DNA of 64,000 nt. Origin: a virus. The translations under genes and the position numbers were made by a program. Positions 1 through 64,000 of the stretch are shown here, one piece after another; positions within the stretch are counted from its first letter, which is position 1; the number at the start of each line of letters is the position of its first letter. The notes beneath the pieces were generated by a model. That model saw only the letters and a list, made by a program, of their open reading frames with translations, had not been told where the DNA came from and ran no database searches. The stretch lies in IMG/VR virus record IMGVR_UViG_3300043419_000459, positions 1 through 64,000 of that record. One strand, written 5' to 3'.

Positions 1-1
1 A

Positions 2-43
2 TTCATTTTTTGTCGTAAAAAGGCAAAGTAATTGTGTATTCAT
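2..43 (-). CDS. hypothetical protein, 5' part only (MNTQLLCLFTTKNE..., runs off window start)
   Basis: ATG at 41-43 lies immediately after the stop of the 45..2114 gene, and the frame is open to the window edge. Confidence 0.6.
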   Translation of the reverse strand, partial: MNTQLLCLFTTKNE

Positions 44-44
44 T

Positions 45-2114
45 TTATGCTACTCCATTTTTTCTTTTGAAACATTCTATTGTATCCTTATCCCACTTAT
101 ATACCGTATTAAATCTACCAGTTGCGCCGGTTTTACTTCTTTGTCTTTTTTCACCAATACGAATTTTTTCACCTTTATCATTTAAGAAATATGCAATTCT
201 TACTGAACCTGTAATTTGATTTTCTTTTGATAACTGAAATTGTTCTGCAGTAGAACCGAATTTTTTAATGAAATCACTCATATTATTTGTGTTCATACAA
301 CTTGATATAATCTTATCGTTAATTACACCAACACCACACACAACTTCAAACAAACCAGGATATGCAAATACACCGTGTTTATCACCCATTGAGCCACCCA
401 TATGGAATTTTTCTATAAAGTTTTGAGCATCCAAATATGTTCCCAATCCCACTTTTGAACCATCTTCAAGTTTAACTGGAACAGTGTCGAGTTGTTTCAA
501 TAATTTTCTTTCAACTGCAACGGAACGTTTTCTAATATCATCAATCTTTTTAGCAACTAAATAATCCAATCCATAATGGTTTTTCAAATCATCTACAACT
601 CTTCTATCTCCACTTGATAATGATTCTGGGTCAGTTTGTGCAACTTTCATTAAGTTTGCTATACCAGCTGGTAGTTTACCATATTTTTTTTCTATTGCTG
701 CTATTCTTGCTTTACCACTATTTGATTTATTTAAATCCAAAGCAATTTTTGAAAGTTCTTTTGGATTTTTTTTAGATAAGGCTTTTGCAGGTTCGGCAAC
801 CACACTCTTTAATTCATTTTCAATTTTATTTAAAGTTGCGGTTTGTTTATCTATTACTTTTTTCAAATTTTCACCATCAGCGGGTTTCATTTTACCCTCT
901 TTAACCAATTTATCTATTTCAACTTTTTTATTTTGTCCTTCCTTTTGGAATGATGATTGTGCAACGATTGCATCAAATGAATCTTTATCCGATGTGAACT
1001 TAATCATTAAATCTCCTGTCTTTGAATTATATACAAATTGAGAAGTATCTGATGGGTTAGCTCCTCCGCCACCTTGTGCAACTAATTTCAATGCAACTTC
1101 TTTTGGTATTTCTTTTCCGTTTGGTGCAAATATTTTGTTGGATTGTCTAACCATATCCATTTGTTGTGCTTTACCACCTTCATCTCCAAAGAAACCATTA
1201 ACCGTACAATCTTCTTCTTTCCAACCATTATTTTTAATACCTTGCTTTATATTTCTAGCTTTAATTAATCCACCATTAGCGGCCATCATTAGTCTTGATA
1301 ATTGACCATCTGATAATTTGTCAAACTTACCTTTACCCGCTGCTCTAAAATCTCTTAATTGTTTTGCATTTACACTTGGGACTGATTTTTCTTGTCCTGC
1401 AATACCAGTCTTATCCGTTGCTTCTAATAGTGCACCACCTTTTAAGTTATCATATAAGTGTAAAACTGCTGATACTAAATCTGTTTTATCATTTTCCAAT
1501 GCCCACTCACATACATCACATGAACCATTTTCATTTAACATCGAACCGGCATTACCTGGAGCTGCGCCTGCATCGTCTTCACTTTCTGCTTTATGATATC
1601 CTTTTTTGTAGAACATTTGTCTACTTTGTCCTGCCTCTATACTAATTCTATCTATTTCTTTTTTAATCTCTTGTGGATTTTTACCTTTTTCTGCCTTAGC
1701 ATTTGCTTTCTTTTCGGCATCACTTACTTTAATATCTGCCGCAGGTGCTGTTTTTTGTGCACCAACTTTTACAGCCGGTTTTCCAGCTGCAGGTTTGTCG
1801 GTAGTTGGTAATTTACCACCATTTGCTTTTTTAGCTTTTTCTACTTCCGCAGGTGTTGGTTTATCGTGTTTTGTGGAATCAAAGTTTTTTACAACATATA
1901 CATTACCCGTTTTCTTATTCTTAACTACATCATCTTCGTTCAAATAAGAAAAATACACTCTTGCTCTCTGTGCCATTTCGTTGGCATCGGAAACACCATT
2001 CTCTTTTAAGATTTCTGTTAATTTTGTAACTTGTTCCTCCTTTGTTAAATCGATAATACCATGTTCTACACGATATTCCAATTCTTTAAGGATTTCTTGA
2101 AAATTTATTGACAT
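45..2114 (-). CDS. hypothetical protein, candidate internal head (ejected) protein
   Basis: 689-aa ORF with N-terminal ILKE/ILKE/YLNE motifs, a Lys/Ala-rich linker and a globular C-terminal part. Confidence 0.6.
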   Translation of the reverse strand: MSINFQEILKELEYRVEHGIIDLTKEEQVTKLTEILKENGVSDANEMAQRARVYFSYLNEDDVVKNKKTGNVYVVKNFDSTKHDKPTPAEVEKAKKANGGKLPTTDKPAAGKPAVKVGAQKTAPAADIKVSDAEKKANAKAEKGKNPQEIKKEIDRISIEAGQSRQMFYKKGYHKAESEDDAGAAPGNAGSMLNENGSCDVCEWALENDKTDLVSAVLHLYDNLKGGALLEATDKTGIAGQEKSVPSVNAKQLRDFRAAGKGKFDKLSDGQLSRLMMAANGGLIKARNIKQGIKNNGWKEEDCTVNGFFGDEGGKAQQMDMVRQSNKIFAPNGKEIPKEVALKLVAQGGGGANPSDTSQFVYNSKTGDLMIKFTSDKDSFDAIVAQSSFQKEGQNKKVEIDKLVKEGKMKPADGENLKKVIDKQTATLNKIENELKSVVAEPAKALSKKNPKELSKIALDLNKSNSGKARIAAIEKKYGKLPAGIANLMKVAQTDPESLSSGDRRVVDDLKNHYGLDYLVAKKIDDIRKRSVAVERKLLKQLDTVPVKLEDGSKVGLGTYLDAQNFIEKFHMGGSMGDKHGVFAYPGLFEVVCGVGVINDKIISSCMNTNNMSDFIKKFGSTAEQFQLSKENQITGSVRIAYFLNDKGEKIRIGEKRQRSKTGATGRFNTVYKWDKDTIECFKRKNGVA

Positions 2115-2122
2115 CTTTTATA

Positions 2123-2545
2123 TTATTTATCTTTTTTTTCTAACTTCTTCGATTGAGTTTCCAATGGAGTCACTACTTTATCAAATTCTTTTTCAGCTGC
2201 TTTTAAATCTGCATCCATTTTTTTCTGTTTTTCCTTACTCGCTTTACTATAATTATCTTTGTACGATTTACGAAAAGCATTCAATTTACTTTGAGCAGCT
2301 AATTTTTGTTTATGGAGAGTATCTAATTGTTTTTTTATCTTTGGGTCTACTGAATCTTTTGATTTTTCTTTATCATCAAATACAGATGTTCCTTTAATTT
2401 TAGAGGCCTGGCCCGCAGTTGTAGTTTTACCTGCAATTTTTACTTTTGTCGTAGGTCTTAACTTATGATTTTTACTGTAAGTATCAAATGCTTTTTTTGA
2501 TGCAAAGTCGATTTCTTTTAATGGTATTAAATCTACTAATTTCAT
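2123..2545 (-). CDS. basic hypothetical protein with KLxDLIxxKE leader (candidate internal head protein)
   Basis: 140-aa Lys-rich ORF starting MKLVDLIPLKE, with an upstream ATATTTATA motif. Confidence 0.6.
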   Translation of the reverse strand: MKLVDLIPLKEIDFASKKAFDTYSKNHKLRPTTKVKIAGKTTTAGQASKIKGTSVFDDKEKSKDSVDPKIKKQLDTLHKQKLAAQSKLNAFRKSYKDNYSKASKEKQKKMDADLKAAEKEFDKVVTPLETQSKKLEKKDK

Positions 2546-2578
2546 TGTATAGTCTTTCGTTTAGATATAATTATATGA

Positions 2579-2587
2579 TATAAATAT
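2579..2587 (-). promoter_or_regulatory. putative late promoter motif ATATTTATA (representative of about 18 copies)
   Basis: Same motif recurs upstream of many structural genes; see the promoter-motif finding. Confidence 0.55.
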
Positions 2588-2593
2588 AATTTT

Positions 2594-3868
2594 TTAATGT
2601 ATAACCTCTAAATTGTTATAATTCTCTCCTTCTTCGATTTTTACCGGAAAACCACCCTTCTCCATTATCTCTCCAATGTCGTTTAAAAGATTTTCTCTTT
2701 CAATTGGATGTGTGTCTATAAGAAAGGCATCATAAGTATAAAGTATCATTTTTGACATTTTCCCCTCCAAATACTCCAACACTTCCCCAATCTTCATATA
2801 ATTGATTTCAGTCTCTAAGGATTGTAATAAGTAGTTGAATACCTTTTGTTCGTTGGGAGTTTCGATTCTATCAAATGGTATTTCTCTTTTGTATAAGAGT
2901 GTCGTAAGTTTTCCCGAAATGACGAACCTTTGGTATAATCCCTTAATATATTCGTCTACCTTTTGAAAGAATGGAATCCCCCGAGCATTATCGTCTAATC
3001 CCCCATAAAGGTATGTAAAGGTTATTTTCTTTGCCGTCTCCACATCACACCCATAAAGATTTGCAAGGTGTTGGTGAGCCGTAGTCCCTTTTGGAAACTC
3101 ATACCCAACCATCTTTGCAATCAAACGAATGTGATATGACTCATAGTCAAATTGAATTAGGGTACCGTGTGGATGACGACTAATAAACATTTCTCTCGTT
3201 CCATCGGATTTCTTTAACGCAGAGTAATTGACATTAAGATGACGATTGGATGGCCTACCTGTAATAGTGTATGGATTGTACTGAGTGTAGACGATATCGT
3301 TTTTTCGCAGGTATTGCTCGTTGAAGTTAAAACTATCAATAAATTTTTCTCTAACGACTTTTACCCCAGCCCCTTCCAACCTTCCCAATATGGTGATTGC
3401 TGATGTATATTTTCTATACCATTCTTGTCTTTTACTGATATTTGGGATTGTCCTAAGTATTTCCAACCATTTCATTAAAGGTACACAATCATTCAACTCC
3501 TTAAAGTCGTTTCTATACCCCCTATAAACCGATTCTACGACCTCATTAAATATAAATGGTTTCCCATACTCTTCAAAGTAAACCCACTCATAATCCAATC
3601 CTTGTGTATTTAAATACCTATTGTCTAAAACTAACGTATTTACGTGCACTAATTTTGATATGTCGAATTTGTCTAATTTTTTTGCATCTATGTGATTGAA
3701 ATTCATAATACCATCTTCACCATTTGGTTGTCTAAAATATATAAAAGATAAACGACTACCCAATGGATGTGCTCTATGAGAACTCCACACAGGAATTATA
3801 AGGTCAATATTTACATTTCCACCCAAAAAAGAAAGTAGGGTAGACTTATCTTCAATTAGATTAATCAT
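2594..3868 (-). CDS. divergent family A DNA polymerase (PolA-like polymerase domain)
   Basis: TITGRPS, motif A FDYESYHIRL, motif B AKKITFTYLYG, FNYLLQS and motif C YTYDAFLID. Confidence 0.8.
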   Translation of the reverse strand: MINLIEDKSTLLSFLGGNVNIDLIIPVWSSHRAHPLGSRLSFIYFRQPNGEDGIMNFNHIDAKKLDKFDISKLVHVNTLVLDNRYLNTQGLDYEWVYFEEYGKPFIFNEVVESVYRGYRNDFKELNDCVPLMKWLEILRTIPNISKRQEWYRKYTSAITILGRLEGAGVKVVREKFIDSFNFNEQYLRKNDIVYTQYNPYTITGRPSNRHLNVNYSALKKSDGTREMFISRHPHGTLIQFDYESYHIRLIAKMVGYEFPKGTTAHQHLANLYGCDVETAKKITFTYLYGGLDDNARGIPFFQKVDEYIKGLYQRFVISGKLTTLLYKREIPFDRIETPNEQKVFNYLLQSLETEINYMKIGEVLEYLEGKMSKMILYTYDAFLIDTHPIERENLLNDIGEIMEKGGFPVKIEEGENYNNLEVIH

Positions 3869-3874
3869 ACCCTA

Positions 3875-3905
3875 CTAATATACTAAAAATATTTTGATTT
3901 ACAAA
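3875..3905 (-). promoter_or_regulatory. Bacteroidota-type housekeeping promoter (TTTG-N19-TATATTAG)
   Basis: One mismatch to TTTG-N19-21-TAnnTTTG, directly upstream of the PolA-like gene. Confidence 0.5.
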
Positions 3906-3907
3906 AT

Positions 3908-4684
3908 TTATTCTCCCCAATGCTTTTCACGTAATTCGTAAATATCAATCGGTTCTCTCTTCATTTGGTTACCCGGTTTGAAATATGCTCCTTTCTTTAA
4001 ATAACCACCTAAGAAATTTCTTCTCATTCTTGTAGTATCTTTATTCGGGTCAGAACCATGTACAACGTGTGAGTGTAAAAGTGCAACTTGTCCTTTTTTC
4101 AAATGTCCTTCTACTTTACGGAAATCATGACCCTCTGGCATTACACAACTGATACCTCTCTCACTTCTCCAATTTGCAGTGTTTGTTGCTTTTCTTTCTT
4201 CATTATCTTCCATTGGTAAAACTGGTAATCTATGTGAACCTTCATAGTTCCATACTGCCCCATTTTCAGGGTCGTGATTATCTAATGCCAATGCAGTGTT
4301 AATAATTTCGTTGTGGCCACATCCTGTGTAGAATGCATTCTGATGTTGGTCTCTACCTAATTCACCTTTTGGTTTGAAATATGCCCAAGTTTGCATTCCC
4401 ACTATATCACCTTCCATAAGAAATTCCATTGCTTCAATCAATTTAGGATGTGCAAACAATGCTTCTAATTTAGAAGATAATTTGTGTGGATACATGAATG
4501 GTTCATATTCCTGCCATTTTTCAGGTTCAGCTGCATTTCTTTCCAAACGCAATCTATTTAATTCTTCATTAACTTCATCAACTTCTGATTCGGTAAGTAA
4601 TTCCAATACCGTCCAACCTCTATATCTCCAATCAAATGTCATTTGTTGGATTTCTTCGGCGGTAAGATGTTTAAATTTTGACAT
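3908..4684 (-). CDS. phytanoyl-CoA dioxygenase (PhyH)-family 2OG-Fe(II) oxygenase
   Basis: GWTV..LL, HQNAFY, ALD..PENG, EGSH, distal HGS and RR motifs typical of the PhyH fold. Confidence 0.85.
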   Translation of the reverse strand: MSKFKHLTAEEIQQMTFDWRYRGWTVLELLTESEVDEVNEELNRLRLERNAAEPEKWQEYEPFMYPHKLSSKLEALFAHPKLIEAMEFLMEGDIVGMQTWAYFKPKGELGRDQHQNAFYTGCGHNEIINTALALDNHDPENGAVWNYEGSHRLPVLPMEDNEERKATNTANWRSERGISCVMPEGHDFRKVEGHLKKGQVALLHSHVVHGSDPNKDTTRMRRNFLGGYLKKGAYFKPGNQMKREPIDIYELREKHWGE

Positions 4685-4704
4685 AACTTTATTTTGTTTA
4701 TAAT

Positions 4705-4736
4705 TAAATATATGATTTTATTTTTATTTTTCCAAA
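4705..4736 (-). promoter_or_regulatory. Bacteroidota-type promoter (TTTG-N20-TATATTTA)
   Basis: Spacing and elements match the consensus with one mismatch; upstream of the PhyH gene. Confidence 0.45.
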
Positions 4737-4737
4737 T

Positions 4738-5112
4738 TTATTTATAGAATTGTAATAAGTTTGGTAAATATAAACCTATGTTTTTAATTTTATCCGATGC
4801 TATTGAAATCGATGTACCATTTGATGCTACTACACCAATATCAGTTATAGTACCATTATTCGAATATACTGCCGATTTAGGGCCGGTGATTCTCCATCGT
4901 ATTTCTTCCAATGTCCAATATGGATTTTCTAATAACGAATTATATTCTTCCAAATCTATTTCAAAAACAAAAGAATTTGAATCATTTACTCTTTGTGTAA
5001 AATATCTATTTATAAATCCATTTTCGTAATCAATATCAATTGGAGATGGTACAATCGTTTTTGGAAAATCCAATGAATACAATTCTTTATTCTTTATTAA
5101 ATCTTTATACAT
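4738..5112 (-). CDS. hypothetical protein (baseplate region)
   Basis: 124-aa ORF coupled to the baseplate hub gene. Confidence 0.6.
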   Translation of the reverse strand: MYKDLIKNKELYSLDFPKTIVPSPIDIDYENGFINRYFTQRVNDSNSFVFEIDLEEYNSLLENPYWTLEEIRWRITGPKSAVYSNNGTITDIGVVASNGTSISIASDKIKNIGLYLPNLLQFYK

Positions 5113-5113
5113 T

Positions 5114-7396
5114 TTATTCTGTTTTTAATAAATAACCAGCTTCAATTGTTGTTTTCCAACCACTCTCATCAATACCTTGTTTTACATTTAATATTTGAAA
5201 ATACCCATTTCTATTGTATATTTCCGGTATACCATCTATTTGAAAATATTCACCACAACTAAATCCGGCCATTCCGTCTATTTCTAATGTTATTTCCAAA
5301 TATGTCAATGCGGTAGAATTGGCAGGTGTTTTTGGTAGTAAATATAATTGAATTAACCCACTATCTTTATATATTAAATTTTGTATACCCTTTGCATTTT
5401 TAAATTTTACATATTTACTGGTTATAGATTCTTTTAATTTTTTAGTTTGTTCTTCATCGGATTTTTTCTTATCCTCTTCTTCTTTTTTCTTTTCGGCAGG
5501 AGATTGATTCTTTTTTTTATTTTCTTCCTTCTTTAATCCACCTTTTACTATGGTGACTTCCATATCGTTTACTGAAAAATATCCATCTGCGTTTTTTGCA
5601 TATGAGAGGTCAGCCGATATATAATTATCTATTTCTTTCGATGCATCCGTATTTGTTCCTTTGTTCCCTTTAGCAATTGCAAGTTGGGTTGAGTATAATG
5701 CTTGTGCTTGCATTAGTGTACTCATTTCCATATTAAAATTAAAATTTTTAACTATGGATTCTTTTGCACCTATTTTAAATCTATGTGTTGTTGGTTTTTC
5801 CGATGAAGATGTGGTTTTTGGTAATGGTTGAAAAATTTTTCTATCAATAATTTCCAAAGAAGTTTGCCCTTGTACATCTTCTTTTTTTTGTAATTCCAAA
5901 TTACACATCCCCAACATACAATTTTGTATAGTCGATAATACCGAATTTATTACATCTGCTATATTATTTGCATTATCAAATATTTCTATAAATCTATTAT
6001 AATTAAAAAATACATTTAATAAATTTCCTGTGTTTGATTTTACTGCAATTTCCGTATTATCGTTTGTATTTTTTATTTTTATATCATTTGTTTTTATACT
6101 TTCACCGGTACTAAAATTATAAATTTGAGAATCACTTAGATTAAAAGATTTTTCGTTTATTTTACCATCAATTCCAGGTTCATCATATGCTAATATAATT
6201 CTATTTTCCTTTCCACCATTAGCCAATCTCACTTCTGGTAATTTACCAGGAAATATAATAGATTCATCGGTTGATATTAGATTTGGATTTGAATTTACAG
6301 GAATTATTTTTTTTCCATCATATTCATAATTTACCGAAATTATTTCTGACAATGGATTTGTTAATTTTAAGTTATTTATTATTTCAATTATAACTTTCAT
6401 TGAAATATATGGTATTTTTGAAACTATGGTACTACTTTGTTTTTCATTTGTTATACCATAATTAAAGAATTCATTTTTCCAAATATTATCATCTTTAAAG
6501 ATATTTGTTTCAAAATCAGGTCTACCAAAGTCTGCTGCAATTTTTGAAATAAAGGATTTATAAGTTGTTATCTTTTTTTCATTTTTTTTCAATGTAAGGG
6601 CCGATTCTTTTGCAGATTTTAAAGCGGGCCATAATTGTAATTCATTTCCACTAGACACTTCTATACTTACTTCATATGTACCATCTTCGGTTGGTGAATA
6701 ATTGAAATTTGTTACTCTACCAACCATATAATCATATTCACCCTCAGTTTCTTTTAGTATTTTTTTATAACTATCTTTTTTAGTATTTTCTAAAAATAAA
6801 TCAGAATAATCTTTTTTATAAGTTTCAAAATTTTTCTTTGCAAATAAATTTTTATCTATTGTAACATTTTTGAAAGCGCCAGAAAATGCACCTTTTTTTG
6901 TAGAACTACTCCACCCGTATTCCAATACAACATTCATAGATGGTCTCAAAAAAAACAATTCAAACATTTCCAATTGTTTTAATGTAAATATTTTGACTTT
7001 AACTTGTGCCGTTTTTAAGGTATTGTTACCACCATCGGTGTCTATCTCTATACTTTCTATAATTGGTGTAGATACTCTTCTATTTTTTTCACCTTCTACC
7101 TTTATTTCTTTTCCGTTTAAATCGTAACCAACTATTGTTTCTCCCGATTGATATAATTTCGAAACATCTGTGGTATTTGTAATTACACATCCATAATATG
7201 TAGTTGCGTCTTTTCCGTATTCTTGATTTATAAATAAATTTTTAATTTCTTCAGTAGTCTTATTTTTTAAAACAACGGCACCACTAGACATTATTGCAAA
7301 AGGAGATAATGTAGTAATATAATTTCTATCCGATTCTCTTTCTTTTAATTTCTCTACTGTCCACTCTTCAAGTGGCTTTATAAATGGAAATGGCAT
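5114..7396 (-). CDS. putative baseplate hub protein (gp27/late control D-like)
   Basis: Follows the LysM wedge gene; LRP..VVLEYGW and a C-terminal GxxFxIxGIP..YFQIxxVxQxIxxxGWKTTIEA pattern typical of hub proteins. Confidence 0.55.
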   Translation of the reverse strand: MPFPFIKPLEEWTVEKLKERESDRNYITTLSPFAIMSSGAVVLKNKTTEEIKNLFINQEYGKDATTYYGCVITNTTDVSKLYQSGETIVGYDLNGKEIKVEGEKNRRVSTPIIESIEIDTDGGNNTLKTAQVKVKIFTLKQLEMFELFFLRPSMNVVLEYGWSSSTKKGAFSGAFKNVTIDKNLFAKKNFETYKKDYSDLFLENTKKDSYKKILKETEGEYDYMVGRVTNFNYSPTEDGTYEVSIEVSSGNELQLWPALKSAKESALTLKKNEKKITTYKSFISKIAADFGRPDFETNIFKDDNIWKNEFFNYGITNEKQSSTIVSKIPYISMKVIIEIINNLKLTNPLSEIISVNYEYDGKKIIPVNSNPNLISTDESIIFPGKLPEVRLANGGKENRIILAYDEPGIDGKINEKSFNLSDSQIYNFSTGESIKTNDIKIKNTNDNTEIAVKSNTGNLLNVFFNYNRFIEIFDNANNIADVINSVLSTIQNCMLGMCNLELQKKEDVQGQTSLEIIDRKIFQPLPKTTSSSEKPTTHRFKIGAKESIVKNFNFNMEMSTLMQAQALYSTQLAIAKGNKGTNTDASKEIDNYISADLSYAKNADGYFSVNDMEVTIVKGGLKKEENKKKNQSPAEKKKEEEDKKKSDEEQTKKLKESITSKYVKFKNAKGIQNLIYKDSGLIQLYLLPKTPANSTALTYLEITLEIDGMAGFSCGEYFQIDGIPEIYNRNGYFQILNVKQGIDESGWKTTIEAGYLLKTE

Positions 7397-7402
7397 AACC
7401 TA

Positions 7403-7705
7403 TTATTTATTTATTTTTTCAAAGTCATTCAAAATCTTTGATAAATTTGATGGTATTCTCATTTGAGTACCAGGTGTGATTGATAACGATGCATCATTTA
7501 AATTATTTGCAGTTGCTATTATCCACCAAAGTGTTTTATCATTATAGTATTTTGATGCAAGTATATCCAATCTATCACTTGATTCTGATATTATATATAA
7601 ATCGTCATCCGATGGTTTTATTTTCGGATAAATGATACTACTTAAATATTTTTTCTTTGTACCTTTGGTAGTAAATGTATTTGTATATTGATATCTGTTT
7701 GGCAT
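7403..7705 (-). CDS. LysM-domain baseplate wedge protein (gp53-like)
   Basis: DRLDILASKYYNDKTLWWIIATAN...GTQMRIP. Confidence 0.8.
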   Translation of the reverse strand: MPNRYQYTNTFTTKGTKKKYLSSIIYPKIKPSDDDLYIISESSDRLDILASKYYNDKTLWWIIATANNLNDASLSITPGTQMRIPSNLSKILNDFEKINK

Positions 7706-9147
7706 TATTTCTCTTTGGTTTCTTCAATTACAAATGGTGCTTTAATGTCACGATTTTTATTATACTGACTATTTGGTGTTTTGCCATCCGATTCATATGA
7801 TATCCCATCAAAATTATATTTGTATCTAGTAATACCACCTTTATCGGTTTCCGTTTTATGATTTTCTATGATTTTCATACTAATTGACACATCTATTACG
7901 GATGGATATAATGTAGTATCATTTTTTACACCAAAAATGGTTTGTAATGGGTCGCGACCATCTTGCCCACCATTTGGGTCTGCGGATGGCCATACCGTAT
8001 TATCTTCCACCGAAAACGATAAATTTTCTATATATCCATAAACATTTTTATACATATCACCGATTGTAAGATATACTAAATTTGGAGAAAATGCAAATTG
8101 TGATGTTTGTGTATCTCCACCATATTTCATTTCGGAAATTTCTTCATATGGAAATGCTAACGATTTAAGATAATTTATCTTTTTAATCATTACTCCCTTT
8201 TCTTTTACAGTGGTATAATGTAATTTTAAATTAAATTTTAAACTTCGTTCTACACCCTGATATCTATTTACTTTAAAAGGTGACCCTATATATCTAAAAT
8301 TTGTCCATTCCGTTTGAATGTCTTCACTTAAACCGGTAACAGAACCTGCAAATGGAATAGTGCTTGAGTTACCTTGTTTTCTAAATAATACCCAAACTTG
8401 ATTTGCTACTCTAAACTTTTCTATATCGGTTTCTAAACCAGTAATAGTATCATATTTTTCTACCGTATTAATATAAGAATTTCCCCCATCCCAACCTGCC
8501 TTTTCATCAGGACTCCTCAATTTTAATGTTTTCTTTATATCTCCGGTAATAAGTTCCACTGCTGGTGCTGGATATTTTGGAAGAGATGTTGTTGTAACTT
8601 CTTTATATTCACTAAATTTGTTGGTAGTTTGTAGTGGTTTTCCTCCTAATTCGGTTCTGTTAAACAAATCACCATACCCCTTTGCTGGTAGTTTCTTTTT
8701 TAACTCTTTTGCTAATTTTTTTATGGCAGCTGGGGAACCTACTTTATTTAAGGTTTGTTGTGCTATGTTTGTTGCAACTCCCGCAGGTGATGATGCTCCT
8801 TGCTTTATAGTTCCGATGATAGAATTTGGAGAAGGTGCTTCTTTTACAAAATATTTTCTACCCTCTTCAATTGAGTCTCTTAATAATGCGGTTGTAACTG
8901 CTGGTAAACTTATTGGTTTTCTAAAAAAAGCAGTTCCTTTAAATATTGTATCCGATGGTCTATTTGCCGAACCACCCAATGCACCACCTACTTGATTTCC
9001 AATTATATCTCCAATTTTATTTGGTGAAGATGTTATCAATGCAGCTGCTCTTGGTGGATTTATAAATCCCCTACTTTCTATTCGGATATTTTCTTTTCCG
9101 TATAGTTCCTTTTTTTGTGATTTGAATAAATCCTGTATTGTTGCCAT
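7705..9147 (-). CDS. putative tail tube initiator / baseplate tube cap protein
   Basis: Tube-like C-terminal domain (IPF..GLSE..W..YIG..YQG.ERSLKF..LTIGD.Y..G.I..LSF..W) directly after the tape measure gene. Confidence 0.55.
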   Translation of the reverse strand: MATIQDLFKSQKKELYGKENIRIESRGFINPPRAAALITSSPNKIGDIIGNQVGGALGGSANRPSDTIFKGTAFFRKPISLPAVTTALLRDSIEEGRKYFVKEAPSPNSIIGTIKQGASSPAGVATNIAQQTLNKVGSPAAIKKLAKELKKKLPAKGYGDLFNRTELGGKPLQTTNKFSEYKEVTTTSLPKYPAPAVELITGDIKKTLKLRSPDEKAGWDGGNSYINTVEKYDTITGLETDIEKFRVANQVWVLFRKQGNSSTIPFAGSVTGLSEDIQTEWTNFRYIGSPFKVNRYQGVERSLKFNLKLHYTTVKEKGVMIKKINYLKSLAFPYEEISEMKYGGDTQTSQFAFSPNLVYLTIGDMYKNVYGYIENLSFSVEDNTVWPSADPNGGQDGRDPLQTIFGVKNDTTLYPSVIDVSISMKIIENHKTETDKGGITRYKYNFDGISYESDGKTPNSQYNKNRDIKAPFVIEETKEK

Positions 9148-9191
9148 TTATGAATAGTAGTATTTAGTTATAAATATCTTTATTCTAAATA

Positions 9192-11882
9192 TTATGCAGT
9201 TCTTGCTACACCATAACTTCTACGAGCCTGATTTAATAACGATTGTTGTAATACTTTACCATTGATATTTACTTGTGTATCATTTGTAGTATTATCACTT
9301 ATTTGTTGTAAAAATTGAGCATTAATTCCTAATAATGCAATCATTTCATTTTGCAACTTTATACTATATTGAGATTCTGATAATAATTTAGTTTGCTTTT
9401 CAATTCCTTGTGTCAACTTTGTCTCTTGTAATTTTGCATTTGTATTTATTGCAGCTACATTAATTTCGGATGATGCTTTATTAACTTCAACTACCTTTGC
9501 AAATGGGTCTTTTTGACCAAACATAAATCCACCACCTTGTGTTTTATTTGCAACTGCACCTATGGGTTTAACACTTACACTTGCTGGCATTTTTACACCA
9601 ATACTCTGTGTTTTTGATTCTACTCCCGAAACATTTAAACTATTTTGATATTGACTACTTAATGCGGATATCATTTGTTCGGCCATTACTTCTTTTACAA
9701 ATTTATTTTGCAAATCTTTAATATCTTCTTCGGCCGCAAGTGTTGCTGCTTTTATTCTAAAAGATTGTTCTAATGCAAGGCCTTGAAGTCTCATTTGTTG
9801 TTCAACTCCCAACATTTGCAATCTTTCTTTTTGTTCAAATTCTAAACTTTCTTTTCTGAATTTTTGTTCCAATGCAAGTTTCGCTGCTTCATTTGCAATA
9901 TCTTGATTTAGTGCACCATTTGCTATGGCTGCGCCTGTTTTTTGTGCATTCTTTTCCGAAATAGTTCCCGCTACACTACCACCTTTGGATTGAGTTAAAT
10001 TCATCAATTCATTAATATCCATACCGGTAGCCTGTCCTAATGCCTGTTTTTGGAATGCATTCATTGAATTTATATCAACACCACCCAATGCCGTTTTTAA
10101 TGCAGATGCACCACCTGCCATATCTCCAGCCATCAATTTAGCTCTAACTTCCGATAGGTTTACATTCTTACCCAACATTGCAGACAAACTCATCTCAGCT
10201 TTGATACTATCTTTGTAGTTTAAAACCATAGAATCCGATGCTTTTGACATCGCACTCATAGATGTATTCATTTTTGCCAACAATACGGCTTGCGATGCAA
10301 ATTGTGAAGTTGTAAAGTTTGAATATTTAAATATTTCTTCCTGTGAGTCAGCCATTTGCTTAAATAACTGAGCTGGTGACATATCATTCAACTTTGCAAA
10401 TGCACCTACACCTGCTGCCATATTTGCACCAGTTTCTGCAGATGATTTATCCATCAAACGAAATGTATTACTCATTGATAATACATCATCTGCCGATGAT
10501 TTATATTGTGATGCAAGTCCAGCTGCTGCAGTTGCTAATTTAATTTGAGATGATAATCCAGTTGCCAATGAAATACCAACATTTTTTACAGTATCCAAAA
10601 CTGCTTCGGTTGATGAACCTATTGCCTGTAATGCTCTTTCTGAAACTGATATAGATGATTTAAATCTACCCATATCACTCGTAAACAATGCTTTTCTTCG
10701 AGCATTATTTGCATCTAATGTTTGTGATTCTTGGTTTTGTCTAAATTGGATTTGGTCTTTTAGTAAACTATTTTCGTAATTAATACCATCCTTTACTAAA
10801 CTCTGGTCATATTGTAAAGCATCATTTGCTAAACTTTTATTATATTCAAAATTATCTTCTGCGGCTTGTCTTTGTAATTTTCTTGGTAAACCATAGTTGA
10901 ATTCTGTGATTATATTTCTATATTCTTTAGAACCCTTCATTGCGTCTTTACCAGCTTCTTCCAAATTTCCACCGGTCAATGCGGCCATTCTTATAGCAGT
11001 TTTTGCAGCTCCTCCACTATTAAAGAAATTTGCAGCTGCCATAATTGCACCCGTTGCTAATCCAATAGGGCCTAAGAATCGTGCAACACCACCCAACATA
11101 CCAACCATACCTTTACCGGCCTGTCCTAACATACCGGCTGCACCTCTTTTGCTTTGTAAATTACCTACAACTTCACCTATACTACCGGCACCCTTTCCAC
11201 CTCTAAATTTTTTAGTTACACTTAGAAACTTATCCAATCCTTTACCAAATCCCGTATTAGACAACATTTCACCCGCTTCACCCATAGCTTGCATATCTTG
11301 TGCGGCCGCCTGTGCTGCCGGGCCCATCTTTTCTAATACTTCTAACTGTGCTTCTAATACTTTTTTTAAGTCTTTACCATCTTCCGTAGTAGTATCTATG
11401 GTCTTTATGAATGCTTTCTGTTCTTCTATTTGTTTTTGTATTATATCCTTAATTTCGTTGTTATTTTTCTTAACAGGAATTAATGAATCTAATATTTTTG
11501 TTACAGAATATACGGAATCTTTATATCCACCTGCTACTTTATATGTAGCGTCTTTTTGTTCGTTTGTTAAAGTTGTTGTTGTTTTTAGAATGGATGCTAT
11601 TCCATTCATTTGTATTTTGGTTGAGTTTAATATTTTACCAGTTTCTTTGTAAAAATTATTATTTTCACCAACTTTGCCGGCAATACTTTTTAAAACACCA
11701 TTATATTCTTTTGCATCATCAAGTTGGTCGGCCATCAACTTGGTCTGCGTCTTCATCTCTTTAGTAATCCTATCTAATGCTTTGAGTTTTTCCGCAACAT
11801 CATTAGCATCCGTTACAGACGCTTGATTTATTCTAGCATATTCTTGCTCTAATTTAGAAAGTGATTTTTTACTAGTAGCCAT
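9192..11882 (-). CDS. tape measure protein
   Basis: 896-aa helical Ala/Gln-rich ORF with a Gly-rich hydrophobic segment and C-terminal VNINGK; downstream of tube and chaperone genes. Confidence 0.75.
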   Translation of the reverse strand: MATSKKSLSKLEQEYARINQASVTDANDVAEKLKALDRITKEMKTQTKLMADQLDDAKEYNGVLKSIAGKVGENNNFYKETGKILNSTKIQMNGIASILKTTTTLTNEQKDATYKVAGGYKDSVYSVTKILDSLIPVKKNNNEIKDIIQKQIEEQKAFIKTIDTTTEDGKDLKKVLEAQLEVLEKMGPAAQAAAQDMQAMGEAGEMLSNTGFGKGLDKFLSVTKKFRGGKGAGSIGEVVGNLQSKRGAAGMLGQAGKGMVGMLGGVARFLGPIGLATGAIMAAANFFNSGGAAKTAIRMAALTGGNLEEAGKDAMKGSKEYRNIITEFNYGLPRKLQRQAAEDNFEYNKSLANDALQYDQSLVKDGINYENSLLKDQIQFRQNQESQTLDANNARRKALFTSDMGRFKSSISVSERALQAIGSSTEAVLDTVKNVGISLATGLSSQIKLATAAAGLASQYKSSADDVLSMSNTFRLMDKSSAETGANMAAGVGAFAKLNDMSPAQLFKQMADSQEEIFKYSNFTTSQFASQAVLLAKMNTSMSAMSKASDSMVLNYKDSIKAEMSLSAMLGKNVNLSEVRAKLMAGDMAGGASALKTALGGVDINSMNAFQKQALGQATGMDINELMNLTQSKGGSVAGTISEKNAQKTGAAIANGALNQDIANEAAKLALEQKFRKESLEFEQKERLQMLGVEQQMRLQGLALEQSFRIKAATLAAEEDIKDLQNKFVKEVMAEQMISALSSQYQNSLNVSGVESKTQSIGVKMPASVSVKPIGAVANKTQGGGFMFGQKDPFAKVVEVNKASSEINVAAINTNAKLQETKLTQGIEKQTKLLSESQYSIKLQNEMIALLGINAQFLQQISDNTTNDTQVNINGKVLQQSLLNQARRSYGVARTA

Positions 11883-11885
11883 TTA

Positions 11886-12140
11886 TTATGCTTTGTCGTA
11901 GTATTTATCTAAAAATGCATCAATTTCAGTTGTATCTAATCCTCTTTTTTGTAATACGGATTTTAATTTTAATTGACCTGATACAATTGAGTCATCCAAA
12001 TCTTTAAATGCTTTACTTAATTCAGGATTTGCATATTTAATTTTAGAAATAAATTTTTCTTCACTACCTTTAGTTTTAGCCTTAAAAAAAGTATCTAATA
12101 ATTTTTGAAATATATTTCTTTCGAATATTAATTTGGACAT
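11886..12140 (-). CDS. hypothetical protein
   Basis: 84-aa ORF with its own ATATTTATA motif at 12158-12166. Confidence 0.6.
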   Translation of the reverse strand: MSKLIFERNIFQKLLDTFFKAKTKGSEEKFISKIKYANPELSKAFKDLDDSIVSGQLKLKSVLQKRGLDTTEIDAFLDKYYDKA

Positions 12141-12179
12141 GACTTTATAATCTTTTATATAAATATAAAATAAAATGGT

Positions 12180-12407
12180 TTATCTTCTTCTTGTAGATGA
12201 TGCTTTGGGTGAATTGGTTATTTTTTCCATAGCAGATGCCTCTGATTCTTTAGTGGATAACAACTCATTCCAATAAAATTCTCTTAATTTAACTGGCATA
12301 AAATAAACATCATGCCAATTGAATCCACCATTTGATGAATATACTAAATTAAATATTTTTTTGTGTAAATATTGAGAATAATTAGTCGGCAGGGTAAAAA
12401 AAGTCAA
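12180..12407 (-). CDS. gp51-like / lambda gpT-like tail assembly chaperone portion, probably reached by frameshift
   Basis: IFNLVY..GGFNW.DVY.MPV.LR.FY motif; only a TTG start; overlaps the upstream gene across a T7 run. Confidence 0.6.
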   Translation of the reverse strand: MTFFTLPTNYSQYLHKKIFNLVYSSNGGFNWHDVYFMPVKLREFYWNELLSTKESEASAMEKITNSPKASSTRRR

Positions 12408-13200
12408 TCCCTACTGGGACACTCAGCGCCTCCGTTTCGCCGGTAAATGGAGATGTATAATTAAATACTAAATCTATATTTGGAGATATTTGGTTTATAT
12501 ATTTTCTCAATGCTTTTGAATCGGCTGCTAATAATTGATTTGCAACAAAATTACTTATATATCCTAAATCTCTATTACCATTTACTTCGGTAATGATTCT
12601 CCTATAACGAGCTTGAATTTCGTTTCCTTGTTTAGATATTTTTTCACTTGCTTCCACATCTTTTGCAATAACCAATTCATCACTATGTGTCATTATTTTA
12701 AACTTAATAGGAGTATTTGTTTTTGGAAGAACAAATTCATATTCATTGTTTCTATTTAGTTTACTTTCATCTACTTCTTTTATAGAAAGTTTTGACATAT
12801 CAACAGTTACTTCTACCGGAGTATTTTCTGATGGGTCATTTACCGTTATGGTATATTCTGGGCCAAATGCTAATATTCTACTTGCAATTAATATTGCATT
12901 TTTATCACCAATGATTAAATCACCAATATTGATAGATGAATCAACTATAATGCTTTCTAATAATTTATCTAATTGAATTCCTTTTCTAATTAGATTAGTG
13001 GAAGTGAGAATATCTTCTTCTTTTGCAGTTAATAGTTTCACAGTAACTTCACCTTTTGATAATGGTGACGTTTCTGAGTAAACTAATCCTTTTGATGGTA
13101 AACTAATAACTTCGGTTGGAAATGGGTATGATTTTTGTCCTTGTTGTTGAAATCCACCTAAACCTCTAGTAACTTGTTGTTCTACATTTTGTTGTTCCAT
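12382..13200 (-). CDS. gp26-like baseplate hub assembly / tail assembly chaperone
   Basis: LPSKG..Y, TAKEEDIL, GDKNAILIASRILAFG and C-terminal DFFYP; sits between tube and tape measure genes. Confidence 0.75.
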   Translation of the reverse strand: MEQQNVEQQVTRGLGGFQQQGQKSYPFPTEVISLPSKGLVYSETSPLSKGEVTVKLLTAKEEDILTSTNLIRKGIQLDKLLESIIVDSSINIGDLIIGDKNAILIASRILAFGPEYTITVNDPSENTPVEVTVDMSKLSIKEVDESKLNRNNEYEFVLPKTNTPIKFKIMTHSDELVIAKDVEASEKISKQGNEIQARYRRIITEVNGNRDLGYISNFVANQLLAADSKALRKYINQISPNIDLVFNYTSPFTGETEALSVPVGIDFFYPAD

Positions 13201-13240
13201 AATATAACTTTTGTCTTTATTATATATATTATGTTTTTCA

Positions 13241-13280
13241 AAAAATAAAAAAGGGATACTTTGTGGGTACCCCTTTGTTT
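13241..13280 (-). terminator. rho-independent terminator after the tail tube gene
   Basis: Minus strand reads AAAGGGGTAC-CCACAAA-GTATCCCTTT followed by a U tract. Confidence 0.75.
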
Positions 13281-13296
13281 TATAATTTTATTTAGA

Positions 13297-13785
13297 TTAG
13301 TATTCTAATATAGCGTAATCGTAAGATAAAGTCAATTCAATTGACAATGGGTCGTTTGATGCCCAATCCAATTCACCAAAGTTTGCTGAGTTGATAAATG
13401 CACCTTTTAAAGTCCATTGTTCTACTTTATCACCAACTGGCCCTAATAAAAAGAACGTAACATCTTTTTTATAGAAAGCAGCGTATCCATCTCTACCCGT
13501 TAATGACTCATGTGATTGTCTAACCCACTCCATAACTTGCTGTGCACCAGATGGTACAATTGGGTCATAAAGAGTGATAGTAACATCATCCCATGTAGAC
13601 TTTCCTTTAATCTTTCTCTTTACATTGATATGGTCTAATTCAACAACTTCCGATGTGAATGTAGGTCTATTCGCAGTTTTGATGATATATGATTCTATAC
13701 CATTTATTTCCATAATGAATCTATTACCTAACTTTGGTTCAAAATTCTTATAGAACATTTTATCAAACTCTAATATTTCTGGCAT
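13297..13785 (-). CDS. gp19: tail tube protein (gp19-like)
   Basis: FEPK..NRF, KGKSTWDDVTITLYDP, EQWTLKGAF..FGELDW and LSYDYA; follows the sheath gene. Confidence 0.9.
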   Translation of the reverse strand: MPEILEFDKMFYKNFEPKLGNRFIMEINGIESYIIKTANRPTFTSEVVELDHINVKRKIKGKSTWDDVTITLYDPIVPSGAQQVMEWVRQSHESLTGRDGYAAFYKKDVTFFLLGPVGDKVEQWTLKGAFINSANFGELDWASNDPLSIELTLSYDYAILEY

Positions 13786-13831
13786 TTTACTTTATTTTTT
13801 AATTCTTTTATATAAATATCTGTTTTCTAAA

Positions 13832-16093
13832 TTATGCGTTAAATGCTGCTCCGGTTGGTAAGATGTTGAAATCAATTTGAATGAATTCAGCGGTCTTAGT
13901 TGGTTGTAAGTAGATAGCACCTTTCATAATGTTTCTATCAATTACATCAGGAGTATTATTTGAATCATCCATTACAACACGGAATGCGTACAAACCTTGT
14001 CTTTGTTGAATTGACTCTAAATAAGGGTTAACGATATTTAAGAATCTATTTCTTGTTTCAGAAGTATTTTGTTCAAATACTAAATATCTTGAAGTAGATG
14101 CGATATATTTTCTTACAGTTAACAACAATCTTCTCACATTGATTCTGTCTAATGCTGATGGTTTGTCTTGTAATGTTTTTTGTCCAAATACTACGATACC
14201 TTGTCCTGGGAATTGTACGATTGGGTTTACTTTACCTTCATATAATTCATCTTTTTCAGATTGAGTTAATCTATTCAATACACTAACTGCTCCTACCAAT
14301 CCACCTCTATTCAAACCTGCCGGTGCGAACCATTCTGCTGCTACTCTATCGTTTGCTGCGAATACACCTGGAAGTAATACTGATGGTGGAACTGTGATTA
14401 ATTTATTTGTATTAATATCGATTGTTTTAACCCAAGGATAATAAGTTGCTGCGTAGTTTGTGTCCAATTCACCTGCTTTAGTGATTGTTGTAGATAACGC
14501 TAAATCAGAATCACCCATTTCGGTAATGAAGAATGCGTCTGCTCTTTGTTCAACCATATCAACAATTGCAGTATGTATATATGAGTGGTCATTCTTCGTA
14601 ACACCAGGTGCTACAACCATATTGATATCAAATTCATCTGCATTTGATAAAGCGTTGATTGCTTTCATATATGCAATTGAACCGGATGCAGATGGTGATG
14701 ATAAATTAAATCCTTGTGTGTTTCCTGCAGAAATGTCTGAACCTTTGTAAATTGGAGTTGCTGGACTCATTCCGTCAAATCCATGTTGAAATGCTACAAC
14801 AAATTGTGCTCTAGAATCACCAACTACTAAATTATTTTGAGAAACCGTATCTAATCCAAATTCTGGATTAACTGCGTTTGATGCACCATTTGGAATCGGT
14901 CTCATATATAGTTTATTATCACTATTATTATCCAAATCTATACCAGGGAATAATGTTGAACCAGATTGTGCAACTGAACCAGTTGAGAATGATACAGGTG
15001 GTATCAATGATAACATTCCAGCTGAACCTGATACGATTGAATGATATGATTCGTGTCCGAATGGAACGGCTTGAACCGGTGCATTTACATTTAAATCTTT
15101 AATTCTAATATATTTTGAGTTATTAACCCAATCACCTGTTTCTGTTATTTTACCGAAAGAATCAATTGATAATTTTCTATCACCAATCACTCTACTAATA
15201 AAGTTTGGAGAATTAGGGTCTAAGTTTACGTTAGACCAAGTTTCTAATACAGTCTTTTTCTTATCAGTATCACCATATGCTCTAACAACTACCGTAAATG
15301 TTCCATAATCGGTACCATTTACACTACCAGCTGCTTTAATATTTGTAATACCAACTTTTATTTTTGTATTTGTAGAATTACCAACACCCAATGTTTCAAA
15401 TTGGAAAAGATTAAATCTTTGACCACTTATCAATTGTGATTCGATTATTGGAGTCTGTGCTTCTTGTGCATCCATTGTGAACGATTGGTTTCCTAATACA
15501 GATGCAGTTATTGAAACTCCACTTGCAAAATTTATAGCCGAACTATTTTTGAAGAATGCGTATGAATATGCCGTTTTAGCGCCAAATGGAGAAGTTCCAA
15601 ATACAGCTTCAATGTCATTTCCATCGGATGAATCTAAAGAAGCCGATATTGATAAACTTCCACTATCCGTTACTAATTTAAAAGTACCATCTCCTAAATC
15701 ATTTGCAGTGGTTGGTGTAGTTCCACCAAAACCAACATTATTATTGGTAGATGTATTAAATAAAATACCCAAACTAGCTGATACTGAACCCGATGTTGCT
15801 TTTAATAACAACGGTGCTACTTCGGTGTATCCACCAACTCCGGCTACTCTACAAATAGTTGCAGTTCCTGCTTCTCTTAAATAATTTTGTACTGCTAATG
15901 GGGTATAATATGTTCCATCAGCTGCTCCAAATAATTGTTCGAATTCAGCTTGTGAATTTACAATTGTTGGAACTACTGGTCCTTCATTGAAAGGGCCTAT
16001 GAATGCTGCACCTATTTCTGCTACACCTTGTTGTAAGAATGAAAGGTCGTTTTCTCTAGTGAAAACACCTGGTGATACCATTTTTTCTGCCAT
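13832..16093 (-). CDS. gp18: tail sheath protein (gp18-like)
   Basis: SPGVFTRENDLS, WFAPAGLNRG, VNPI..FPGQG.VVFGQKTL, LDRINVRRL and FEQN. Confidence 0.95.
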   Translation of the reverse strand: MAEKMVSPGVFTRENDLSFLQQGVAEIGAAFIGPFNEGPVVPTIVNSQAEFEQLFGAADGTYYTPLAVQNYLREAGTATICRVAGVGGYTEVAPLLLKATSGSVSASLGILFNTSTNNNVGFGGTTPTTANDLGDGTFKLVTDSGSLSISASLDSSDGNDIEAVFGTSPFGAKTAYSYAFFKNSSAINFASGVSITASVLGNQSFTMDAQEAQTPIIESQLISGQRFNLFQFETLGVGNSTNTKIKVGITNIKAAGSVNGTDYGTFTVVVRAYGDTDKKKTVLETWSNVNLDPNSPNFISRVIGDRKLSIDSFGKITETGDWVNNSKYIRIKDLNVNAPVQAVPFGHESYHSIVSGSAGMLSLIPPVSFSTGSVAQSGSTLFPGIDLDNNSDNKLYMRPIPNGASNAVNPEFGLDTVSQNNLVVGDSRAQFVVAFQHGFDGMSPATPIYKGSDISAGNTQGFNLSSPSASGSIAYMKAINALSNADEFDINMVVAPGVTKNDHSYIHTAIVDMVEQRADAFFITEMGDSDLALSTTITKAGELDTNYAATYYPWVKTIDINTNKLITVPPSVLLPGVFAANDRVAAEWFAPAGLNRGGLVGAVSVLNRLTQSEKDELYEGKVNPIVQFPGQGIVVFGQKTLQDKPSALDRINVRRLLLTVRKYIASTSRYLVFEQNTSETRNRFLNIVNPYLESIQQRQGLYAFRVVMDDSNNTPDVIDRNIMKGAIYLQPTKTAEFIQIDFNILPTGAAFNA

Positions 16094-16165
16094 TTTATAT
16101 GCTTTAATTTAAATTTATTAATTCTCAATATAAATATAATATTTCAACCCAAAACAACAATTATT

Positions 16166-17884
16166 TTATTTGTAGGTTGGTGAGAAATAGTTGTATATAT
16201 TTGTTATGTTTGTCGAATTTAATTGTGTGTTATAGAATAATACAGGTCCTAATTGTCCATTGAAATAATAGTTATTATCACCATACCCACCACCAACTTG
16301 AATTAAAGCAGATGTTGTGTAATCTTTTGAACCATTTGATACCGTTCCTCTTGATGTAGAATCCATATAAGCAACGTTTGTACCATTCAATGCTGCAGTA
16401 TAAGAAATCATATACCAAACGTTTGTAGATAGTGTAAATGTATTACTATTAAATTGTACAGATGTTCCATCATGTATGAAATAAGTACCACTACCATTTG
16501 AATTTAAATACAATGCAATTTCTCTTGTTCCACCACTATTTTGTTTACCAAAAATTTGATAATATCCATTTGCAGGATGTGATGTAAATCTAACCCAAGC
16601 TACAACCGAATATGCCGATGTATTGAATTGTGTATATCCACCATTTATGTTAGTCGTTCCATCTTTATACCAAAACTTATTTGATGATAATGACCAATAC
16701 TTTTCTTTTCTACTTGCTCCCGCATTATATGATGGATTACCACCACTTATTCCCGCTGCATTTGAAACACCTGCAGGTCTAACACCTGTATTGTATCCAC
16801 TTAAATCTAACCAATCCGCAGTATCTGTTCCACCAGTTGACAATGCTTTAGATGGGTCTAAATACATTCTTAAACCACTTGCAGGTATTGCTGGTTGTGT
16901 TGTTGTTCCTTTGTTGTGAGAAATTAAACCATTTGAAATATACACATCGGCATTTTCCACATTTACAGTTACAATTTCAACATCTTCTCTTACTATTTCT
17001 ATATCAACAACTTCAACTTCGGTTTCATCTTGCATTACCAATCTATCTCCAGGCAATATATCACCTACATTTTTGAATTTATATTTTCCAATCTCATTAT
17101 CCCAAACATATAATGGGTGAGTTTCGGTTGCTTTAATTAGACCATTATTAAGTGAGAAATATCCTTCTGCGAAATTAAAAGTCAAATCACTAACAGTTAC
17201 AATTTGTGCTGAACCTGATAATACTTCCGAATGATAAAATCTCCATTCAACTTCATCACTTTCCGGGTCTTGTGTTTCATCCGGTAGTCCTGCAGGTACC
17301 CAAGATTTAATTTGGTCACCAACATTCAAATCTTCAACATTTACCATTGTACCATTTGCCAATTCAATTTGTGTACCGAATAATAAACAAAAATCAGGTT
17401 CGTTAATAGTATTGTAAACATCTACTGCGTATAATACTTTTGTTGTTGCCGAACCATAGTTAGTAGCGTTTAGATTATATCCATCAGCATATGCCATAGT
17501 TAAAGTAGCCGATGCTTCCGAATATGTAGTCGTTCCTACTGCTGCCGGAGTTATTGGAAATATTGTTGGGCCATTTAATACAGTTCTACTACCTGTTGAA
17601 AAATTTGAATTATTAAAAGAACAAGTATAGTTATTATATTGTTGTTGTACTTTTGAATAAAACAAAGAACCCGTAGATGCAAACGTAAAATTTGCATTCT
17701 CAGTTGTACTTTCTACTATATATGTAAATGTAGGAGGTGTTACAGTAATCGAATCGGTTGCAAATCCTATCATAGAACTATTTGTAGCAGTTCCTGATAG
17801 TCCACCTAATGATACTTGTCCACTTCTTGCAGAACCACTAACGGCTCTAAATAAATTTCCTAATGATAAGTTTGTCCTTGGCAT
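16166..17884 (-). CDS. virion tip/adhesin-like protein with an internal Hint (intein-like) domain and a C-terminal LamG/ConA-like domain
   Basis: CLLFGTQI...TETHPL...NGLISHN Hint blocks, then a LamG-type segment YLD...WLDLSG...FNGQLG..FYN. Confidence 0.8.
   Translation of the reverse strand: MPRTNLSLGNLFRAVSGSARSGQVSLGGLSGTATNSSMIGFATDSITVTPPTFTYIVESTTENANFTFASTGSLFYSKVQQQYNNYTCSFNNSNFSTGSRTVLNGPTIFPITPAAVGTTTYSEASATLTMAYADGYNLNATNYGSATTKVLYAVDVYNTINEPDFCLLFGTQIELANGTMVNVEDLNVGDQIKSWVPAGLPDETQDPESDEVEWRFYHSEVLSGSAQIVTVSDLTFNFAEGYFSLNNGLIKATETHPLYVWDNEIGKYKFKNVGDILPGDRLVMQDETEVEVVDIEIVREDVEIVTVNVENADVYISNGLISHNKGTTTQPAIPASGLRMYLDPSKALSTGGTDTADWLDLSGYNTGVRPAGVSNAAGISGGNPSYNAGASRKEKYWSLSSNKFWYKDGTTNINGGYTQFNTSAYSVVAWVRFTSHPANGYYQIFGKQNSGGTREIALYLNSNGSGTYFIHDGTSVQFNSNTFTLSTNVWYMISYTAALNGTNVAYMDSTSRGTVSNGSKDYTTSALIQVGGGYGDNNYYFNGQLGPVLFYNTQLNSTNITNIYNYFSPTYK
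16913..17389 (-). other. Hint/BIL-type auto-processing domain (159 aa, Cys1 to His-Asn, +1 residue Lys)
   Basis: Block A C-L-x-x-G-T, block B T-x-x-H and block G S-H-N; no endonuclease domain. Confidence 0.8.
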
Positions 17885-17888
17885 ATTT

Positions 17889-18893
17889 TTATATATTATT
17901 CTCCCTATAAATATCTAAAAGTTTTTGTTTCCACACATCTTTGTTTCCAAAATATTGTATCATCCAATCTTTCAGTTTTTGAAACTCCGTTTTACGGGTT
18001 TCATAATCATCGTTACAAATCGTTTCGTAGGCTTGTTTAAATGTTTCCTTGTCAGTCGCTTTGTATTTATAATCAAGTGGTACGTGCCATCTTTCATGTA
18101 GTATTGGAAGTTTACCCCAATCCACTGCTTCAAAAATTCCGTATCCAAATGGTTCAAATTCAAAGCAAGAATGAGATATTCCCCAATCAAGTCCGTAGAA
18201 CTTTTCTTTATGTTTGTAATCAAATTTGTAAACTTTTGATTTTTCAAATTTGTATCCATATTTCTTTTTATAATATTTGTTGAATGTTTCTGAATTTGTG
18301 AAAATGTATCCACCCATTCCATCAATATATTCAACATTCTTTCTACCTTCTACTCTTGCTGCATATCCTATCTCCGTTGAGTTAGAAAGTTCTTTATTAT
18401 TTTTAAATTCATAATAATTTGGAATATGGTGTAAATTTTCTGTTTCATATGGAAAATGATACAACCCTACCCAAACTTTATTTTTAATTTTATTTATTAA
18501 CTGATTTTCATATTCCCAATTACCATACCAATGAAGGTATTCATCTTTACCCATCTGTGACAACATTGATACCTTTGTCAAATTATGAAATACGATTGAA
18601 TCGATTTTATCTAAATTATTATGTATGGCAGTTGTTGGAGTATAATGACCATGTAATATATGAATTTTTCTTGCACCTTTTAAAATTTCATCAATAACTA
18701 ACTCATTTGTTTCCCAAATGTGGTCAATATCAATTGGAAATTCTTCGTAATTATCTGGCTTCTTCCTATGGAAAAGAAGAAGTGGCTTAACTTCTAAGTT
18801 AGGAGCCACTTCTTTTATCCAATCAGTTACCCATATATCAGCACCGCTGTTGAACCAGGGTCCTCCAGCGGTGGTGTAGTATACATCATACAT
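17889..18893 (-). CDS. putative GT-B (GT4-like) glycosyltransferase
   Basis: ARVEGRKN and EPFGYGIFEAVDWGKLP (E-x7-E) motifs. Confidence 0.7.
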   Translation of the reverse strand: MYDVYYTTAGGPWFNSGADIWVTDWIKEVAPNLEVKPLLLFHRKKPDNYEEFPIDIDHIWETNELVIDEILKGARKIHILHGHYTPTTAIHNNLDKIDSIVFHNLTKVSMLSQMGKDEYLHWYGNWEYENQLINKIKNKVWVGLYHFPYETENLHHIPNYYEFKNNKELSNSTEIGYAARVEGRKNVEYIDGMGGYIFTNSETFNKYYKKKYGYKFEKSKVYKFDYKHKEKFYGLDWGISHSCFEFEPFGYGIFEAVDWGKLPILHERWHVPLDYKYKATDKETFKQAYETICNDDYETRKTEFQKLKDWMIQYFGNKDVWKQKLLDIYRENNI

Positions 18894-18896
18894 TAA

Positions 18897-21770
18897 TTAT
18901 AAACCTTTTTGTTTCTTTAATTCTTCTACTTGTGCAGTTAAATTATCGATTTGGATTTGTTGCTCTTTAATACCTTCAATTAATAATGCTACTAATTTTT
19001 CGTATTTAACCGCCTTATATCCATTATCTCTTGTAGTTACGATTTGAGGTAATACTTCTTCAATTTCTTGTGCGATTACACCCACATCGTTTCCTTCATA
19101 TCCGTGTACATCTTTTAATTCTGCTTTCCAATCATAAGTGTTACCACTAATCTTTTTGATTTTTTCAATTGGATTTTCGATTGGAGTGATGTTCTCTTTA
19201 AAGTTTCTATCTGAAGAAGAGTATGCCACAACATCATTTGCTGCGTCAATTCTACCAGATGTTCCACTTGCTGCCATGCCAACACCAATCGAAGCAAATC
19301 TAACATCACTAGATGTAGCTACTGCCTGGCCGATTGAGATTGTTACTGCTCCGGTTGCTCCACTTACTGTTACACCCGTACCTGCAACGTTTGATGTTAC
19401 ACCGGCGTTACTTAAAGTTACTGAACTTCCCAAAGCAACTGCTCCACCACCACTCAGACCAGTTCCTGCAGTTACAGTTACTGATGAGTTAGTTAATTTA
19501 GCATTTGCAATTGAACCAGCTAACATATCATTTGTAACACCACCAGATGCGATAGAAAGTGTTCTAGTTGCACTTATATCACCACCACCTGTTAAACCAC
19601 TACCTGCTGAAATTGATACTGCGGTGTGGTCGATATGTCTGTTTGCAGAATATCCAGTTGTTGAATCGTGTGCTATTTGTGATGAACCAGAAACTACTGA
19701 ATCACCACCTGTATTTAGGTATCTAGCATCGAATGTTGTAGTTAATTGTGAAGAACCACTAATTACACCATCTGCATCCAACTTACTCTTAATAGTTGTG
19801 TTGATTGAAGATGTGAATGATTCCAAATTAGCCGTTTCAACTTCTAATGCCGATAATCTTGTTAATGCTGAACCACTAAATGTATTTAAATTACTTACCG
19901 AAATGTTTACACTTGCAGAAGTTGATTCTAAATTATTTAATCTACCAACACTTGCAGTATAGAATGATGCAAATGCATTATCGTTTGTAGTATCTACCGA
20001 ATTAATTAAGGTTACGATTTCTGCAAATGTATCCTTATCTGCGTCTGCTGCTAATAAGATTGCGTCTACTCTACCTTTTTCGGTTGTAATTCTACTATCT
20101 ACTGATGTTGAATAATCTGAGAATCCGGTTGTTGAACTCAATGTTATTTGAGATGAACCACTTACTACTGAGTCTCCTCCTACATTTAAATATCTATCAT
20201 CAAGTGAGCTTGTTAATTGAGAAGAACCAGAAATTACACCATTTGTTGCTGCAATTGCTCCAGTAATAGAAGTTGCGATTATTCTACCATTAACCGCCAA
20301 TGAACCGGTTACAGATGTTATTGCTAAAGATGATGTACCAAATGAACTATTACCATTTGCGATTATACCACTATCTAAACTCAATCCATTACCAACATTA
20401 GTTAATGTACCTACTACCGTTCCTGCTGCTCCAACGAATTTAATTGAACCGGTTGAAATAAATAAATCTCTCCAAAATTTAGTCGAACTACCCAAATCAA
20501 ATGCATTAGATACTGATGGTAAAATCGAACCACTCATTGTTAATGACCCAGATATTTGTATACCACCTGCCTCTGCTAAAAATAAATCACTTCTATTAGT
20601 ATCACTTGTACCATTACCTATTACAAATAAAGATGTTGTATTATCAACAACGTTAAATTTACCTACTACCGATTGACCAACTGCCGATGCCTTTGTTCCG
20701 ATGCCAGATGCATGTGAATAATGTGCTTCAGCCCAAGAACCACTACCTTCGGCGTGTGAACCTGTTCCTTGTGCAATTGTTCTACTACCTTCAGCATGAG
20801 CGTGTTGACCAGTTGCCATAGAATACCAACCTTCAGAGTGGGCACCTCTTGCATTTGTCATTGTAAATTCACCTTCAGCGTGTCCATATTCATCATAAAC
20901 ATCAGTGTGGTTACCTTCAGCGTGTCCGCCACGTGCATTTGCATATACTACCGTAGATTGTCCTTCAACGTGTCCTGCTATAGCTTCAACGTATGTAGCA
21001 TATCCTTCGGCGTGTGCATATTCTGCAGTTGCTGTTGCTCTAGTAAATCCACCTTCAGTGTGAGATGAAGAACCCGATGCACTCGTACTATCTCCTTCTG
21101 CGTGTGAATATTCTCCATGTGCATGCGTATTATGTCCTTCGGCATGAGATGCAACTCCAGTTGCTCTAGCACGAAGTCCTTCGGCATGAGATATTTGACC
21201 GGTTGCTACCAAATCTTCACCACCATTTCTTAATGAACCAGTGATTCTTAATGAACCAGTTACAGATGTTATTGCTAAAGATGATGTTCCAAATGAACTA
21301 TTACCATTTGCAATCAATCCTGAATCCAATACCATCCCATTAGCTGCATTAGATAATGTACCTACTACCGTTCCTGCTGCTCCAACAAATTTAATTGAAC
21401 CAGTTGAGATGTAAAGGTCTCTCCAGAAATAATCTTCAGAACCTAAATCAAATGCATTTGTTACTGAAGGTATAAGTGATGAACTTAAAGATGCAACTAC
21501 ATTAACAGTGTCGGATGTATTATCACCGATTGTTAATTTTCCACCTAAAGTTAAATTACCCGCAATATTTGCATTTCCTGTGATGTCTAAACCGGAACCT
21601 GAAATTGCTCCAAAGTTTCCTGTGCTTCCTGTTCCAGAAGCTCCTAATACGATGTCGCCGTTGGGGCCGCCGACTACTAATGTTCCCAATGTGGTGTTCA
21701 CATATGGTTCTCCGAATGCTAACGAACCTGATTGTTGTGCGGTTGTCCCACGTCTAAATTTAAGTCCCAT
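18897..21770 (-). CDS. tail fibre with YadA-like HAEG repeats and a C-terminal peptidase S74 intramolecular chaperone
   Basis: N-terminal KFRRG..GEP..NT, 14-aa (S/A/G)HAEG repeats, and SSDRNFKENI...GVIAQE...YEKLVALLIEGIKE. Confidence 0.85.
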   Translation of the reverse strand: MGLKFRRGTTAQQSGSLAFGEPYVNTTLGTLVVGGPNGDIVLGASGTGSTGNFGAISGSGLDITGNANIAGNLTLGGKLTIGDNTSDTVNVVASLSSSLIPSVTNAFDLGSEDYFWRDLYISTGSIKFVGAAGTVVGTLSNAANGMVLDSGLIANGNSSFGTSSLAITSVTGSLRITGSLRNGGEDLVATGQISHAEGLRARATGVASHAEGHNTHAHGEYSHAEGDSTSASGSSSHTEGGFTRATATAEYAHAEGYATYVEAIAGHVEGQSTVVYANARGGHAEGNHTDVYDEYGHAEGEFTMTNARGAHSEGWYSMATGQHAHAEGSRTIAQGTGSHAEGSGSWAEAHYSHASGIGTKASAVGQSVVGKFNVVDNTTSLFVIGNGTSDTNRSDLFLAEAGGIQISGSLTMSGSILPSVSNAFDLGSSTKFWRDLFISTGSIKFVGAAGTVVGTLTNVGNGLSLDSGIIANGNSSFGTSSLAITSVTGSLAVNGRIIATSITGAIAATNGVISGSSQLTSSLDDRYLNVGGDSVVSGSSQITLSSTTGFSDYSTSVDSRITTEKGRVDAILLAADADKDTFAEIVTLINSVDTTNDNAFASFYTASVGRLNNLESTSASVNISVSNLNTFSGSALTRLSALEVETANLESFTSSINTTIKSKLDADGVISGSSQLTTTFDARYLNTGGDSVVSGSSQIAHDSTTGYSANRHIDHTAVSISAGSGLTGGGDISATRTLSIASGGVTNDMLAGSIANAKLTNSSVTVTAGTGLSGGGAVALGSSVTLSNAGVTSNVAGTGVTVSGATGAVTISIGQAVATSSDVRFASIGVGMAASGTSGRIDAANDVVAYSSSDRNFKENITPIENPIEKIKKISGNTYDWKAELKDVHGYEGNDVGVIAQEIEEVLPQIVTTRDNGYKAVKYEKLVALLIEGIKEQQIQIDNLTAQVEELKKQKGL
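20300..21470 (-). repeat. direct repeat of about 220 bp (approx. 20300-20520 and 21250-21470) flanking the HAEG-repeat domain
   Basis: NAFDLGS..FWRDL.ISTGSIKFVGAAGTVVGTL...IANGNSSFGTSSLAITSVTGSL occurs twice, with near-identical DNA stretches. Confidence 0.85.
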
Positions 21771-21869
21771 TTAGTTTACCTTTTTTTTAGTACGTTTATA
21801 AAATATTTTATAATACAACTATAAATATAGAAAGGTTTAGTAAATGTTATGAATTTTAAAAATTATATT

Positions 21870-22289
21870 TTAACATTGAAAATCTCCCGCATATTCTATT
21901 ATATATCCTTGAGCATTATCAATTCTCCATGTAGCACCATTTATATATACATAGTCGTATCCTATTAATACATTGGGATATTGGTCTACATAAACATATG
22001 CACCTTCTGCAAAATCAAAGGGGCCGATGTTTGAATAAAATGTTCTATTGCCAATAGTTGCATCACCACAAACTTCACCGAATGTATTTCCTCTACCACA
22101 ACCAGTATATGTGTTAAATATAACTTGTCCTTGCCAAAATTCATCCATTGAAATGGGATTTGAACCGTCTACACCATATGAAACACCATATGCTGCAGCT
22201 GCATTTGTCATGGTAATTGTTTGTGAAGGTGGTAAACTTCTATCTAAATTGAAATCTCTAAATGATATTTCTCCGTATGGTAGTGCCAT
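21870..22289 (-). CDS. putative fibre tip protein (MALP..G.IS N-terminal type)
   Basis: MALPYGEISFRDF...PISMDEFW N-terminus, a type often seen after S74 fibres; small beta-rich C-terminal domain. Confidence 0.55.
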   Translation of the reverse strand: MALPYGEISFRDFNLDRSLPPSQTITMTNAAAAYGVSYGVDGSNPISMDEFWQGQVIFNTYTGCGRGNTFGEVCGDATIGNRTFYSNIGPFDFAEGAYVYVDQYPNVLIGYDYVYINGATWRIDNAQGYIIEYAGDFQC

Positions 22290-22336
22290 TTATAATGTTA
22301 TTTTATATAAATATAACTTATAAATGATTTTTACAA

Positions 22337-23467
22337 TTATAAAAACTTTTCCAATTCTTTTATTACCATTTCTGATGTGATACGTTTGCTACATTCAAAT
22401 TCACGCTCAGTTCCTTTGTGTTCCGGACACCAATTCCAATCATTAATATCCAATTTATATCTATTAAAACATCCTTGACATACTTCATTGGGTGCAGTTA
22501 TTCTAATACAATCTTTCATTTCTGCCCATTCATATGAAAATCCACTAATTAATATGGTGGGGATATTTAAACTCCAACTTAACCAACTCAACCCGCTACC
22601 GATTCCAATAAATGCTTTGGATTTTAACATTTCATCCATAACTAATTCAATAGGGCCATTTGGGTGTTTTACTATACCATCTGGAAGTTTATTACCCATA
22701 TAGTTATCACCCTCTTTTGATAATAATTTTACATTATACCCTCTACCATTCAACCAATCTACTACATCTTGCCAGCCATTAGGGTTATTCCAAAATTTAG
22801 ATTGAGCGGTACCATGAATACCAATACATACTTGTTTTTTATAAGATGTGTATATATTTGGACGTATTTCTATATATTCTAATCCTAAAATATCAGAACA
22901 CATTTTTTGAAGTGTAACCTTTTTTGGGTCAGTTGGATTTTTAAATAAATTAATAGAGCTATTATCATTGTAAAATACACCTATACAATACATTGCATAT
23001 AAATCGGACACAATATCACCTGGTTTTATAAATTCTATATTAGCATAACCATCTAAAAATAATTCATTCATAAAAGTTGATACAATTAATTTACAATTAT
23101 GCTTTTTTCTAAATTCTTCTAAATACGGAAACCAAGCCAAAGTGTCACCCAATGATTTAGAATCCAATGCAATATAGACTTTTTTATTTTCCGCATTATA
23201 TGAATGTTCAAACCAAACGTTTTCATTTTCATATATTTTGATTTTCCAATTAATAAAATACTCTTTATTACATTTACACCAACAATTATTTTTAATATTT
23301 GTTGTATAAACAATATTGTCAGTATCGGTATCTATGAATTCAACTCTATATTGAGCTTCTTTGTTTCCTTTAATTTCTACAAAAGGGCCATTGACAAAGT
23401 GATAATAAACTTTGTTTTCTATATTTATTTTGTTATTTTTGTTTTTTATTAAATTATCATATATCAT
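22337..23467 (-). CDS. autotransporter O-heptosyltransferase-like (TibC/Aah, BAHT family) protein glycosyltransferase
   Basis: SLGDTLAWFPY, KFWNNPNGW, FIGIGSGLSWLSW, ISGFS and Cys cluster CQGCFN..WNWCPEH...FECSK. Confidence 0.8.
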   Translation of the reverse strand: MIYDNLIKNKNNKINIENKVYYHFVNGPFVEIKGNKEAQYRVEFIDTDTDNIVYTTNIKNNCWCKCNKEYFINWKIKIYENENVWFEHSYNAENKKVYIALDSKSLGDTLAWFPYLEEFRKKHNCKLIVSTFMNELFLDGYANIEFIKPGDIVSDLYAMYCIGVFYNDNSSINLFKNPTDPKKVTLQKMCSDILGLEYIEIRPNIYTSYKKQVCIGIHGTAQSKFWNNPNGWQDVVDWLNGRGYNVKLLSKEGDNYMGNKLPDGIVKHPNGPIELVMDEMLKSKAFIGIGSGLSWLSWSLNIPTILISGFSYEWAEMKDCIRITAPNEVCQGCFNRYKLDINDWNWCPEHKGTEREFECSKRITSEMVIKELEKFL

Positions 23468-24413
23468 TTAATTCAGGATTAAGTTTTTCTATTATAATTT
23501 GTTTAGTTGATTTTAAATCATCATCAATATAAGTTACCAAATCATTATCATCATATGTATTTAAATAAGTGTGTAGTTTCCTGAATATAGATGGTAATTT
23601 ATAACTCAATGCTTCTTTAATTGATAATGGATTTAATTCTAATTTAGAACTAAAATAAAACATATCACATGCTACGTAGAAAGTATCCACATCATCACGT
23701 TCTCCCCATATCACACAATTTTCAGGCTTATCATTCATTAATGGTTTCCAATAATCTTCAAAATTTATAGCTTGGTTACCAACAAAGTGGAATTTAATTT
23801 TATACTTTTCAAATTGTCTTGCTATTGCAAATACTTCACTTTGATTTTTACCCGGTGTAAACAATCCTACATTTAGTACATGCTTCCAAATTGGGTCTAA
23901 TTCTAATTCAACTTGTGCAACTTCCTTATCAAATGTATATTCTTCGATTGGATATTCCCATAACATAGTTTCAACACCAGTACCAATGAATTGTTGCCTA
24001 CTCCATTCAGATACCAAAACATATCTATCGGGTTGATAAATTATTTCATGTGGATTTGTAAATGAACTATGTGTAGTTACTACTATAAAGTAATTTCTAT
24101 TTTTTGTAAAAATTTGGTCTAAAATAAAAGGAGCTAAATGAAATTCTGGTATTTCCTGAAAATGTATGATGTCAGGGTTAGCTTGATTTATTACACTTAG
24201 TATTTCCGATTTATCATCTCCCAATGTATAAACCTTTACTATTGATTTTATTCTATTTTTTTGAACTACATATGTATCCCCACCACTATTATTTATTTCA
24301 ACAACTTCTATTTCAAAATCATTGATAAAGTGTTTTATTTGTTTGTATGTATATTGAGGTTGTCCACCAGTAGAAAGATGTGGACACACATAAAGTAACT
24401 TTTTTTTTCTCAT
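23457..24413 (-). CDS. GT4-like glycosyltransferase
   Basis: PHLSTGGQPQ, NVGLFTPGKNQ and ELNPLSIKEALSY (E-x7-E). Confidence 0.8.
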   Translation of the reverse strand: MRKKKLLYVCPHLSTGGQPQYTYKQIKHFINDFEIEVVEINNSGGDTYVVQKNRIKSIVKVYTLGDDKSEILSVINQANPDIIHFQEIPEFHLAPFILDQIFTKNRNYFIVVTTHSSFTNPHEIIYQPDRYVLVSEWSRQQFIGTGVETMLWEYPIEEYTFDKEVAQVELELDPIWKHVLNVGLFTPGKNQSEVFAIARQFEKYKIKFHFVGNQAINFEDYWKPLMNDKPENCVIWGERDDVDTFYVACDMFYFSSKLELNPLSIKEALSYKLPSIFRKLHTYLNTYDDNDLVTYIDDDLKSTKQIIIEKLNPELNDI

Positions 24414-24420
24414 ATTGTAA

Positions 24421-24452
24421 CAAACATACTAAATATATCTTACTTTTCCAAA
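24421..24452 (-). promoter_or_regulatory. consensus Bacteroidota promoter TTTG-N20-TATGTTTG
   Basis: Exact -33/-7 consensus 7 nt upstream of the GT4/BAHT gene pair. Confidence 0.7.
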
Positions 24453-27370
24453 TTTTCTACTCTATTTAATAATTCTTTTATAGATTCAATTAAAAGTGGA
24501 ACTATTTTTTCATATCTAACAGTCAAATAATTTTCACCTGATTTTGAATTATTATTTTCATCTCTATCAAATGGTGCAAATGCAACTGCTTCAGGTAATA
24601 CTTCTTCAATTTCTTGCGCAATTACTCCGACTTGTTTAGAATAATCGTTATATCCAAATTCCTCTGCTAATTCGTTTTGAGTATAGAATACACCATTTAT
24701 TTTTTGTAATTTAGATAATGCATCTGATATCTTTTCTATATCCTTTTTTAATCTCCTATCTGAATAGTATGCTGTGATGTTTCCGGTAGCTACGATTTCA
24801 CCAGCATTAGTAGTTGCTGCTGTTCCAACACCCAATGAATTTACTTGTGCATTTGAATTGGTGGTAAATCCACCATTTACTCCACTGGTTCCGCTGACAC
24901 CACTTGTTCCATTGCTACCTGGTGCACCATTAACACCACTTGTTCCATTGCTACCTGGTGCACCATTAACACCACTTGTTCCATTACTACCTGGTGCACC
25001 ATTAACACCACTTGTGCCACTTGTACCATTTCCACCATTAACGCCACTTGTTCCATTTCCTCCGTTAACTCCGGATGTGCCACTTGTTCCATTTCCTCCG
25101 TTAACTCCACTCGTACCATTAACACCACTTGTACCGCTTGTACCATTTCCACCATTAACTCCTGATGTTCCATTCGTACCCGGTGAACCATTAACTCCCG
25201 ATGTGCCACTAACTCCACTTGTACCTGGTGCACCATTAATTCCTGATGTACCATTTACACCGCTTGTGCCACTAACTCCACTAGTGCCGTTTAATCCGTT
25301 TATTCCACTTGTACCACTAACACCACTTGTGCCATTAACTCCATCAACTCCACTTGTACCATTTACTCCCGATGTGCCACTTGTACCATTAACTCCTGAT
25401 GTGCCACTCGTGCCACTAACTCCACTTGTACCATTTACACCGCTTGTTCCATTTACTCCGCTTGTACCGTTTACACCGCTTGTGCCATTTACACCGCTGG
25501 TGCCACTTGTACCACTAACTCCACTTGTACCATCCACACCACTTGTGCCACTAACTCCACTTGTACCATGTGTGCCACTTCCTCCACTTGTGCCACTCGT
25601 GCCACTAACTCCACTTGTACCATTTACACCATTATGACCACTTGTACCACTAACGCCGGATGTGCCACTTGTACCCGATTGACCAGTTAAATCTAAATTA
25701 CTTCTTGTTTTTACATTACCACTTGCATCTGCTACTAATATATTTGTTTCAGTCGTACCTTCTGAAATAATTACCGATAAACTACCTGATAATTGAAGTG
25801 AACCTGTGAACGAATGTGTGTCGTTTCCAAAATCACCATGTCTAGTTGAACCGCTAGTAAATAATATACTTGATGTTTGGTTAACGGTTGTCAAATTTGT
25901 AACAGTTAAATTTGTAATAGTTGTATTATTCAATTGTGCCGAAGAACTTATAATTCCGGCCGGTATTGAAGAAATGTCTGTATATACAATTTGTGATGAA
26001 CCTGATACTAATGTATGGGTTGCCGAAGCTACTTCCTCTTTACCTTCAAACGTAGTTAATAAACTATCATTGTAATCTGCAAATCCTGGTATTTCAAAAA
26101 CCGAACCAGCTGCGGTTGTTACATTTATTTGCCAGTTTGATATATTCTCTGTTGGGCCTGCACCTTCTTCAATTGATGTTACATTAACTTCAATATAACC
26201 GGTGGTATCATCATACGATATAACAATAGCTCTCATAAATCGTGTACCATCGTCTTCAACACCTATAATTGCTAATTGACCAGGTGTCCATTGTAATCCG
26301 GTTTCTATTTCAAATGTTTTAAGACCCACTGATATATCATTTATTGTAGTTGATGTAGTTGCAAATCTATCACTAACTCCATCTATACCACTAGTGCCAC
26401 TTGTACCACTCGTGCCATCTATTGCACTCGTACCACTTGTGCCACTCGTACCACTCGTTCCATCGACACCACTTGTGCCACTCGTGCCACTAACTCCACT
26501 TGTACCATTTACACCACTTGTTCCGTTTACTCCCGATGTGCCATTTACACCACTCGTTCCGTTTACTCCCGATGTACCACTTGTTCCACTTTCTCCACTA
26601 GTGCCACTTTCTCCACTCGTGCCACTAACTCCACTTGTACCATCGACACCACTTGTGCCACTTGTACCATCGACACCGCTTGTGCCACTTGTACCATCTA
26701 CTCCACTCGTTCCATTTACTCCACTTGTGCCATCAATACCACTCGTGCCACTTGTACCACTCGTGCCATCTATTGCAGACGTGCCACTCGTTCCACTAGT
26801 GCCACTTTCTCCACTCGTTCCACTAGTGCCACTTTCTCCACTAGTGCCACTTGTACCATCTATTGCGGATGTACCACTCGTTCCACTAACTCCCGATGTG
26901 CCATTAACTCCCGATGTGCCACTTGTTCCACTAACTCCACTTGTACCACTTTCTCCTTGTGGGCCTGCAACTGTGTTATATCCTAATTGTTTTGTTGTAG
27001 TATTATAAGTTACAACTGTTGTATTTGAATCGGTTGGTAATGTTGCTATTTTAACATCACCTTTTATGTCAACACTTCCGGTAAATTGATGTATATCGTC
27101 ATCCGTATCTCCAAACTTTGTAGAACCAGAAGTAAATGCCGCAGATGCCGTTACATATGTTACATGAAATTCGTTTGCAGTTATTATACCGGTTACATTT
27201 ACCGAACCATTTATTGTTTGATTTCCCGTAAATGTGTTAGAACCGGTTGTGGCCATACTGATTTCAGCTGCACCATTACCTACAACTAATGTGTTTTTGT
27301 CTGTATTGAATTCCAACTGACCTTGTGTAGTTACCGGTGTTTGTGTACTATTTAATATTAATGTTGCCAT
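24440..27370 (-). CDS. collagen-like (Gly-X-Y, GTS-rich) tail fibre with a C-terminal peptidase S74 chaperone
   Basis: Two long GTS/GVN/GVS triplet blocks, then [10 protein letters not shown]...GVIAQE...[15 protein letters not shown]. Confidence 0.85.
24880..25680 (-). repeat. 9/18-bp coding tandem repeat (Gly-Thr-Ser-Gly-Val-Asn), block 2
   Basis: Repeated ccacttgt(a/g/t) units on the + strand. Confidence 0.9.
26385..26955 (-). repeat. 9/18-bp coding tandem repeat (GTS-GVD/GES), block 1
   Basis: Repeated ccact(t/c/a)gt units. Confidence 0.9.
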
Positions 27371-27401
27371 TTACTTATATTATATTTCTTATAAATATCA
27401 A

Positions 27402-28232
27402 TTATATTCCAAAATCTAAATCTACTATTTCTGCAACTGCACATGCTACAAATAATTCTGCAAATGAACGTGGTGGGATGTTATTTCCATCCACATCATT
27501 TAATTGTGCAGTTGATAAATCTACTACCATTCCAGTCAATCCGGAACCATCACCAACGAAACTTATTGCCGTAACACTTCCACTTACATTAACTGAACCT
27601 GTAAATGTGTGAGTATCATCGGATGAATTACCGAAATTAGAACTACCACTTTCAAAAAGGACAGATGATGAAATTACAGAAATATTAAATTGTCTTGCAT
27701 TAACTGCTCCCAAAACTGTTAAGTCCGATGTTACACCCAAAGAACCACTTATTACACTAATACCATGATTAACGGTAAGTGTATCGTTTACTTGTAATGA
27801 ACCAAATGAACCAGTTAAAGTTGCTCTTAAAGAACCACTAATAGTTTGATTTCCTACAAATGTATTTGAACCCGTAGTTGCTGCATCCGTTGGGTTTACT
27901 GCCGCAAGTATTCTACTATCAAAACTTGCACTATCCGTAAAATATGATTGAGTAAATGAATTTAGTGGATTTAATATCGATATTATTTGTGAAGAACCAC
28001 TAACTACACCATTGGTTGCTGCAATAGAACCACTAAACGAATCCGCTATAATAGAACCTGTAATTACTGCATTTGTTGTTACAATAGTTTGAATCGATTC
28101 AACCGAACCTGATTTTTTAAAGTAAATTTTACCATCGTAGGTATTTACCGCTAATTCTCCTAAGTCTAATGAACCCGTACCAGGTACCTTTCCTGATAAC
28201 GCAGAACGTTTCAGTTGAACAATTGATGCCAT
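27402..28232 (-). CDS. fibre segment protein (N-terminal LKRS..GELAVNT domain)
   Basis: Mtd-N-like start; shared [16 protein letters not shown] and FG..DDTHTFTGS modules; ends DLDFGI. Confidence 0.7.
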   Translation of the reverse strand: MASIVQLKRSALSGKVPGTGSLDLGELAVNTYDGKIYFKKSGSVESIQTIVTTNAVITGSIIADSFSGSIAATNGVVSGSSQIISILNPLNSFTQSYFTDSASFDSRILAAVNPTDAATTGSNTFVGNQTISGSLRATLTGSFGSLQVNDTLTVNHGISVISGSLGVTSDLTVLGAVNARQFNISVISSSVLFESGSSNFGNSSDDTHTFTGSVNVSGSVTAISFVGDGSGLTGMVVDLSTAQLNDVDGNNIPPRSFAELFVACAVAEIVDLDFGI

Positions 28233-28264
28233 GTGGCCTTTTATTTAAGTTATTTAACAACAAA

Positions 28265-28280
28265 TGTAGTATATACTACA
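28265..28280. promoter_or_regulatory. perfect 16-bp palindrome TGTAGTATATACTACA
   Basis: Lies between the promoter-like motif (28283-28291) and the start at 28232. Confidence 0.4.
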
Positions 28281-28296
28281 AACATAAATATATTAT

Positions 28297-28330
28297 AAAA
28301 AGAAAAACCCCTACTATGAGGGGTTTCTAT
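28297..28330 (-). terminator. rho-independent terminator
   Basis: Minus strand reads AAACCCCT-CATAGT-AGGGGTTT-TTCTTTT. Confidence 0.75.
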
Positions 28331-28348
28331 TATAATTTTTTATGAATA

Positions 28349-28909
28349 TTAAAATTCTCCTGAATCTGGGCCAAATGATGCTGAAAGTTCTAATTGATAT
28401 AATCTACCATGAACCGAACCACTAAATGCTAATACATCACCAATTCCGTATAATGAACCACTAAATCCTTGTGCAGTTGTAATAGTTGCAATAGTTACAT
28501 CATTATATCTGAAATCTATTTGGTTTTCAGTTGTTGCAACTTTGTATAGAGAACCACTACCTTGAATGTATCCTATTGTTCCTGCAAATGGTTCCGAATT
28601 AAAATCGAAATCATCCGGTCTCATCGATGCAGTTACCCCTGTAATTCCTGCACCATCACCTACTAAGTAAGATGCCGATACTATCGATGCACTAACTGCT
28701 CCAGTAAGACTAATTGAACCCGTTACTTTCGCCCCAGCTACTACGAATTCTACTACCTCATCGGTTGAACCAGACTTGTGTAAGAACGCTTTACCATCAT
28801 AGGTATTTAACGCTATTTCACCTACCTGCAGCGATGCCGTTGTAGGAACCGAACCGGCTACACCTGAACGTTTCAGTAAAATCGATGATGTTGGATTATT
28901 TGTTGCCAT
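28349..28909 (-). CDS. short fibre segment protein (N-terminal LKRS..GEIALNT domain)
   Basis: Start is paralogous to 27402..28232; ends DSGEF. Confidence 0.7.
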   Translation of the reverse strand: MATNNPTSSILLKRSGVAGSVPTTASLQVGEIALNTYDGKAFLHKSGSTDEVVEFVVAGAKVTGSISLTGAVSASIVSASYLVGDGAGITGVTASMRPDDFDFNSEPFAGTIGYIQGSGSLYKVATTENQIDFRYNDVTIATITTAQGFSGSLYGIGDVLAFSGSVHGRLYQLELSASFGPDSGEF

Positions 28910-28936
28910 ATATTTCTATTTATTCTTTATTTATTA

Positions 28937-31900
28937 TTAATATGTTCCTCCGTCTATTATTGATATTCTTGTCTCAATTGATGAACTAAATGTAGTAAAT
29001 CCAGTAGTTGCAGTTATATCAATTTGTGATGAACCACTTACAACCGTTTCAACATCTAACTTAGTTTTGATTGTAGTATCAATTGAAGAAGTGAATGAAT
29101 TTAAACTTCCAGTTGATATTTCCAATAATCCCAATCTACTATCTTGTACCGCTTGTGATGCTGAGAATGATACATTTATTGAAGAACTTAATGATGTTAA
29201 ACTTGCCGCACTTGCACTAAATGAAGTTGCTACCGATGAACTGAAATCTCCAGTTACACTTGCAACACTTGCAGATAATTGAGTTATACTTGCATTACTT
29301 GCACTAAATTCTAATAAAATATTATCATTGTAATCACTATATCCAGCTAAATCTACAATATTGATTTGTGATGCTCCACTTACAACATTTTCAGCGTCTA
29401 ATTTAGTTTTAATAGTAGTGTTAATCGAAGAAGTAAATGAATTTAAACTTCCAGATGTAATTTCTAATAAATCTAATCTACCATTTTGTGTAGTTTGAGA
29501 AGTTGCGAATGAAGAACTCAATAATAATTGAGATGCTGCACTTGCACTAAACGATGTTGCCACCGAAGAACTAAAATCTCCTGTTACACTTGCTACACTT
29601 GCAGATAATTGATTTAAATTATATGCCGATTGTGAGAATGAAGTTGCTACCGATGAACTAAATTGACCAGTTACACTTGATACACTTGCAGATAATGCGT
29701 CTACACTTGCTACACTTGCACTAAAATTAGTTGCGATTGAAGAACTGAATGATGTGTATCCGGTTGTATCAGAAATTGTAATCTGAGACGAACCACTTAC
29801 TACACCATCACCACCTGCTAAAAGAACTTTACTTTCAGCTCCAGCTGCTCCCGCCTTCCAGTAATCATTTGTTGAATCCCAAAGTAAAGAGCCACTTACC
29901 GTATTAGGTGCAGTTGGGTCTTTAACTAATAATCCACCATTTGCTGCTCCTGTACCATTTAATTCAATAATGTTATCACCTAATTGAATTGTATTAGATT
30001 CTACCGATGTAGTTGTACCTTTAACAACTAAGTCGCCAATTACCACTACATTAGAACCAGTAAATTCAAATGCTGTTTTTAATGAAGCCGAATAAGTATT
30101 TAATGCTGCTACCGAAGTATTTAAACTTGCAGTTGTACCATTTATGTTAAATATTGAAGTATTTAAACTTGCACTTGTACTATTCAAATTACTTACTGAA
30201 GTATTTAAACTTGCAGTTGCTGAGTTAATATTGAATATTGAAACATCTACACTTGCAGATTTTAATTCTAAATTATCCAATCTAACATCTGCAGATTCTG
30301 TAAATGAGTTGATATTGAATAATGAAGTATTTACACTTGCAGAAGTTGATTCTAAATTACTTAACTTAACATTTGCGGATTGTGTAAATACATTTATATT
30401 AGATACCGATGTATTAACACTTGCAGAAGTTGATTCTAAATTACTTAATCTAACATTTGCAGATTGTGTAAATGTATTTTGATTTGCGTCTGCGATTGCT
30501 GCTGCACTTGCTGATGCTATCAAACTTCCACTTACGATTGCTATTTCACTAAATCTTTCGTTTGCAGATGCAGTAAATGCGTTTAATGCGTTTGTAGAAG
30601 TATTAGAAGATGTATAAGAATTTAATGCTGCAATTGATACATTTACACTTGCAGATGTAGATTCTAAATTTGTAAATCTAGTTAAAGATGAACCACTAAA
30701 TGTATTTAAGTTACTTATTGAAACATCTTGTGCGTCGTTTGTAGTCTTAGCAGTTGATGCTGAAACGATTAATGAACCACTTACAACTCCAATTTCTGTT
30801 AATCTAGTTAAAACTGACGAACTGAATGAATTTATATTAGAAACTGAAATATTAACACTTGCAGAAGTAGATTCTAAGTTTGTTAATCTAACATCTTGTG
30901 TGTCGTTTGTTGTTTTTGCAGTCGATGCTGATGCTATCAATGAACCACTTACAACTCCAATTTCAGTTAATCTTGTTTCAACTGAACCGGTATAAGTTGC
31001 TAATGTAGAATCTTTTGTTAATTGTGAACCACTAAATGTATTTAAGTTAGAAATACTTACATCTTGTGAATCATTTGTTGTTTTTGCAGCTGATGCTGAA
31101 GAAATCAACGAACCACTTACTACACCAATCTCTGTAAATCTTTCGTTTGCAGATGCGGTGAATGCGTTTAATGCAGTTGTAGATGTGTTTGAAGAAGTAT
31201 ATGAGTTTAAAGCTGCAATTGATGCGTTTACACTTGCAGAAGTTGTATTTAAATTACTTACCGATGTGTTTAAACTTGCACTTGTTGCTTCTAAACTTGA
31301 TAATCTTTGAGCTTGAGAACCACTATCAGTTGATAATGCGTTTAATCTTGCGTCAACCGATGTACTGAATGCTGTTACATTTCCAATTCCTACGATAGAA
31401 CCACTAATTACACCACTACCATTAACATAGATTGAAGAACCATTTGTTAAGTTTAATGATGAACTATTAGTTAAGTTCATATTAGAATCATTAACTGCTA
31501 CTGCCCCACCAAAGTTGGTAGAACCACTTACATTAACTGAACCACTTATGGTTTGAGTACCATAAAATACATTCGAACCGGTAGTTGCGTATGAACCACT
31601 CTTTGAGTTTAAGTTATCTAATGATAATTGTTGTGACGCAGATGAACTATTTAATGCTGCGATTGATACATTTACACTTGCAGATGTAGATTCTAAGTTA
31701 GATAATCTAGTTAAAGAAGAACCACTAAATGTGTTTAATGCATCAATACTAACTTGTTGAGATGCAGATGAACTATTTAGCGCTGCTACTGAAGTATTTA
31801 AACTTGCAGTTGTACTATTTAAATTACTTAACGAAGTGTTTACACTTGCACTAAATGTATTTAAGTTTGTTATTGAAACGTCTTGTGAATCATTTGTTGT

Positions 31901-33811
31901 TTTAGCAGCTGATGCTGAACTAATCAATGAACCACTTACTACACCTATTTGAGTCAATCTTGTTTCAACACTTCCAGTATAAGTTGCTAAATCTGAATTT
32001 TGAGTTAATTGAGATGCTGTAAATGAGTTTAAGTTTGTTATAGAAACTCCTACACCACTACCAACATTTGCAACCACTGCTGCAATCGATGCTGAAATTG
32101 AACCACTAAAATCACCATATCCAGTTGTATCTGAGATTGTGATTTGAGATGAACCACTTACTACACCATTTGTTGCTGCAATCGAACCTATGAATGATGT
32201 TGCGGTTACTGAACCAGTTACGATTATACCACCAGCTACTGAAATTTTACTATTATCAGTCGCTTGTGTTATGATTGAATCACCAATATGGTCTTCACCT
32301 GTTGCAACCATAATCTTTCCAGGAGTCAAAGTCAATTCCTCACCCAATGAACCAGTGTTTTTAGGGCCGGCTATTAATATTGCTGAGTTATACCCTTCTC
32401 CACTACCAGATGGATGTTGATACAACCAGTGATTATTTAATGAATCCCAGAATAATGAACCACTTGCTCCTGCTCCTGAACCACTATCTGCAACCGAAAT
32501 GCCACCAAATCTAACTGCAGGTGTTGCTGTATTTAATACAATTGTATTTTGTCCGATATCTAAAGCAGATGCAGTTACATTAAATAAAGATGATGAACCA
32601 TATACTACTAAGTCTTGTGTAATATACATTGAACCTGTAATTACCTGAGTGCCGTAGAATATGTTTGAACCACTTAATAATGCATAAGAACCACTATTTG
32701 CATTTAAATTTGCAATTGCTACCGATGCAGCTGATGCTGAACTTATTAAAGAACCCGTAATAGTTGCTAATGCAGTATTTTGAGTTAATTGTGAACCACT
32801 AAATGAGTTTAAGTTTGTTATTGAAACATCTTGTGAGTCATTTGTAGTTTTTGCAGCTGATGCCGAACTAATCAATGAACCTGTGATAGTTGCTAAATCG
32901 CTATTTTGGGTTAATTGAGAAGATGTAAATGAATTTATGTTTGTAACTGAAGTATTTAAACTTGCAGTCGTTGAGTTTAAGTTAGAAACTGATGTATTTA
33001 CGCTCGCACTAAATGATTCTAATGAAGAAATTCTTTGGCTTTGAGTTGTAAATGTTTGTGCAACGGAAGCACTGAAATCACCAGTTACTGATGCAACTGA
33101 TGCAGATAATGCTGTTACACTTGCTGCACTTGCACTAAATGAAGTTGCTACCGATGCAGATAACGAAGTCACTCTTGCATCACTTGCTGAGAATGAGGTT
33201 GCTACTGAAGAACTAAAATCACCAGTTACTGATGCAACCGATGCAGATAATGCAGTTAAATTTGCTGCACTTGCACTAAATGAAGTTGCCACTGAAGAAC
33301 TAAAATCACCCGTTACACTTGCAACAGATGCTGATAAAGCAACTACACTAGCATTACTTGCAGAAAATGAAGTTGCTACCGAAGAACTAAAATCACCAGT
33401 TACAGACGCAACTGATGCAGATAATGCTGTTATACTTGCATTACTTGCTGAGAAAGATGTTACAACTGATGAACTGAAGTTGGTAATGTTACCCGTTAAA
33501 TCAGGTATTTCATTTGCACCTTCTCCTAACAAATATAAGGTAGAACTACCACTTGCATAGTAAGGAACACCTTTTACTAATCCGTTATAGGTTCCTGCAG
33601 GAAATACATTTGGTGCATTATTACCAACTAAAAATCTATTTACTGCTTGTATCGAACCACTTTCTACGGCTGCAAACACCATACCCGAACCATTCGATGC
33701 GGTAATGTTTGAGGAACCTGATACGATTATTAATTCACCTTTTTGAAATGATGAGGTTGCTGCCGAAAGGGCTTCTAAACTACCACGTCTGTGTCTAATG
33801 ATTTGTGCCAT
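28937..33811 (-). CDS. giant Ser/Thr/Ala-rich coiled-coil fibre protein
   Basis: 1624 aa; RHRRG start; LSASVASVTGDFSSSVATSFSAS and NLESTSASVN repeats; ends IDGGTY. Confidence 0.75.
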   Translation of the reverse strand: MAQIIRHRRGSLEALSAATSSFQKGELIIVSGSSNITASNGSGMVFAAVESGSIQAVNRFLVGNNAPNVFPAGTYNGLVKGVPYYASGSSTLYLLGEGANEIPDLTGNITNFSSSVVTSFSASNASITALSASVASVTGDFSSSVATSFSASNASVVALSASVASVTGDFSSSVATSFSASAANLTALSASVASVTGDFSSSVATSFSASDARVTSLSASVATSFSASAASVTALSASVASVTGDFSASVAQTFTTQSQRISSLESFSASVNTSVSNLNSTTASLNTSVTNINSFTSSQLTQNSDLATITGSLISSASAAKTTNDSQDVSITNLNSFSGSQLTQNTALATITGSLISSASAASVAIANLNANSGSYALLSGSNIFYGTQVITGSMYITQDLVVYGSSSLFNVTASALDIGQNTIVLNTATPAVRFGGISVADSGSGAGASGSLFWDSLNNHWLYQHPSGSGEGYNSAILIAGPKNTGSLGEELTLTPGKIMVATGEDHIGDSIITQATDNSKISVAGGIIVTGSVTATSFIGSIAATNGVVSGSSQITISDTTGYGDFSGSISASIAAVVANVGSGVGVSITNLNSFTASQLTQNSDLATYTGSVETRLTQIGVVSGSLISSASAAKTTNDSQDVSITNLNTFSASVNTSLSNLNSTTASLNTSVAALNSSSASQQVSIDALNTFSGSSLTRLSNLESTSASVNVSIAALNSSSASQQLSLDNLNSKSGSYATTGSNVFYGTQTISGSVNVSGSTNFGGAVAVNDSNMNLTNSSSLNLTNGSSIYVNGSGVISGSIVGIGNVTAFSTSVDARLNALSTDSGSQAQRLSSLEATSASLNTSVSNLNTTSASVNASIAALNSYTSSNTSTTALNAFTASANERFTEIGVVSGSLISSASAAKTTNDSQDVSISNLNTFSGSQLTKDSTLATYTGSVETRLTEIGVVSGSLIASASTAKTTNDTQDVRLTNLESTSASVNISVSNINSFSSSVLTRLTEIGVVSGSLIVSASTAKTTNDAQDVSISNLNTFSGSSLTRFTNLESTSASVNVSIAALNSYTSSNTSTNALNAFTASANERFSEIAIVSGSLIASASAAAIADANQNTFTQSANVRLSNLESTSASVNTSVSNINVFTQSANVKLSNLESTSASVNTSLFNINSFTESADVRLDNLELKSASVDVSIFNINSATASLNTSVSNLNSTSASLNTSIFNINGTTASLNTSVAALNTYSASLKTAFEFTGSNVVVIGDLVVKGTTTSVESNTIQLGDNIIELNGTGAANGGLLVKDPTAPNTVSGSLLWDSTNDYWKAGAAGAESKVLLAGGDGVVSGSSQITISDTTGYTSFSSSIATNFSASVASVDALSASVSSVTGQFSSSVATSFSQSAYNLNQLSASVASVTGDFSSSVATSFSASAASQLLLSSSFATSQTTQNGRLDLLEITSGSLNSFTSSINTTIKTKLDAENVVSGASQINIVDLAGYSDYNDNILLEFSASNASITQLSASVASVTGDFSSSVATSFSASAASLTSLSSSINVSFSASQAVQDSRLGLLEISTGSLNSFTSSIDTTIKTKLDVETVVSGSSQIDITATTGFTTFSSSIETRISIIDGGTY

Positions 33812-33906
33812 ATTTTAATGTTATTCTCTTAATTAAGGTTATTCGGTAATAAATATGAGTTTTATTATGAAATCCCTGATTTTATTCTATTAATATTTTT
33901 TTATTT

Positions 33907-34758
33907 TTAAAACTCACCCATATCAATCATATTTGAGTTTGGTTGATTATTTGTCGACGGGTCTGGCGGTGGTGGAACCGATGCAGTTGTTGGATTTCCG
34001 TCTAAATACAATTGTGCCGGAACCGTAGTATCTACGTCTCCGTCAAGCCAATTACCATTTGGTAAACCGGTTGCATTTACTATTGCTACTGCTCCACTTA
34101 CAATTAATGAGTAAGAATCCGAATCCACCGGTGCAATTGTAATACCCTTCAATGTTGCTCCTGTTAATTGTGCAGAAGAACTAATTACACCAACTGCATT
34201 TATCTTATTCAATATTGTAGTATCAATTGAACTACTAAATCCTGTAAATCTTGCATCAATACCACTAATTGACGTATTGATTGAAGAACTTAAATTGTTT
34301 ATAGTTGTATTTGTTGAAGAACTAATTGAGTAAATAGTTGAATAAGAACTGCTAAATTGCGTTGCAACCGATGCGCTAAAGTCACCAGTAGTTGCTTGAA
34401 CCGATTGACTTAATTGTGATATTAAATATTGACTTGCACTATCTGTATTTGCAATTGAGGAACTTAATGTATTCAATGAAGCAGTTGTAACATATGTATT
34501 TGACAAAATTGAAATTGATTGTGAAATAGATGCACTTATTATTGATGCTTCCAAATCACTACTCATTGTGACATCCAATTGAACAACAAATCCGTCATAA
34601 TTAGATGCTTCAACCAAATCAACTTGTGCCGATGAAGAAAACAAACCGGCACCATCTATTATTTGATATACGGCACCACTAAAGTCAGAACCAACTTCGG
34701 CTGATGTTTGTAGCTGTGAACCACTTTCAATTTGTTTTAATCTAATTAAATTTGCCAT
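33907..34758 (-). CDS. Ser-rich fibre/connector protein
   Basis: IRLKQI start; shares the GDFSASVAT and GVISSSAQL modules; ends IDMGEF. Confidence 0.65.
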   Translation of the reverse strand: MANLIRLKQIESGSQLQTSAEVGSDFSGAVYQIIDGAGLFSSSAQVDLVEASNYDGFVVQLDVTMSSDLEASIISASISQSISILSNTYVTTASLNTLSSSIANTDSASQYLISQLSQSVQATTGDFSASVATQFSSSYSTIYSISSSTNTTINNLSSSINTSISGIDARFTGFSSSIDTTILNKINAVGVISSSAQLTGATLKGITIAPVDSDSYSLIVSGAVAIVNATGLPNGNWLDGDVDTTVPAQLYLDGNPTTASVPPPPDPSTNNQPNSNMIDMGEF

Positions 34759-34770
34759 TACTTATTGATA

Positions 34771-35241
34771 TTATGCACCAAATGTTAAAGAAATTGGGTC
34801 AGCATAAACATATGGTGCATTTGATTCTTTAGTTTGAGTTGCAACGGATAATTTTACTCTAAAAATCCAATATGTGCTAATAGGTAACATTTCAAATCCA
34901 CCAATTGAACCAACTGTATTAAAAATTGCAGTATCTCCATTTTGATTAAGTGTAAGTGTTCCACCTGCATCTACCAATTGTTGAAAATCGTTAAAATAAT
35001 CGGCACCTGTCGCATCTAGTGGGTTAAAATAAATGTAATCGGTTCCACTACTTGCATTTGGATTAAATGTTTCAATATTTGGTATACCTTCTACTATGAA
35101 TATTGTATTACCATTATTTTCAGGTGGGCCTGCATTTATATTACCTTCATCACTATAAAAGAACCATTCTCCTACTCCTGGTATATTATCATTTAGAGTA
35201 TTTTTAGTTATTGTGAATCCGTTTGAAAATTCTATTCCCAT
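34771..35241 (-). CDS. hypothetical virion protein (MGIEFxNGFxITKN leader)
   Basis: Shares its first 14 aa with the upstream gene. Confidence 0.6.
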   Translation of the reverse strand: MGIEFSNGFTITKNTLNDNIPGVGEWFFYSDEGNINAGPPENNGNTIFIVEGIPNIETFNPNASSGTDYIYFNPLDATGADYFNDFQQLVDAGGTLTLNQNGDTAIFNTVGSIGGFEMLPISTYWIFRVKLSVATQTKESNAPYVYADPISLTFGA

Positions 35242-35278
35242 ATTAATGCTTTTATTTAGTTATAAATATTCTTTATTA

Positions 35279-36007
35279 TTATAATCCGTATGTCGATTTT
35301 ATTTCGTTAAAATTTGTTGTTACTTCCGATGGTGACAATGCTTTATTATAAACTCTCATTTGATAAAATACAGGTTGGTTTGCAGAAATACTACTGTTTA
35401 ATTTATCTGTTGCACCCATTCCTACATTTGTGTGTCTTGCACCAAAAAGAAATTCAGACGTTGCATACCCACCAGTTGGGTCATTAGTAGTTGCTGTTGC
35501 AAATTGACTACCATTTAAATATAAAATTTTACTTGTACCATTTATTACAAATATCCAATGTCTTATTGCATTTGAAGCAGTTATAGTTACATTTGTGGTA
35601 TTTGATGTAGGTGAACCCCAAATCATTGAAGTAGATGTTCCCATATATGCAAAATATCCTTTACTAAAACTATATGCCTCATTACCCCAAATAGTTGCCC
35701 AATGTGATGTAGTATTGAATGATGCTACAATTTCAATGGTTGAAGTATTACTACCAATATTATATGGAACGCTAATATACGCATCTCCTCCAAATGATGA
35801 GTTTAATAATTTTATACCACCACCATTATTAGAAACATATGATGTACTTCCATATAAAGTTGCATTTCTACCATTACCACTCACATCTGTCCAAGTTGTT
35901 CCGGAAGATGGTGCGGTTTGTAAATAAAATTGCAATCCGGAAACTGGTGCTGGTGTTGAATTATTATTTTTCGTTATACTAAATCCGTTTGTGAATTCTA
36001 TTCCCAT
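35279..36007 (-). CDS. LamG/ConA-like lectin-domain virion protein
   Basis: WTDVSGNGRNATL...LYLNG...MRVYNKALS..EV..NF. Confidence 0.75.
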   Translation of the reverse strand: MGIEFTNGFSITKNNNSTPAPVSGLQFYLQTAPSSGTTWTDVSGNGRNATLYGSTSYVSNNGGGIKLLNSSFGGDAYISVPYNIGSNTSTIEIVASFNTTSHWATIWGNEAYSFSKGYFAYMGTSTSMIWGSPTSNTTNVTITASNAIRHWIFVINGTSKILYLNGSQFATATTNDPTGGYATSEFLFGARHTNVGMGATDKLNSSISANQPVFYQMRVYNKALSPSEVTTNFNEIKSTYGL

Positions 36008-36008
36008 A

Positions 36009-36494
36009 TTATTTAAATTTACCTATAACATAAATATCATCTATCGTTACAGAATCAAAATCTATATATTCATTATTCAAAGTTACAACAACATTGTTTT
36101 CAATTTCTTTTATTGAATAATCTCCTGGTATTTGCAATCCATAAACTAATACATCAAAGTTATCAGGATTTGCTCCTTCCGTTCCATAATCTAAAGATGA
36201 ACTATAAATTATTAAACTACCAAATCCACTATTATCAAATGAATCAATTCCTTTTTGAATCATTCTTGCACTATTTTGTAATATTTCTTGATAAAAATTA
36301 GATATTTTTGTTTTATTATTTACTAATTTTATAGGATTTGGATTTGAACGAACTTTAGATTGAAATTTTGTATTATTTGGAATTTCTATATTTTGTAAAC
36401 TTCCGGTCAAATCATTATTACTAAGATTATTAATATTAACCTTTGGAACAACTTTATTTAGTTTTCTAGAATTTGAATTGAATCTATTAAGCAT
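36009..36494 (-). CDS. hypothetical virion protein
   Basis: 161-aa ORF; C-terminal IYVIGKF resembles IVITGKF of 36816..37931. Confidence 0.6.
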   Translation of the reverse strand: MLNRFNSNSRKLNKVVPKVNINNLSNNDLTGSLQNIEIPNNTKFQSKVRSNPNPIKLVNNKTKISNFYQEILQNSARMIQKGIDSFDNSGFGSLIIYSSSLDYGTEGANPDNFDVLVYGLQIPGDYSIKEIENNVVVTLNNEYIDFDSVTIDDIYVIGKFK

Positions 36495-36816
36495 ATTGTT
36501 CTATATCTCCTTTTATTTCTATAAAATCATCACTATCCAAATTGTATTCAAATCTACTTTTAATAAACTTTACCAATAAACCATTCGGGCCTTCTTCGAC
36601 TATATAGTCTCTTGCACTTATACTTTGTGTGTTTATATACAAATGTATTCTATCTTGTTGCGTTCTATATTCAATTTCTCTTAATATATCCTTAAACCTC
36701 CACCCATTTGCTTCATAAATCCAATAAGTTGAGTCCGTTAAATTTTTTGCAACTAAATTAGTATGACCATTATTTCTACTAATGGTTTTTGTCATATCAA
36801 GTAAACTCCTTTTCAT
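36487..36816 (-). CDS. hypothetical virion protein
   Basis: 109-aa ORF translationally coupled on both sides. Confidence 0.6.
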   Translation of the reverse strand: MKRSLLDMTKTISRNNGHTNLVAKNLTDSTYWIYEANGWRFKDILREIEYRTQQDRIHLYINTQSISARDYIVEEGPNGLLVKFIKSRFEYNLDSDDFIEIKGDIEQYA

Positions 36817-37931
36817 TATAGTTCTATAAATTTACCCGTTATTACAATTTCATCACCAGAATTCACAGGTGCACTAAATAATCCTGTATTAAAATCAATA
36901 GTTAATCCATTATTTTCATACGATGTAGTAAAATGTGTATATTGATAATATCTTACACCATTTATATAAACTTTTATATCGTATGTGTTATCAACTATAA
37001 ATAATCCAGATGATACGACAGATACTAATTGTGCAGGTGTTTTTATTAACTTTATTCCTGTAAATGTTATAGTATCATTTGTTGTTGGATTTTGTGATTT
37101 ACTATTATTTAAAGATAAGAAATCAATTAAATCTTTATTGTCATAATATGGAGATGGTGTTGTTAACATTCCTTCCAATCTACCATTTCCGGTTACATCT
37201 ACTTCGGTTGCAACTACAACTCTCTTTGTTGACATTGATTTTTTAATTGTATTCTCTCCGTCAAATTTTTCAGGAAGTAAATATGCTTTAACCGATAAAC
37301 TAAATTCAATTCTATTTATTCTTTCCGTTCCTTCACCAACTTCATTTATTATATTAAAATCACTTAAACTTGTTCTAAATTTAAATTTTTCTTTATCACC
37401 CCAATATGAAGATGTATATTGTAATTGTTCTATTACTGCATTTAATTGTTCGGTATAACTTGTCCAAACCATACAATCGTAATTCAATTCCACATATTCC
37501 GGCATTTGAATTTTGTATATTTCGTATTTTGGTTTAATGTTTCCACCTAGTGCGCTGAATCTATCGTATCTATTATCTTTTGAATATTTTGTAATACCCG
37601 AATAAGATACATGTCGATTTAACATTGGCATGGTCTCATCTTTTGTAATAGATGTTCTTCGTATCATCATTATCGGTAATTGTATTTTACCCTTTGAATC
37701 TCTAAATACACCTTCTCTACGAGAACCATTCCATCTTTCTGAATTGCCATATACCACAGGAATTTTTAATGCAGTTCCATTATCATCCAAAGTGGGTAAT
37801 GCAGTATCTTCCAAATATGACATCATAGCATAGTCGATATCAAACAAAGAAATACTTTGTTTTAAATCTCCTTTTGTAGATTTTATTTCGTTTGCTCTAT
37901 TATTATTTTGTCTTAGTGGATTTGTAGACAT
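36816..37931 (-). CDS. tail completion/terminator protein (gp15-like)
   Basis: IPVVYG..ERW, LP.M.I.R and P.YV.L.Y...W motifs; follows the neck genes. Confidence 0.6.
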   Translation of the reverse strand: MSTNPLRQNNNRANEIKSTKGDLKQSISLFDIDYAMMSYLEDTALPTLDDNGTALKIPVVYGNSERWNGSRREGVFRDSKGKIQLPIMMIRRTSITKDETMPMLNRHVSYSGITKYSKDNRYDRFSALGGNIKPKYEIYKIQMPEYVELNYDCMVWTSYTEQLNAVIEQLQYTSSYWGDKEKFKFRTSLSDFNIINEVGEGTERINRIEFSLSVKAYLLPEKFDGENTIKKSMSTKRVVVATEVDVTGNGRLEGMLTTPSPYYDNKDLIDFLSLNNSKSQNPTTNDTITFTGIKLIKTPAQLVSVVSSGLFIVDNTYDIKVYINGVRYYQYTHFTTSYENNGLTIDFNTGLFSAPVNSGDEIVITGKFIEL

Positions 37932-37932
37932 A

Positions 37933-38400
37933 TTATTTTATTCTTTCTTCTATGTTTAAATTAGATTTACTTACCATAAATGTAGAACATACGATACTCC
38001 AATTTCTATCACTATTTTCACCAGGTAAACCACCCACAAATTGAATTTCATTTGTATTATCTATTTCATAATAAGAGTTATCAAAATAGATTACATCACC
38101 AATTTCCGGATATATATTTCGTTCTTCACACAATAATCTATCAAATTTGAAAGTTATATTTTGTGTATTATCAGGACCAAATCCTTCATATTGAACATTT
38201 TCTGGCTCTTTATCTATCAATACAAATAATTCAACACCGGGATACCAAGTTTTGTTAGTGGATTCACCATAAATATTTACTTTGGTTTCATTTAAATTTA
38301 CTTTAAATAATACGCAAGTATTTTCGATTACTTTGTCTACTAATTCTCTTGCAATACTTCTGAAGAGTTGCAAGTCTCTCCCTAACATAAACTTTGGCAT
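37933..38400 (-). CDS. neck protein (gp14-like head closure)
   Basis: NIYGES, PEIGDVIYF..YYEI; adjacent to the gp13-like gene. Confidence 0.7.
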   Translation of the reverse strand: MPKFMLGRDLQLFRSIARELVDKVIENTCVLFKVNLNETKVNIYGESTNKTWYPGVELFVLIDKEPENVQYEGFGPDNTQNITFKFDRLLCEERNIYPEIGDVIYFDNSYYEIDNTNEIQFVGGLPGENSDRNWSIVCSTFMVSKSNLNIEERIK

Positions 38401-38401
38401 A

Positions 38402-39613
38402 TTATCCTACATATATTTTAAGTGGAACTTTTCTTAGCATTTCTTGTTGGTGAGTTGATTCATGTGCTTTATTTTCCATCACCTTTATTCTACTCATCTC
38501 TTCCAAGTTTTCCCTCAATTGCGTAATAAGTGCGTCTTTCTCTACTTGTGCTTCTGCTCTCAATGCCCCACCATCCAAAGTCACCTCACCATCTGGAATT
38601 GGAATTGAATTATATTTTTCTCTAATTGCACCCAATAATTCTTTTGCAAGTGCAAGGGTGTATTTTCTAATCCATTGTTTACCTACTTCATTTATATTTG
38701 AATATTGAATAAAATCGTATGGAATGTCGGAATAGTCGGAAAGTGAATCGGATTGAACGGTTTGAGAATCGTGTTCAAATTCATCTCTATTCATATATTC
38801 AAAATATACCTTCTTAAACGTACTGTCTGTTGGAACTGGAAATATTTCCAATTTATTATCTACGATATTAAATGTATGTGCCGATTTTCTGATGTGGTCA
38901 TTGAATTCAATCTGTTGCATTCTCAATACATCTTCATAAAGTGGCATCATTAAGAATTGTGCTGCAGGTGAATAGTTACCAAATCCCAATTCGGAAATTA
39001 AATTTAAAGTTCCCTGTGCACCAACTGAATACGGGTCAAAGAATCTTGTAATAGCGGGTATTGCTTCGTGATATACTCTTGTTACATCAATTGTTGATGT
39101 TGCATAGTCTAATGAAGATGATATTGTATTTCCGGTTTTAACATCAATTCCCTGATTTATTAAATCGTATATTTGAACCGATGCCGTCAAATTAACATAT
39201 GCTTTTTTAATTGCAGTAGAACCACCGACACCTGCCAAAGTTCCATATTGTTGAGACATACGAACAGTTGTTGGTAAAAATGAACCATCTACAAGCGTTT
39301 GTGAATAGTTTGCAACTTTACCTTTTGGTTGTCCTCTGAGGATATCTAAATTATTTCTAAGATTGAATTGGTTAACTTGTGCAGAATATTCTGATACCGA
39401 TTCTTCAAAACATGCCCAAATTTGTTGATTATCTAATTCAATATTAACAATGGGATATCCCAATCTTTTTGCTACCCAAACTGAAGTTTTAGGTGCGTCA
39501 TTTTTAAAATCAACATCATTATCATATATTCCAAATGGAGTTGCGGTTGCCGTTACTACCGAAGATGAAAATTCTGCTGCCGTTGCACCTGACCAATATG
39601 TATTTACAGACAT
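38402..39613 (-). CDS. gp13: neck protein (gp13-like adaptor)
   Basis: RLGYPIVNIEL, WIRKYTLALAKELLG.IR.KY, P.G.VTLDG..L..EA..E. Confidence 0.85.
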   Translation of the reverse strand: MSVNTYWSGATAAEFSSSVVTATATPFGIYDNDVDFKNDAPKTSVWVAKRLGYPIVNIELDNQQIWACFEESVSEYSAQVNQFNLRNNLDILRGQPKGKVANYSQTLVDGSFLPTTVRMSQQYGTLAGVGGSTAIKKAYVNLTASVQIYDLINQGIDVKTGNTISSSLDYATSTIDVTRVYHEAIPAITRFFDPYSVGAQGTLNLISELGFGNYSPAAQFLMMPLYEDVLRMQQIEFNDHIRKSAHTFNIVDNKLEIFPVPTDSTFKKVYFEYMNRDEFEHDSQTVQSDSLSDYSDIPYDFIQYSNINEVGKQWIRKYTLALAKELLGAIREKYNSIPIPDGEVTLDGGALRAEAQVEKDALITQLRENLEEMSRIKVMENKAHESTHQQEMLRKVPLKIYVG

Positions 39614-39665
39614 TACTTAAAGTTTATAGTTTTACTACTATAAATATAAGAATAAAAAAAGAATC

Positions 39666-40889
39666 TTATCTAACTTGGTTTATTGTTACAATGATAGATG
39701 GTGATGCAGGAATATTTCCTGTTGCTGCAATATATTCATAAGTTGTATCACTCCTTTGTGATTGATATGCTATTTCAAAATAATCACCCACATTTGTCGT
39801 AGATTCCCATAAATTTAATGCTACTACTTTTTTAGTGTTTGAAGGAATTGTAACATATGTTGCACTATTTGGTATATTCACACCATTTCTTTTTAACCAA
39901 ACTGCTAAATCGGCGGATTGTGAACCTTGAACTATTTGAATACTAAATTGAATATTATATAAAGCAGGTCTATCACAAACTATATGAGAACCACTTTGAA
40001 TTGTAATTGCATTTACACCCAAAGTGTTATTAAATGTAAATGAACCACTTTGATTTGCACTTCCACTTTGAGTTTGTGTTGAATAAAATCCACCAGCTGC
40101 AAAAATAGCTGGTAATGCTGATGCATATGTTGTATGAAATAACTCACCCGTTGTTTGGTCATATGATACTAATGCTGAACCCGTATTTTGATAAAATAAA
40201 CTACTACTTTCAATATAAAATGCTCCACTAATTTTATTTGTTCCTCTGAATGTAGTTGAACCACTTACATCTAATGTTCCACTCATTATAGTATTTCCTA
40301 ATAAAATATTGTTTCCGATTTGAGTTGTTGAACCACTTACTAAAAATGAACCCGTAATAGTTTGATTTCCTATGAATGTATTAGAACCGGTTGTTGCAAA
40401 ATCTCCGTAGTTTTTAATTTGTGCAGATGAACTTAGAATACTTCTACCAGTTGTTTCGTAACTACCACTAACAAAACCAAATGCAGTTATTTGTGCAGAT
40501 GAACTTACTACACCATTAGTTGCATTTATTTGTCCATTGATACCACCAATTACATTAAGTGAACCGGTAATATAAACCGAACCAGTAAATGTGTGAGTAT
40601 CTCCTTCATCTAATCCAAAATTAGTAGATGCAGTAAAGTGATTTACCGATGATGTTGTTACTATGAATTGATTTGCAATAATATCACCATCAATATTTAA
40701 ATTTCCAAATATAATTTGCCCACCATCAAATATGTTTGAACCAGTTGTTGCAAATTGTCCCGCCGATATATATCCCATCATACCATCCTCCTGCTTTATA
40801 ACAACTTCATCAGTAGATTCTAATGTATAAATTTTTGTATATTCTTTTGCAGTTTCTTCTCTATGATATTGTTTTTCCGGATATGCCAT
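39666..40889 (-). CDS. fibre/decoration protein sharing the ATTGSN and DTHTFTGS modules
   Basis: Repeat modules shared with the other fibres; C-terminal C1q-like beta domain (YNIQFSIQ..VWLKRNG..GDYFE). Confidence 0.6.
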   Translation of the reverse strand: MAYPEKQYHREETAKEYTKIYTLESTDEVVIKQEDGMMGYISAGQFATTGSNIFDGGQIIFGNLNIDGDIIANQFIVTTSSVNHFTASTNFGLDEGDTHTFTGSVYITGSLNVIGGINGQINATNGVVSSSAQITAFGFVSGSYETTGRSILSSSAQIKNYGDFATTGSNTFIGNQTITGSFLVSGSTTQIGNNILLGNTIMSGTLDVSGSTTFRGTNKISGAFYIESSSLFYQNTGSALVSYDQTTGELFHTTYASALPAIFAAGGFYSTQTQSGSANQSGSFTFNNTLGVNAITIQSGSHIVCDRPALYNIQFSIQIVQGSQSADLAVWLKRNGVNIPNSATYVTIPSNTKKVVALNLWESTTNVGDYFEIAYQSQRSDTTYEYIAATGNIPASPSIIVTINQVR

Positions 40890-40920
40890 TTGATGTAATT
40901 TCTAATAAATATACAAAATA

Positions 40921-40952
40921 AAAAAGGGAAAGTATTTCTACTTTCCCTTTTT
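40921..40952. terminator. strong (bidirectional) rho-independent terminator after the major capsid gene
   Basis: Perfect inverted repeat AAAAAGGGAAAGTA-TTTC-TACTTTCCCTTTTT. Confidence 0.85.
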
Positions 40953-40992
40953 CTATATTTTTAGTTTTTAACTACTAAAATCTACTCAAAGA

Positions 40993-42606
40993 TTATAAAG
41001 TGTTTAAACCATCAACGATAATCTTACCGTAGAACTCTGGTCTTACGATTTTCTTAGCGTATCTAGTCATAACACCTCTTCTTGGAGTGAAGTTAGTTGG
41101 GTCATAAACTAATGGAGTCATAATCAATGGTACATATGGTGCGTAAACTGCTCCTGTTTCGAAGAAGTTAGAACCTTTGAAGCCCATTAAGATAACGTTC
41201 TCTGTCATATATGGGTTTTTATAAACGTCATATCTGTTAGAGATTGAACCGATGTTAGTTACACCTGCTGCAAAAGATAAAGCGTCTTTACCTGGGTTAG
41301 CAGAGAAACCATTCATTGATTCTAAAATAGTTGCAACGTTTGGAGATACTACTACGAAGTTAGCACCACCTCTCATTGTTAACTGATGAATCTTGTTAGA
41401 AACTTTTTGTAATTTAATACCCAAAGTTTGATACCAAGTACTCTTTGTATAAGCTGATGCTGCCGCTGCTGATGAATCAATTGAGAATCCGTTTCCGTTC
41501 CAATCGTATCCTACTTTAGAAGACCAGTATTCAGTTGTGAAAGCATTTTGTTGTAACATTTCTAAGATTTCTAAGTCGATTTCTAAAGAGATGTACTCAG
41601 ACAACATTTGAGTTAACTCAGCTTCAGCGTCTACACTATGGTATGCGTTTAAGTCTTGAGCTAATTCTGGAGTCCAAATTGCTTTTAATTTTCTTGTCTT
41701 AGCAACAATTGGTTCAGATTTCAATTCTAATTCGATTTCTGGAATTGCTAAGTCAGAACCTCTATCTTCAAAATCACCTCTTGAGATATCAGTTGGTTGT
41801 GCGTGGTATGCTAAAGATACACCAACATTCGCTAAGTTTGATAAACCTGTTGCAGCTACTACGAACTCAACATTTGAACCATTCTTAGTTGTGTATTGAG
41901 GGAAATATCCAGTTACAGAACCAGTCAATAAAGTTGGTTCGAAAGCTCTTACACCATTGAAATCAGCGTCAGCTGGTAATGCAACTACAACTTTCTTCAA
42001 AGTGTTACCTGCAAAAGATGCAGAAACTGAACCTGAAGATAAATCGTAATCAATATCTGCTAAAGATGCAGAAGCAAAAGTTGCAGTAATTGCTGCAGTT
42101 TTGTTATTGATTGTGTATCCAAATCTACCTGCACCATATAAACCACCTTCTGCTACTTGAGTAGAACCTAATTTGTTACCTGCTGGAGATAAAGAATCTT
42201 TACCAAATTCACCACCATTACCGAATAATGAATTGTTTTGGAAAGACGGATTACCTGCTACATCGGTACCATATTTAAAGTCCATATAGAAGATAAGACC
42301 TGAAGGTAGGTTCATTGGTTGTACAGAAACGAATTCTTTAGAAGCAATGCTTCCGAATACTCTTCTTACCAATGGTAACGCTACACCAGCCCACTCTTCA
42401 GAACCTGCAGATGTACCTGTTCTTGTAGCTTCATCTAATAATTGTTTTGCTTGGTTTTCTAACATTACTGCCATACCATGCTTTGCTGTTTCAGAACCTG
42501 CGTTCTCTAACAAGCCTGTTTTTTCCCACTTAGCTTTCAAACCTCTTGTTTGCTCAAGCATTACTGATTGAGGGTTTGCGCCAGTCATAATTTGTTTTAA
42601 GTCCAT
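40993..42606 (-). CDS. gp23: major capsid protein (gp23-like)
   Basis: LENQ, LPLVRR, VQPM..PSGLIF, AKTRKLKA.WT.ELAQDL.A.H..DAEAEL, YAPYVPL and MTRYA; highly biased codons. Confidence 0.97.
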   Translation of the reverse strand: MDLKQIMTGANPQSVMLEQTRGLKAKWEKTGLLENAGSETAKHGMAVMLENQAKQLLDEATRTGTSAGSEEWAGVALPLVRRVFGSIASKEFVSVQPMNLPSGLIFYMDFKYGTDVAGNPSFQNNSLFGNGGEFGKDSLSPAGNKLGSTQVAEGGLYGAGRFGYTINNKTAAITATFASASLADIDYDLSSGSVSASFAGNTLKKVVVALPADADFNGVRAFEPTLLTGSVTGYFPQYTTKNGSNVEFVVAATGLSNLANVGVSLAYHAQPTDISRGDFEDRGSDLAIPEIELELKSEPIVAKTRKLKAIWTPELAQDLNAYHSVDAEAELTQMLSEYISLEIDLEILEMLQQNAFTTEYWSSKVGYDWNGNGFSIDSSAAAASAYTKSTWYQTLGIKLQKVSNKIHQLTMRGGANFVVVSPNVATILESMNGFSANPGKDALSFAAGVTNIGSISNRYDVYKNPYMTENVILMGFKGSNFFETGAVYAPYVPLIMTPLVYDPTNFTPRRGVMTRYAKKIVRPEFYGKIIVDGLNTL

Positions 42607-42629
42607 TTTTAATGAATTTATTTGTTAAT

Positions 42630-43841
42630 TTATTTAATAATACCTGCTAATTTCTTAAATCTGTCGGAGAAATTTGTAGATTCAGCAATTACTTGCTTAG
42701 CTGCTGCAGGCTTAGTTGATTTTGTTACTTTGCTTGCAATACCTTCAGAAATAGATTTTTTAGTAGATTTGTTAGATGTGTATTTGAAATTCTCTGCTAA
42801 TGTAGAGTATACCAATTTCACTTCTCTAACTGAATTTGTTCTATCTAAAGTTTCAATCACTTTCACTTTTTGTTCGTTAGTCATGTTGTGTGCTCTAAAT
42901 AATTTGTTTGCGAATAATAACTTAGCGTTTAATAAGTTTACTTCGTTGATAGTTTTTTGAAGAGATTTGATAGTTTTGTAAGCTTCGTTAAGTTCTTTTT
43001 CTTTTTCTTCCTTATCTTCTTCTTCTTTAACTACATCTTCATCATCTTTCATGTCCTTTTCCATTTCACGAAGAATTTCTTCTAAGTCGATTACATCGTC
43101 TTTTTTCTCATCATCAGCTTCTTCGTTAGTAGCTTCTTTTTCCTTATCGGTTTCGTCAGCTTCTTCGTTTTTAGCTTCTTTTTCATCATCACCATCTTCA
43201 GCTTCATACATAGATGATTCTTCTTCGTCAGAATCTTCACCTTCTAATTGAGCTTCTAATTCTCTGATGATTGCTTCTAAGTCCATATCATCTTTCGACT
43301 CTTCGTCATCAGAATCCATATCCATAGAATCTTCAGAATCCATATCCATGTCATCCATGTCCATTTCTTCGTCATCTCCCATTTCTTCTTCAGAATCTTC
43401 TCCTTCTAATTCTGCCAATCTAGCTTTCAATTCTGCAATTTCTGCATCTTTGTCATCTTTTTTGTCAGCAAAAGGATTTTCTTCTTCAGAAATGTCTGCT
43501 ACTTTCTTATAGTCAGTACCAGCTTGTTCAGGTTTACCACTATCTTGCTTTACACCAACTGATAAATCAGTCATTGCATCTAAGTTTGGTTGTGCACCTG
43601 GAGTCTCAGCGTATCCTGCGTCTACTTTAGACCCGATACCTGTTGAATCTAACTCTTCATTTTTCATTTCATCATCTTTAACTTCTTGTTCTTCTGCTTC
43701 TGCTCTCATTTTTTGAGACAAAATAGATTGAAGTCTAGGAGTGAAAGCTTCTTCAAGAGCGATTTTTGCGTTTGCTAAAGCTGTTTCTTTAACTGCTTTG
43801 GCATCAGCGATTGCTTCTTTCAATAATTTTGAATTTGCCAT
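42630..43841 (-). CDS. prohead core scaffolding protein (gp22-like)
   Basis: Acidic coiled-coil protein directly upstream of the MCP; ends RFKKLAGI. Confidence 0.75.
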   Translation of the reverse strand: MANSKLLKEAIADAKAVKETALANAKIALEEAFTPRLQSILSQKMRAEAEEQEVKDDEMKNEELDSTGIGSKVDAGYAETPGAQPNLDAMTDLSVGVKQDSGKPEQAGTDYKKVADISEEENPFADKKDDKDAEIAELKARLAELEGEDSEEEMGDDEEMDMDDMDMDSEDSMDMDSDDEESKDDMDLEAIIRELEAQLEGEDSDEEESSMYEAEDGDDEKEAKNEEADETDKEKEATNEEADDEKKDDVIDLEEILREMEKDMKDDEDVVKEEEDKEEKEKELNEAYKTIKSLQKTINEVNLLNAKLLFANKLFRAHNMTNEQKVKVIETLDRTNSVREVKLVYSTLAENFKYTSNKSTKKSISEGIASKVTKSTKPAAAKQVIAESTNFSDRFKKLAGIIK

Positions 43842-43990
43842 CTTTTTTCCTTAAATTTTGTTGTGAAGTTATTCTTGTAGGGAACTCCAATGTAATTATG
43901 TTGATTGTTCGGTCACACCTTATAGAGAAGGGTATTCATTAATCAACTATGTCTTATAATCTCATAATAAAAATGAGATATTTGATAATA
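43842..43990 (-). promoter_or_regulatory. structured 5' leader of the scaffold-MCP operon
   Basis: Three predicted helices plus an AAGGA SD-like element 6 nt before the ATG. Confidence 0.45.
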
Positions 43991-44025
43991 TATATCTAAA
44001 TTTTTTAGAAAACTAAAGAAAACTA

Positions 44026-44202
44026 CTAAAATAGTTTGTTTTTTCTTATAGTTTCTTCTTTTTGTAAACGTTTTCTTACCGAAGGCTTAGTAAAATTTTT
44101 TCTATCCCTAAGTTCTTCTATTTGTTTTGTGGCCTGAACTTTCTTTTTATATTCCTTTAATGCCCACTCTATGTTTCCGTTTTTAACACTAACTATTAAC
44201 AT
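44026..44202 (-). CDS. rpsU: ribosomal protein bS21 (phage-encoded, Bacteroidota-type)
   Basis: Manually translated MLIVSVKNGNIEWALKEYKKKVQATKQIEELRDRKNFTKPSVRKRLQKEETIRKNKLF* (58 aa), with the bS21 signature I..ALK.YK.K...LR.R..F.KPS..R. Confidence 0.9.
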   Translation of the reverse strand: MLIVSVKNGNIEWALKEYKKKVQATKQIEELRDRKNFTKPSVRKRLQKEETIRKNKLF

Positions 44203-44206
44203 TCTT

Positions 44207-44578
44207 CTATTGTAAATTAACCAATTTGTATTTTGTTGAGTATAGTAAAGTTACAATCGTATCTATATCGTTTTGTAACCAACTCATTTGTAATTTTTCT
44301 TCTTGTCTTAATTTTGTAACTGCTACAATCAATTTATCAAAATATGCAATTACATTTTTAATATCATTATTTGTATCCAAACCACTAACAGGTTGTAATT
44401 TAATTAAACCATATTGTCCTTGATATGCTTCAACTAATCCGTCCAATATTCCACCAATTGAATCGTAATAATTTCCCAATGCCAAATGTGCAGATAGTGC
44501 ACCTATACCTTTAACTCCTAAATGAAATGAATGCGCCTGCGTTCTACTATGTAATAATAATGATGCTAATTGTTCCAT
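44207..44578 (-). CDS. ferritin/Dps-like four-helix protein (DUF5856-like)
   Basis: H..H...SAH.AL..YY......D.LVE.YQG..G and NDID.I..L..ST.YKL motifs. Confidence 0.7.
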   Translation of the reverse strand: MEQLASLLLHSRTQAHSFHLGVKGIGALSAHLALGNYYDSIGGILDGLVEAYQGQYGLIKLQPVSGLDTNNDIKNVIAYFDKLIVAVTKLRQEEKLQMSWLQNDIDTIVTLLYSTKYKLVNLQ

Positions 44579-45007
44579 TTATTTGCAAGTTTTACATTCT
44601 TGTAATCCCAATCTTTGTTTCATTACTTCTTCGGATAAATCCGCTATCTCAAAGTATCTACCCAATACGTGACCCATATCTTCATAAAGTGCTTCCAATC
44701 TTTGTTGTTGAGATTGAGCTTCTACTGCTTCTTTTTCGAATGCGGTTTGTAATTTCTTTAACTCACTCATATTTCTTTTAATAGTCACTCTATCAAACCA
44801 ATCACCACCTTCTCTCAAAGTATATTCTTGTGCAGCGTCTGCGATTCCACCCAATGTTTCTGCGATTTGCATAATATCGGATTTTCTACTCATACCTTCT
44901 CTATGTTGGTTATAAGTTGAAATAATTTCTAAAAAGTGTTTTTTCAATTCCGTTGGTAATTGTTCAAACTCTTCGGTTTCTTTTAATAAATCTCTTAACT
45001 TTAACAT
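44579..45007 (-). CDS. hypothetical protein with KLRDLLKE leader
   Basis: 142-aa helical ORF in the head module. Confidence 0.65.
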   Translation of the reverse strand: MLKLRDLLKETEEFEQLPTELKKHFLEIISTYNQHREGMSRKSDIMQIAETLGGIADAAQEYTLREGGDWFDRVTIKRNMSELKKLQTAFEKEAVEAQSQQQRLEALYEDMGHVLGRYFEIADLSEEVMKQRLGLQECKTCK

Positions 45008-45010
45008 ATA

Positions 45011-45262
45011 CTATCTCTTTACGATTTTATTCTTTTTTAATTTTTGAACTGCAATTGATAATTCTTGTGGTGTCATTCCCAATGCATCTACTAATTTTGC
45101 AATCACCAATTGTTCTTTTTTTCTGGATAAGTTATATGATTTAATAACTTGCAATGCTCTATCTAAAAATCTTTCAACTTTAGCCGGTATTGCAGTATCC
45201 ATATCTTCTATGGATTCTTTTTTTATTTCTTTAACAGGTATCAAATTTATTAACTTTGCCAT
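45011..45262 (-). CDS. hypothetical protein with KLINLIPVKE leader
   Basis: 83-aa ORF in the head module. Confidence 0.6.
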   Translation of the reverse strand: MAKLINLIPVKEIKKESIEDMDTAIPAKVERFLDRALQVIKSYNLSRKKEQLVIAKLVDALGMTPQELSIAVQKLKKNKIVKR

Positions 45263-45275
45263 TTTATTTTATTTT

Positions 45276-46130
45276 TTATACTCCACAAGGGTCAACTGAG
45301 ATTATTTCACCTCTACTACCACTTACTTCAAATTTAATTGAACCATCTCCATCTAATCTATACCAACCATCGATTGCAGGATTCCATGCATCTGAATTTT
45401 GATATAATCTATTACCAACTTCTATTGCCGAACCACTTGCAATATATCGGTCTACTGTATAGTTACTAGCACATATATTAGTTTGAAGTAGTTCGTATGC
45501 TACGTTTATCATAGTATGATTACCATTTGTAATATCAAAACTCCAATTTCTTGAATTAAGTACAAAAAGTGAATCTCTTCCTATTTCGCCGGGTGTCGAA
45601 TTAGTTCCACCATGAATTTCTACATATCCATCTTCCACACTACCACTAGCTAATTCTAAAAGAATGTTATCAACTGTGGTTTGAGTAAAAGCACAATTGG
45701 AAACTATTACTTCATTTCCATCAAATCCTATTGGTTGTGTTCTAGATATTATTAATTCGGTTAATTGGGTATTACCACTAAAATCAATTGTAGTTAATAA
45801 AGGTAAGTTAGTTATATCTACCGAACCTGTTAAATTGCAATCATCAAAATCTATAAATTCCAACGATGTACAATCTGATAAATCAGGGAATCCTGCTGAA
45901 AAATTACTATCACTAACACGAAGTGTTTGTAATGAGGTACATCCACTTACATTAATAGATGTTAAACTATCGGTACCAGTTCCGGGTATATCGTTACGGT
46001 CTACATCAATAAGAGTAAGTGATGACATTCCAGAAAAATCAACAGATGTTAAACTATTGTAATCTGCTTGAAAACTTTGTATATTTGTTAGGTTTTGTAA
46101 ACCTGTAAATGAAGTTATTGTTGCTCCCAT
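45276..46130 (-). CDS. leucine-rich repeat protein
   Basis: LxxLxxxxN-type repeats (LTSVDFSGMSSL, LTSINVSGCTSL, LTTIDFSGNTQL). Confidence 0.75.
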   Translation of the reverse strand: MGATITSFTGLQNLTNIQSFQADYNSLTSVDFSGMSSLTLIDVDRNDIPGTGTDSLTSINVSGCTSLQTLRVSDSNFSAGFPDLSDCTSLEFIDFDDCNLTGSVDITNLPLLTTIDFSGNTQLTELIISRTQPIGFDGNEVIVSNCAFTQTTVDNILLELASGSVEDGYVEIHGGTNSTPGEIGRDSLFVLNSRNWSFDITNGNHTMINVAYELLQTNICASNYTVDRYIASGSAIEVGNRLYQNSDAWNPAIDGWYRLDGDGSIKFEVSGSRGEIISVDPCGV

Positions 46131-46142
46131 AATATTTTATTT

Positions 46143-46619
46143 TTAATCGTCGCCGTTGAATTCTAAATAGGTTACTAAACTTATATCATCGAAACATAAT
46201 CTAACCGTATATTCTGTATCTGTATCTGGATAATTGTGATTTATTTCAACTTGGTTTACACCATCTACTTCACCAGTTTCAGTTTCACCATCACCCCAAA
46301 CTATTGTGTAGTTAGTTGGTGCAGATGTGTTAATCCAAAATGTACAATCATTTCCATCGGTTGTGTTGTTTACAAATTCAATACAACCGGATGGTAATTC
46401 ACTTTGTTCTTGTTGGATAATTCCCCCACCACCATTACTTGCTGCTACTGCCATAGCTTCAGCCTGTGTCCTAGCTGCTTCTTGTATTAAATGTATTGCA
46501 ATTCTTTGTTCTGCAATTTCATTTAGATATATTCTATATTGTCTTTCAACCTCATATTGTGGGACTTTATTCATTTCTGGCAAAGTAGAAAACTGATGCC
46601 AACTCATTTCATTAACCAT
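46143..46619 (-). CDS. hypothetical protein with a C-terminal PKD-like domain
   Basis: YTIVWGDG...HNY....YTV. Confidence 0.6.
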   Translation of the reverse strand: MVNEMSWHQFSTLPEMNKVPQYEVERQYRIYLNEIAEQRIAIHLIQEAARTQAEAMAVAASNGGGGIIQQEQSELPSGCIEFVNNTTDGNDCTFWINTSAPTNYTIVWGDGETETGEVDGVNQVEINHNYPDTDTEYTVRLCFDDISLVTYLEFNGDD

Positions 46620-46626
46620 CTCTATA

Positions 46627-47217
46627 TTAGTTTAATTCTATTATAATTTCTCTCATTAAATCTTGTGACTTACACCACTTACCACATTCCTCTGCTACTT
46701 TTGCCCATTGTTTTGATTCGTTCATAGGAGCCATAAATGCACCATGTGTTGATGGGTTGGATACAAAGTCCCAACCAACCAATTCGAAGTCTTCCTGAAC
46801 CATTAATGTACCATCATTGAGTTCTTTTACTGAACCCAATCCTCTACTACTAATACCCAAACGAATATTGTTTTTCAATAATTCTTTTAATATATTTCCA
46901 GATGGAGTTGAAAGTATTTCTACCACACCACATACATCATCCCCTTCCCAATAGATTTCTCTAATGTTATGAGATACATTTTTTAAATTGATTACGGGAG
47001 AATCTGGATGGTCTAACTCACCAAGAGCTCTTCTTTCCTTAATAAGTTGTTCGTATTTCTTACACTCTCTTTCTAAGATTTCTTTTGGATATCTTCTATG
47101 ATTTTGATTTGGAGCACCTGCTCTTTGTAGGATTCCCTTAACTAAATAAGTTCCGTTTTCTTCTTGTTGAAGTTTTGCTTCAAACAGATGGGTTTCTATT
47201 AATAATCCTTTATTCAT
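46627..47217 (-). CDS. gp21: prohead core protease (gp21-like)
   Basis: N.N.R.YP, ALGELDHP, VSH, TPSG.I, GISSRGLGS and DFVSNPS. Confidence 0.95.
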   Translation of the reverse strand: MNKGLLIETHLFEAKLQQEENGTYLVKGILQRAGAPNQNHRRYPKEILERECKKYEQLIKERRALGELDHPDSPVINLKNVSHNIREIYWEGDDVCGVVEILSTPSGNILKELLKNNIRLGISSRGLGSVKELNDGTLMVQEDFELVGWDFVSNPSTHGAFMAPMNESKQWAKVAEECGKWCKSQDLMREIIIELN

Positions 47218-47609
47218 TATTTTAAATCCTTTTTAACTTTTTCAATTGCCGAACCACTCATTGGTGTCCAAGATTTGATAAGTATGGTCTTTAATTGATT
47301 TTTCAATTCAGTTTCATCTAGCTCACCATTTGTACTATCCACCATTTTAATTATCTGCGTCTTAATATACCCCATATTAACAATATCCTCTGCGGTATTA
47401 TTGTCAATTCCTTTTTTCGGGTCAATCATTTTAGATATATCTTCAATTACATTTTTATTATCTGCAATCGAATCTAAAATACTTTTAACCTGTTTTTTAT
47501 AATTTGGTTTTCCTTGGAAATATTTCATTCCTTTTTGTGCCAAATCTACGATATAATAAAAGATAATCTTACCAATGAGTATAGAACCAATTGTGGTCAT
47601 TACACCCAA
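47217..47609 (-). CDS. hypothetical protein, probably a -1 frameshift extension of 47624..47932
   Basis: Frame is open back to the A10-G run that ends the upstream gene; N-terminal hydrophobic segment. Confidence 0.55.
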   Translation of the reverse strand: MGVMTTIGSILIGKIIFYYIVDLAQKGMKYFQGKPNYKKQVKSILDSIADNKNVIEDISKMIDPKKGIDNNTAEDIVNMGYIKTQIIKMVDSTNGELDETELKNQLKTILIKSWTPMSGSAIEKVKKDLK

Positions 47610-47623
47610 TATAAGATTCTCAT

Positions 47624-47932
47624 CTACTTTTTTTTTTCTTCGTTTTTAGCTCTTAATGCTGCTAAATCGGAACCTTCTATTTCACCATCCTTATCGACAT
47701 CAATTTTCTTTTGGCCGGCAGTTAGTTCTGCTTCGTTATATCCCCTCAATCTACCTTCTGATTTTGCTTTCGATGCTTTATCTACCGCATTAAAAAATGC
47801 TTTCTTTTCATCATCAGACATATCTCCCAATGATTTACCGGTTTTATCTAACATATGTTTAAACAATTGTTGATAATCATTTTCTTCTTTTACAACTTGT
47901 CTAATAAGTTCTTTTAATTCTGTATGTTTCAT
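47624..47932 (-). CDS. hypothetical head protein with an EF-hand-like loop
   Basis: ELKELIRQVVKEE leader; DVDKDGEIEGSD; ends AAA AAA AAG TAG. Confidence 0.65.
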   Translation of the reverse strand: MKHTELKELIRQVVKEENDYQQLFKHMLDKTGKSLGDMSDDEKKAFFNAVDKASKAKSEGRLRGYNEAELTAGQKKIDVDKDGEIEGSDLAALRAKNEEKKK

Positions 47933-48528
47933 TATTCTGATATTTGTCTGATTTTTTGGTCTAATTTAATTAGTCTTTCTTTTATACTATAAATATGACC
48001 ATTTGTCCTTTTCCAATAAGATTTATTATCAACACCACTTTCATTTTTTATTTTACCATACCAATTAAGAAATCTTTCCATTTCTTTCAATTGTTTGTTG
48101 ATATTGGATATACCTCTACCAATTTTAGCCTGTGCGGTTGATTCCTCATTTTTCAAATCCAACCAACGATTTTCACTTACTACACTATATCCCGTTAAAT
48201 CAGCTTGTCTTTTACCTTTTTTCTTTTCGTTTTCAGGTTTACCAAATGCAGCTGGTGTGTTGTATCCTTGTACATTTCCGGTTACATTCATTTCATCAAT
48301 CATTTTTTCTCTAACAATTTGACGAATTTTCTCTTTAAGTTGTTTAATTTGTTCTTCCTTTTTATCAGGTAATCCTTTATGAGAAGTAGATGCAAAATCT
48401 TTAACATCTTTGTCAGACATATCCGCTGCTACTTTTGCAACTTCCGGTGATGGGTTTTCCATATCACCTTTTTGAGCGGCGTGAACCATACCCATAAATC
48501 TTTGTTGTGCTTTTGATACTGCTGGCAT
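47932..48528 (-). CDS. hypothetical head protein (MPAVSKAQQRFMG type)
   Basis: Modular ORF with IVRE/MIDE/VVSE/LKNE sites. Confidence 0.65.
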   Translation of the reverse strand: MPAVSKAQQRFMGMVHAAQKGDMENPSPEVAKVAADMSDKDVKDFASTSHKGLPDKKEEQIKQLKEKIRQIVREKMIDEMNVTGNVQGYNTPAAFGKPENEKKKGKRQADLTGYSVVSENRWLDLKNEESTAQAKIGRGISNINKQLKEMERFLNWYGKIKNESGVDNKSYWKRTNGHIYSIKERLIKLDQKIRQISE

Positions 48529-48539
48529 TTTAGATAAAT

Positions 48540-48767
48540 TTAAGCTAATACATAAACAGAACCACCATTAGTTACTGAAATACTTTTAACATAGCAAGGA
48601 AATACTTCTCCCGCTGCTAAATGTGCTAATGAAATCGTTGTATTACCTTCCAATGTAATTGTACCAGTCACACCATTTACAGGTAAAACACCCCAAACTC
48701 TATCTATTAAAGAGGCAGAGCCAGATGTTACTAATTTTGCGTTATATGCTCTATAATTTGCACTCAT
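48540..48767 (-). CDS. small beta-rich hypothetical virion protein
   Basis: 75-aa ORF. Confidence 0.55.
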   Translation of the reverse strand: MSANYRAYNAKLVTSGSASLIDRVWGVLPVNGVTGTITLEGNTTISLAHLAAGEVFPCYVKSISVTNGGSVYVLA

Positions 48768-48771
48768 AATT

Positions 48772-49647
48772 TTATTTTTTTATCGATTCTTTTAACTCTT
48801 TTAACAACTCATATGTCATCATCATTGCTGATAAGTGTTGTTCTTTGATTTTTTTAACCGATTTTATTTTTTTAATATTTGAAATCGTTTCTGCTAATTT
48901 AATTTTAGTTACCTTATCGTTAATGTTAGAACCAACTTCTTTTAATGAATTTACTAATTTGGTTACTTCTTCATTAACATATTGATTTAATTTACCAGTA
49001 TTATTGATATTGTTAATATATTCTCTCAATAATCCTTTTTGGTCTTCAGTTAAATTTTTGTATTTAGTATTAAAAGATTCTACTAATAATTTGTATGATA
49101 CTGCTCTTAAATCTTCATCTTGCTTTCTATATTCTTCTAAAACCGCATCTTTTACTTTTACTTCTTTATTTTGAATAGAAGAATTGATAATATTTTCGGC
49201 AATAGTGAATCTAGACGATACTATATCAGTTGGGTCAAATTGTTCATTAGATGTAACCGTTTCAAATATCTTATAGATAGATGCAAGAGTTTTGTAATTT
49301 GATATTGGAGATTTAATAAACTCATCTAAATTGTAAGTTTCCTTAATTTCTTTAATAAGATTATACTTTTCTTTTGTAAGTTTTTTCTCATCAATTTTTT
49401 TACGAGCTTCTAATATCGTATTGATAAATTGTTCAGCTTTTGATTCCGAATTATATTTTTCGTTAATCAAATATTGATATAACTTTAATTCTTTAGATAA
49501 CTCTTTTTTAGAGTTAAAATGTTCTTTTAAAATCTTTTCCGCAATTGATTTGTTAGCAGACATGATTTCGGAAGTAATTTGTCTTACTAATAATTCAAAT
49601 ATAAATCCAGTATTTTTAAACTTCGAATGTTTTATTTTTTTCATCAA
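48772..49647 (-). CDS. hypothetical head-module protein
   Basis: KHSKFKNTG..FELLVRQ start; directly after the portal gene. Confidence 0.65.
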   Translation of the reverse strand: MMKKIKHSKFKNTGFIFELLVRQITSEIMSANKSIAEKILKEHFNSKKELSKELKLYQYLINEKYNSESKAEQFINTILEARKKIDEKKLTKEKYNLIKEIKETYNLDEFIKSPISNYKTLASIYKIFETVTSNEQFDPTDIVSSRFTIAENIINSSIQNKEVKVKDAVLEEYRKQDEDLRAVSYKLLVESFNTKYKNLTEDQKGLLREYINNINNTGKLNQYVNEEVTKLVNSLKEVGSNINDKVTKIKLAETISNIKKIKSVKKIKEQHLSAMMMTYELLKELKESIKK

Positions 49648-49691
49648 TTTGTCTAATTTGTCAGATATAAATATGTTTTTATATTACTTTA

Positions 49692-51437
49692 TTACTCTTT
49701 TGTTAAATCTTCGGTTAAAATAGTCTTTTTATTACCATTCATATCTTTAAATATTTCTAAATATGAATTTTTTCTTGGTTTATATTTTACCGAACCTTCT
49801 TTTGCCTTTAAAGTTTTAATACCCAATGGGTCTCTACCCTCTGGGTGGTCATCTTTACCATATCTAACAGGGTCTTTTGGTCTACCTACATTGCCATCTT
49901 CTTCCAATTCCGTTTTTAATCTATTTAATTCTTCTTCTACATTTGTGGGGCCGTCTGTTCCGGTTTCTTTTGCAGGGTCAACACCTTGTGTTTCAATTGA
50001 TGTTAAACGGAATTGTTGTTTTGTATCATCTAATACTGCAAGTGTTAATTCATCTTGCTCATCTTTCGCCATTTTCATTACCGTCTCATACATCCATTCT
50101 TTAGAAAACATTTTTGTTTGTTGCATTTGTTGAATCAATGCTACTTTTGAAGTATACAATTCAACTTGCTCTTGCTCATATATTTTAGATGGAATGGTCA
50201 ATTCTATTGTAAAATTAGTTAAATTATCATCATCTATACCTTGTGCGTATAAATGAACAATTGCAATTTTAGTTAATTCCGAAATTAAAACTCTTTGAAT
50301 TCTTTCAATTGTTTTTGCAAATCTAACATCCATTGAAGCAAGAGTTGCTTTACCATTCGTTTCTTCTTCATATCCTAAATATGCTTTTGGAATTTTTAAA
50401 GCTGACATCAATTTACCCTTTAAGTAGTTAATATCATCAATCATATTATATTCCAATCCCTTTAAGGTATCAATTGAAGTACCATTATCATTACCACGTA
50501 CAGGCATATAGTAATCTTCAATTAAATTTTGTACATTATACTTTAAATTATATTCACCGGTTCTCTCATCAACGAAAGGAACTTTTTTCGATGCGTTGAT
50601 AATTTTCTGCATGTAATTGTCTACCTCATTTGGTGGAATATTGCCTACATCAATTTTAAATATTCTTTTTTCAGGAGCTCTCATTACTCTATGAATCAAC
50701 ATAGCATCCTCCATCAACATTAATTGTTTCCAAACTCGTCTCGCACCTTCAATCATAGATTTACCATATGGTAAAAAGTTTGAATCCGAATTTAAACGAA
50801 AATGCGCCATTTCATAGTTTTCAAATTCTTTTTTTGGACTCTGACCATATCCACCTAATGGGTTTTGATATGGTGCGTATATAAACTTAACTCTTTGTGG
50901 GTTTTCTGGGTCAAATCCCTCTACTCTGTTAACTTCATATGTAGACAGTGCCATCACATTAACAATACCAATTTTTTCTGCCATTTCCAATTGTAAAAAG
51001 AAATCACCATATTTTACTAAATTTCTTGTCCAAGGCCATAAGTTAAATTCAATGTTCATTATATCATAGAACAAATTTTCTAATATTTGTTTTACATTGT
51101 CATCCGGATGATGAATTTTTAAAACATTTCCTTGTTCATTTCTGGCAGTACATTCGTCTGCATATACATCCAATGCCGATGATAATATGGGGTCAGTATC
51201 CATTGAATCGTAGTCTCTAAACAAGTCAATTCTAACTTGTTGATATGCCATCGATGATTCCAATTGACCAGTTCCGTAGTTTGTTACTTTTAACTTTAAA
51301 AATCTATCAACTAAATTTGTTGTCATATTTTGATACTCATCTGTATCAATAACTTTAACACCACTCTCTGTTTTACGAACAATGGTATTAGTTGAAAATA
51401 ATTTTTGTAACCTACTAAATACTGATTTATCTGCCAT
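49692..51437 (-). CDS. gp20: portal protein (gp20-like)
   Basis: LMEDAMLIHR..RAPEKRIFKIDVGN, EDYYMP.R, I.TL.G and AL.IP. Confidence 0.95.
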   Translation of the reverse strand: MADKSVFSRLQKLFSTNTIVRKTESGVKVIDTDEYQNMTTNLVDRFLKLKVTNYGTGQLESSMAYQQVRIDLFRDYDSMDTDPILSSALDVYADECTARNEQGNVLKIHHPDDNVKQILENLFYDIMNIEFNLWPWTRNLVKYGDFFLQLEMAEKIGIVNVMALSTYEVNRVEGFDPENPQRVKFIYAPYQNPLGGYGQSPKKEFENYEMAHFRLNSDSNFLPYGKSMIEGARRVWKQLMLMEDAMLIHRVMRAPEKRIFKIDVGNIPPNEVDNYMQKIINASKKVPFVDERTGEYNLKYNVQNLIEDYYMPVRGNDNGTSIDTLKGLEYNMIDDINYLKGKLMSALKIPKAYLGYEEETNGKATLASMDVRFAKTIERIQRVLISELTKIAIVHLYAQGIDDDNLTNFTIELTIPSKIYEQEQVELYTSKVALIQQMQQTKMFSKEWMYETVMKMAKDEQDELTLAVLDDTKQQFRLTSIETQGVDPAKETGTDGPTNVEEELNRLKTELEEDGNVGRPKDPVRYGKDDHPEGRDPLGIKTLKAKEGSVKYKPRKNSYLEIFKDMNGNKKTILTEDLTKE

Positions 51438-51458
51438 TTTTGTATAATTCTATTTTTC

Positions 51459-51490
51459 TAAATATAAGGAAAATATTTGGTTTTTCCAAA
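51459..51490 (-). promoter_or_regulatory. Bacteroidota-type promoter (TTTG-N20-TATATTTA) upstream of the portal gene
   Basis: Correct spacing with one mismatch. Confidence 0.45.
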
Positions 51491-51492
51491 TT

Positions 51493-52536
51493 TTACCACT
51501 TTCTACAACTCCAATATCTTGCCTTATGTCTTGGTCCTGGATTATCACAGTTATGTCTTGCTCTAAAATTTCTTCTTCTACCAGGATTATTTTTTTTAAT
51601 TTTTACTCCCTTTTGGCCAAAGTTTACTTTTACAACATTACCAGATGGATTTTTTACATATACTTTGAATTTCTTAACATCACCGGCCATTGGTTTACCT
51701 AACTTAACATCTCTTCCTTGATATTCTGCTTCATGCATACAAGGACAAGTTACTTCATTTAAATCTTTTGCGTATGCTCTCATAAAAGAAATAAAATCTT
51801 CCATATCCTCATCTTCTACATCATATTCTTCGGGTTCAACTAGCCCATAATTTATGTCATCATCACTATCAATATCTTCATTTATAGGAACACAATTTGG
51901 TACCATCTTACCATTTTTCATTTTACCACCAACTTCTTTATATCCATCCCAACATTCGTGTAATGCATTTAGTTCTCCTAAACTTTCATTGCAAGTTTTC
52001 CAACCACCACCCTTTCCTTTATAATTTTTTGCTGCCCATCCATTTGCATAAGCTGATGGATAAACATCAAATTTTCTTTTTGCAGCTGCTTTTGATGCCG
52101 CCCACTTACCCGGGTCTGTCGGACAATTCTTTTCTAAAAATAAATTTAGTTTTTCTTCTATCTTCATAGTTTCATTTTTTTTCTTTCCTTGACAATGTGC
52201 TTTTTGAGAGAAACCTTTTGGATTATTACAATCTATACTATTTTTATATTTTTCACTCCACTCTTCGTTTTTTGGTTTAGTAGAAACATATATCGGTGTT
52301 TTACCTTGTCCACTACTACTTTTACCACCCCTACCAGCATCATTTTGTGCAGCTCTCTTTCTACGAGTTGCACTCTCTTTTTCTTTTTTACTCATTCCGG
52401 CAGCTTTTGCAGCAGGAACACATTTTGCATAACCTTTTTTTTCTCCCGAAGTTCCACATGGTGGGTGTTTACCATCGACCTTTTTGCCAATGTTTACCCA
52501 TTTTTCTTTAAACCATTTATTTAAATCTTCGTTCAT
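51493..52536 (-). CDS. modular basic Cys-containing protein (candidate head polyprotein)
   Basis: Five small modules separated by xNE/xLE/xHE sites; ends FRARHNC...ARYWSCRKW. Confidence 0.65.
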   Translation of the reverse strand: MNEDLNKWFKEKWVNIGKKVDGKHPPCGTSGEKKGYAKCVPAAKAAGMSKKEKESATRRKRAAQNDAGRGGKSSSGQGKTPIYVSTKPKNEEWSEKYKNSIDCNNPKGFSQKAHCQGKKKNETMKIEEKLNLFLEKNCPTDPGKWAASKAAAKRKFDVYPSAYANGWAAKNYKGKGGGWKTCNESLGELNALHECWDGYKEVGGKMKNGKMVPNCVPINEDIDSDDDINYGLVEPEEYDVEDEDMEDFISFMRAYAKDLNEVTCPCMHEAEYQGRDVKLGKPMAGDVKKFKVYVKNPSGNVVKVNFGQKGVKIKKNNPGRRRNFRARHNCDNPGPRHKARYWSCRKW

Positions 52537-52569
52537 CTATAAGAGTTTCAACATATAAATATAAAAAAA

Positions 52570-54177
52570 TTATTTAAGTAACCAAGTTAAGTTTTCAGTT
52601 TGACCTCTACCTAAATCCATCTCATATGGGTTTTTGGATAAATGACCAGTTGAGATAATTCCCTCATACTTATTTATCTGTGCTGAGTTTAGCATACTTT
52701 TTGTCAAATCTATTCCTTCTTGCTTTAACCTCAACGCAGTATTACGAACCCAAAGTCCAATGCCCAATGCCATAATAAGGTCATCATTATATCCCTTCAT
52801 TGCTTCTGCTCTACCACTCTGCCAAATAAATGTAAACATCTCATCTATTAATCTACTTGAACGAATTAGAATATCTTTGTCATTTATATATGTATCTAAT
52901 GCTGAAATGATTAGGGGGCGAGTTTTACTGGTTGTTGAAAATCCCGCAACCATTTGTTTTTCGTCTCTATAATATTTGTTAGACATTTGTCTTTCGGTAT
53001 CAATATATTTCAAATCATTACTCATATAAAATAGATTTTGATATCCTCTATTAATGATTTGTTGAATACATGCCCAACCCACATTTGAGTTCTCCACTAC
53101 TAAAAGTGCATTATTATATTCCGTTGCCAATGCAGTTAAGAAGTTTCCAAAATCTTTTGTGTCAATTTTACCTCTATATTCCGCAACTTGTGAACTATCT
53201 TCGATGTCTATCACTTGTGCAGTAGAATAGTCGGCTCCGTCTCCACGTGCAACGTCCGCACAAACCATATATGCTCTATTATAATTTGGATGTTCCCATA
53301 CCCAAAGATTGTTATCAAATCCTCTTTTTTGAACGGGTTCCATTACATATGTATCTTTATACCAAGTCAATAGTGCGGGTTCAAATACAGTATCACCTGA
53401 ACCAACGAAGTCACAATCACATTCTTGTGCTGCACCTTTAACTCCTAAAATTCTTGTTTGTTCATCTCTCCAGGCCTGGTTTCTTTCTGGGTGAACCGTC
53501 CAATGTAGATTGATACAATTAAATCCATTCTGCCCACTCTCACCATCTACCCACATTTTATGAAACCAGTTACCGATACCATTTGGTGTAGATAATACGA
53601 TTGCAGCACCACCCGTTGATAATGTAGATTGTGCCGATAACCAAATTTCATCGATATCTCTAATGAATGCGGCCTCATCCACAACTAACAATGATAAGGC
53701 TTCCGAACGACCAGCGTCGGGAGAACTTGCAATTGCTTTTACTTGCGAACCATTCTTCAATTTAAGGGAAAGTTTATTATCTTCTGCAGCTGCAGTTCCA
53801 CCATCTCTTAACCAAATAGGAAGTAAGTCGTGCATTACTCTTACCTTCTCTACCAGATTCTTTGCTACGGTCACTTTCGTTGCGATTACCAACGCATTAA
53901 AGTCCTGATTGAATATCATCTTCCATAAAATAAATCCTGCAGATAAGGTCGATAGACCCAATTGACGAGATTTAAGAATGATGTTAAAACGATTTTCTTT
54001 AAAATCCGTTAAACAATCTTCCTGAAAAGGATAAAGGTGAAAGGGTATTTTTCCTCTCACCGGATGCTGAATGACACAATACTTTTTCATAAAGTAGATT
54101 GGGTCTAACGCACACTTGCGATATTCTTCAGCGATTATCTCTTTTAAGGTTTTCTTAGGTTGCCCTTGAACTCCCAT
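52570..54177 (-). CDS. terL: terminase large subunit (gp17-like)
   Basis: Walker A KSRQLGLS, Walker B LLVVDEAAF, STPNG, and nuclease motifs ADVARG.G.DYS and NDDL.MA. Confidence 0.95.
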   Translation of the reverse strand: MGVQGQPKKTLKEIIAEEYRKCALDPIYFMKKYCVIQHPVRGKIPFHLYPFQEDCLTDFKENRFNIILKSRQLGLSTLSAGFILWKMIFNQDFNALVIATKVTVAKNLVEKVRVMHDLLPIWLRDGGTAAAEDNKLSLKLKNGSQVKAIASSPDAGRSEALSLLVVDEAAFIRDIDEIWLSAQSTLSTGGAAIVLSTPNGIGNWFHKMWVDGESGQNGFNCINLHWTVHPERNQAWRDEQTRILGVKGAAQECDCDFVGSGDTVFEPALLTWYKDTYVMEPVQKRGFDNNLWVWEHPNYNRAYMVCADVARGDGADYSTAQVIDIEDSSQVAEYRGKIDTKDFGNFLTALATEYNNALLVVENSNVGWACIQQIINRGYQNLFYMSNDLKYIDTERQMSNKYYRDEKQMVAGFSTTSKTRPLIISALDTYINDKDILIRSSRLIDEMFTFIWQSGRAEAMKGYNDDLIMALGIGLWVRNTALRLKQEGIDLTKSMLNSAQINKYEGIISTGHLSKNPYEMDLGRGQTENLTWLLK

Positions 54178-54824
54178 TATTTTTTGAATTTAATCTTCCA
54201 ATAAACACCACCACCTATGTATGGAGATAATGTTCCATTGGTTCCATCGGATACTCTATTAGAAACACCAACACCTAAATTATAGATTTTGTCTTTTTTT
54301 GTTTTTATAAGCAATCCCGCACCTACATTTGAAACCACATCTGCCTTATTAAATCCACCAGTCAAACCATAATATACTTGTGTTTTTGGTAATTCTTTAA
54401 CAATCATAGTTTCTTTAATAGTTCTTTGTTTAACATTTGCATTAAAAGTTCTACCCAATATTTTATTTTGTGTAATTGTATCCAAAAGAGCAATGGTTCC
54501 TAATGAATCGGGTAAAACCAATGTATCTTTATATAATACTTTTGAATAATAATCTTTTAGTAAAGCCTGTGTATCTACTATTGTAGGGATTACAACTTGC
54601 TTTTCAACTATCGTTTCGTGATAAATGTCTTGACCCTTTTTGGTTATTACTTTTGTTTTTACAACATCAATAGTATCGATATCGTGTTTAATAACTTCAT
54701 ATGCCTTACCTTCTATATAAACTTTTTTACCAGGCATAACTCCACCCGGATTAAACCATTCTAATAATATAAAAATGATTAATGCAACAATTGCAATGTT
54801 TTTTAAATTTAATAATTTTTTCAT
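54177..54824 (-). CDS. membrane-anchored hypothetical protein with C-terminal amphipathic beta-strands
   Basis: N-terminal hydrophobic helix; ends PYIGGGVYWKIKFKK. Confidence 0.6.
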   Translation of the reverse strand: MKKLLNLKNIAIVALIIFILLEWFNPGGVMPGKKVYIEGKAYEVIKHDIDTIDVVKTKVITKKGQDIYHETIVEKQVVIPTIVDTQALLKDYYSKVLYKDTLVLPDSLGTIALLDTITQNKILGRTFNANVKQRTIKETMIVKELPKTQVYYGLTGGFNKADVVSNVGAGLLIKTKKDKIYNLGVGVSNRVSDGTNGTLSPYIGGGVYWKIKFKK

Positions 54825-54829
54825 AATTT

Positions 54830-55498
54830 TTATTTTTTAACTAATTCTGGATGATTTAATTCAACGAATTTTTCTTCTAATAACCTTTTTCTTTCTATTA
54901 ATAATTCAATGGCGTTATATGCACCATCAATATCTTTTTGTAAATCTTTTTTTACTTTTTCAACATCTACATCCCATGTCCATTTTTCTACTTTGCCATC
55001 TTCGGTAACCATTTCTATTTGTTGTTTAACACCTCTCAAAGCTTCTTCCAATTGTGATTTTAAATCTCTAACATAATCCAATTTATTTCTAGTTACTTTA
55101 TAATCTTCATAAAAAGCAAAAGTTCCATCATCTCGTAATCTTTGTTCCATTTTTCTCAAACAAGTTACACACAAGCCGGTTTTACTGATTATTTTTTTAT
55201 CTGCGTAACTATATTCTTTTGTGTCACATTGGTCATCTTTACATGTAGTTAGTTTTTTTAAATATTCTCTAACATCATCCATTTGAGTAACTTTGGATTT
55301 GAATCCCTTAAATTGCTCCCACTCTTGTCCATCACTATCTACCCATTTTTCTCCAACTTCTCTTTTTCGTTCACTCTCTTTTTCATAACCAAACACTCTT
55401 TGTGTATTGTCTTGTCTACCAAATACAGTGTCTATAATTAATTTTCGAGATTTATGCATCCCTTTACTTTTCTCATCCCAACTTTTTCTTTTTGCCAT
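54830..55498 (-). CDS. hypothetical protein with Cys pairs
   Basis: 222 aa; VGEKW.D.DG..W, CKDDQC and CVTC. Confidence 0.6.
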   Translation of the reverse strand: MAKRKSWDEKSKGMHKSRKLIIDTVFGRQDNTQRVFGYEKESERKREVGEKWVDSDGQEWEQFKGFKSKVTQMDDVREYLKKLTTCKDDQCDTKEYSYADKKIISKTGLCVTCLRKMEQRLRDDGTFAFYEDYKVTRNKLDYVRDLKSQLEEALRGVKQQIEMVTEDGKVEKWTWDVDVEKVKKDLQKDIDGAYNAIELLIERKRLLEEKFVELNHPELVKK

Positions 55499-55544
55499 AT
55501 TTCTATACTTTTATAACCAATTGTTTATACTATATATATCAAAA

Positions 55545-58500
55545 TTATTCATAAAAAATACCCAATATTTGATTTAAGGGTGCAAATGAACCGGTTAGTT
55601 TATATGTTTTTCCATTATAAAAAAACACCAATCCTTCGGTTGCAACTATTTTATCTATACCACCCAACGTATTTAATCTAGATAGTTCTTGTTTTAATTT
55701 TTGAATTTTAGATGTGTCTCCACCATTTCTAACTTGTGATGCAACTGAATTTAATTTTTCTTTCATAGACCTAATTGCTTTATCAGGATGAATAGTTAAT
55801 ACTGAACTTACAAATTCTAAAACATCTGCACCTACTCCCAAAAATAATTCTTCAAATGGTCTAATATTGTCTTTTTGTTGCTTTATAACATTTATTTTAT
55901 CTTGTGTAATTGCCCATTTTTGTAAGTCCGGATTTGAAATAGTATTTAATCTAAATGTTTTATCTCCAAATGCCCATCTTCTAATCAATGATTCTTTTGT
56001 AAGTTTGTCAACTTTTATTGGACTATTTGATGTAATCCACCAATCCCACCAACTTTGATGATAATCCGCAACATTATCGGAATCTTTTAATCCAAATTCA
56101 CTCTGTAATCTATTTAACTTAGATAGATATTTACCTTGCTTAGAACTTAAATTATCATTTTTAGGTATACTTGTAATCGGAGGGCCTTGTATTGTGTATT
56201 TGGATTGAATATCTGCATTTACTTGTTTAATCATTCCTGCTAATATATTTTCAGCACCATCCACCTGCCCCACTGCAACACCGCTTTCGTTATACTGAAT
56301 ACAATTATGAAAAACCAATAAAGCCTGACCATATGGAATTACATTTACTGATGTTGGCCATATTACTTCAATATTCATAAAATTTTTACCTTCTCCAAAA
56401 ATCTTTTCTCTTTGTTTTTGAGATAAAGATGATATTGCTGCTGATAAATCTTTCATTGCGTAGTTGTATGCATCTGTTAATCCACCTCTTCCGGCAAATT
56501 TAGATGCAACACCTTCAATTCCCAATGCATTTGCTCCTGCATTTTGTAAGTGTCCTTTGTTTCTTGCCGCAATTAATCTACCATTTTTCCAACTTATTGC
56601 TAAAGCTTGTCCATCTGTTTTTTCTCTAACTACTCCCAGTTCTCCATTAAGTGCTTTTGTAATTATATTTTTTAAATCACCAAAAGTCAAATCCATATCA
56701 TCAAATGGATGAGACATATGTCCGTATGCACCACCTTCTAATAATAAATTTTCATTTAAGTTGGGTTGAATATTTAACTCCTTTTCCATTTGGGTTATTT
56801 CATCATACCCCATATTACGAAGTGCTCTTGCAACTGCGTTTGGATTTGCTGGCATATTTGCTCTACCAAAAAGATATACATTTATTCTTTTTCTAAAGGT
56901 TGCATTTCTATATAATTTTATGATATTCATAAAATGGACATCTTTATTACCCATTTCATCTATTTTTCTAAATGTAGTTGCCTGTTTACCATTTATAGTT
57001 GGCATCCCATAAGAGTCTTTTCCAATGTCTTTAATCGTAACTTTTTTGTTTTTAAATTTACCCATTAAAACTTCATCACCTTTATCAACATCAACACTAA
57101 CATCTTCATTATAAATTTGTTTGTTGATTCTACCATACTCCCTCATTAAGATTCCCGCAACAGCATGTGCTTGGTTTTCAATTGGAGAACCATCTGCACC
57201 ATCTTTCATTGGGTTTCTAACCAATCCCATCTCATCTTGTTTCCTATGAACCATCTCATGTGCAATAGTTCTTAAAATATCCGCAGTCAATCTATTTTCC
57301 GTTGCTACATATATTTCTTTTGTAATTGGGTCAAATCCACCTAATGAAGATTTTACATTACCATATTCTTTACCAGCTACTAAACTTATCTTTGGATTTT
57401 CTTTTAATTTTAATCTTTTGGTTGCAAATTCTACAAAGTGTTGAATTGATTGTTGTTTTGATTCGGAAATATTTTCTTTTATCAAATCCGCTGCATCACT
57501 CTTTGGTTTATTCTTTTTATAACTTTCTATTGATTTGAGAAGTTGTTCGTCTGATAATTTATAGGTTTTCATCTTTTCGATTACTTTTCCAATAAATTTA
57601 GAAGCAAATTTACTATTATTATTTGGCTCATTTCCTTCTTTAAGAATCTCTAATAAACCCAATGTTGCAGTTGATAAACCTGCACCAACTCCTGCAGCTT
57701 GTCCTGCACCCATTCCCATTGCTTCAAGAGATGCATGTTTTGCAATATCTTTAGCAAGATGAACGCCGAATCCGGCTGCTCCGTGTGTAAACGCACCGGC
57801 TCCACCGGCTGCTGCGGCTGCTCCGACACTAGATGCACCTGCCCCCGCTGCAGCCGCTTTAATTGCTCCAACACCTGCACCACCCAATGCCATAGAACCC
57901 AATATTAATCCCATATCAATTGCAAAATGGGTCATATCTTTTTTTTGTTTTTTGCTTTCTTTCCAAGAAGCTTCAAACAATTGTTTTTCTTCATCTGATG
58001 CGTATTGTGATACTTTTGGTCTATGTTCTCCCACCTTATTACCAGTTGGTTTACCATGTGAATCTACTTCATCGGTTTCAACATATTCGTATTCTGGATT
58101 ACCACCACGACCAACTTCTGCAAATTCACTCCAATGTCTACGTTTTCCATCTTTATCTTTTACACTACCAATTTTACCAGTAGTTGCAATTGATGTCAAA
58201 CCATCCATAGTTCCTCCAACCATTTCTTTTTTATGTACGAACCAATTTTTTAAACCTTTGCCGAAGTTTTTAACACCATTAACTACATTGTCAATCATAC
58301 CCTTTCTTTCGGGTGATTGAGGATTATTATGGGAATCTATGATATCATTATCTTCCGGAGACATTTCTTTTCTAGCTTTGTCTAATGCCTCTTTAGTTTG
58401 TGCAATTTTTTTATCTTCAGGGGACATTTCTGCAGATGATTTTAATTCTGTTCCGCTCAATTTTTGTTCCGGTGGTATTTGTTGTGTTTCCTCTCCGGAT

Positions 58501-59531
58501 TTATTTTGTGTAGATTTTCCTTTTGCAGTATCTATTTTACCCTGTGTGGTTGCTCCTTTATTAACTGGTTGACCAGGTTGAGATGGTTTGGGTTCATTTA
58601 CAGGTGCATCCGATGGGCCCTTTGCCATCTTTTTTTGTTTTTCTGCTTCCGCTTCTGCGGGTGTCAATGCTCTTATATCATCACCATCCGATTTATGAGT
58701 TGCTGGTTGGTCTTTGCTTTTTGCATAATATCCACCACCCAAATGTACCAACCCCATCTTTTTTGCATTAGATTCTTCTGCAAAATATTGTTTAGTAAAT
58801 TCTTGAAATAATTCTTCCGTAACTACTTGATTTAACAATTCTGCAATTGGGTCATATGGGTTTAATTCATATGCACTAACCAATTCCGTTACCGAACCGC
58901 TTGGTGCACCATTTATGTATCCTCCAGGTAAATTCAATCCAACTCCTATTCCTCCTGGAAATCCTTCATTTAATTTGGTTGTTATCATTTTGAAAATATC
59001 TTTATCGAATTTTGGATATGCTTTAAGAAAGAACTTTTTAGCTTTTTCTTTATCATTACTTCCCAGTCCATTTCTTACATCGGTACCACTAATTGGATTT
59101 GCTTCTGCAGGGATTGGATATGTATAACCAATTTCATCATAACCATATCCGGCTTTACCTCTATATGGTTTGAAATATTTACCTTGTAATCTCGATGCAT
59201 CCTTTTCACCTACTGCAGCAATATATGCAATAGTTTGGCCATCATATTGTTTTAATATTTCAACAGGTCTATATGGATTGTTTACTTTTACAAATTTAGA
59301 AGAAGGAACTCCAAACATTTTGGTTGCAATTTCTTTCTTTTCTTTAAATGAAAAAGGAGACTTATCGGATGATGTATCGTTTGATGTTGCAATATAAACA
59401 TTTGCAGAACCAAATTTATCTACTAATCTTTGATATGCATCGTGGTGTCCTCTATGGAATGGTTGAAATCTACCAGCGTATACAACAACTTCACCTTCTA
59501 TAATTGGTTTATTTACTTCGTTTAAATTCAT
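55545..59531 (-). CDS. multi-domain protein: cytidylyltransferase-like NTase, HExxH zincin-like domain and KxDG ligase-like domain
   Basis: GRFQPFHRGH and ISGT.VR; TIAHEMVHRKQ...ENQAH; GGAYGHMSHPFD..EKTDGQ...EGLVF...KLTG. Confidence 0.75.
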   Translation of the reverse strand: MNLNEVNKPIIEGEVVVYAGRFQPFHRGHHDAYQRLVDKFGSANVYIATSNDTSSDKSPFSFKEKKEIATKMFGVPSSKFVKVNNPYRPVEILKQYDGQTIAYIAAVGEKDASRLQGKYFKPYRGKAGYGYDEIGYTYPIPAEANPISGTDVRNGLGSNDKEKAKKFFLKAYPKFDKDIFKMITTKLNEGFPGGIGVGLNLPGGYINGAPSGSVTELVSAYELNPYDPIAELLNQVVTEELFQEFTKQYFAEESNAKKMGLVHLGGGYYAKSKDQPATHKSDGDDIRALTPAEAEAEKQKKMAKGPSDAPVNEPKPSQPGQPVNKGATTQGKIDTAKGKSTQNKSGEETQQIPPEQKLSGTELKSSAEMSPEDKKIAQTKEALDKARKEMSPEDNDIIDSHNNPQSPERKGMIDNVVNGVKNFGKGLKNWFVHKKEMVGGTMDGLTSIATTGKIGSVKDKDGKRRHWSEFAEVGRGGNPEYEYVETDEVDSHGKPTGNKVGEHRPKVSQYASDEEKQLFEASWKESKKQKKDMTHFAIDMGLILGSMALGGAGVGAIKAAAAGAGASSVGAAAAAGGAGAFTHGAAGFGVHLAKDIAKHASLEAMGMGAGQAAGVGAGLSTATLGLLEILKEGNEPNNNSKFASKFIGKVIEKMKTYKLSDEQLLKSIESYKKNKPKSDAADLIKENISESKQQSIQHFVEFATKRLKLKENPKISLVAGKEYGNVKSSLGGFDPITKEIYVATENRLTADILRTIAHEMVHRKQDEMGLVRNPMKDGADGSPIENQAHAVAGILMREYGRINKQIYNEDVSVDVDKGDEVLMGKFKNKKVTIKDIGKDSYGMPTINGKQATTFRKIDEMGNKDVHFMNIIKLYRNATFRKRINVYLFGRANMPANPNAVARALRNMGYDEITQMEKELNIQPNLNENLLLEGGAYGHMSHPFDDMDLTFGDLKNIITKALNGELGVVREKTDGQALAISWKNGRLIAARNKGHLQNAGANALGIEGVASKFAGRGGLTDAYNYAMKDLSAAISSLSQKQREKIFGEGKNFMNIEVIWPTSVNVIPYGQALLVFHNCIQYNESGVAVGQVDGAENILAGMIKQVNADIQSKYTIQGPPITSIPKNDNLSSKQGKYLSKLNRLQSEFGLKDSDNVADYHQSWWDWWITSNSPIKVDKLTKESLIRRWAFGDKTFRLNTISNPDLQKWAITQDKINVIKQQKDNIRPFEELFLGVGADVLEFVSSVLTIHPDKAIRSMKEKLNSVASQVRNGGDTSKIQKLKQELSRLNTLGGIDKIVATEGLVFFYNGKTYKLTGSFAPLNQILGIFYE

Positions 59532-59544
59532 ATGTATAAATATC

Positions 59545-60966
59545 TTAAATTAAACTCTTTTTACTATCTGAGAGGAAATTTAGGATTATTGTCATTTCTT
59601 TATTCGTAAAATCATTATTCCAACTATTTACGGCGTATTCTAAAAACAAATTTTGATTATATATACATATATCTTTAACATCATTTAAAAATTGGTCTTT
59701 TTCTTCTTTAGATTTTTTTGAAAATTTTTCAATTTCAATTTTAATCATTTCTAATCGTTTCATATCATCCAATTCCATATCATAACTTTCGTCAATATAT
59801 GGATGAAAGGTTTTATATCCAAATCTTTCTCTAATATGTTTTAATGATTTTGAAGGGCCTGCCAATATAAATGGTTGACAATGTCCAACTGGTTTCCATA
59901 TTTTTTCTGACAAATATCCGCTTGGAAAATTTACATCTTCTTGAAAGAAAACGGATTCGGTAACTATACTGACATATGTGTTTAAATATATGTCTTTATT
60001 TTCAAATCCAAATCCTGCAATTTTTGTTAAATCTTCTATGTCTAATAATGAAGAAGTTTCTGTAATTAATTTCAAAAACTCCTCATCATTATCATACATT
60101 AAAAATTCATTTTTATTTAATTGATATGAAAATTTATTGTCCCATGAAACTAAACTATTTTCAAATCCTAATTTCTTTAATTGACTTAATAAAAGTAATC
60201 TATGTAATTTCCAATGTCTATTTAGTAATAAAAAATCTTTTCTTTCGTTTCCAATACTTTGTAGAAATTCTTCGGATGTTACTATCGATGTTGGTTTTTG
60301 CTTCACTATACCAAATTGTGGTTCATATGAATCTTCACCCCAATATGAAAAATTTGGATTATTTATTGTATTATAAAATTCTTGAGCTTTACCAATCATA
60401 TTATAACTATAATCAATTACTTTATAATTTGCTCCTAATTTTTCTAAATTTTCTTTTAACTTAAAATCTGCAAATACAAAATAAACTTTTTCGTCATCTA
60501 TATTATTTTCTCTTGTAAATTTTATTAGTTTTTCAAAATTTTCAACTCTAAATGCAGTACCACCATCTATAACATAATTAATAAGTAATTTTCCATTTCC
60601 ACTAACTATCTCATCTAATGCAACTTTTGAAATATTTTCTAAAGAAAATTCATTATAAAAATTATCATTTCCAAAAAAATTTTCTAAACTTGCAAATGGT
60701 TCTATCGGATAAAACCATTCATAATTTATATTATTCTTTCTATCTTCCTTTATTTCATAAATTGATTTTTTATGAACAAAGTTATTATACATATTACTAT
60801 TATATAATACCCAACTATTATTCCATCTTTTTGCAAAATATTCCAATGAATCGGAAAAAAAGAAATCAGAAGCTTGATGTATTGTACTTAAAAATTTTGG
60901 ATTCATGCAATTGGGTTGTTCACCATTATATGTCATTACATCATATCCAAATATTACTTTTCTCAT
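59545..60966 (-). CDS. putative glycosyltransferase-related protein (GT10-like motif)
   Basis: SIVTES...YLSEKIWKP...PFIL.G...GYKTF...IDESYD. Confidence 0.5.
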   Translation of the reverse strand: MRKVIFGYDVMTYNGEQPNCMNPKFLSTIHQASDFFFSDSLEYFAKRWNNSWVLYNSNMYNNFVHKKSIYEIKEDRKNNINYEWFYPIEPFASLENFFGNDNFYNEFSLENISKVALDEIVSGNGKLLINYVIDGGTAFRVENFEKLIKFTRENNIDDEKVYFVFADFKLKENLEKLGANYKVIDYSYNMIGKAQEFYNTINNPNFSYWGEDSYEPQFGIVKQKPTSIVTSEEFLQSIGNERKDFLLLNRHWKLHRLLLLSQLKKLGFENSLVSWDNKFSYQLNKNEFLMYDNDEEFLKLITETSSLLDIEDLTKIAGFGFENKDIYLNTYVSIVTESVFFQEDVNFPSGYLSEKIWKPVGHCQPFILAGPSKSLKHIRERFGYKTFHPYIDESYDMELDDMKRLEMIKIEIEKFSKKSKEEKDQFLNDVKDICIYNQNLFLEYAVNSWNNDFTNKEMTIILNFLSDSKKSLI

Positions 60967-61092
60967 TTAAAAATTTTTATATATAAACGGGTCTCTTTTT
61001 TTAAGTTCTTCTAACTTTTTTTTGAGTTTTTTTTTCATTCTATAATTTTCGTACCATTTTACAAAAATAGAAATGATTGGTAATTTTTTCAT
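60967..61092 (-). CDS. small basic hypothetical protein (41 aa, ...LEELKKRDPFIYKNF)
   Basis: Manually translated; exactly fills the gap between the flanking genes. Confidence 0.65.
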   Translation of the reverse strand: MKKLPIISIFVKWYENYRMKKKLKKKLEELKKRDPFIYKNF

Positions 61093-61097
61093 AATAA

Positions 61098-61640
61098 TTA
61101 ATTTTTATAATACAATTCAGGCCATTCAACTATAATATGAACACCACCTTCATTATATGCATTGGTGTATACATCATAAATATCTTCTGATTTTTTTAAT
61201 TCCCACACTTTTGTAAATTGTAATATAGATTTGAATTCTTTAGTATAGTCGTTTCTATGTTGAATTCCTGGGTCTAATGGGTCTCTACTACCAACACCAA
61301 CTCTTATAATCACATTGACTTTTTTATCAGTCATATGTTCAAATTTATCCAAATGATTAATTAATTGATTTGCAGCTGAGACTAAAAAGTCCCATCTTGG
61401 GTAAAATGAAATTACACTCTTACCCATCATTGCCAATCCCAAACTCATTCCCATTTGTGTTTCTTCCATAACAGGAACTTCAATCATTTTTTCCTTTGGT
61501 ACATTTGTTAAAGTTGTACTCATTGGATTTCCCGCATAAACTATTTGTTGGCCAATAAAGATTGTATCTTCTTTTTCAGCAAGAAATGTCATTGCTTTAG
61601 TTAGTTCATCTTTATATGGTGACATTTGTGGTGTACTCAT
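61098..61640 (-). CDS. transketolase/pyruvate dehydrogenase E1-beta pyrimidine-binding domain protein
   Basis: IEVPVMEETQMGMSLGLA, DF...AANQLIN and QH; lacks the C-terminal domain. Confidence 0.8.
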   Translation of the reverse strand: MSTPQMSPYKDELTKAMTFLAEKEDTIFIGQQIVYAGNPMSTTLTNVPKEKMIEVPVMEETQMGMSLGLAMMGKSVISFYPRWDFLVSAANQLINHLDKFEHMTDKKVNVIIRVGVGSRDPLDPGIQHRNDYTKEFKSILQFTKVWELKKSEDIYDVYTNAYNEGGVHIIVEWPELYYKN

Positions 61641-62632
61641 TATGGTCTTGAATTTGGATTATATAAATGTTTATTTGCTTTATACCACTCAATTGTTTCT
61701 TTAAGAGCTTCTTTTAAATTTCTCTTTGGTTTCCATCCTAAATCATTAATCTTTTTAGAAGATAATAATCTAATAGGAATCATTGGTGCTTTATTATTCA
61801 CATATTCGATTGGATTTGTATTGTTATCCAATTCTTTAATCGTTGCAAGTGTTTCGTTTACTGTAAACCCTTCACCATAACACACATTAAAGATGTCATA
61901 TGTATCATTATTTTCTGCTACAAATATAAACCCATCAGCCATATCTTCAACGTGTAGTAAATCTCTTACTTCCGTACCATCACCCCAAACTGGGATTGGA
62001 TTTAAACCATCTGCTACTTTACGAATATTTGCAGGGGTAACATGACATTTTTCAAAATCAAATTTATCATTAGGGCCGAATGCGTTTGAAGGTCTAACAA
62101 TTAAACACTGCATTGGATTGTGAATTTGATTAGAGAAAAAATCACATAACATTTCACCATATCTCTTCATGCCACCAACTGCTTTATAAACTGGTAACAT
62201 TGGGGTAGCATGAACATTAATATCTTCGGTACAAAACTCACTTCCCATATCAGGATAAGTTGTATTAGATGATATGAATAAAAACTTTCTAACTTTGTTT
62301 TTCCAACTTTGTTCCATTAAGTTTACATTCATTTCCACATTTGGAGTAACGTGTAATAGTGGATTAAATTTGGTATCCAATGCATTTGATGTATTAGCTG
62401 CACAATGAAATACAACGTCTACATCTTTACTAATTAATTCACAAAACTCTGCGGTTTGTAAATCACCTTTAATATGTTCTACTTCCGATGTTCCTTCAAA
62501 ATCGTTTCTTAAATCTCTACTAAATGATGTTGAACGTAAATTTCTATATCCTTTTTCGTATAGTAATCTTAATAAATGTGAACCGATAAATCCACTTGCA
62601 CCTGTAACTAAAATTTTGTCTGTTTTTTTCAT
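61640..62632 (-). CDS. NAD-dependent epimerase/dehydratase (GDP-fucose synthase-like extended SDR)
   Basis: VTGASGFIG, HCAA, RPSN.FGP.D and VWGDG..RD..HV.D; start placed at MKKTDKIL. Confidence 0.85.
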   Translation of the reverse strand: MKKTDKILVTGASGFIGSHLLRLLYEKGYRNLRSTSFSRDLRNDFEGTSEVEHIKGDLQTAEFCELISKDVDVVFHCAANTSNALDTKFNPLLHVTPNVEMNVNLMEQSWKNKVRKFLFISSNTTYPDMGSEFCTEDINVHATPMLPVYKAVGGMKRYGEMLCDFFSNQIHNPMQCLIVRPSNAFGPNDKFDFEKCHVTPANIRKVADGLNPIPVWGDGTEVRDLLHVEDMADGFIFVAENNDTYDIFNVCYGEGFTVNETLATIKELDNNTNPIEYVNNKAPMIPIRLLSSKKINDLGWKPKRNLKEALKETIEWYKANKHLYNPNSRP

Positions 62633-62637
62633 ATAAT

Positions 62638-63675
62638 TTATTTTAAAATATCCCAATTAAATACCACATCTTCAACAAATTTTTTGGTTAATATGGATGA
62701 TGTGTGACCATACCAACTTCTTTCTAAATATTTCTTTTGTTCATCTAAATTCATACCATTCATTTCTCTCCATAATACTTTTGGTAAATCACCTTGCATA
62801 TTATAGTCAAAATTTCTAATACTCCATTCAATTAAACCACCAAACAAATGTAATGAATTTTCTTCAAAATACCAAAAATATTTTTTAAAATCAATTTGGT
62901 CTGCATATGATTTAACATACGAATTATCAAATTCTAATTCTTTTTGTTCCCACGTATCACAAATATCTTTATTTTCTATAATACATTCGTATATTGATTT
63001 TTCTTTTGAGGTATGATAATATGGTGGTGTTTTTCCTTCACTCAAATATTTTTTACTAAAATTATTACTCATATTGAAGAACTTAATTTTAGTTATACCA
63101 TTTACTTCTAAAAAATTTAAAAGCATTGTAATATATTCAAACCATTCAAAGTATCTCTCTGTATAAGTCATTACACCATCTAACCATTGAAATACTACTG
63201 GGTCTACATTGATTGGATTGTTTGTTGGATTATATCCACCGGTTAGGTGAAAGTATCCATGTTCATATGGTGAAGTCTTATCTTTACCCGTAATTAAATA
63301 ATCGGTAGTGTGAGCCCAGCTTTCGTTGTTTCTTTCGTATCTAATTTTTGGATTTATTGGATGATATTTTTCAGGTGTAATAAAAAAAGAATTTCTTATT
63401 AATGTTGTAAATTGTGCAATAACAATTATATCATCCGGAGATACACCACTTTTCAATAAATCATTTACTTTATATATTATAGAACGAACAATACTTTTAT
63501 TATCATGTGTTATTGCACCATAATTATGCAAAGTATGAGTATCTTTTAGATATTCTTGTAACCAATTTGCCCAAGTCCAATCTTCAACTGGGTCGTTTTC
63601 CCATCTTCTTTCATCACCAACATTAATTCTAAAATTATTGGTGAATGAACATCCAGATACTACTATGTGTTTCAT
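62638..63675 (-). CDS. hypothetical protein (SGNH-like GCSFT motif)
   Basis: VVSGCSFT start and C-terminal GH. Confidence 0.55.
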   Translation of the reverse strand: MKHIVVSGCSFTNNFRINVGDERRWENDPVEDWTWANWLQEYLKDTHTLHNYGAITHDNKSIVRSIIYKVNDLLKSGVSPDDIIVIAQFTTLIRNSFFITPEKYHPINPKIRYERNNESWAHTTDYLITGKDKTSPYEHGYFHLTGGYNPTNNPINVDPVVFQWLDGVMTYTERYFEWFEYITMLLNFLEVNGITKIKFFNMSNNFSKKYLSEGKTPPYYHTSKEKSIYECIIENKDICDTWEQKELEFDNSYVKSYADQIDFKKYFWYFEENSLHLFGGLIEWSIRNFDYNMQGDLPKVLWREMNGMNLDEQKKYLERSWYGHTSSILTKKFVEDVVFNWDILK

Positions 63676-63999
63676 TTAAATTAATTTTTTTAATTTTTTT
63701 ATTGATTTTAATTTTTCTTCTTCTATTTGCATCTGAATTTTTATTTCTTCCTTCAATGCTTCCAATCTTTTTGTATCTTCTTCAATTTGCTTTTGTAGTT
63801 CTTTTTCTTTCTCTTTTCTGATTTTTTGTATCTTACTTTCTATGTCTGTTCTATTTTCTTCTATAATTTTATTATTAGTATATTCAATATCCTTTTCAAT
63901 TTCCATTTTTAATTTATGCAAATTGTTTCTATAATTTTTTAATTGTATTTCAAATACACTATTATATTTTAATTCTTTTATTTTTTCATATAAAAAATC
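63676..63999 (-). CDS. hypothetical protein, 3' part (frame open to window end)
   Basis: No stop upstream of the TTG used by the ORF track; coiled-coil tail ending KKLI. Confidence 0.6.
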   Translation of the reverse strand, partial: DFLYEKIKELKYNSVFEIQLKNYRNNLHKLKMEIEKDIEYTNNKIIEENRTDIESKIQKIRKEKEKELQKQIEEDTKRLEALKEEIKIQMQIEEEKLKSIKKLKKLI

Positions 64000-64000
64000 A

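Follow-up and report, generated by a model that had tools for sequence, protein, structure and literature searches.

A large uncultured water phage encodes tail fibres and glycosyltransferases in one late gene block, and we consider it fairly likely that these transferases form a virion-linked glycosylation system. P0003, a homologue of the protein O-heptosyltransferases TibC and Aah, and its GT4 partner P0004 would modify a collagen-like fibre of Gly-Thr-Ser (GTS) repeats, and P0005 would probably modify a tail protein. Gene identities, conserved catalytic residues, a family branch, gene linkage and co-occurrence were observed in the window (the whole stretch of 64,000 nucleotides analysed), in the 101-kb viral record that contains it and in other phage and bacterial sequences.

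Organization of the fibre and glycosyltransferase genes

The genes lie on the minus strand in the order P0001 (collagen-like S74 fibre), P0004 (GT4), P0003 (TibC/Aah family), P0006, P0002 (HAEG S74 fibre), P0005 (GT-B), P0007 (LamG protein) and sheath. The seven open reading frames listed in an earlier note on this DNA were recovered with the same coordinates and strand, and most of their identities stood; the tip labels, a Hint domain above threshold and a repeated unit did not.

Table 1. Features of the fibre-glycosyltransferase region, in transcription order.
Feature	Position	Strand	Basis or remark
Late-promoter-like motif ATATTTATA (coding strand)	27390..27397	-	20 nt upstream of GTS fibre start
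P0001, collagen-like S74 tail fibre, 976 aa, proposed acceptor	24440..27370	-	Pfam, PHROG
P0001 first collagen-like stretch, residues 136-315, three Gly-X-Y runs	26426..26965	-	
P0001 second collagen-like run, residues 563-835, 91 triplets	24866..25684	-	
P0001 S74 intramolecular chaperone domain, residues 870-929	24584..24763	-	
P0004, GT4 glycosyltransferase, 318 aa	23457..24413	-	Glycos_transf_1
P0003, TibC/Aah-family protein O-heptosyltransferase homologue, 376 aa	22337..23467	-	TIGR04414
Late-promoter-like motif	22306..22313	-	17 nt upstream of P0006
P0006, 139 aa, "tip protein" of the earlier note	21870..22289	-	
Late-promoter-like motif	21820..21827	-	50 nt upstream of HAEG fibre
P0002, HAEG S74 tail fibre, 957 aa	18897..21770	-	Pfam, PHROG
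P0002 HxEG repeats, 12 copies, period 14, residues 195-366	20673..21188	-	
P0002 S74 chaperone domain, residues 853-911	19038..19214	-	
P0005, GT-B (GT4-like) glycosyltransferase, 334 aa	17889..18893	-	Predicted fold
Late-promoter-like motif within P0005 3' end	17906..17913	-	22 nt upstream of P0007
P0007, 572 aa: Ser/Thr-rich N-terminal part, Hint-like middle, LamG	16166..17884	-	
P0007 Hint-like middle part	16910-17389	-	
P0007 LamG domain	16205-16639	-	
Tail sheath, module boundary	13832..16093	-	Promoter-like motif at 16129

P0001 matched Pfam Collagen (200 bits), Peptidase_S74 (55 bits) and many PHROG tail-fibre families. Its 149 Gly-X-Y triplets include 77 GTS and 97 with Ser at the Y position, and 6 contain proline, in line with the GTS fibre proposed before; the S74 domain and HxEG repeats of P0002 likewise agreed with the HAEG fibre. 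P0006 had no match in Pfam, PHROGs or NCBIfam, and the atlas yielded unnamed viral clusters only, so that no library searched supported its designation as a tip protein; a 38% homologue precedes a fibre in L119. Of the Hint-LamG assignment of P0007, the C-terminal Laminin_G_3 domain was confirmed (E 4e-12), whereas the Hint part reached sub-threshold matches (Hint_2 E 0.001, Intein_splicing E 0.009) and the motifs C166, TETH and SHN. The region had also been described as a twice-repeated unit of fibre, transferase and tip protein. The two gene orders are alike, yet there is no duplicated module: duplication was rejected on the comparisons of P0004 with P0005 (E = 7) and P0006 with P0007 (E > 1), and P0001 resembles P0002 only at the S74 end.

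The motif ATATTTATA occurs 23 times in the 101-kb record, with 17 copies in the intergenic 2.5% of the DNA, and lies 4-50 nt upstream of start codons. It precedes fibre, sheath and head genes and is absent before GT4, P0003 and P0005, from which we infer a late-type promoter. P0004 and P0003 overlap by 11 nt, P0005 starts 3 nt past the P0002 stop, and no terminator-like sites were seen inside the fibre-transferase block. The distribution of the motif suggests that GT4 and the TibC-like enzyme are co-transcribed with the GTS fibre.

Conserved features of the three glycosyltransferases

P0003 scored 290.4 bits against TIGR04414 (cut-off 200), also matched TibC_1st, and aligned with TibC (4RAP) across residues 19-368 (E 1e-52), confirming its earlier assignment to the TibC/Aah family. 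Residue-level comparison with TibC showed that the catalytic base Asp-110, Thr-226, Lys-230, Trp-305 and all four cysteines of the iron finger are retained (residues as in PMC4358343). Phage and bacterial members of its branch all share the catalytic base and the residues that bind phosphate and sugar. Arg-286, in contrast, is absent from all phage-branch enzymes and from the bacterial relatives inspected; in the phage branch, non-basic and mostly aliphatic residues occupy this position, and Gly stands in place of Pro-300. In TibC, Arg-286 contacts the adenine of ADP-heptose and its mutation to alanine cripples the enzyme; given its loss, ADP is only a candidate nucleotide of the donor here.

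The earlier note had suggested that donors come from a sugar cluster at 59.5-64 kb. This cluster, a 22-kb sugar-nucleotide and transferase island, starts at 59.5 kb and ends near 82 kb in the record, past the window end. It contained no GmhA- or HldE-type genes and is thus not the heptose source; none were found in the entire 101-kb fragment, nor was GmhA in complete relatives. In 29 of 46 loci of relatives, rfaE-like kinase and adenylyltransferase genes lie directly downstream of the TibC-like gene. The TibC sites N-S-G-G and T-S-A-A are modified at Ser and not at Thr, and the enzyme also accepts peptides in vitro (PMC4358343). This chemistry and the rfaE-like neighbours are compatible with the proposed fibre modification. 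Acceptors described so far for the family are beta-helices, in which a strand-loop-strand element is recognised, and not collagen-like chains.

The GT4 call for P0004 was upheld by Glycos_transf_1 (29.1 bits, cut-off 26.4) and an EX7E motif at residue 259. The GT4 and TibC-like genes overlap in about 40 relatives as well. The P0004 counterpart in relatives is a 723-aa fusion of GT4 and O-methyltransferase, and GT4 and the TibC-like enzyme form a single protein in L048 and in the cultured Microcystis phage Mel-JY01. GT4 is thus a fixed partner of the TibC-like enzyme. P0005 had no Pfam or NCBIfam match; however, its AlphaFold model (30 homologues, pLDDT 83.6) matched folds of the GT-B/GT4 type with a Foldseek probability of 1.0, and the EX7E motif is fully conserved, consistent with the GT-B enzyme claimed for this gene. 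P0005 is a core gene of the phage lineage: in 80/80 relatives it occurs together with the fibre, LamG protein and sheath genes, and it is 80-88% identical across the 80 loci. P0007 always follows it in relatives, and a distant P0005 homologue adjoins a LamG protein, not a fibre. P0005 probably acts on a tail protein, with the HAEG fibre and the LamG protein as candidates.

Association of the TibC-like branch with Gly-X-Ser repeats

A tree of 79 phage and bacterial enzymes separated a classical clade by a branch with 100% support; of its 53 rows, 34 have an AIDA-like protein as neighbour and none has a GTS-repeat protein. Nearly all phage enzymes, P0003 among them, fall in a second clade (96% support), together with nine bacterial enzymes, each encoded next to a small lipoprotein or secreted protein with (GTS/GTA)n collagen repeats in ordinary chromosomal surroundings. 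In the P0003 branch the neighbours are either fibres of phages or proteins of the (Gly-Thr-Ser)n type, and in no case autotransporters. Among bacterial loci, a repeat protein lies at most 3 kb from the enzyme in 10/16 of this branch, compared with 0/64 classical loci (Fisher p = 5e-9).

Co-occurrence was evaluated in 45 viral records chosen solely by a (GTS)x5 DNA pattern and in 35 control records chosen by a random 14-mer. The enzyme was present in 21/45 and 2/35 records, respectively (p = 4.5e-5), a 14-fold excess over random; it was undetected in the other 24 GTS-run records, most being fragments. The two positive control records contained 183 and 96 Gly-(S/T)-(S/T) run matches, and three large enzyme-negative records contained none. 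Moreover, all five enzyme-positive phage genomes examined encode fibres with such runs, and the enzyme-negative Flavobacterium phage immuto has no such fibre in its structural 80 kb. Adjacency is not the rule, since the 8 kb around the enzyme hold no GTS run in 44/47 viral loci (the locus edge truncates the giant fibre gene there) and GTS fibres lie 40-60 kb from the enzyme in one genome (G002).

A synteny survey found the enzyme beside fibres in several layouts: here it lies between two S74 fibres, in relatives it follows a giant S74 fibre, in L048 it has a collagen fibre upstream and the sheath downstream, and in L046 it is next to two collagen proteins; in Mel-JY01 it lies downstream of a structural protein. 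Together, these data suggest that the TibC-like branch works on Gly-X-Ser repeats, a pairing with a collagen-like GTS fibre for which no description was found in the literature. The earlier proposal that each fibre has dedicated transferases fared better for the TibC-like enzyme and the GTS fibre than for P0005 and the HAEG fibre; neither a duplicated module nor the sugar cluster as a heptose source was sustained.

We infer sugar transfer, its acceptor and donor, and its effect on the fibre as follows. P0001, P0004 and P0003 would form a single late transcription unit. In the cytoplasm, P0003 would move a nucleotide-activated heptose or close analogue to serine hydroxyls of newly made P0001, the 97 Ser of its Gly-X-Ser triplets being candidate sites, after which GT4 would add or extend a second sugar. 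Such a coat may lend stability to a triple helix nearly devoid of proline, and it may also shield the surface of the fibre or tune it. In a second unit, P0005, a putative retaining-type GT-B enzyme encoded after the HAEG fibre, probably also modifies a tail protein.

Alternative substrates and comparison with known systems

P0003 and GT4 might act on other virion proteins, such as the HAEG beta-roll repeats, which resemble strand-loop-strand, or (S/T)-G-S tags on sheath, fibres and head proteins. The bacterial enzyme gene directly precedes its substrate gene, and here P0006 and the HAEG fibre come next; most close relatives lack the nearby GTS run. The tags are strongly enriched, in virion proteins only, for instance 18 versus 4.2 expected in P0002, 38 versus 8.1 in a 1624-aa protein and 6 versus 1.0 in the sheath. 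However, fibres and sheath of immuto are likewise enriched without a TibC-like gene, sheath and capsid of Mel-JY01 are not enriched despite the enzyme, giant upstream fibres of relatives lack HxEG repeats, and the statistical tie is with Gly-(S/T)-S runs, making this reading rather unlikely. Still less likely is remodelling of the host surface in infection (lipopolysaccharide core or O-chain, or surface proteins), which would block superinfection or aid release, with fibre proximity reflecting a hypervariable accessory-gene region. Published work on pelagimyophages and cyanomyophages interprets the glycosyltransferases and rfaE of their hypervariable tail-fibre region in this way, and such regions of aquatic myophages gather glycosyltransferases generally (PMC7029224); the 22-kb island and the variable cassette location among relatives are in keeping with it. 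Against it, P0003 retains the N-terminal beta-barrel and iron finger that serve ring assembly and protein-substrate recognition in TibC, lipopolysaccharide heptosyltransferases reach just about 20 bits against P0003, the genes appear in late units with structural genes, the co-occurrence with GTS fibres far exceeds random, and the tie to GTS-repeat proteins holds in bacteria with no phage involved.

It is very improbable that P0005, possibly with GT4, modifies phage DNA like T4 alpha-glucosyltransferase (AGT), independently of fibres. An atlas feature search of P0005 did list a DNA alpha-glucosyltransferase cluster (0.97, rank 25), and T4 AGT structures were among its fold matches (rank 14), but AGT is one of hundreds of GT-B matches, the better ones being GT4 enzymes for sugars, lipids and small molecules, and Pfam AGT gave no match. 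Furthermore, P0005 follows the fibre stop directly without a promoter-like motif and lies between fibre and LamG protein in 80/80 relatives, and GT4 is fused to a protein-specific TibC-like enzyme in other phages. BimC, a member of the TibC family, is described mainly as a partner of BimA, and P0003 might similarly have lost sugar transfer and form a ring that binds repeat proteins or helps their assembly. The loss of Arg-286 throughout the branch and the missing heptose pathway in the fragment point this way; the invariant catalytic, phosphate- and sugar-binding residues and the accompanying sugar-activating genes, extra transferase and methyltransferase domains leave it very little credence.

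Modification of the GTS fibre, the reading that we favour, has partial precedents. Collagen-like Gly-X-Y surface filaments with O-linked sugars on repeat hydroxy-amino acids are known from BclA of the Bacillus anthracis exosporium, whose GPT repeats carry Thr-linked rhamnose-based glycans, and from giant-virus fibrils, with hydroxylysine-linked glucose in Mimivirus; the enzymes are unrelated, and the Y position of P0001 is Ser with proline nearly absent. Mycobacteriophages reportedly encode glycosyltransferases that act in the cytoplasm on structural proteins of the same phage, ahead of assembly. The targets are said to be C-termini of capsid and tail-tube proteins, not fibres, in phages of Actinobacteria, with neither a heptosyltransferase nor a collagen-like acceptor; the enzyme families differ, and the acceptor proposed here is a collagen-like fibre. 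In the aquatic T4-like pelagimyophages and cyanomyophages, too, fibre genes are interspersed with rfaE and transferase genes, but their transferases, mainly GT8, are read as host O-chain modifiers, and that account describes neither a TibC-type enzyme nor a link to collagen-like repeats (PMC7029224). Closest are TibC-TibA and Aah-AIDA-I of E. coli (TIGR04414; PDB 4RAP/4RB4; PMC4358343), which perform multiple O-heptosylation of Ser adjoining small residues. P0003 belongs to the same family by curated score, with the N-terminal beta-barrel, GT-B core, catalytic Asp, Thr/Lys/Trp donor contacts and iron-finger cysteines, and in both cases the gene of a cytoplasmic enzyme lies beside that of a highly repetitive serine-rich surface protein. 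Unlike them, P0003 is virus-encoded, appears late-expressed, occupies a separate tree branch in which Arg-286 and Pro-300 are replaced, and is constantly paired or fused with GT4, often with a sugar O-methyltransferase; its partner is not a beta-helical autotransporter but a phage tail fibre or small collagen-repeat protein of Gly-X-Ser triplets.

Organisation of the fibre and glycosyltransferase block

The record is 101,470 bp long and estimated to be 54% complete; its first 64 kb, the window, has a GC content of ~32% and carries nearly all genes on the minus strand. Judged by its terminase, sheath and head genes, the phage is a T4-like myovirus. The closest cultured relatives by terminase identity were Flavobacterium phage immuto (53%) and Microcystis phage Mel-JY01 (51%), and no near-identical DNA was found among deposited phages. 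Both fibres of the block end in a Peptidase_S74 domain, which scored 55.1 bits in P0001, the collagen-like fibre, and 56.7 bits in P0002, the HxEG-repeat fibre (cut-off 22). P0001 contains 149 Gly-X-Y triplets in uninterrupted runs of 11, 9, 38 and 91; 77 of the triplets are GTS, and Ser occupies the Y position in 97. Long runs and a Collagen score of 200 bits agree with a collagen triple helix, which is also marked by X and Y positions rich in proline or hydroxyproline; here proline occurs in only 6 of the 149 triplets, and a triple helix of these repeats is putative.

Positions of the features discussed (in the window unless another record or a related locus is named)
Feature	Position	Strand	Basis or remark
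P0001 fibre, 976 aa	24440-27370	minus	Pfam Collagen 200 bits, C-terminal Peptidase_S74
P0004 GT4 enzyme	23457-24413	minus	Glycos_transf_1, EX7E
P0003 TibC/Aah enzyme	22337-23467	minus	TIGR04414; 11-nt overlap with P0004
P0006, 139 aa	21870-22289	minus	no match in any library searched
P0002 S74 fibre	18897-21770	minus	12 HxEG repeats, period 14
P0005 GT-B enzyme	17889-18893	minus	modelled fold, EX7E
P0007	16166-17884	minus	LamG domain
Sheath gene	13832-16093	minus	next after P0007 in transcription order
ATATTTATA motif, examples	2579, 9169, 13811, 16129, 21820, 22306, 27390, 35261, 39639, 49666, 52554, 59535	coding strand	
Terminator-like hairpin	28303-28328		
(S/T)-G-S-rich regions	13832-16093, 27402-33811, 39666-40889; immuto NC_055915.1 85-100 kb, 135-149 kb		
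Sugar island	59545-64000 and beyond (59545-81710 of the whole record)		~22 kb
GT7-LamG fusion gene	74015-75433 of the whole record (L130:15015-16433)		
Giant fibre-like ORF	81707-87223 of the whole record		
Mel-JY01 fusion gene	PP395634.1 4750-8430 (L049)		1226 aa
Radical SAM/SPASM gene	L024:3456-5465, L040:3468-5465		665-669 aa
Deposited P0005 homologue	LR756508.1 128867-129889 (L233:12001-13020)		36% identical
Bacterial two-gene module	L153:7133-7441	minus	similar in L156-L162, L164
Bacterial two-gene module	L155:4844-5794	plus	

An 8-mer that reads TATAAATA on the plus strand and ATATTTATA on the coding strand occurs in 23 copies in the record, 17 of them intergenic (2.5% of the DNA), 4-50 nt before the start codons of structural genes. 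The motif is present ahead of P0001, P0006, P0002, P0007 and the sheath gene and absent ahead of P0004, P0003 and P0005. It looks like a late promoter of this phage, akin to the T4 late box TATAAATA though on the opposite strand; a scan for sigma-70-type promoters performed no better than on shuffles. The only terminator-like hairpin between 13.5 and 29.5 kb lies upstream of the block, between the genes for a 186-aa and a 276-aa fibre-chain protein. From the placement of motif and terminator, the likely transcription units are P0001-P0004-P0003, P0006, P0002-P0005 and P0007.

The earlier note had read this block as a twice-repeated unit of S74 fibre, glycosyltransferase and tip protein. The block itself was described largely correctly. 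Tandem duplication of a unit was rejected, since neither P0004 and P0005 nor P0006 and P0007 share detectable similarity; the two fibres resemble each other at the S74 end alone, and the two halves of the block have different histories. The proposed tip roles were not supported either, P0006 having no match anywhere. The LamG domain of P0007 was recovered. Its putative Hint domain shows the motifs of that family (N-terminal Cys at C166, TxxH as TETH at 253, C-terminal HN in SHN at 322-324), but Hint-clan profiles scored below threshold (best E 0.001) and PDB sequences gave no match.

No Pfam, NCBIfam or PHROG model matched P0005. The AlphaFold model obtained from an alignment of 30 homologues (pLDDT 83.6) showed two Rossmann domains, its fold matches reached a Foldseek probability of 1.0 with TM scores of 0.6-0.73, and E247-x7-E255 was invariant among homologues; as modelled, P0005 clearly has a GT-B/GT4-type fold. 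T4 DNA alpha-glucosyltransferase was only one among hundreds of these fold matches. The gene order fibre, P0005, LamG protein, sheath was kept in all 80 related viral loci, across which P0005 was 80-88% identical and the fibres ranged from 34% to 83%. P0005 is a core gene of this lineage, tied to the fibre, the LamG protein and the sheath. In most of the 80 loci, neither a GT4 gene nor a TibC-like gene separates the fibres; the TibC-like gene was also absent from four P0005-lineage fragments, each only 13-37% complete, and P0005 was not found in two complete enzyme-positive relatives by a search run without a positive control. The sole deposited homologue of P0005 lies in the structural region of an unrelated 484-kb uncultured phage, where it adjoins a LamG-containing protein and precedes the head polyprotein by five ORFs. 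This linkage and the LamG neighbour suggest a tail-related role for P0005, perhaps together with the LamG protein.

P0003 and its GT4 partner in related genomes

The claim that P0003 is a TibC/Aah-like transferase was upheld. P0003 scored 290.4 bits on the equivalog model TIGR04414 (cut-off 200), with the same result in a genome-wide search, and the TibC_1st N-terminal beta-barrel (PF21129) was found at residues 22-81 (33.2 bits, cut-off 27). The TibC crystal sequence (4RAP) aligned with it nearly end to end (E 1e-52). Assembly into a dodecameric ring and heptose transfer from ADP-heptose to Ser are further traits of the family. TibC is defined by the catalytic base Asp-110, by the donor contacts Thr-226, Lys-230 and Trp-305, and by an iron-finger of four cysteines, Cys-339, 342, 358 and 370, and its Arg-286 hydrogen-bonds adenine N1 of ADP-heptose (PMC4358343). 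In the alignment, D108, T220, K224 and W295 of P0003 correspond to the catalytic and donor residues, which were invariant among 11 phage and three bacterial enzymes, and C330, C333, C347 and C359 to the cysteines, likewise invariant at the level of sequence. By these markers P0003 genuinely belongs to the family. At the sequence level, the comparison with TibC and its iron site, called for in the earlier note, agreed at the catalytic residues and four cysteines and differed at two positions: Pro-300 is Gly in phage-branch enzymes, and Arg-286, retained in three enterobacterial enzymes, is replaced throughout the phage branch (Val-276 in P0003; V, L, I, T or G in the others). With Arg-286 lost, the donor may carry a nucleotide other than that of ADP-heptose.

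P0004, located directly ahead of P0003, scored 29.1 bits on Pfam GT4 (gathering cut-off 26.4) and has its EX7E motif at residues 259-267. The pair of GT4 and TibC-like enzyme was present in 47 other viral loci, mostly at another genome position, namely after a giant fibre, for which an S74 domain was detected in 15 of the 47, and before the head polyprotein and terminase. At that position the GT4 is joined to a sugar O-methyltransferase in one 723-aa protein, and in 29 of 46 related loci genes for an rfaE-like kinase and adenylyltransferase directly follow the TibC-like enzyme, an indirect hint that heptose may be transferred from ADP-heptose to Ser. In this record the pair lacks the methyltransferase part and is placed between two distal fibres. 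Recent horizontal import of the cassette was not supported: both enzymes are 62-78% identical to those of relatives, matching the terminase (67-69%), and the equal divergence therefore favours rearrangement.

Several relatives showed further arrangements. Mel-JY01, the only cultured carrier of the enzyme, encodes a single protein composed of GT4, FkbM-like and TibC-like parts, which is deposited only as "methyltransferase FkbM". In some relatives (for example L024 and L040), a radical SAM/SPASM protein and an uncharacterised protein of 482-529 aa both lie between the fibre and the pair. The TibC-like gene is abundant: 3851 protein clusters matched at E <= 1e-10, and roughly 6% of the larger viral records drawn at random contained it.

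Gly-(S/T)-S repeats as the candidate acceptor

Four comparative lines point to Gly-(S/T)-S repeats as the acceptor of the TibC-like enzyme. In a family tree of 79 enzymes, a branch with 100% support set off the classical bacterial clade (53 rows, with an AIDA-like autotransporter nearby in 34), and a second clade (96% support) took in nearly all phage enzymes, including P0003. Sister to the group of P0003 (support 91) was a set of nine enzymes encoded in Polaromonas, Burkholderiaceae and Methylococcales assemblies, whose genes lie in housekeeping surroundings (DEAD-box helicase, SmpB, SpoU methylase), and each of the nine adjoins a small secreted protein or lipoprotein of (GTS/GTA)n above the Pfam Collagen threshold. 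Of the 16 bacterial loci of the phage-type branch, 10 had such a repeat no more than 3 kb away, vs. none of 64 classical loci (p = 5e-9), and no autotransporter was found in the window or in any phage-type-branch locus. The stand-alone enzyme and its repeat lipoprotein or secreted protein form a two-gene chromosomal module; the Polaromonas repeat lipoprotein is 102 aa long and has a signal peptide.

Moreover, all enzyme-positive phage genomes read (this record, two complete ~270-kb relatives, a 102-kb relative and Mel-JY01) had proteins with Gly-(S/T)-S runs, and immuto, which lacks the enzyme, had none in its structural half. A blind test was based on viral records chosen solely because their DNA matched a pattern encoding five GTS triplets, with an arbitrary 14-mer as control. 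The enzyme was found in 21 of 45 GTS-pattern records vs. 2 of 35 controls (odds ratio 14, p = 4.5e-5). The two enzyme-positive controls themselves had 183 and 96 matches to Gly-(S/T)-(S/T) runs, and three large enzyme-negative records had none. TibC attaches heptose to Ser but not to Thr, at N-S-G-G and T-S-A-A, and peptides serve as its substrates in vitro (PMC4358343), properties compatible with a Gly-(S/T)-S acceptor.

Some observations weigh against this reading. Most close relatives have no GTS run in the 8-kb flank, where the giant fibre gene is cut at the locus edge, and one complete genome has its GTS fibres 40-60 kb from the enzyme gene; adjacency of enzyme and fibre is not universal. 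The replacement of Arg-286, the absence of a heptose pathway from this record and that of GmhA from complete relatives likewise fit poorly. In addition, the known substrates of the TibC/Aah family are, to our knowledge, beta-helices rather than collagen-like chains. A competing sequon was (S/T)-G-S, a tripeptide several-fold over-represented in this phage, in virion proteins only. It was rejected for P0003, being equally enriched in immuto, which has no TibC-like enzyme, and showing no enrichment in the sheath and capsid of the enzyme-carrying Mel-JY01; because it is enriched in a phage without the enzyme, this tag needs another explanation. For the first fibre, the core reading that the TibC-like enzyme would serve the GTS fibre is well supported by comparison. 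The proposal of dedicated transferases for each fibre has this comparative support for the first and, for the second, the linkage of P0005. The synteny survey of transferase and fibre genes showed the P0005 order and the co-occurrence of TibC-like enzyme and GTS repeats, not their constant adjacency.

Donor supply and comparison with known systems

The sugar island encodes three SDR epimerase/dehydratases, an RmlC-like epimerase, TPP-dependent E1-like subunits, two radical SAM enzymes, a HAD phosphatase, a GT2, a methyltransferase and two GT7-like transferases, one with a LamG domain. The latter resembles beta-4-galactosyltransferase, and the second GT7-like gene is adjacent. The island lies between the giant fibre-like ORF and the head polyprotein, at the site where relatives carry the GT4-methyltransferase, TibC-like enzyme and rfaE-like genes, and this site looks like a variable position for glyco-islands. 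Judged by its gene content, the island is not a heptose pathway, and neither heptose pathway genes nor rfaE-like genes were found in the 101,470-bp record; GmhA was likewise not found in the complete relatives. The idea that the sugar cluster supplies the donor was thus not borne out for P0003, and the island could feed the GT4 or P0005.

We give about even odds to the broader proposal that a distinct, widespread TibC/Aah branch has as its natural substrate proline-free Gly-X-Ser collagen-like repeats, both in the tail fibres of phages and in small lipoproteins of bacteria. Under this proposal, O-heptose on the Y-position Ser would stand in for hydroxyproline and stabilise the triple helix, and many aquatic phages would have a sugar-coated fibre.

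Tail fibres determine which bacteria a phage infects and are generally regarded as plain protein. If common freshwater and marine phages sugar-coat their fibres, host-range prediction and structural models would need revision, as would the antibody and protease sensitivity of such fibres. The TibC/Aah family, so far known only for glycosylating the adhesins of pathogens, would acquire a new acceptor type and a second natural substrate class, and phages a new kind of virion modification. E. coli makes ADP-heptose itself; the system is abundant in nature and open to direct testing, and, if it works in this way, glycosylated collagen-like materials could be made simply.

No paper describing a TibC/Aah-type enzyme in a phage, or an enzyme of this type paired with a collagen-like protein, turned up in full-text searches. 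Virion glycosylation is reportedly known from mycobacteriophages. For aquatic myophages, transferases encoded among the fibre genes have been interpreted as acting on the host O-chain (PMC7029224). In contrast to the TibC/Aah systems of E. coli, which have an AIDA-type autotransporter as neighbour, the phage-type branch has a GTS-repeat protein or fibre instead.

What the first reader, a model, noticed from the sequence alone, without database searches (positions are those of the whole stretch)
24440..34758. Daisy-chain fibre: C-terminal D-x-G-x-F/Y tags paired with N-terminal LKR/RRG domains in consecutive genes
Seen, in gene order: 33907 ends IDMGEF; 28937 starts IIRHRRG..GEL and ends IDGGTY; 28349 starts LLKRSG..GEIALNT and ends DSGEF; 27402 starts VQLKRS..GELAVNT and ends DLDFGI; 24440 starts LILNS..GQLEFNT and ends in an S74 chaperone with no tag; 18897 (KFRRG..GEP..NT) also ends in S74. 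Inference: each tag docks into the next protein's N-terminal domain, building a long segmented or branched fibre capped by the S74 fibres, as a plug-and-socket assembly code.
Basis: inference. Interest (0 to 1): 0.75.

Follow-up and report, generated by a model that had tools for sequence, protein, structure and literature searches.

The report
End-to-end joints of phage fibre proteins
Five neighbouring genes of this T4-like phage encode pieces of one long fibre; each piece ends in a short Asp-x-Gly-x-aromatic tail and the next starts with a small cap domain, a pairing also found at the known gp36-gp37 joint of phage T4, so it is probably a widespread connector that has not been described, though binding itself was not shown here.

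Summary
In the 101-kb contig only three ORFs end in D-x-G-x-[FYW], and they are three consecutive fibre genes. Each is followed by a gene that starts with a KLKRS..GELAxNT cap, a remote relative of Pfam Mtd_N.

The pairing is not chance and not confined to this phage:
- In about 240 viral loci, nearly every gene with the tag is followed at once by a gene with the cap (dereplicated 22:1 against 24:557).
- Among fibre proteins, only those followed by another cap gene carry a tag.
- The conserved Asp and Gly use varied codons and the spacers vary, so selection acts on the protein.
- T4 gp36 ends in DFGYY and gp37 starts with the cap. BPP-1 Bbp9 and Mtd fit too, as do podo-, sipho- and actinophages.
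- A second tag, DLDF[GN]x, pairs only with true Mtd_N caps. The 276-aa adaptor may therefore carry either S74 fibre.

Caps also occur without tags (crAss001, streptococcal HylP). Binding was not shown: monomeric AlphaFold2 models of a read-through fusion gave only a weak hint.

I found no paper describing the motif. Earlier notes of this scan report the same rule on other genomes. My reading is a T4-type segmented fibre with an apparently undescribed joint motif.

The parts
33907..34758 (-). 283-aa first link (anchor). It has no cap domain. Its conserved N-terminus is MANLIRLKQIESGS and its C-terminal tag is IDMGEF (33910-33927).
   Evidence: Homologues of 91-397 aa keep both ends (ID[MQ]GEF) while the middle varies.
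28937..33811 (-). 1624-aa Ser-rich, coiled-coil-like shaft. N-terminal cap of the 'RHRRGSLE' class (about 33674-33811). C-terminal tag IDGGTY (28940-28957).
   Evidence: profile E 1e-15 at aa 1-46; this cap class is preceded by D-x-G-E-[FW] in 41 of 42 cases.
28349..28909 (-). 186-aa short link. KLKRS-class cap (28757-28891). C-terminal tag PDSGEF (28352-28369).
   Evidence: E 1.6e-19. PHROG tail-fibre N-termini. AlphaFold2 models the cap at pLDDT 86-89.
27402..28232 (-). 276-aa adaptor. KLKRS-class cap (28095-28232), a fibre repeat module, and the second tag type DLDFGI (27405-27422).
   Evidence: E 2.9e-23. In relatives the same N-terminal 180 aa are fused to a full distal fibre. DLDF[GN]x is conserved.
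24440..27370 (-). 976-aa distal fibre. Degenerate Mtd_N cap (about 27263-27370), collagen-like G-T-S repeats, and a Peptidase_S74 intramolecular chaperone (24584-24763). No tag.
   Evidence: PF01391 200 bits, PF13884 55 bits. (Mtd_N 18.6 bits, below the cut-off). MATLILN-type starts always follow DLDF tags.
18897..21770 (-). 957-aa second distal fibre. Mtd_N cap (21669-21761) and a Peptidase_S74 chaperone (19038-19214). No tag, and no tag-bearing gene directly upstream. Candidate alternative partner of the 276-aa adaptor.
   Evidence: Mtd_N 29.2 bits on the 60-aa fragment; in 6 related loci a DLDFNV/IDFN[IV] tag directly precedes an MALKFRRG gene.

Best explanation
These genes encode a T4-style segmented fibre that is assembled end to end in gene order: 283 aa, then 1624 aa, 186 aa and 276 aa, and finally a distal S74-chaperoned fibre.

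Inferred mechanism:
- Each joint is made by the extreme C-terminus of one trimer and the N-terminal cap of the next.
- The C-terminal tag is hydrophobic-Asp-x-Gly-x-aromatic/hydrophobic-COOH.
- The cap is about 45 residues, has four strands and is related to Mtd_N.
- The cap probably takes in the tag as an added strand or strands at the trimer axis or edge.
- The 276-aa adaptor carries a different tag (DLDFGI) that matches true Mtd_N caps. Both the collagen-like 976-aa fibre and the 957-aa fibre have such caps, so the adaptor may carry either of them as alternative tips.

Shown here: the motifs, their strict adjacency across many phage lineages, selection at the protein level, class-to-class pairing, and their presence at the T4 gp36-gp37 and BPP-1 Bbp9-Mtd junctions.

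Inferred, not shown: direct binding, stoichiometry, the strand-addition geometry, the point of attachment to the virion, and the sharing of the adaptor by two distal fibres.
For: 1. Window: only 3 of 273 ORFs carry the tag, they are consecutive, and each precedes a cap gene.
2. In 80 loci found with the 276-aa cap: tag and cap 113, tag alone 2, cap alone 56, neither 565. One of the two 'tag alone' cases is a cap that the profile missed.
3. After dereplicating junctions: 22/1/24/557, p = 2e-26.
4. When the upstream protein must itself be a cap-bearing fibre protein, the dereplicated counts are 13/5/0/41, p = 2e-9. Terminal fibres with S74 ends never carry tags.
5. Asp and Gly are invariant but use GAT/GAC and all four GGN codons, and intergenic gaps range from 7 to 169 nt.
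6. T4 gp36 ends in VQDFGYY and gp37 starts with MATLKQIQFKRS..GELAIN. About 35 T4-like loci keep D-F-G-x-[YF]. Trimeric gp36 binds the N-terminal region of gp37 (PMC3004832).
7. BPP-1 Bbp9 ends in ADLGGIA directly before mtd. Mtd sits at the ends of the fibres (PMC2408619).
8. Other cultured phages fit: Vibrio 1.208.B gp22/23-gp24-gp25, Ralstonia PY059YO380 gp26-27-28, Synechococcus S-CBS2 gp50-51-52 and Gordonia TZGordon gp28-29.
9. Classes of tag and cap go together.
10. Rare natural fusions have ..NKTIDGED or ..NKTISGN directly followed by an internal cap.
11. The cap is N-terminal in 454 of 458 profile hits and in all 150 best database hits.
Against: - No direct test of binding was possible.
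- The AlphaFold2 monomer of the in-frame read-through fusion failed (pLDDT 44).
- The shorter construct modelled the cap well, but the tag showed only pLDDT of about 63 and a single beta-bridge, and no contact map was available.
- Caps occur without upstream tags in crAss001 gp25/gp26, streptococcal phage hyaluronidase and cyanophage S-IOM18. About half of the dereplicated W-class caps also lack one. The cap therefore has other partners, or its partner is encoded elsewhere.
- The loci are related to one another, so the raw counts overstate independence.
- Two joints (186-aa and 276-aa caps) use the same cap class, so the motif alone does not explain the order of assembly.
- No gp35-like hinge and no virion attachment site were identified.
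Confidence: 0.7

Rival explanations
1. The tag and the cap are independent features of fibre proteins. The tag would be a C-terminal folding or trimerisation cap for subunits that lack an S74 chaperone, and the cap a general N-terminal trimerisation unit. They would sit next to each other only because fibre genes cluster.
For: The cap model resembles small trimerisation domains (collagen XV/XVIII, Z 4.3-4.5). Caps exist without tags.
Against: Among fibre proteins the tag is present only when the next gene has a cap (13/5/0/41). Short anchors without a cap also carry the tag, and only in front of cap genes. T4 gp36 physically binds the N-terminal region of gp37. Tag and cap classes go together.
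Confidence: 0.12
2. Every cap-bearing protein attaches on its own to the baseplate or neck. The C-terminal tags bind something else, such as a chaperone, a whisker or the capsid while fibres are stowed.
For: The 957-aa fibre has a cap but no upstream tag. The attachment site on the virion is unknown. The cluster lies between neck-type genes (head-tail adaptor PHROG hit) and the sheath gene.
Against: This does not explain why tags occur only directly upstream of cap genes, nor the T4 and BPP-1 precedents. Proteins of 159-186 aa with both a cap and a tag make sense as links, not as separate fibres.
Confidence: 0.1
3. The conserved gene boundary is a feature of the nucleic acid: a recombination linker for exchanging modules, or a signal for translational coupling. 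GGAGG does lie inside the Asp-Gly-Gly codons.
For: In the window the J2 tag is encoded by GAC GGA GGA. Fibre modules are clearly shuffled between relatives.
Against: Synonymous codons vary freely at the invariant residues. The distance to the next start codon ranges from 7 to 169 nt. The intergenic sequences are not conserved.
Confidence: 0.03

Closest known systems
Phage T4 long tail fibre, gp36-gp37 joint (genes 34-35-36-37; PMC3004832)
   Same: Consecutive genes encode consecutive fibre segments. gp36 (221 aa) ends in D-F-G-Y-Y. gp37 starts with the same KLKRS..GELAxN cap (my profile, E 1.7e-7). Trimeric gp36 is known to bind the N-terminal region of gp37. A short adaptor precedes a long receptor-binding distal fibre.
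   Different: T4 uses this joint once, whereas the window uses it three times plus a variant fourth joint. T4 has a monomeric hinge (gp35) and gp34, whose ends are of another kind. The T4 tip is folded by gp38/gp57, while the fibres here have intramolecular S74 chaperones. In the papers I could read, the sequence motif at the T4 joint is not described.
Bordetella phage BPP-1 Mtd and its N-terminal beta-prism (Pfam Mtd_N PF18454; PDB 1YU0/1YU1)
   Same: The 957-aa fibre matches Mtd_N above the cut-off. The KLKRS caps are remote homologues (hhalign 96%). The cap model superposes on Mtd residues 7-49 (rmsd 2.4 A over 40 residues, Z 2.2). The upstream fibre gene bbp9 ends in D-L-G-G-I-A. Mtd sits at the ends of the fibres.
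   Different: Mtd is a terminal receptor binder with a C-type lectin fold diversified by a retroelement. BPP-1 has a single joint, and two Mtd trimers per fibre have been reported. How Mtd is held has not been solved.
Branched tailspike assemblies (CBA120 TSP1-4, G7C gp63.1/gp66; PMC8825819)
   Same: Several receptor-binding proteins are hung on one another through dedicated N-terminal assembly domains, so one virion can carry alternative tips.
   Different: Those systems dock on internal T4-gp10-like domains, not on a free C-terminal peptide. There is no sequence relationship. The best structural match to TSP4-N was only Z 2.3.
Chain-like fibres of podophages A1002 / GP4 (PMC13730344) and the bead-chain neck fibre of Anabaena phage A-1(L) (PMC10966104)
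   Same: Fibres are built from several small proteins, and in A1002 by beta-sheet augmentation onto a docking segment.
   Different: A1002 has dimeric beads on a rope protein. The A-1(L) proteins gp80-82 carry neither the tag nor the cap. These are unrelated systems.

Membership tests
Pfam Mtd_N (PF18454) | HMM score at or above the gathering threshold (26.3 bits) at the N-terminus | tested here: met
   957-aa fibre: 29.2 bits on the 60-aa fragment, but 24.3 bits on the full protein. BPP-1 Mtd control: 64 bits.
   976 aa: 18.6 bits. The other three give no hit up to E = 10. Only 2 of 20 KLKRS caps hit weakly. Remote homology is nevertheless supported by profile-profile comparison (96%, E 3.9e-9, 40 columns).
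Pfam Mtd_N (PF18454) | Beta-prism fold as in Mtd residues 1-48 | tested here: inconclusive
   The cap is modelled at pLDDT 86-89 with four strands. It superposes on 1yu1 residues 7-49 at 2.4 A over 40 residues, but Z is only 2.2. Foldseek gave no significant match.
T4-type segmented long tail fibre | Consecutive genes for fibre segments, with a gp36-like C-terminus (D-x-G-x-aromatic) followed by a gp37-like N-terminus | tested here: met
T4-type segmented long tail fibre | Homologues of gp34 and of the monomeric hinge gp35 | not tested
   No targeted search was made. Pfam and PHROGs gave no such hits for the genes of the cluster.
T4-type segmented long tail fibre | Segments physically joined in the virion and attached to the baseplate | not testable with these tools
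   This needs electron microscopy or proteomics. The attachment site is unknown.
Peptidase_S74 intramolecular chaperone fibres (PF13884) | C-terminal S74 domain above the threshold (22 bits) | tested here: met
   976 aa: 55.1 bits (aa 870-929). 957 aa: 56.7 bits (aa 853-911).
Collagen triple-helix repeat (PF01391) | G-X-Y repeats above the threshold | tested here: met
   976-aa fibre: 200 bits in five stretches.

The most novel reading that the evidence does not exclude
A general peptide-and-cap connector joins separately encoded fibre trimers in a very large number of tailed phages. The peptide is hydrophobic-Asp-x-Gly-x-hydrophobic-COOH, with a DLDF variant; the cap belongs to an Mtd_N-superfamily domain. 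This cap class alone has about 16,000 representative clusters at 50% identity. The connector comes in a few mutually specific flavours, so fibre architecture and alternative tips can be read from gene order, and fibres could be re-plugged by design. T4 gp36-gp37 would be its long-known but uncharacterised example.
Probability: 0.55. Interest if true: 0.8.

Novelty: new variant of a known kind. Interest (0 to 1): 0.7.

Why it matters
Tail fibres set phage host range, and how multi-protein fibres are held together is poorly known even for T4. A short, recognisable tag-and-cap rule would have three uses:
- Annotators could reconstruct fibre chains and alternative tips from sequence alone.
- It would explain how phages swap fibre modules without losing assembly.
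- It would give a defined joint for structural work, and for exchanging receptor-binding modules in laboratory phages.

It also gives a direct experiment on a sixty-year-old model system: the last five residues of T4 gp36.

Tried and rejected
- **The search for related loci with a four-sequence cap alignment** failed because there was no conserved stretch.
- **AlphaFold2 of the natural in-frame read-through fusion** (last 60 aa of the 1624-aa protein, the intergenic codons with stops read as Gly, then the 186-aa protein) gave pLDDT 44 and is unusable.
- **A 120-aa version with a deeper alignment** modelled the cap well. The tag showed only pLDDT of about 63 and one beta-bridge. No coordinates or contact map were available, so docking could not be judged.
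- **Structure searches with that model:** Foldseek against the PDB gave no significant match, and all VIA scores were below 5.
- **A first MAFFT alignment** misplaced unpaired upstream tails onto the downstream protein's own tag and was rebuilt.
- **The A-1(L) neck fibre and the A1002 rope fibre** were checked as possible known equivalents and rejected.
- **A Shine-Dalgarno or recombination-site reading** of GGAGG in the tag codons was rejected on codon and spacer variability.
- **Literature searches** for the joint, for Bbp9 and for the motif strings found no description. The library does not hold most subscription-journal papers, so this is not proof of novelty.
Full report
**Context.** The window is the first 64 kb of a 101-kb contig with about 32% G+C. 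It belongs to a distant T4-like myovirus.
- The major capsid protein is 54% identical to those of Flavobacterium phage immuto and Microcystis phage Mel-JY01.
- The window encodes a T4 gp19-type tail tube, a tail sheath and a T4 baseplate protein.
- All genes of interest lie on the minus strand, between neck-type genes and the sheath gene. The 403-aa protein at 38402-39613 hits a head-tail adaptor PHROG.

**Observation.**
- In the direction of transcription the genes encode 283 aa (..IDMGEF), 1624 aa (MAQIIRHRRGSLE.. / ..IDGGTY), 186 aa (..ILLKRSGVAGSVP..GEIALNTYDGK / ..PDSGEF), 276 aa (MASIVQLKRS..GELAVNTYDGK / ..DLDFGI) and 976 aa ([15 protein letters not shown], collagen repeats, Peptidase_S74).
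- After two glycosyltransferase genes and a 139-aa gene comes a 957-aa protein (MGLKFRRG.., Mtd_N, Peptidase_S74).
- Only three of the contig's 273 ORFs end in D.G.[FYW], and they are the three consecutive genes.
- The N-terminal profile hits only the five named proteins.

- Among neighbouring genes on the same strand, a tag upstream and a cap downstream coincide 113 times. A tag without a cap occurs twice, and one of those is a cap the profile missed. A cap without a tag occurs 56 times, and neither feature 565 times.
- Many 'cap without tag' cases have close variants of the tag (D-x-G-x-Leu/Ile, DLDF..). Others follow the S74 end of a finished fibre, which means a new fibre is starting.
- Two further scans, with the 957-aa cap and with a classical RRG..W..NP.L..GE cap, gave the same picture.
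- The loci are related, so I clustered junctions by the last 40 residues of the upstream protein plus the first 50 of the downstream one. With 604 clusters the counts are 22/1/24/557 (p = 2e-26).
- To exclude simple clustering of fibre genes, I kept only upstream proteins that themselves carry a cap. After dereplication, 13 tagged proteins are followed by a cap gene and 5 are not. Of untagged proteins, none is followed by a cap gene and 41 are not (p = 2e-9). The tag therefore marks internal links, not fibre proteins in general.

**Protein or DNA?** At orthologous junctions Asp and Gly never change, yet they are encoded by GAT/GAC and by all four GGN codons. The spacer to the next start codon ranges from 7 to 169 nt. 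Selection therefore acts on the peptide. This rules out a recombination linker or a ribosome-binding site as the explanation.

**Known phages.**
- T4 gp36 ends in ..VQDFGYY and gp37 starts with MATLKQIQFKRSKIAG..AEGELAINL.
- In about 35 T4-like loci the gp36 homologue ends in [VIE]-x-D-F-G-x-[YF].
- The T4 review states that trimeric gp36 binds the N-terminal region of gp37 (PMC3004832). A 2026 T4 cryo-EM preprint resolves the fibre only to about 7-8 A and does not describe this joint.
- In BPP-1 the tail-fibre gene bbp9 ends in ..ADLGGIA directly before mtd. Mtd localises to the ends of the fibres (PMC2408619), and its beta-prism is presumed to hold it there (PMC10743442).
- Chains also occur in Vibrio podophage 1.208.B (gp22 ..NGGVY, gp23 ..DGGAF, gp24 cap/..DGGSF, gp25 cap), Ralstonia phage PY059YO380 (gp26 ..DGGNF, gp27 cap/..DGGTF, gp28 cap), Synechococcus siphophage S-CBS2 (gp50 ..SGGSF, gp51 cap/..DGGTF, gp52 cap) and Gordonia phage TZGordon (gp28 ..DGGEL, gp29 cap).
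- Counter-examples, with a cap but no upstream tag, are crAss001 gp25/gp26, a streptococcal prophage hyaluronidase and cyanophage S-IOM18.
- So a tag predicts a cap almost without exception, while a cap predicts a tag only in part.

**What the cap is.**
- Pfam Mtd_N recognises the 957-aa cap (29.2 bits) and weakly the 976-aa cap (18.6 bits).
- A profile-profile comparison of 20 KLKRS caps with 12 Mtd_N-type caps gives 96% probability (E 3.9e-9, 40 columns). The KLKRS caps are therefore a divergent branch of the same superfamily.
- This branch is very large. It has 15,989 representative clusters at E <= 0.001 and 5,423 at E <= 1e-10, and the domain lies at residues 1-7 in all 150 best hits.

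**A code?** Classes of tag and cap go together (all pairs).
- The RHRRGSLE cap is preceded by D-x-G-E-[FW] in 41 of 42 cases.
- D-G-G-x-[FYW] precedes only KLKRS caps, apart from starts that my class patterns left unassigned.
- D-[AG]-G-x-aliphatic precedes the RRG..W caps (44 cases) and KLKRS caps (25 cases).
- DLDF.. precedes only true Mtd_N-type starts: MAAIFQIRRG 30, MATLILN 8 and MGLKFRRG 6.
- The dereplicated numbers are small and the sequences are related, so this is a coarse code of three or four flavours, not a proven one-to-one lock.
- In the window, the four joints use D-x-G-E-F with the RHRRG cap, D-G-G-T-Y with a KLKRS cap, D-S-G-E-F with a KLKRS cap, and DLDFGI with an Mtd_N cap.
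- Six related loci have a DLDFNV/IDFN[IV] adaptor directly in front of an MALKFRRG fibre. The arrangement 'one DLDF adaptor followed by two S74 fibres' recurs in L035, L041 and L045. The 957-aa fibre is therefore best read as an alternative tip for the 276-aa adaptor. This is an inference.

**Fusions and splits.**
- In close relatives (L007, L014, L017) the first 180 residues of the 276-aa adaptor form the N-terminus of a complete 894-1016-aa distal fibre. The adaptor therefore behaves as a detachable proximal part of a distal fibre.
- Among the 150 best database hits, four proteins have a second, internal cap. In three of them (P0001-P0003) a tag-like ..YIDGNEP..NKTIDGED or ..NKTISGN precedes the internal cap, directly or within two residues.
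- This is what one expects if the tag and the first strand of the cap are neighbours in the assembled joint. It is suggestive only.

**Structure.**
- The 1624/186 junction happens to be in frame, with a 27-nt gap. I therefore folded the natural read-through, with stops read as Gly, as a single chain.
- The 256-aa construct failed (pLDDT 44).
- A 120-aa construct with 30 aligned sequences gave a confident cap (pLDDT 86-89, four strands). The tag block rose to about 63, against 49-59 around it, with one beta-bridge at the Thr of DGGTY.
- Without coordinates this is only a hint.
- The cap superposes on Mtd residues 7-49 (2.4 A over 40 residues, Z 2.2) and on collagen XV/XVIII trimerisation domains (Z 4.3-4.5). 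All these matches are weak.

**Novelty.**
- Segmented fibres and the existence of the gp36-gp37 joint are textbook knowledge, and Mtd_N is a known domain.
- I could not find any description of the conserved C-terminal peptide, its near-obligatory pairing with the cap of the next gene, the flavours, or the fact that T4 and BPP-1 share it. The library I searched is incomplete.
- Earlier notes of this scan report the same tag-and-cap rule on at least eight other genomes. I reached the T4 and BPP-1 links before reading those notes, and I do not count them as evidence.

**Verdict.** This is a T4-type segmented fibre whose joints use an apparently undescribed, widespread peptide-and-cap connector. 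Binding remains to be shown.

Noticed in passing
window 22337-24413 (-): Two glycosyltransferase genes sit between the two S74 fibre genes. One is a group-1 GT (318 aa, PF00534). The other is a 376-aa protein with the N-terminal domain of TibC (PF21129), the heptosyltransferase that glycosylates autotransporter adhesins. They lie just after the Ser/Thr-rich collagen-like fibre, so they may glycosylate it.
   Followed up: partly
window 16166-17884 (-): A 572-aa protein with a C-terminal LamG/ConA-like domain (PF13385). By eye, its central stretch looks like a Hint/intein module (C-LLFGTQIEL ... NGLISHN). The Hint reading was not tested.
   Followed up: no
window 34771-36007 (-); L035:7243-7716, L045:7419-7892: Two paralogous small proteins start with MGIEF(S/T)NGF(T/S)ITKN, and one has a LamG domain. 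In relatives a homologue (157 aa, MALIQFTDGFTI.. / MSIEFTGGFTI..) sits inside the chain, between the link that ends in ..DAGVWA and the next cap gene. Its role is unknown.
   Followed up: no
window 39666-40889 (-): A 407-aa protein shares the fibre repeat module ATTGSN.F.G.Q.I.GS ... FG..D.H.FTGS with the 276- and 976-aa proteins but has neither cap nor tag. It may be another fibre or a whisker.
   Followed up: no
window 28352-28420 and 28940-29010 (-); alignment A3: In both the 1624- and 186-aa families the tag is preceded by a conserved segment, FS(G/S)S(V/I)..R(L/I)..LE. MAFFT even aligned one family's tail onto the other's. The connector may therefore be longer than six residues.
   Followed up: partly
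proteins P0001-P0004: Metagenomic proteins with two cap domains. In P0001-P0003 the internal cap directly follows a tag-like ..NKTIDGED..NKTISGN or ..YIDGNEP. The tag resembles the common fibre repeat motif LTNKT(I/L).
   Followed up: partly
window 18897-21770 (-), aa about 190-350: The 957-aa fibre has a run of repeats of the form (S/Y)HAEG.....A.G. These were not analysed.
   Followed up: no
L007:319-2924, L014:83-3144: Relatives carry a second, shorter chain upstream. A 157-aa anchor (..IIDQGEF) is followed by a 562-714-aa cap protein without a tag. A 126-aa anchor (MAIILPGGF....NLDAGEF) then starts the main chain. The number of chains per phage therefore varies.
   Followed up: partly
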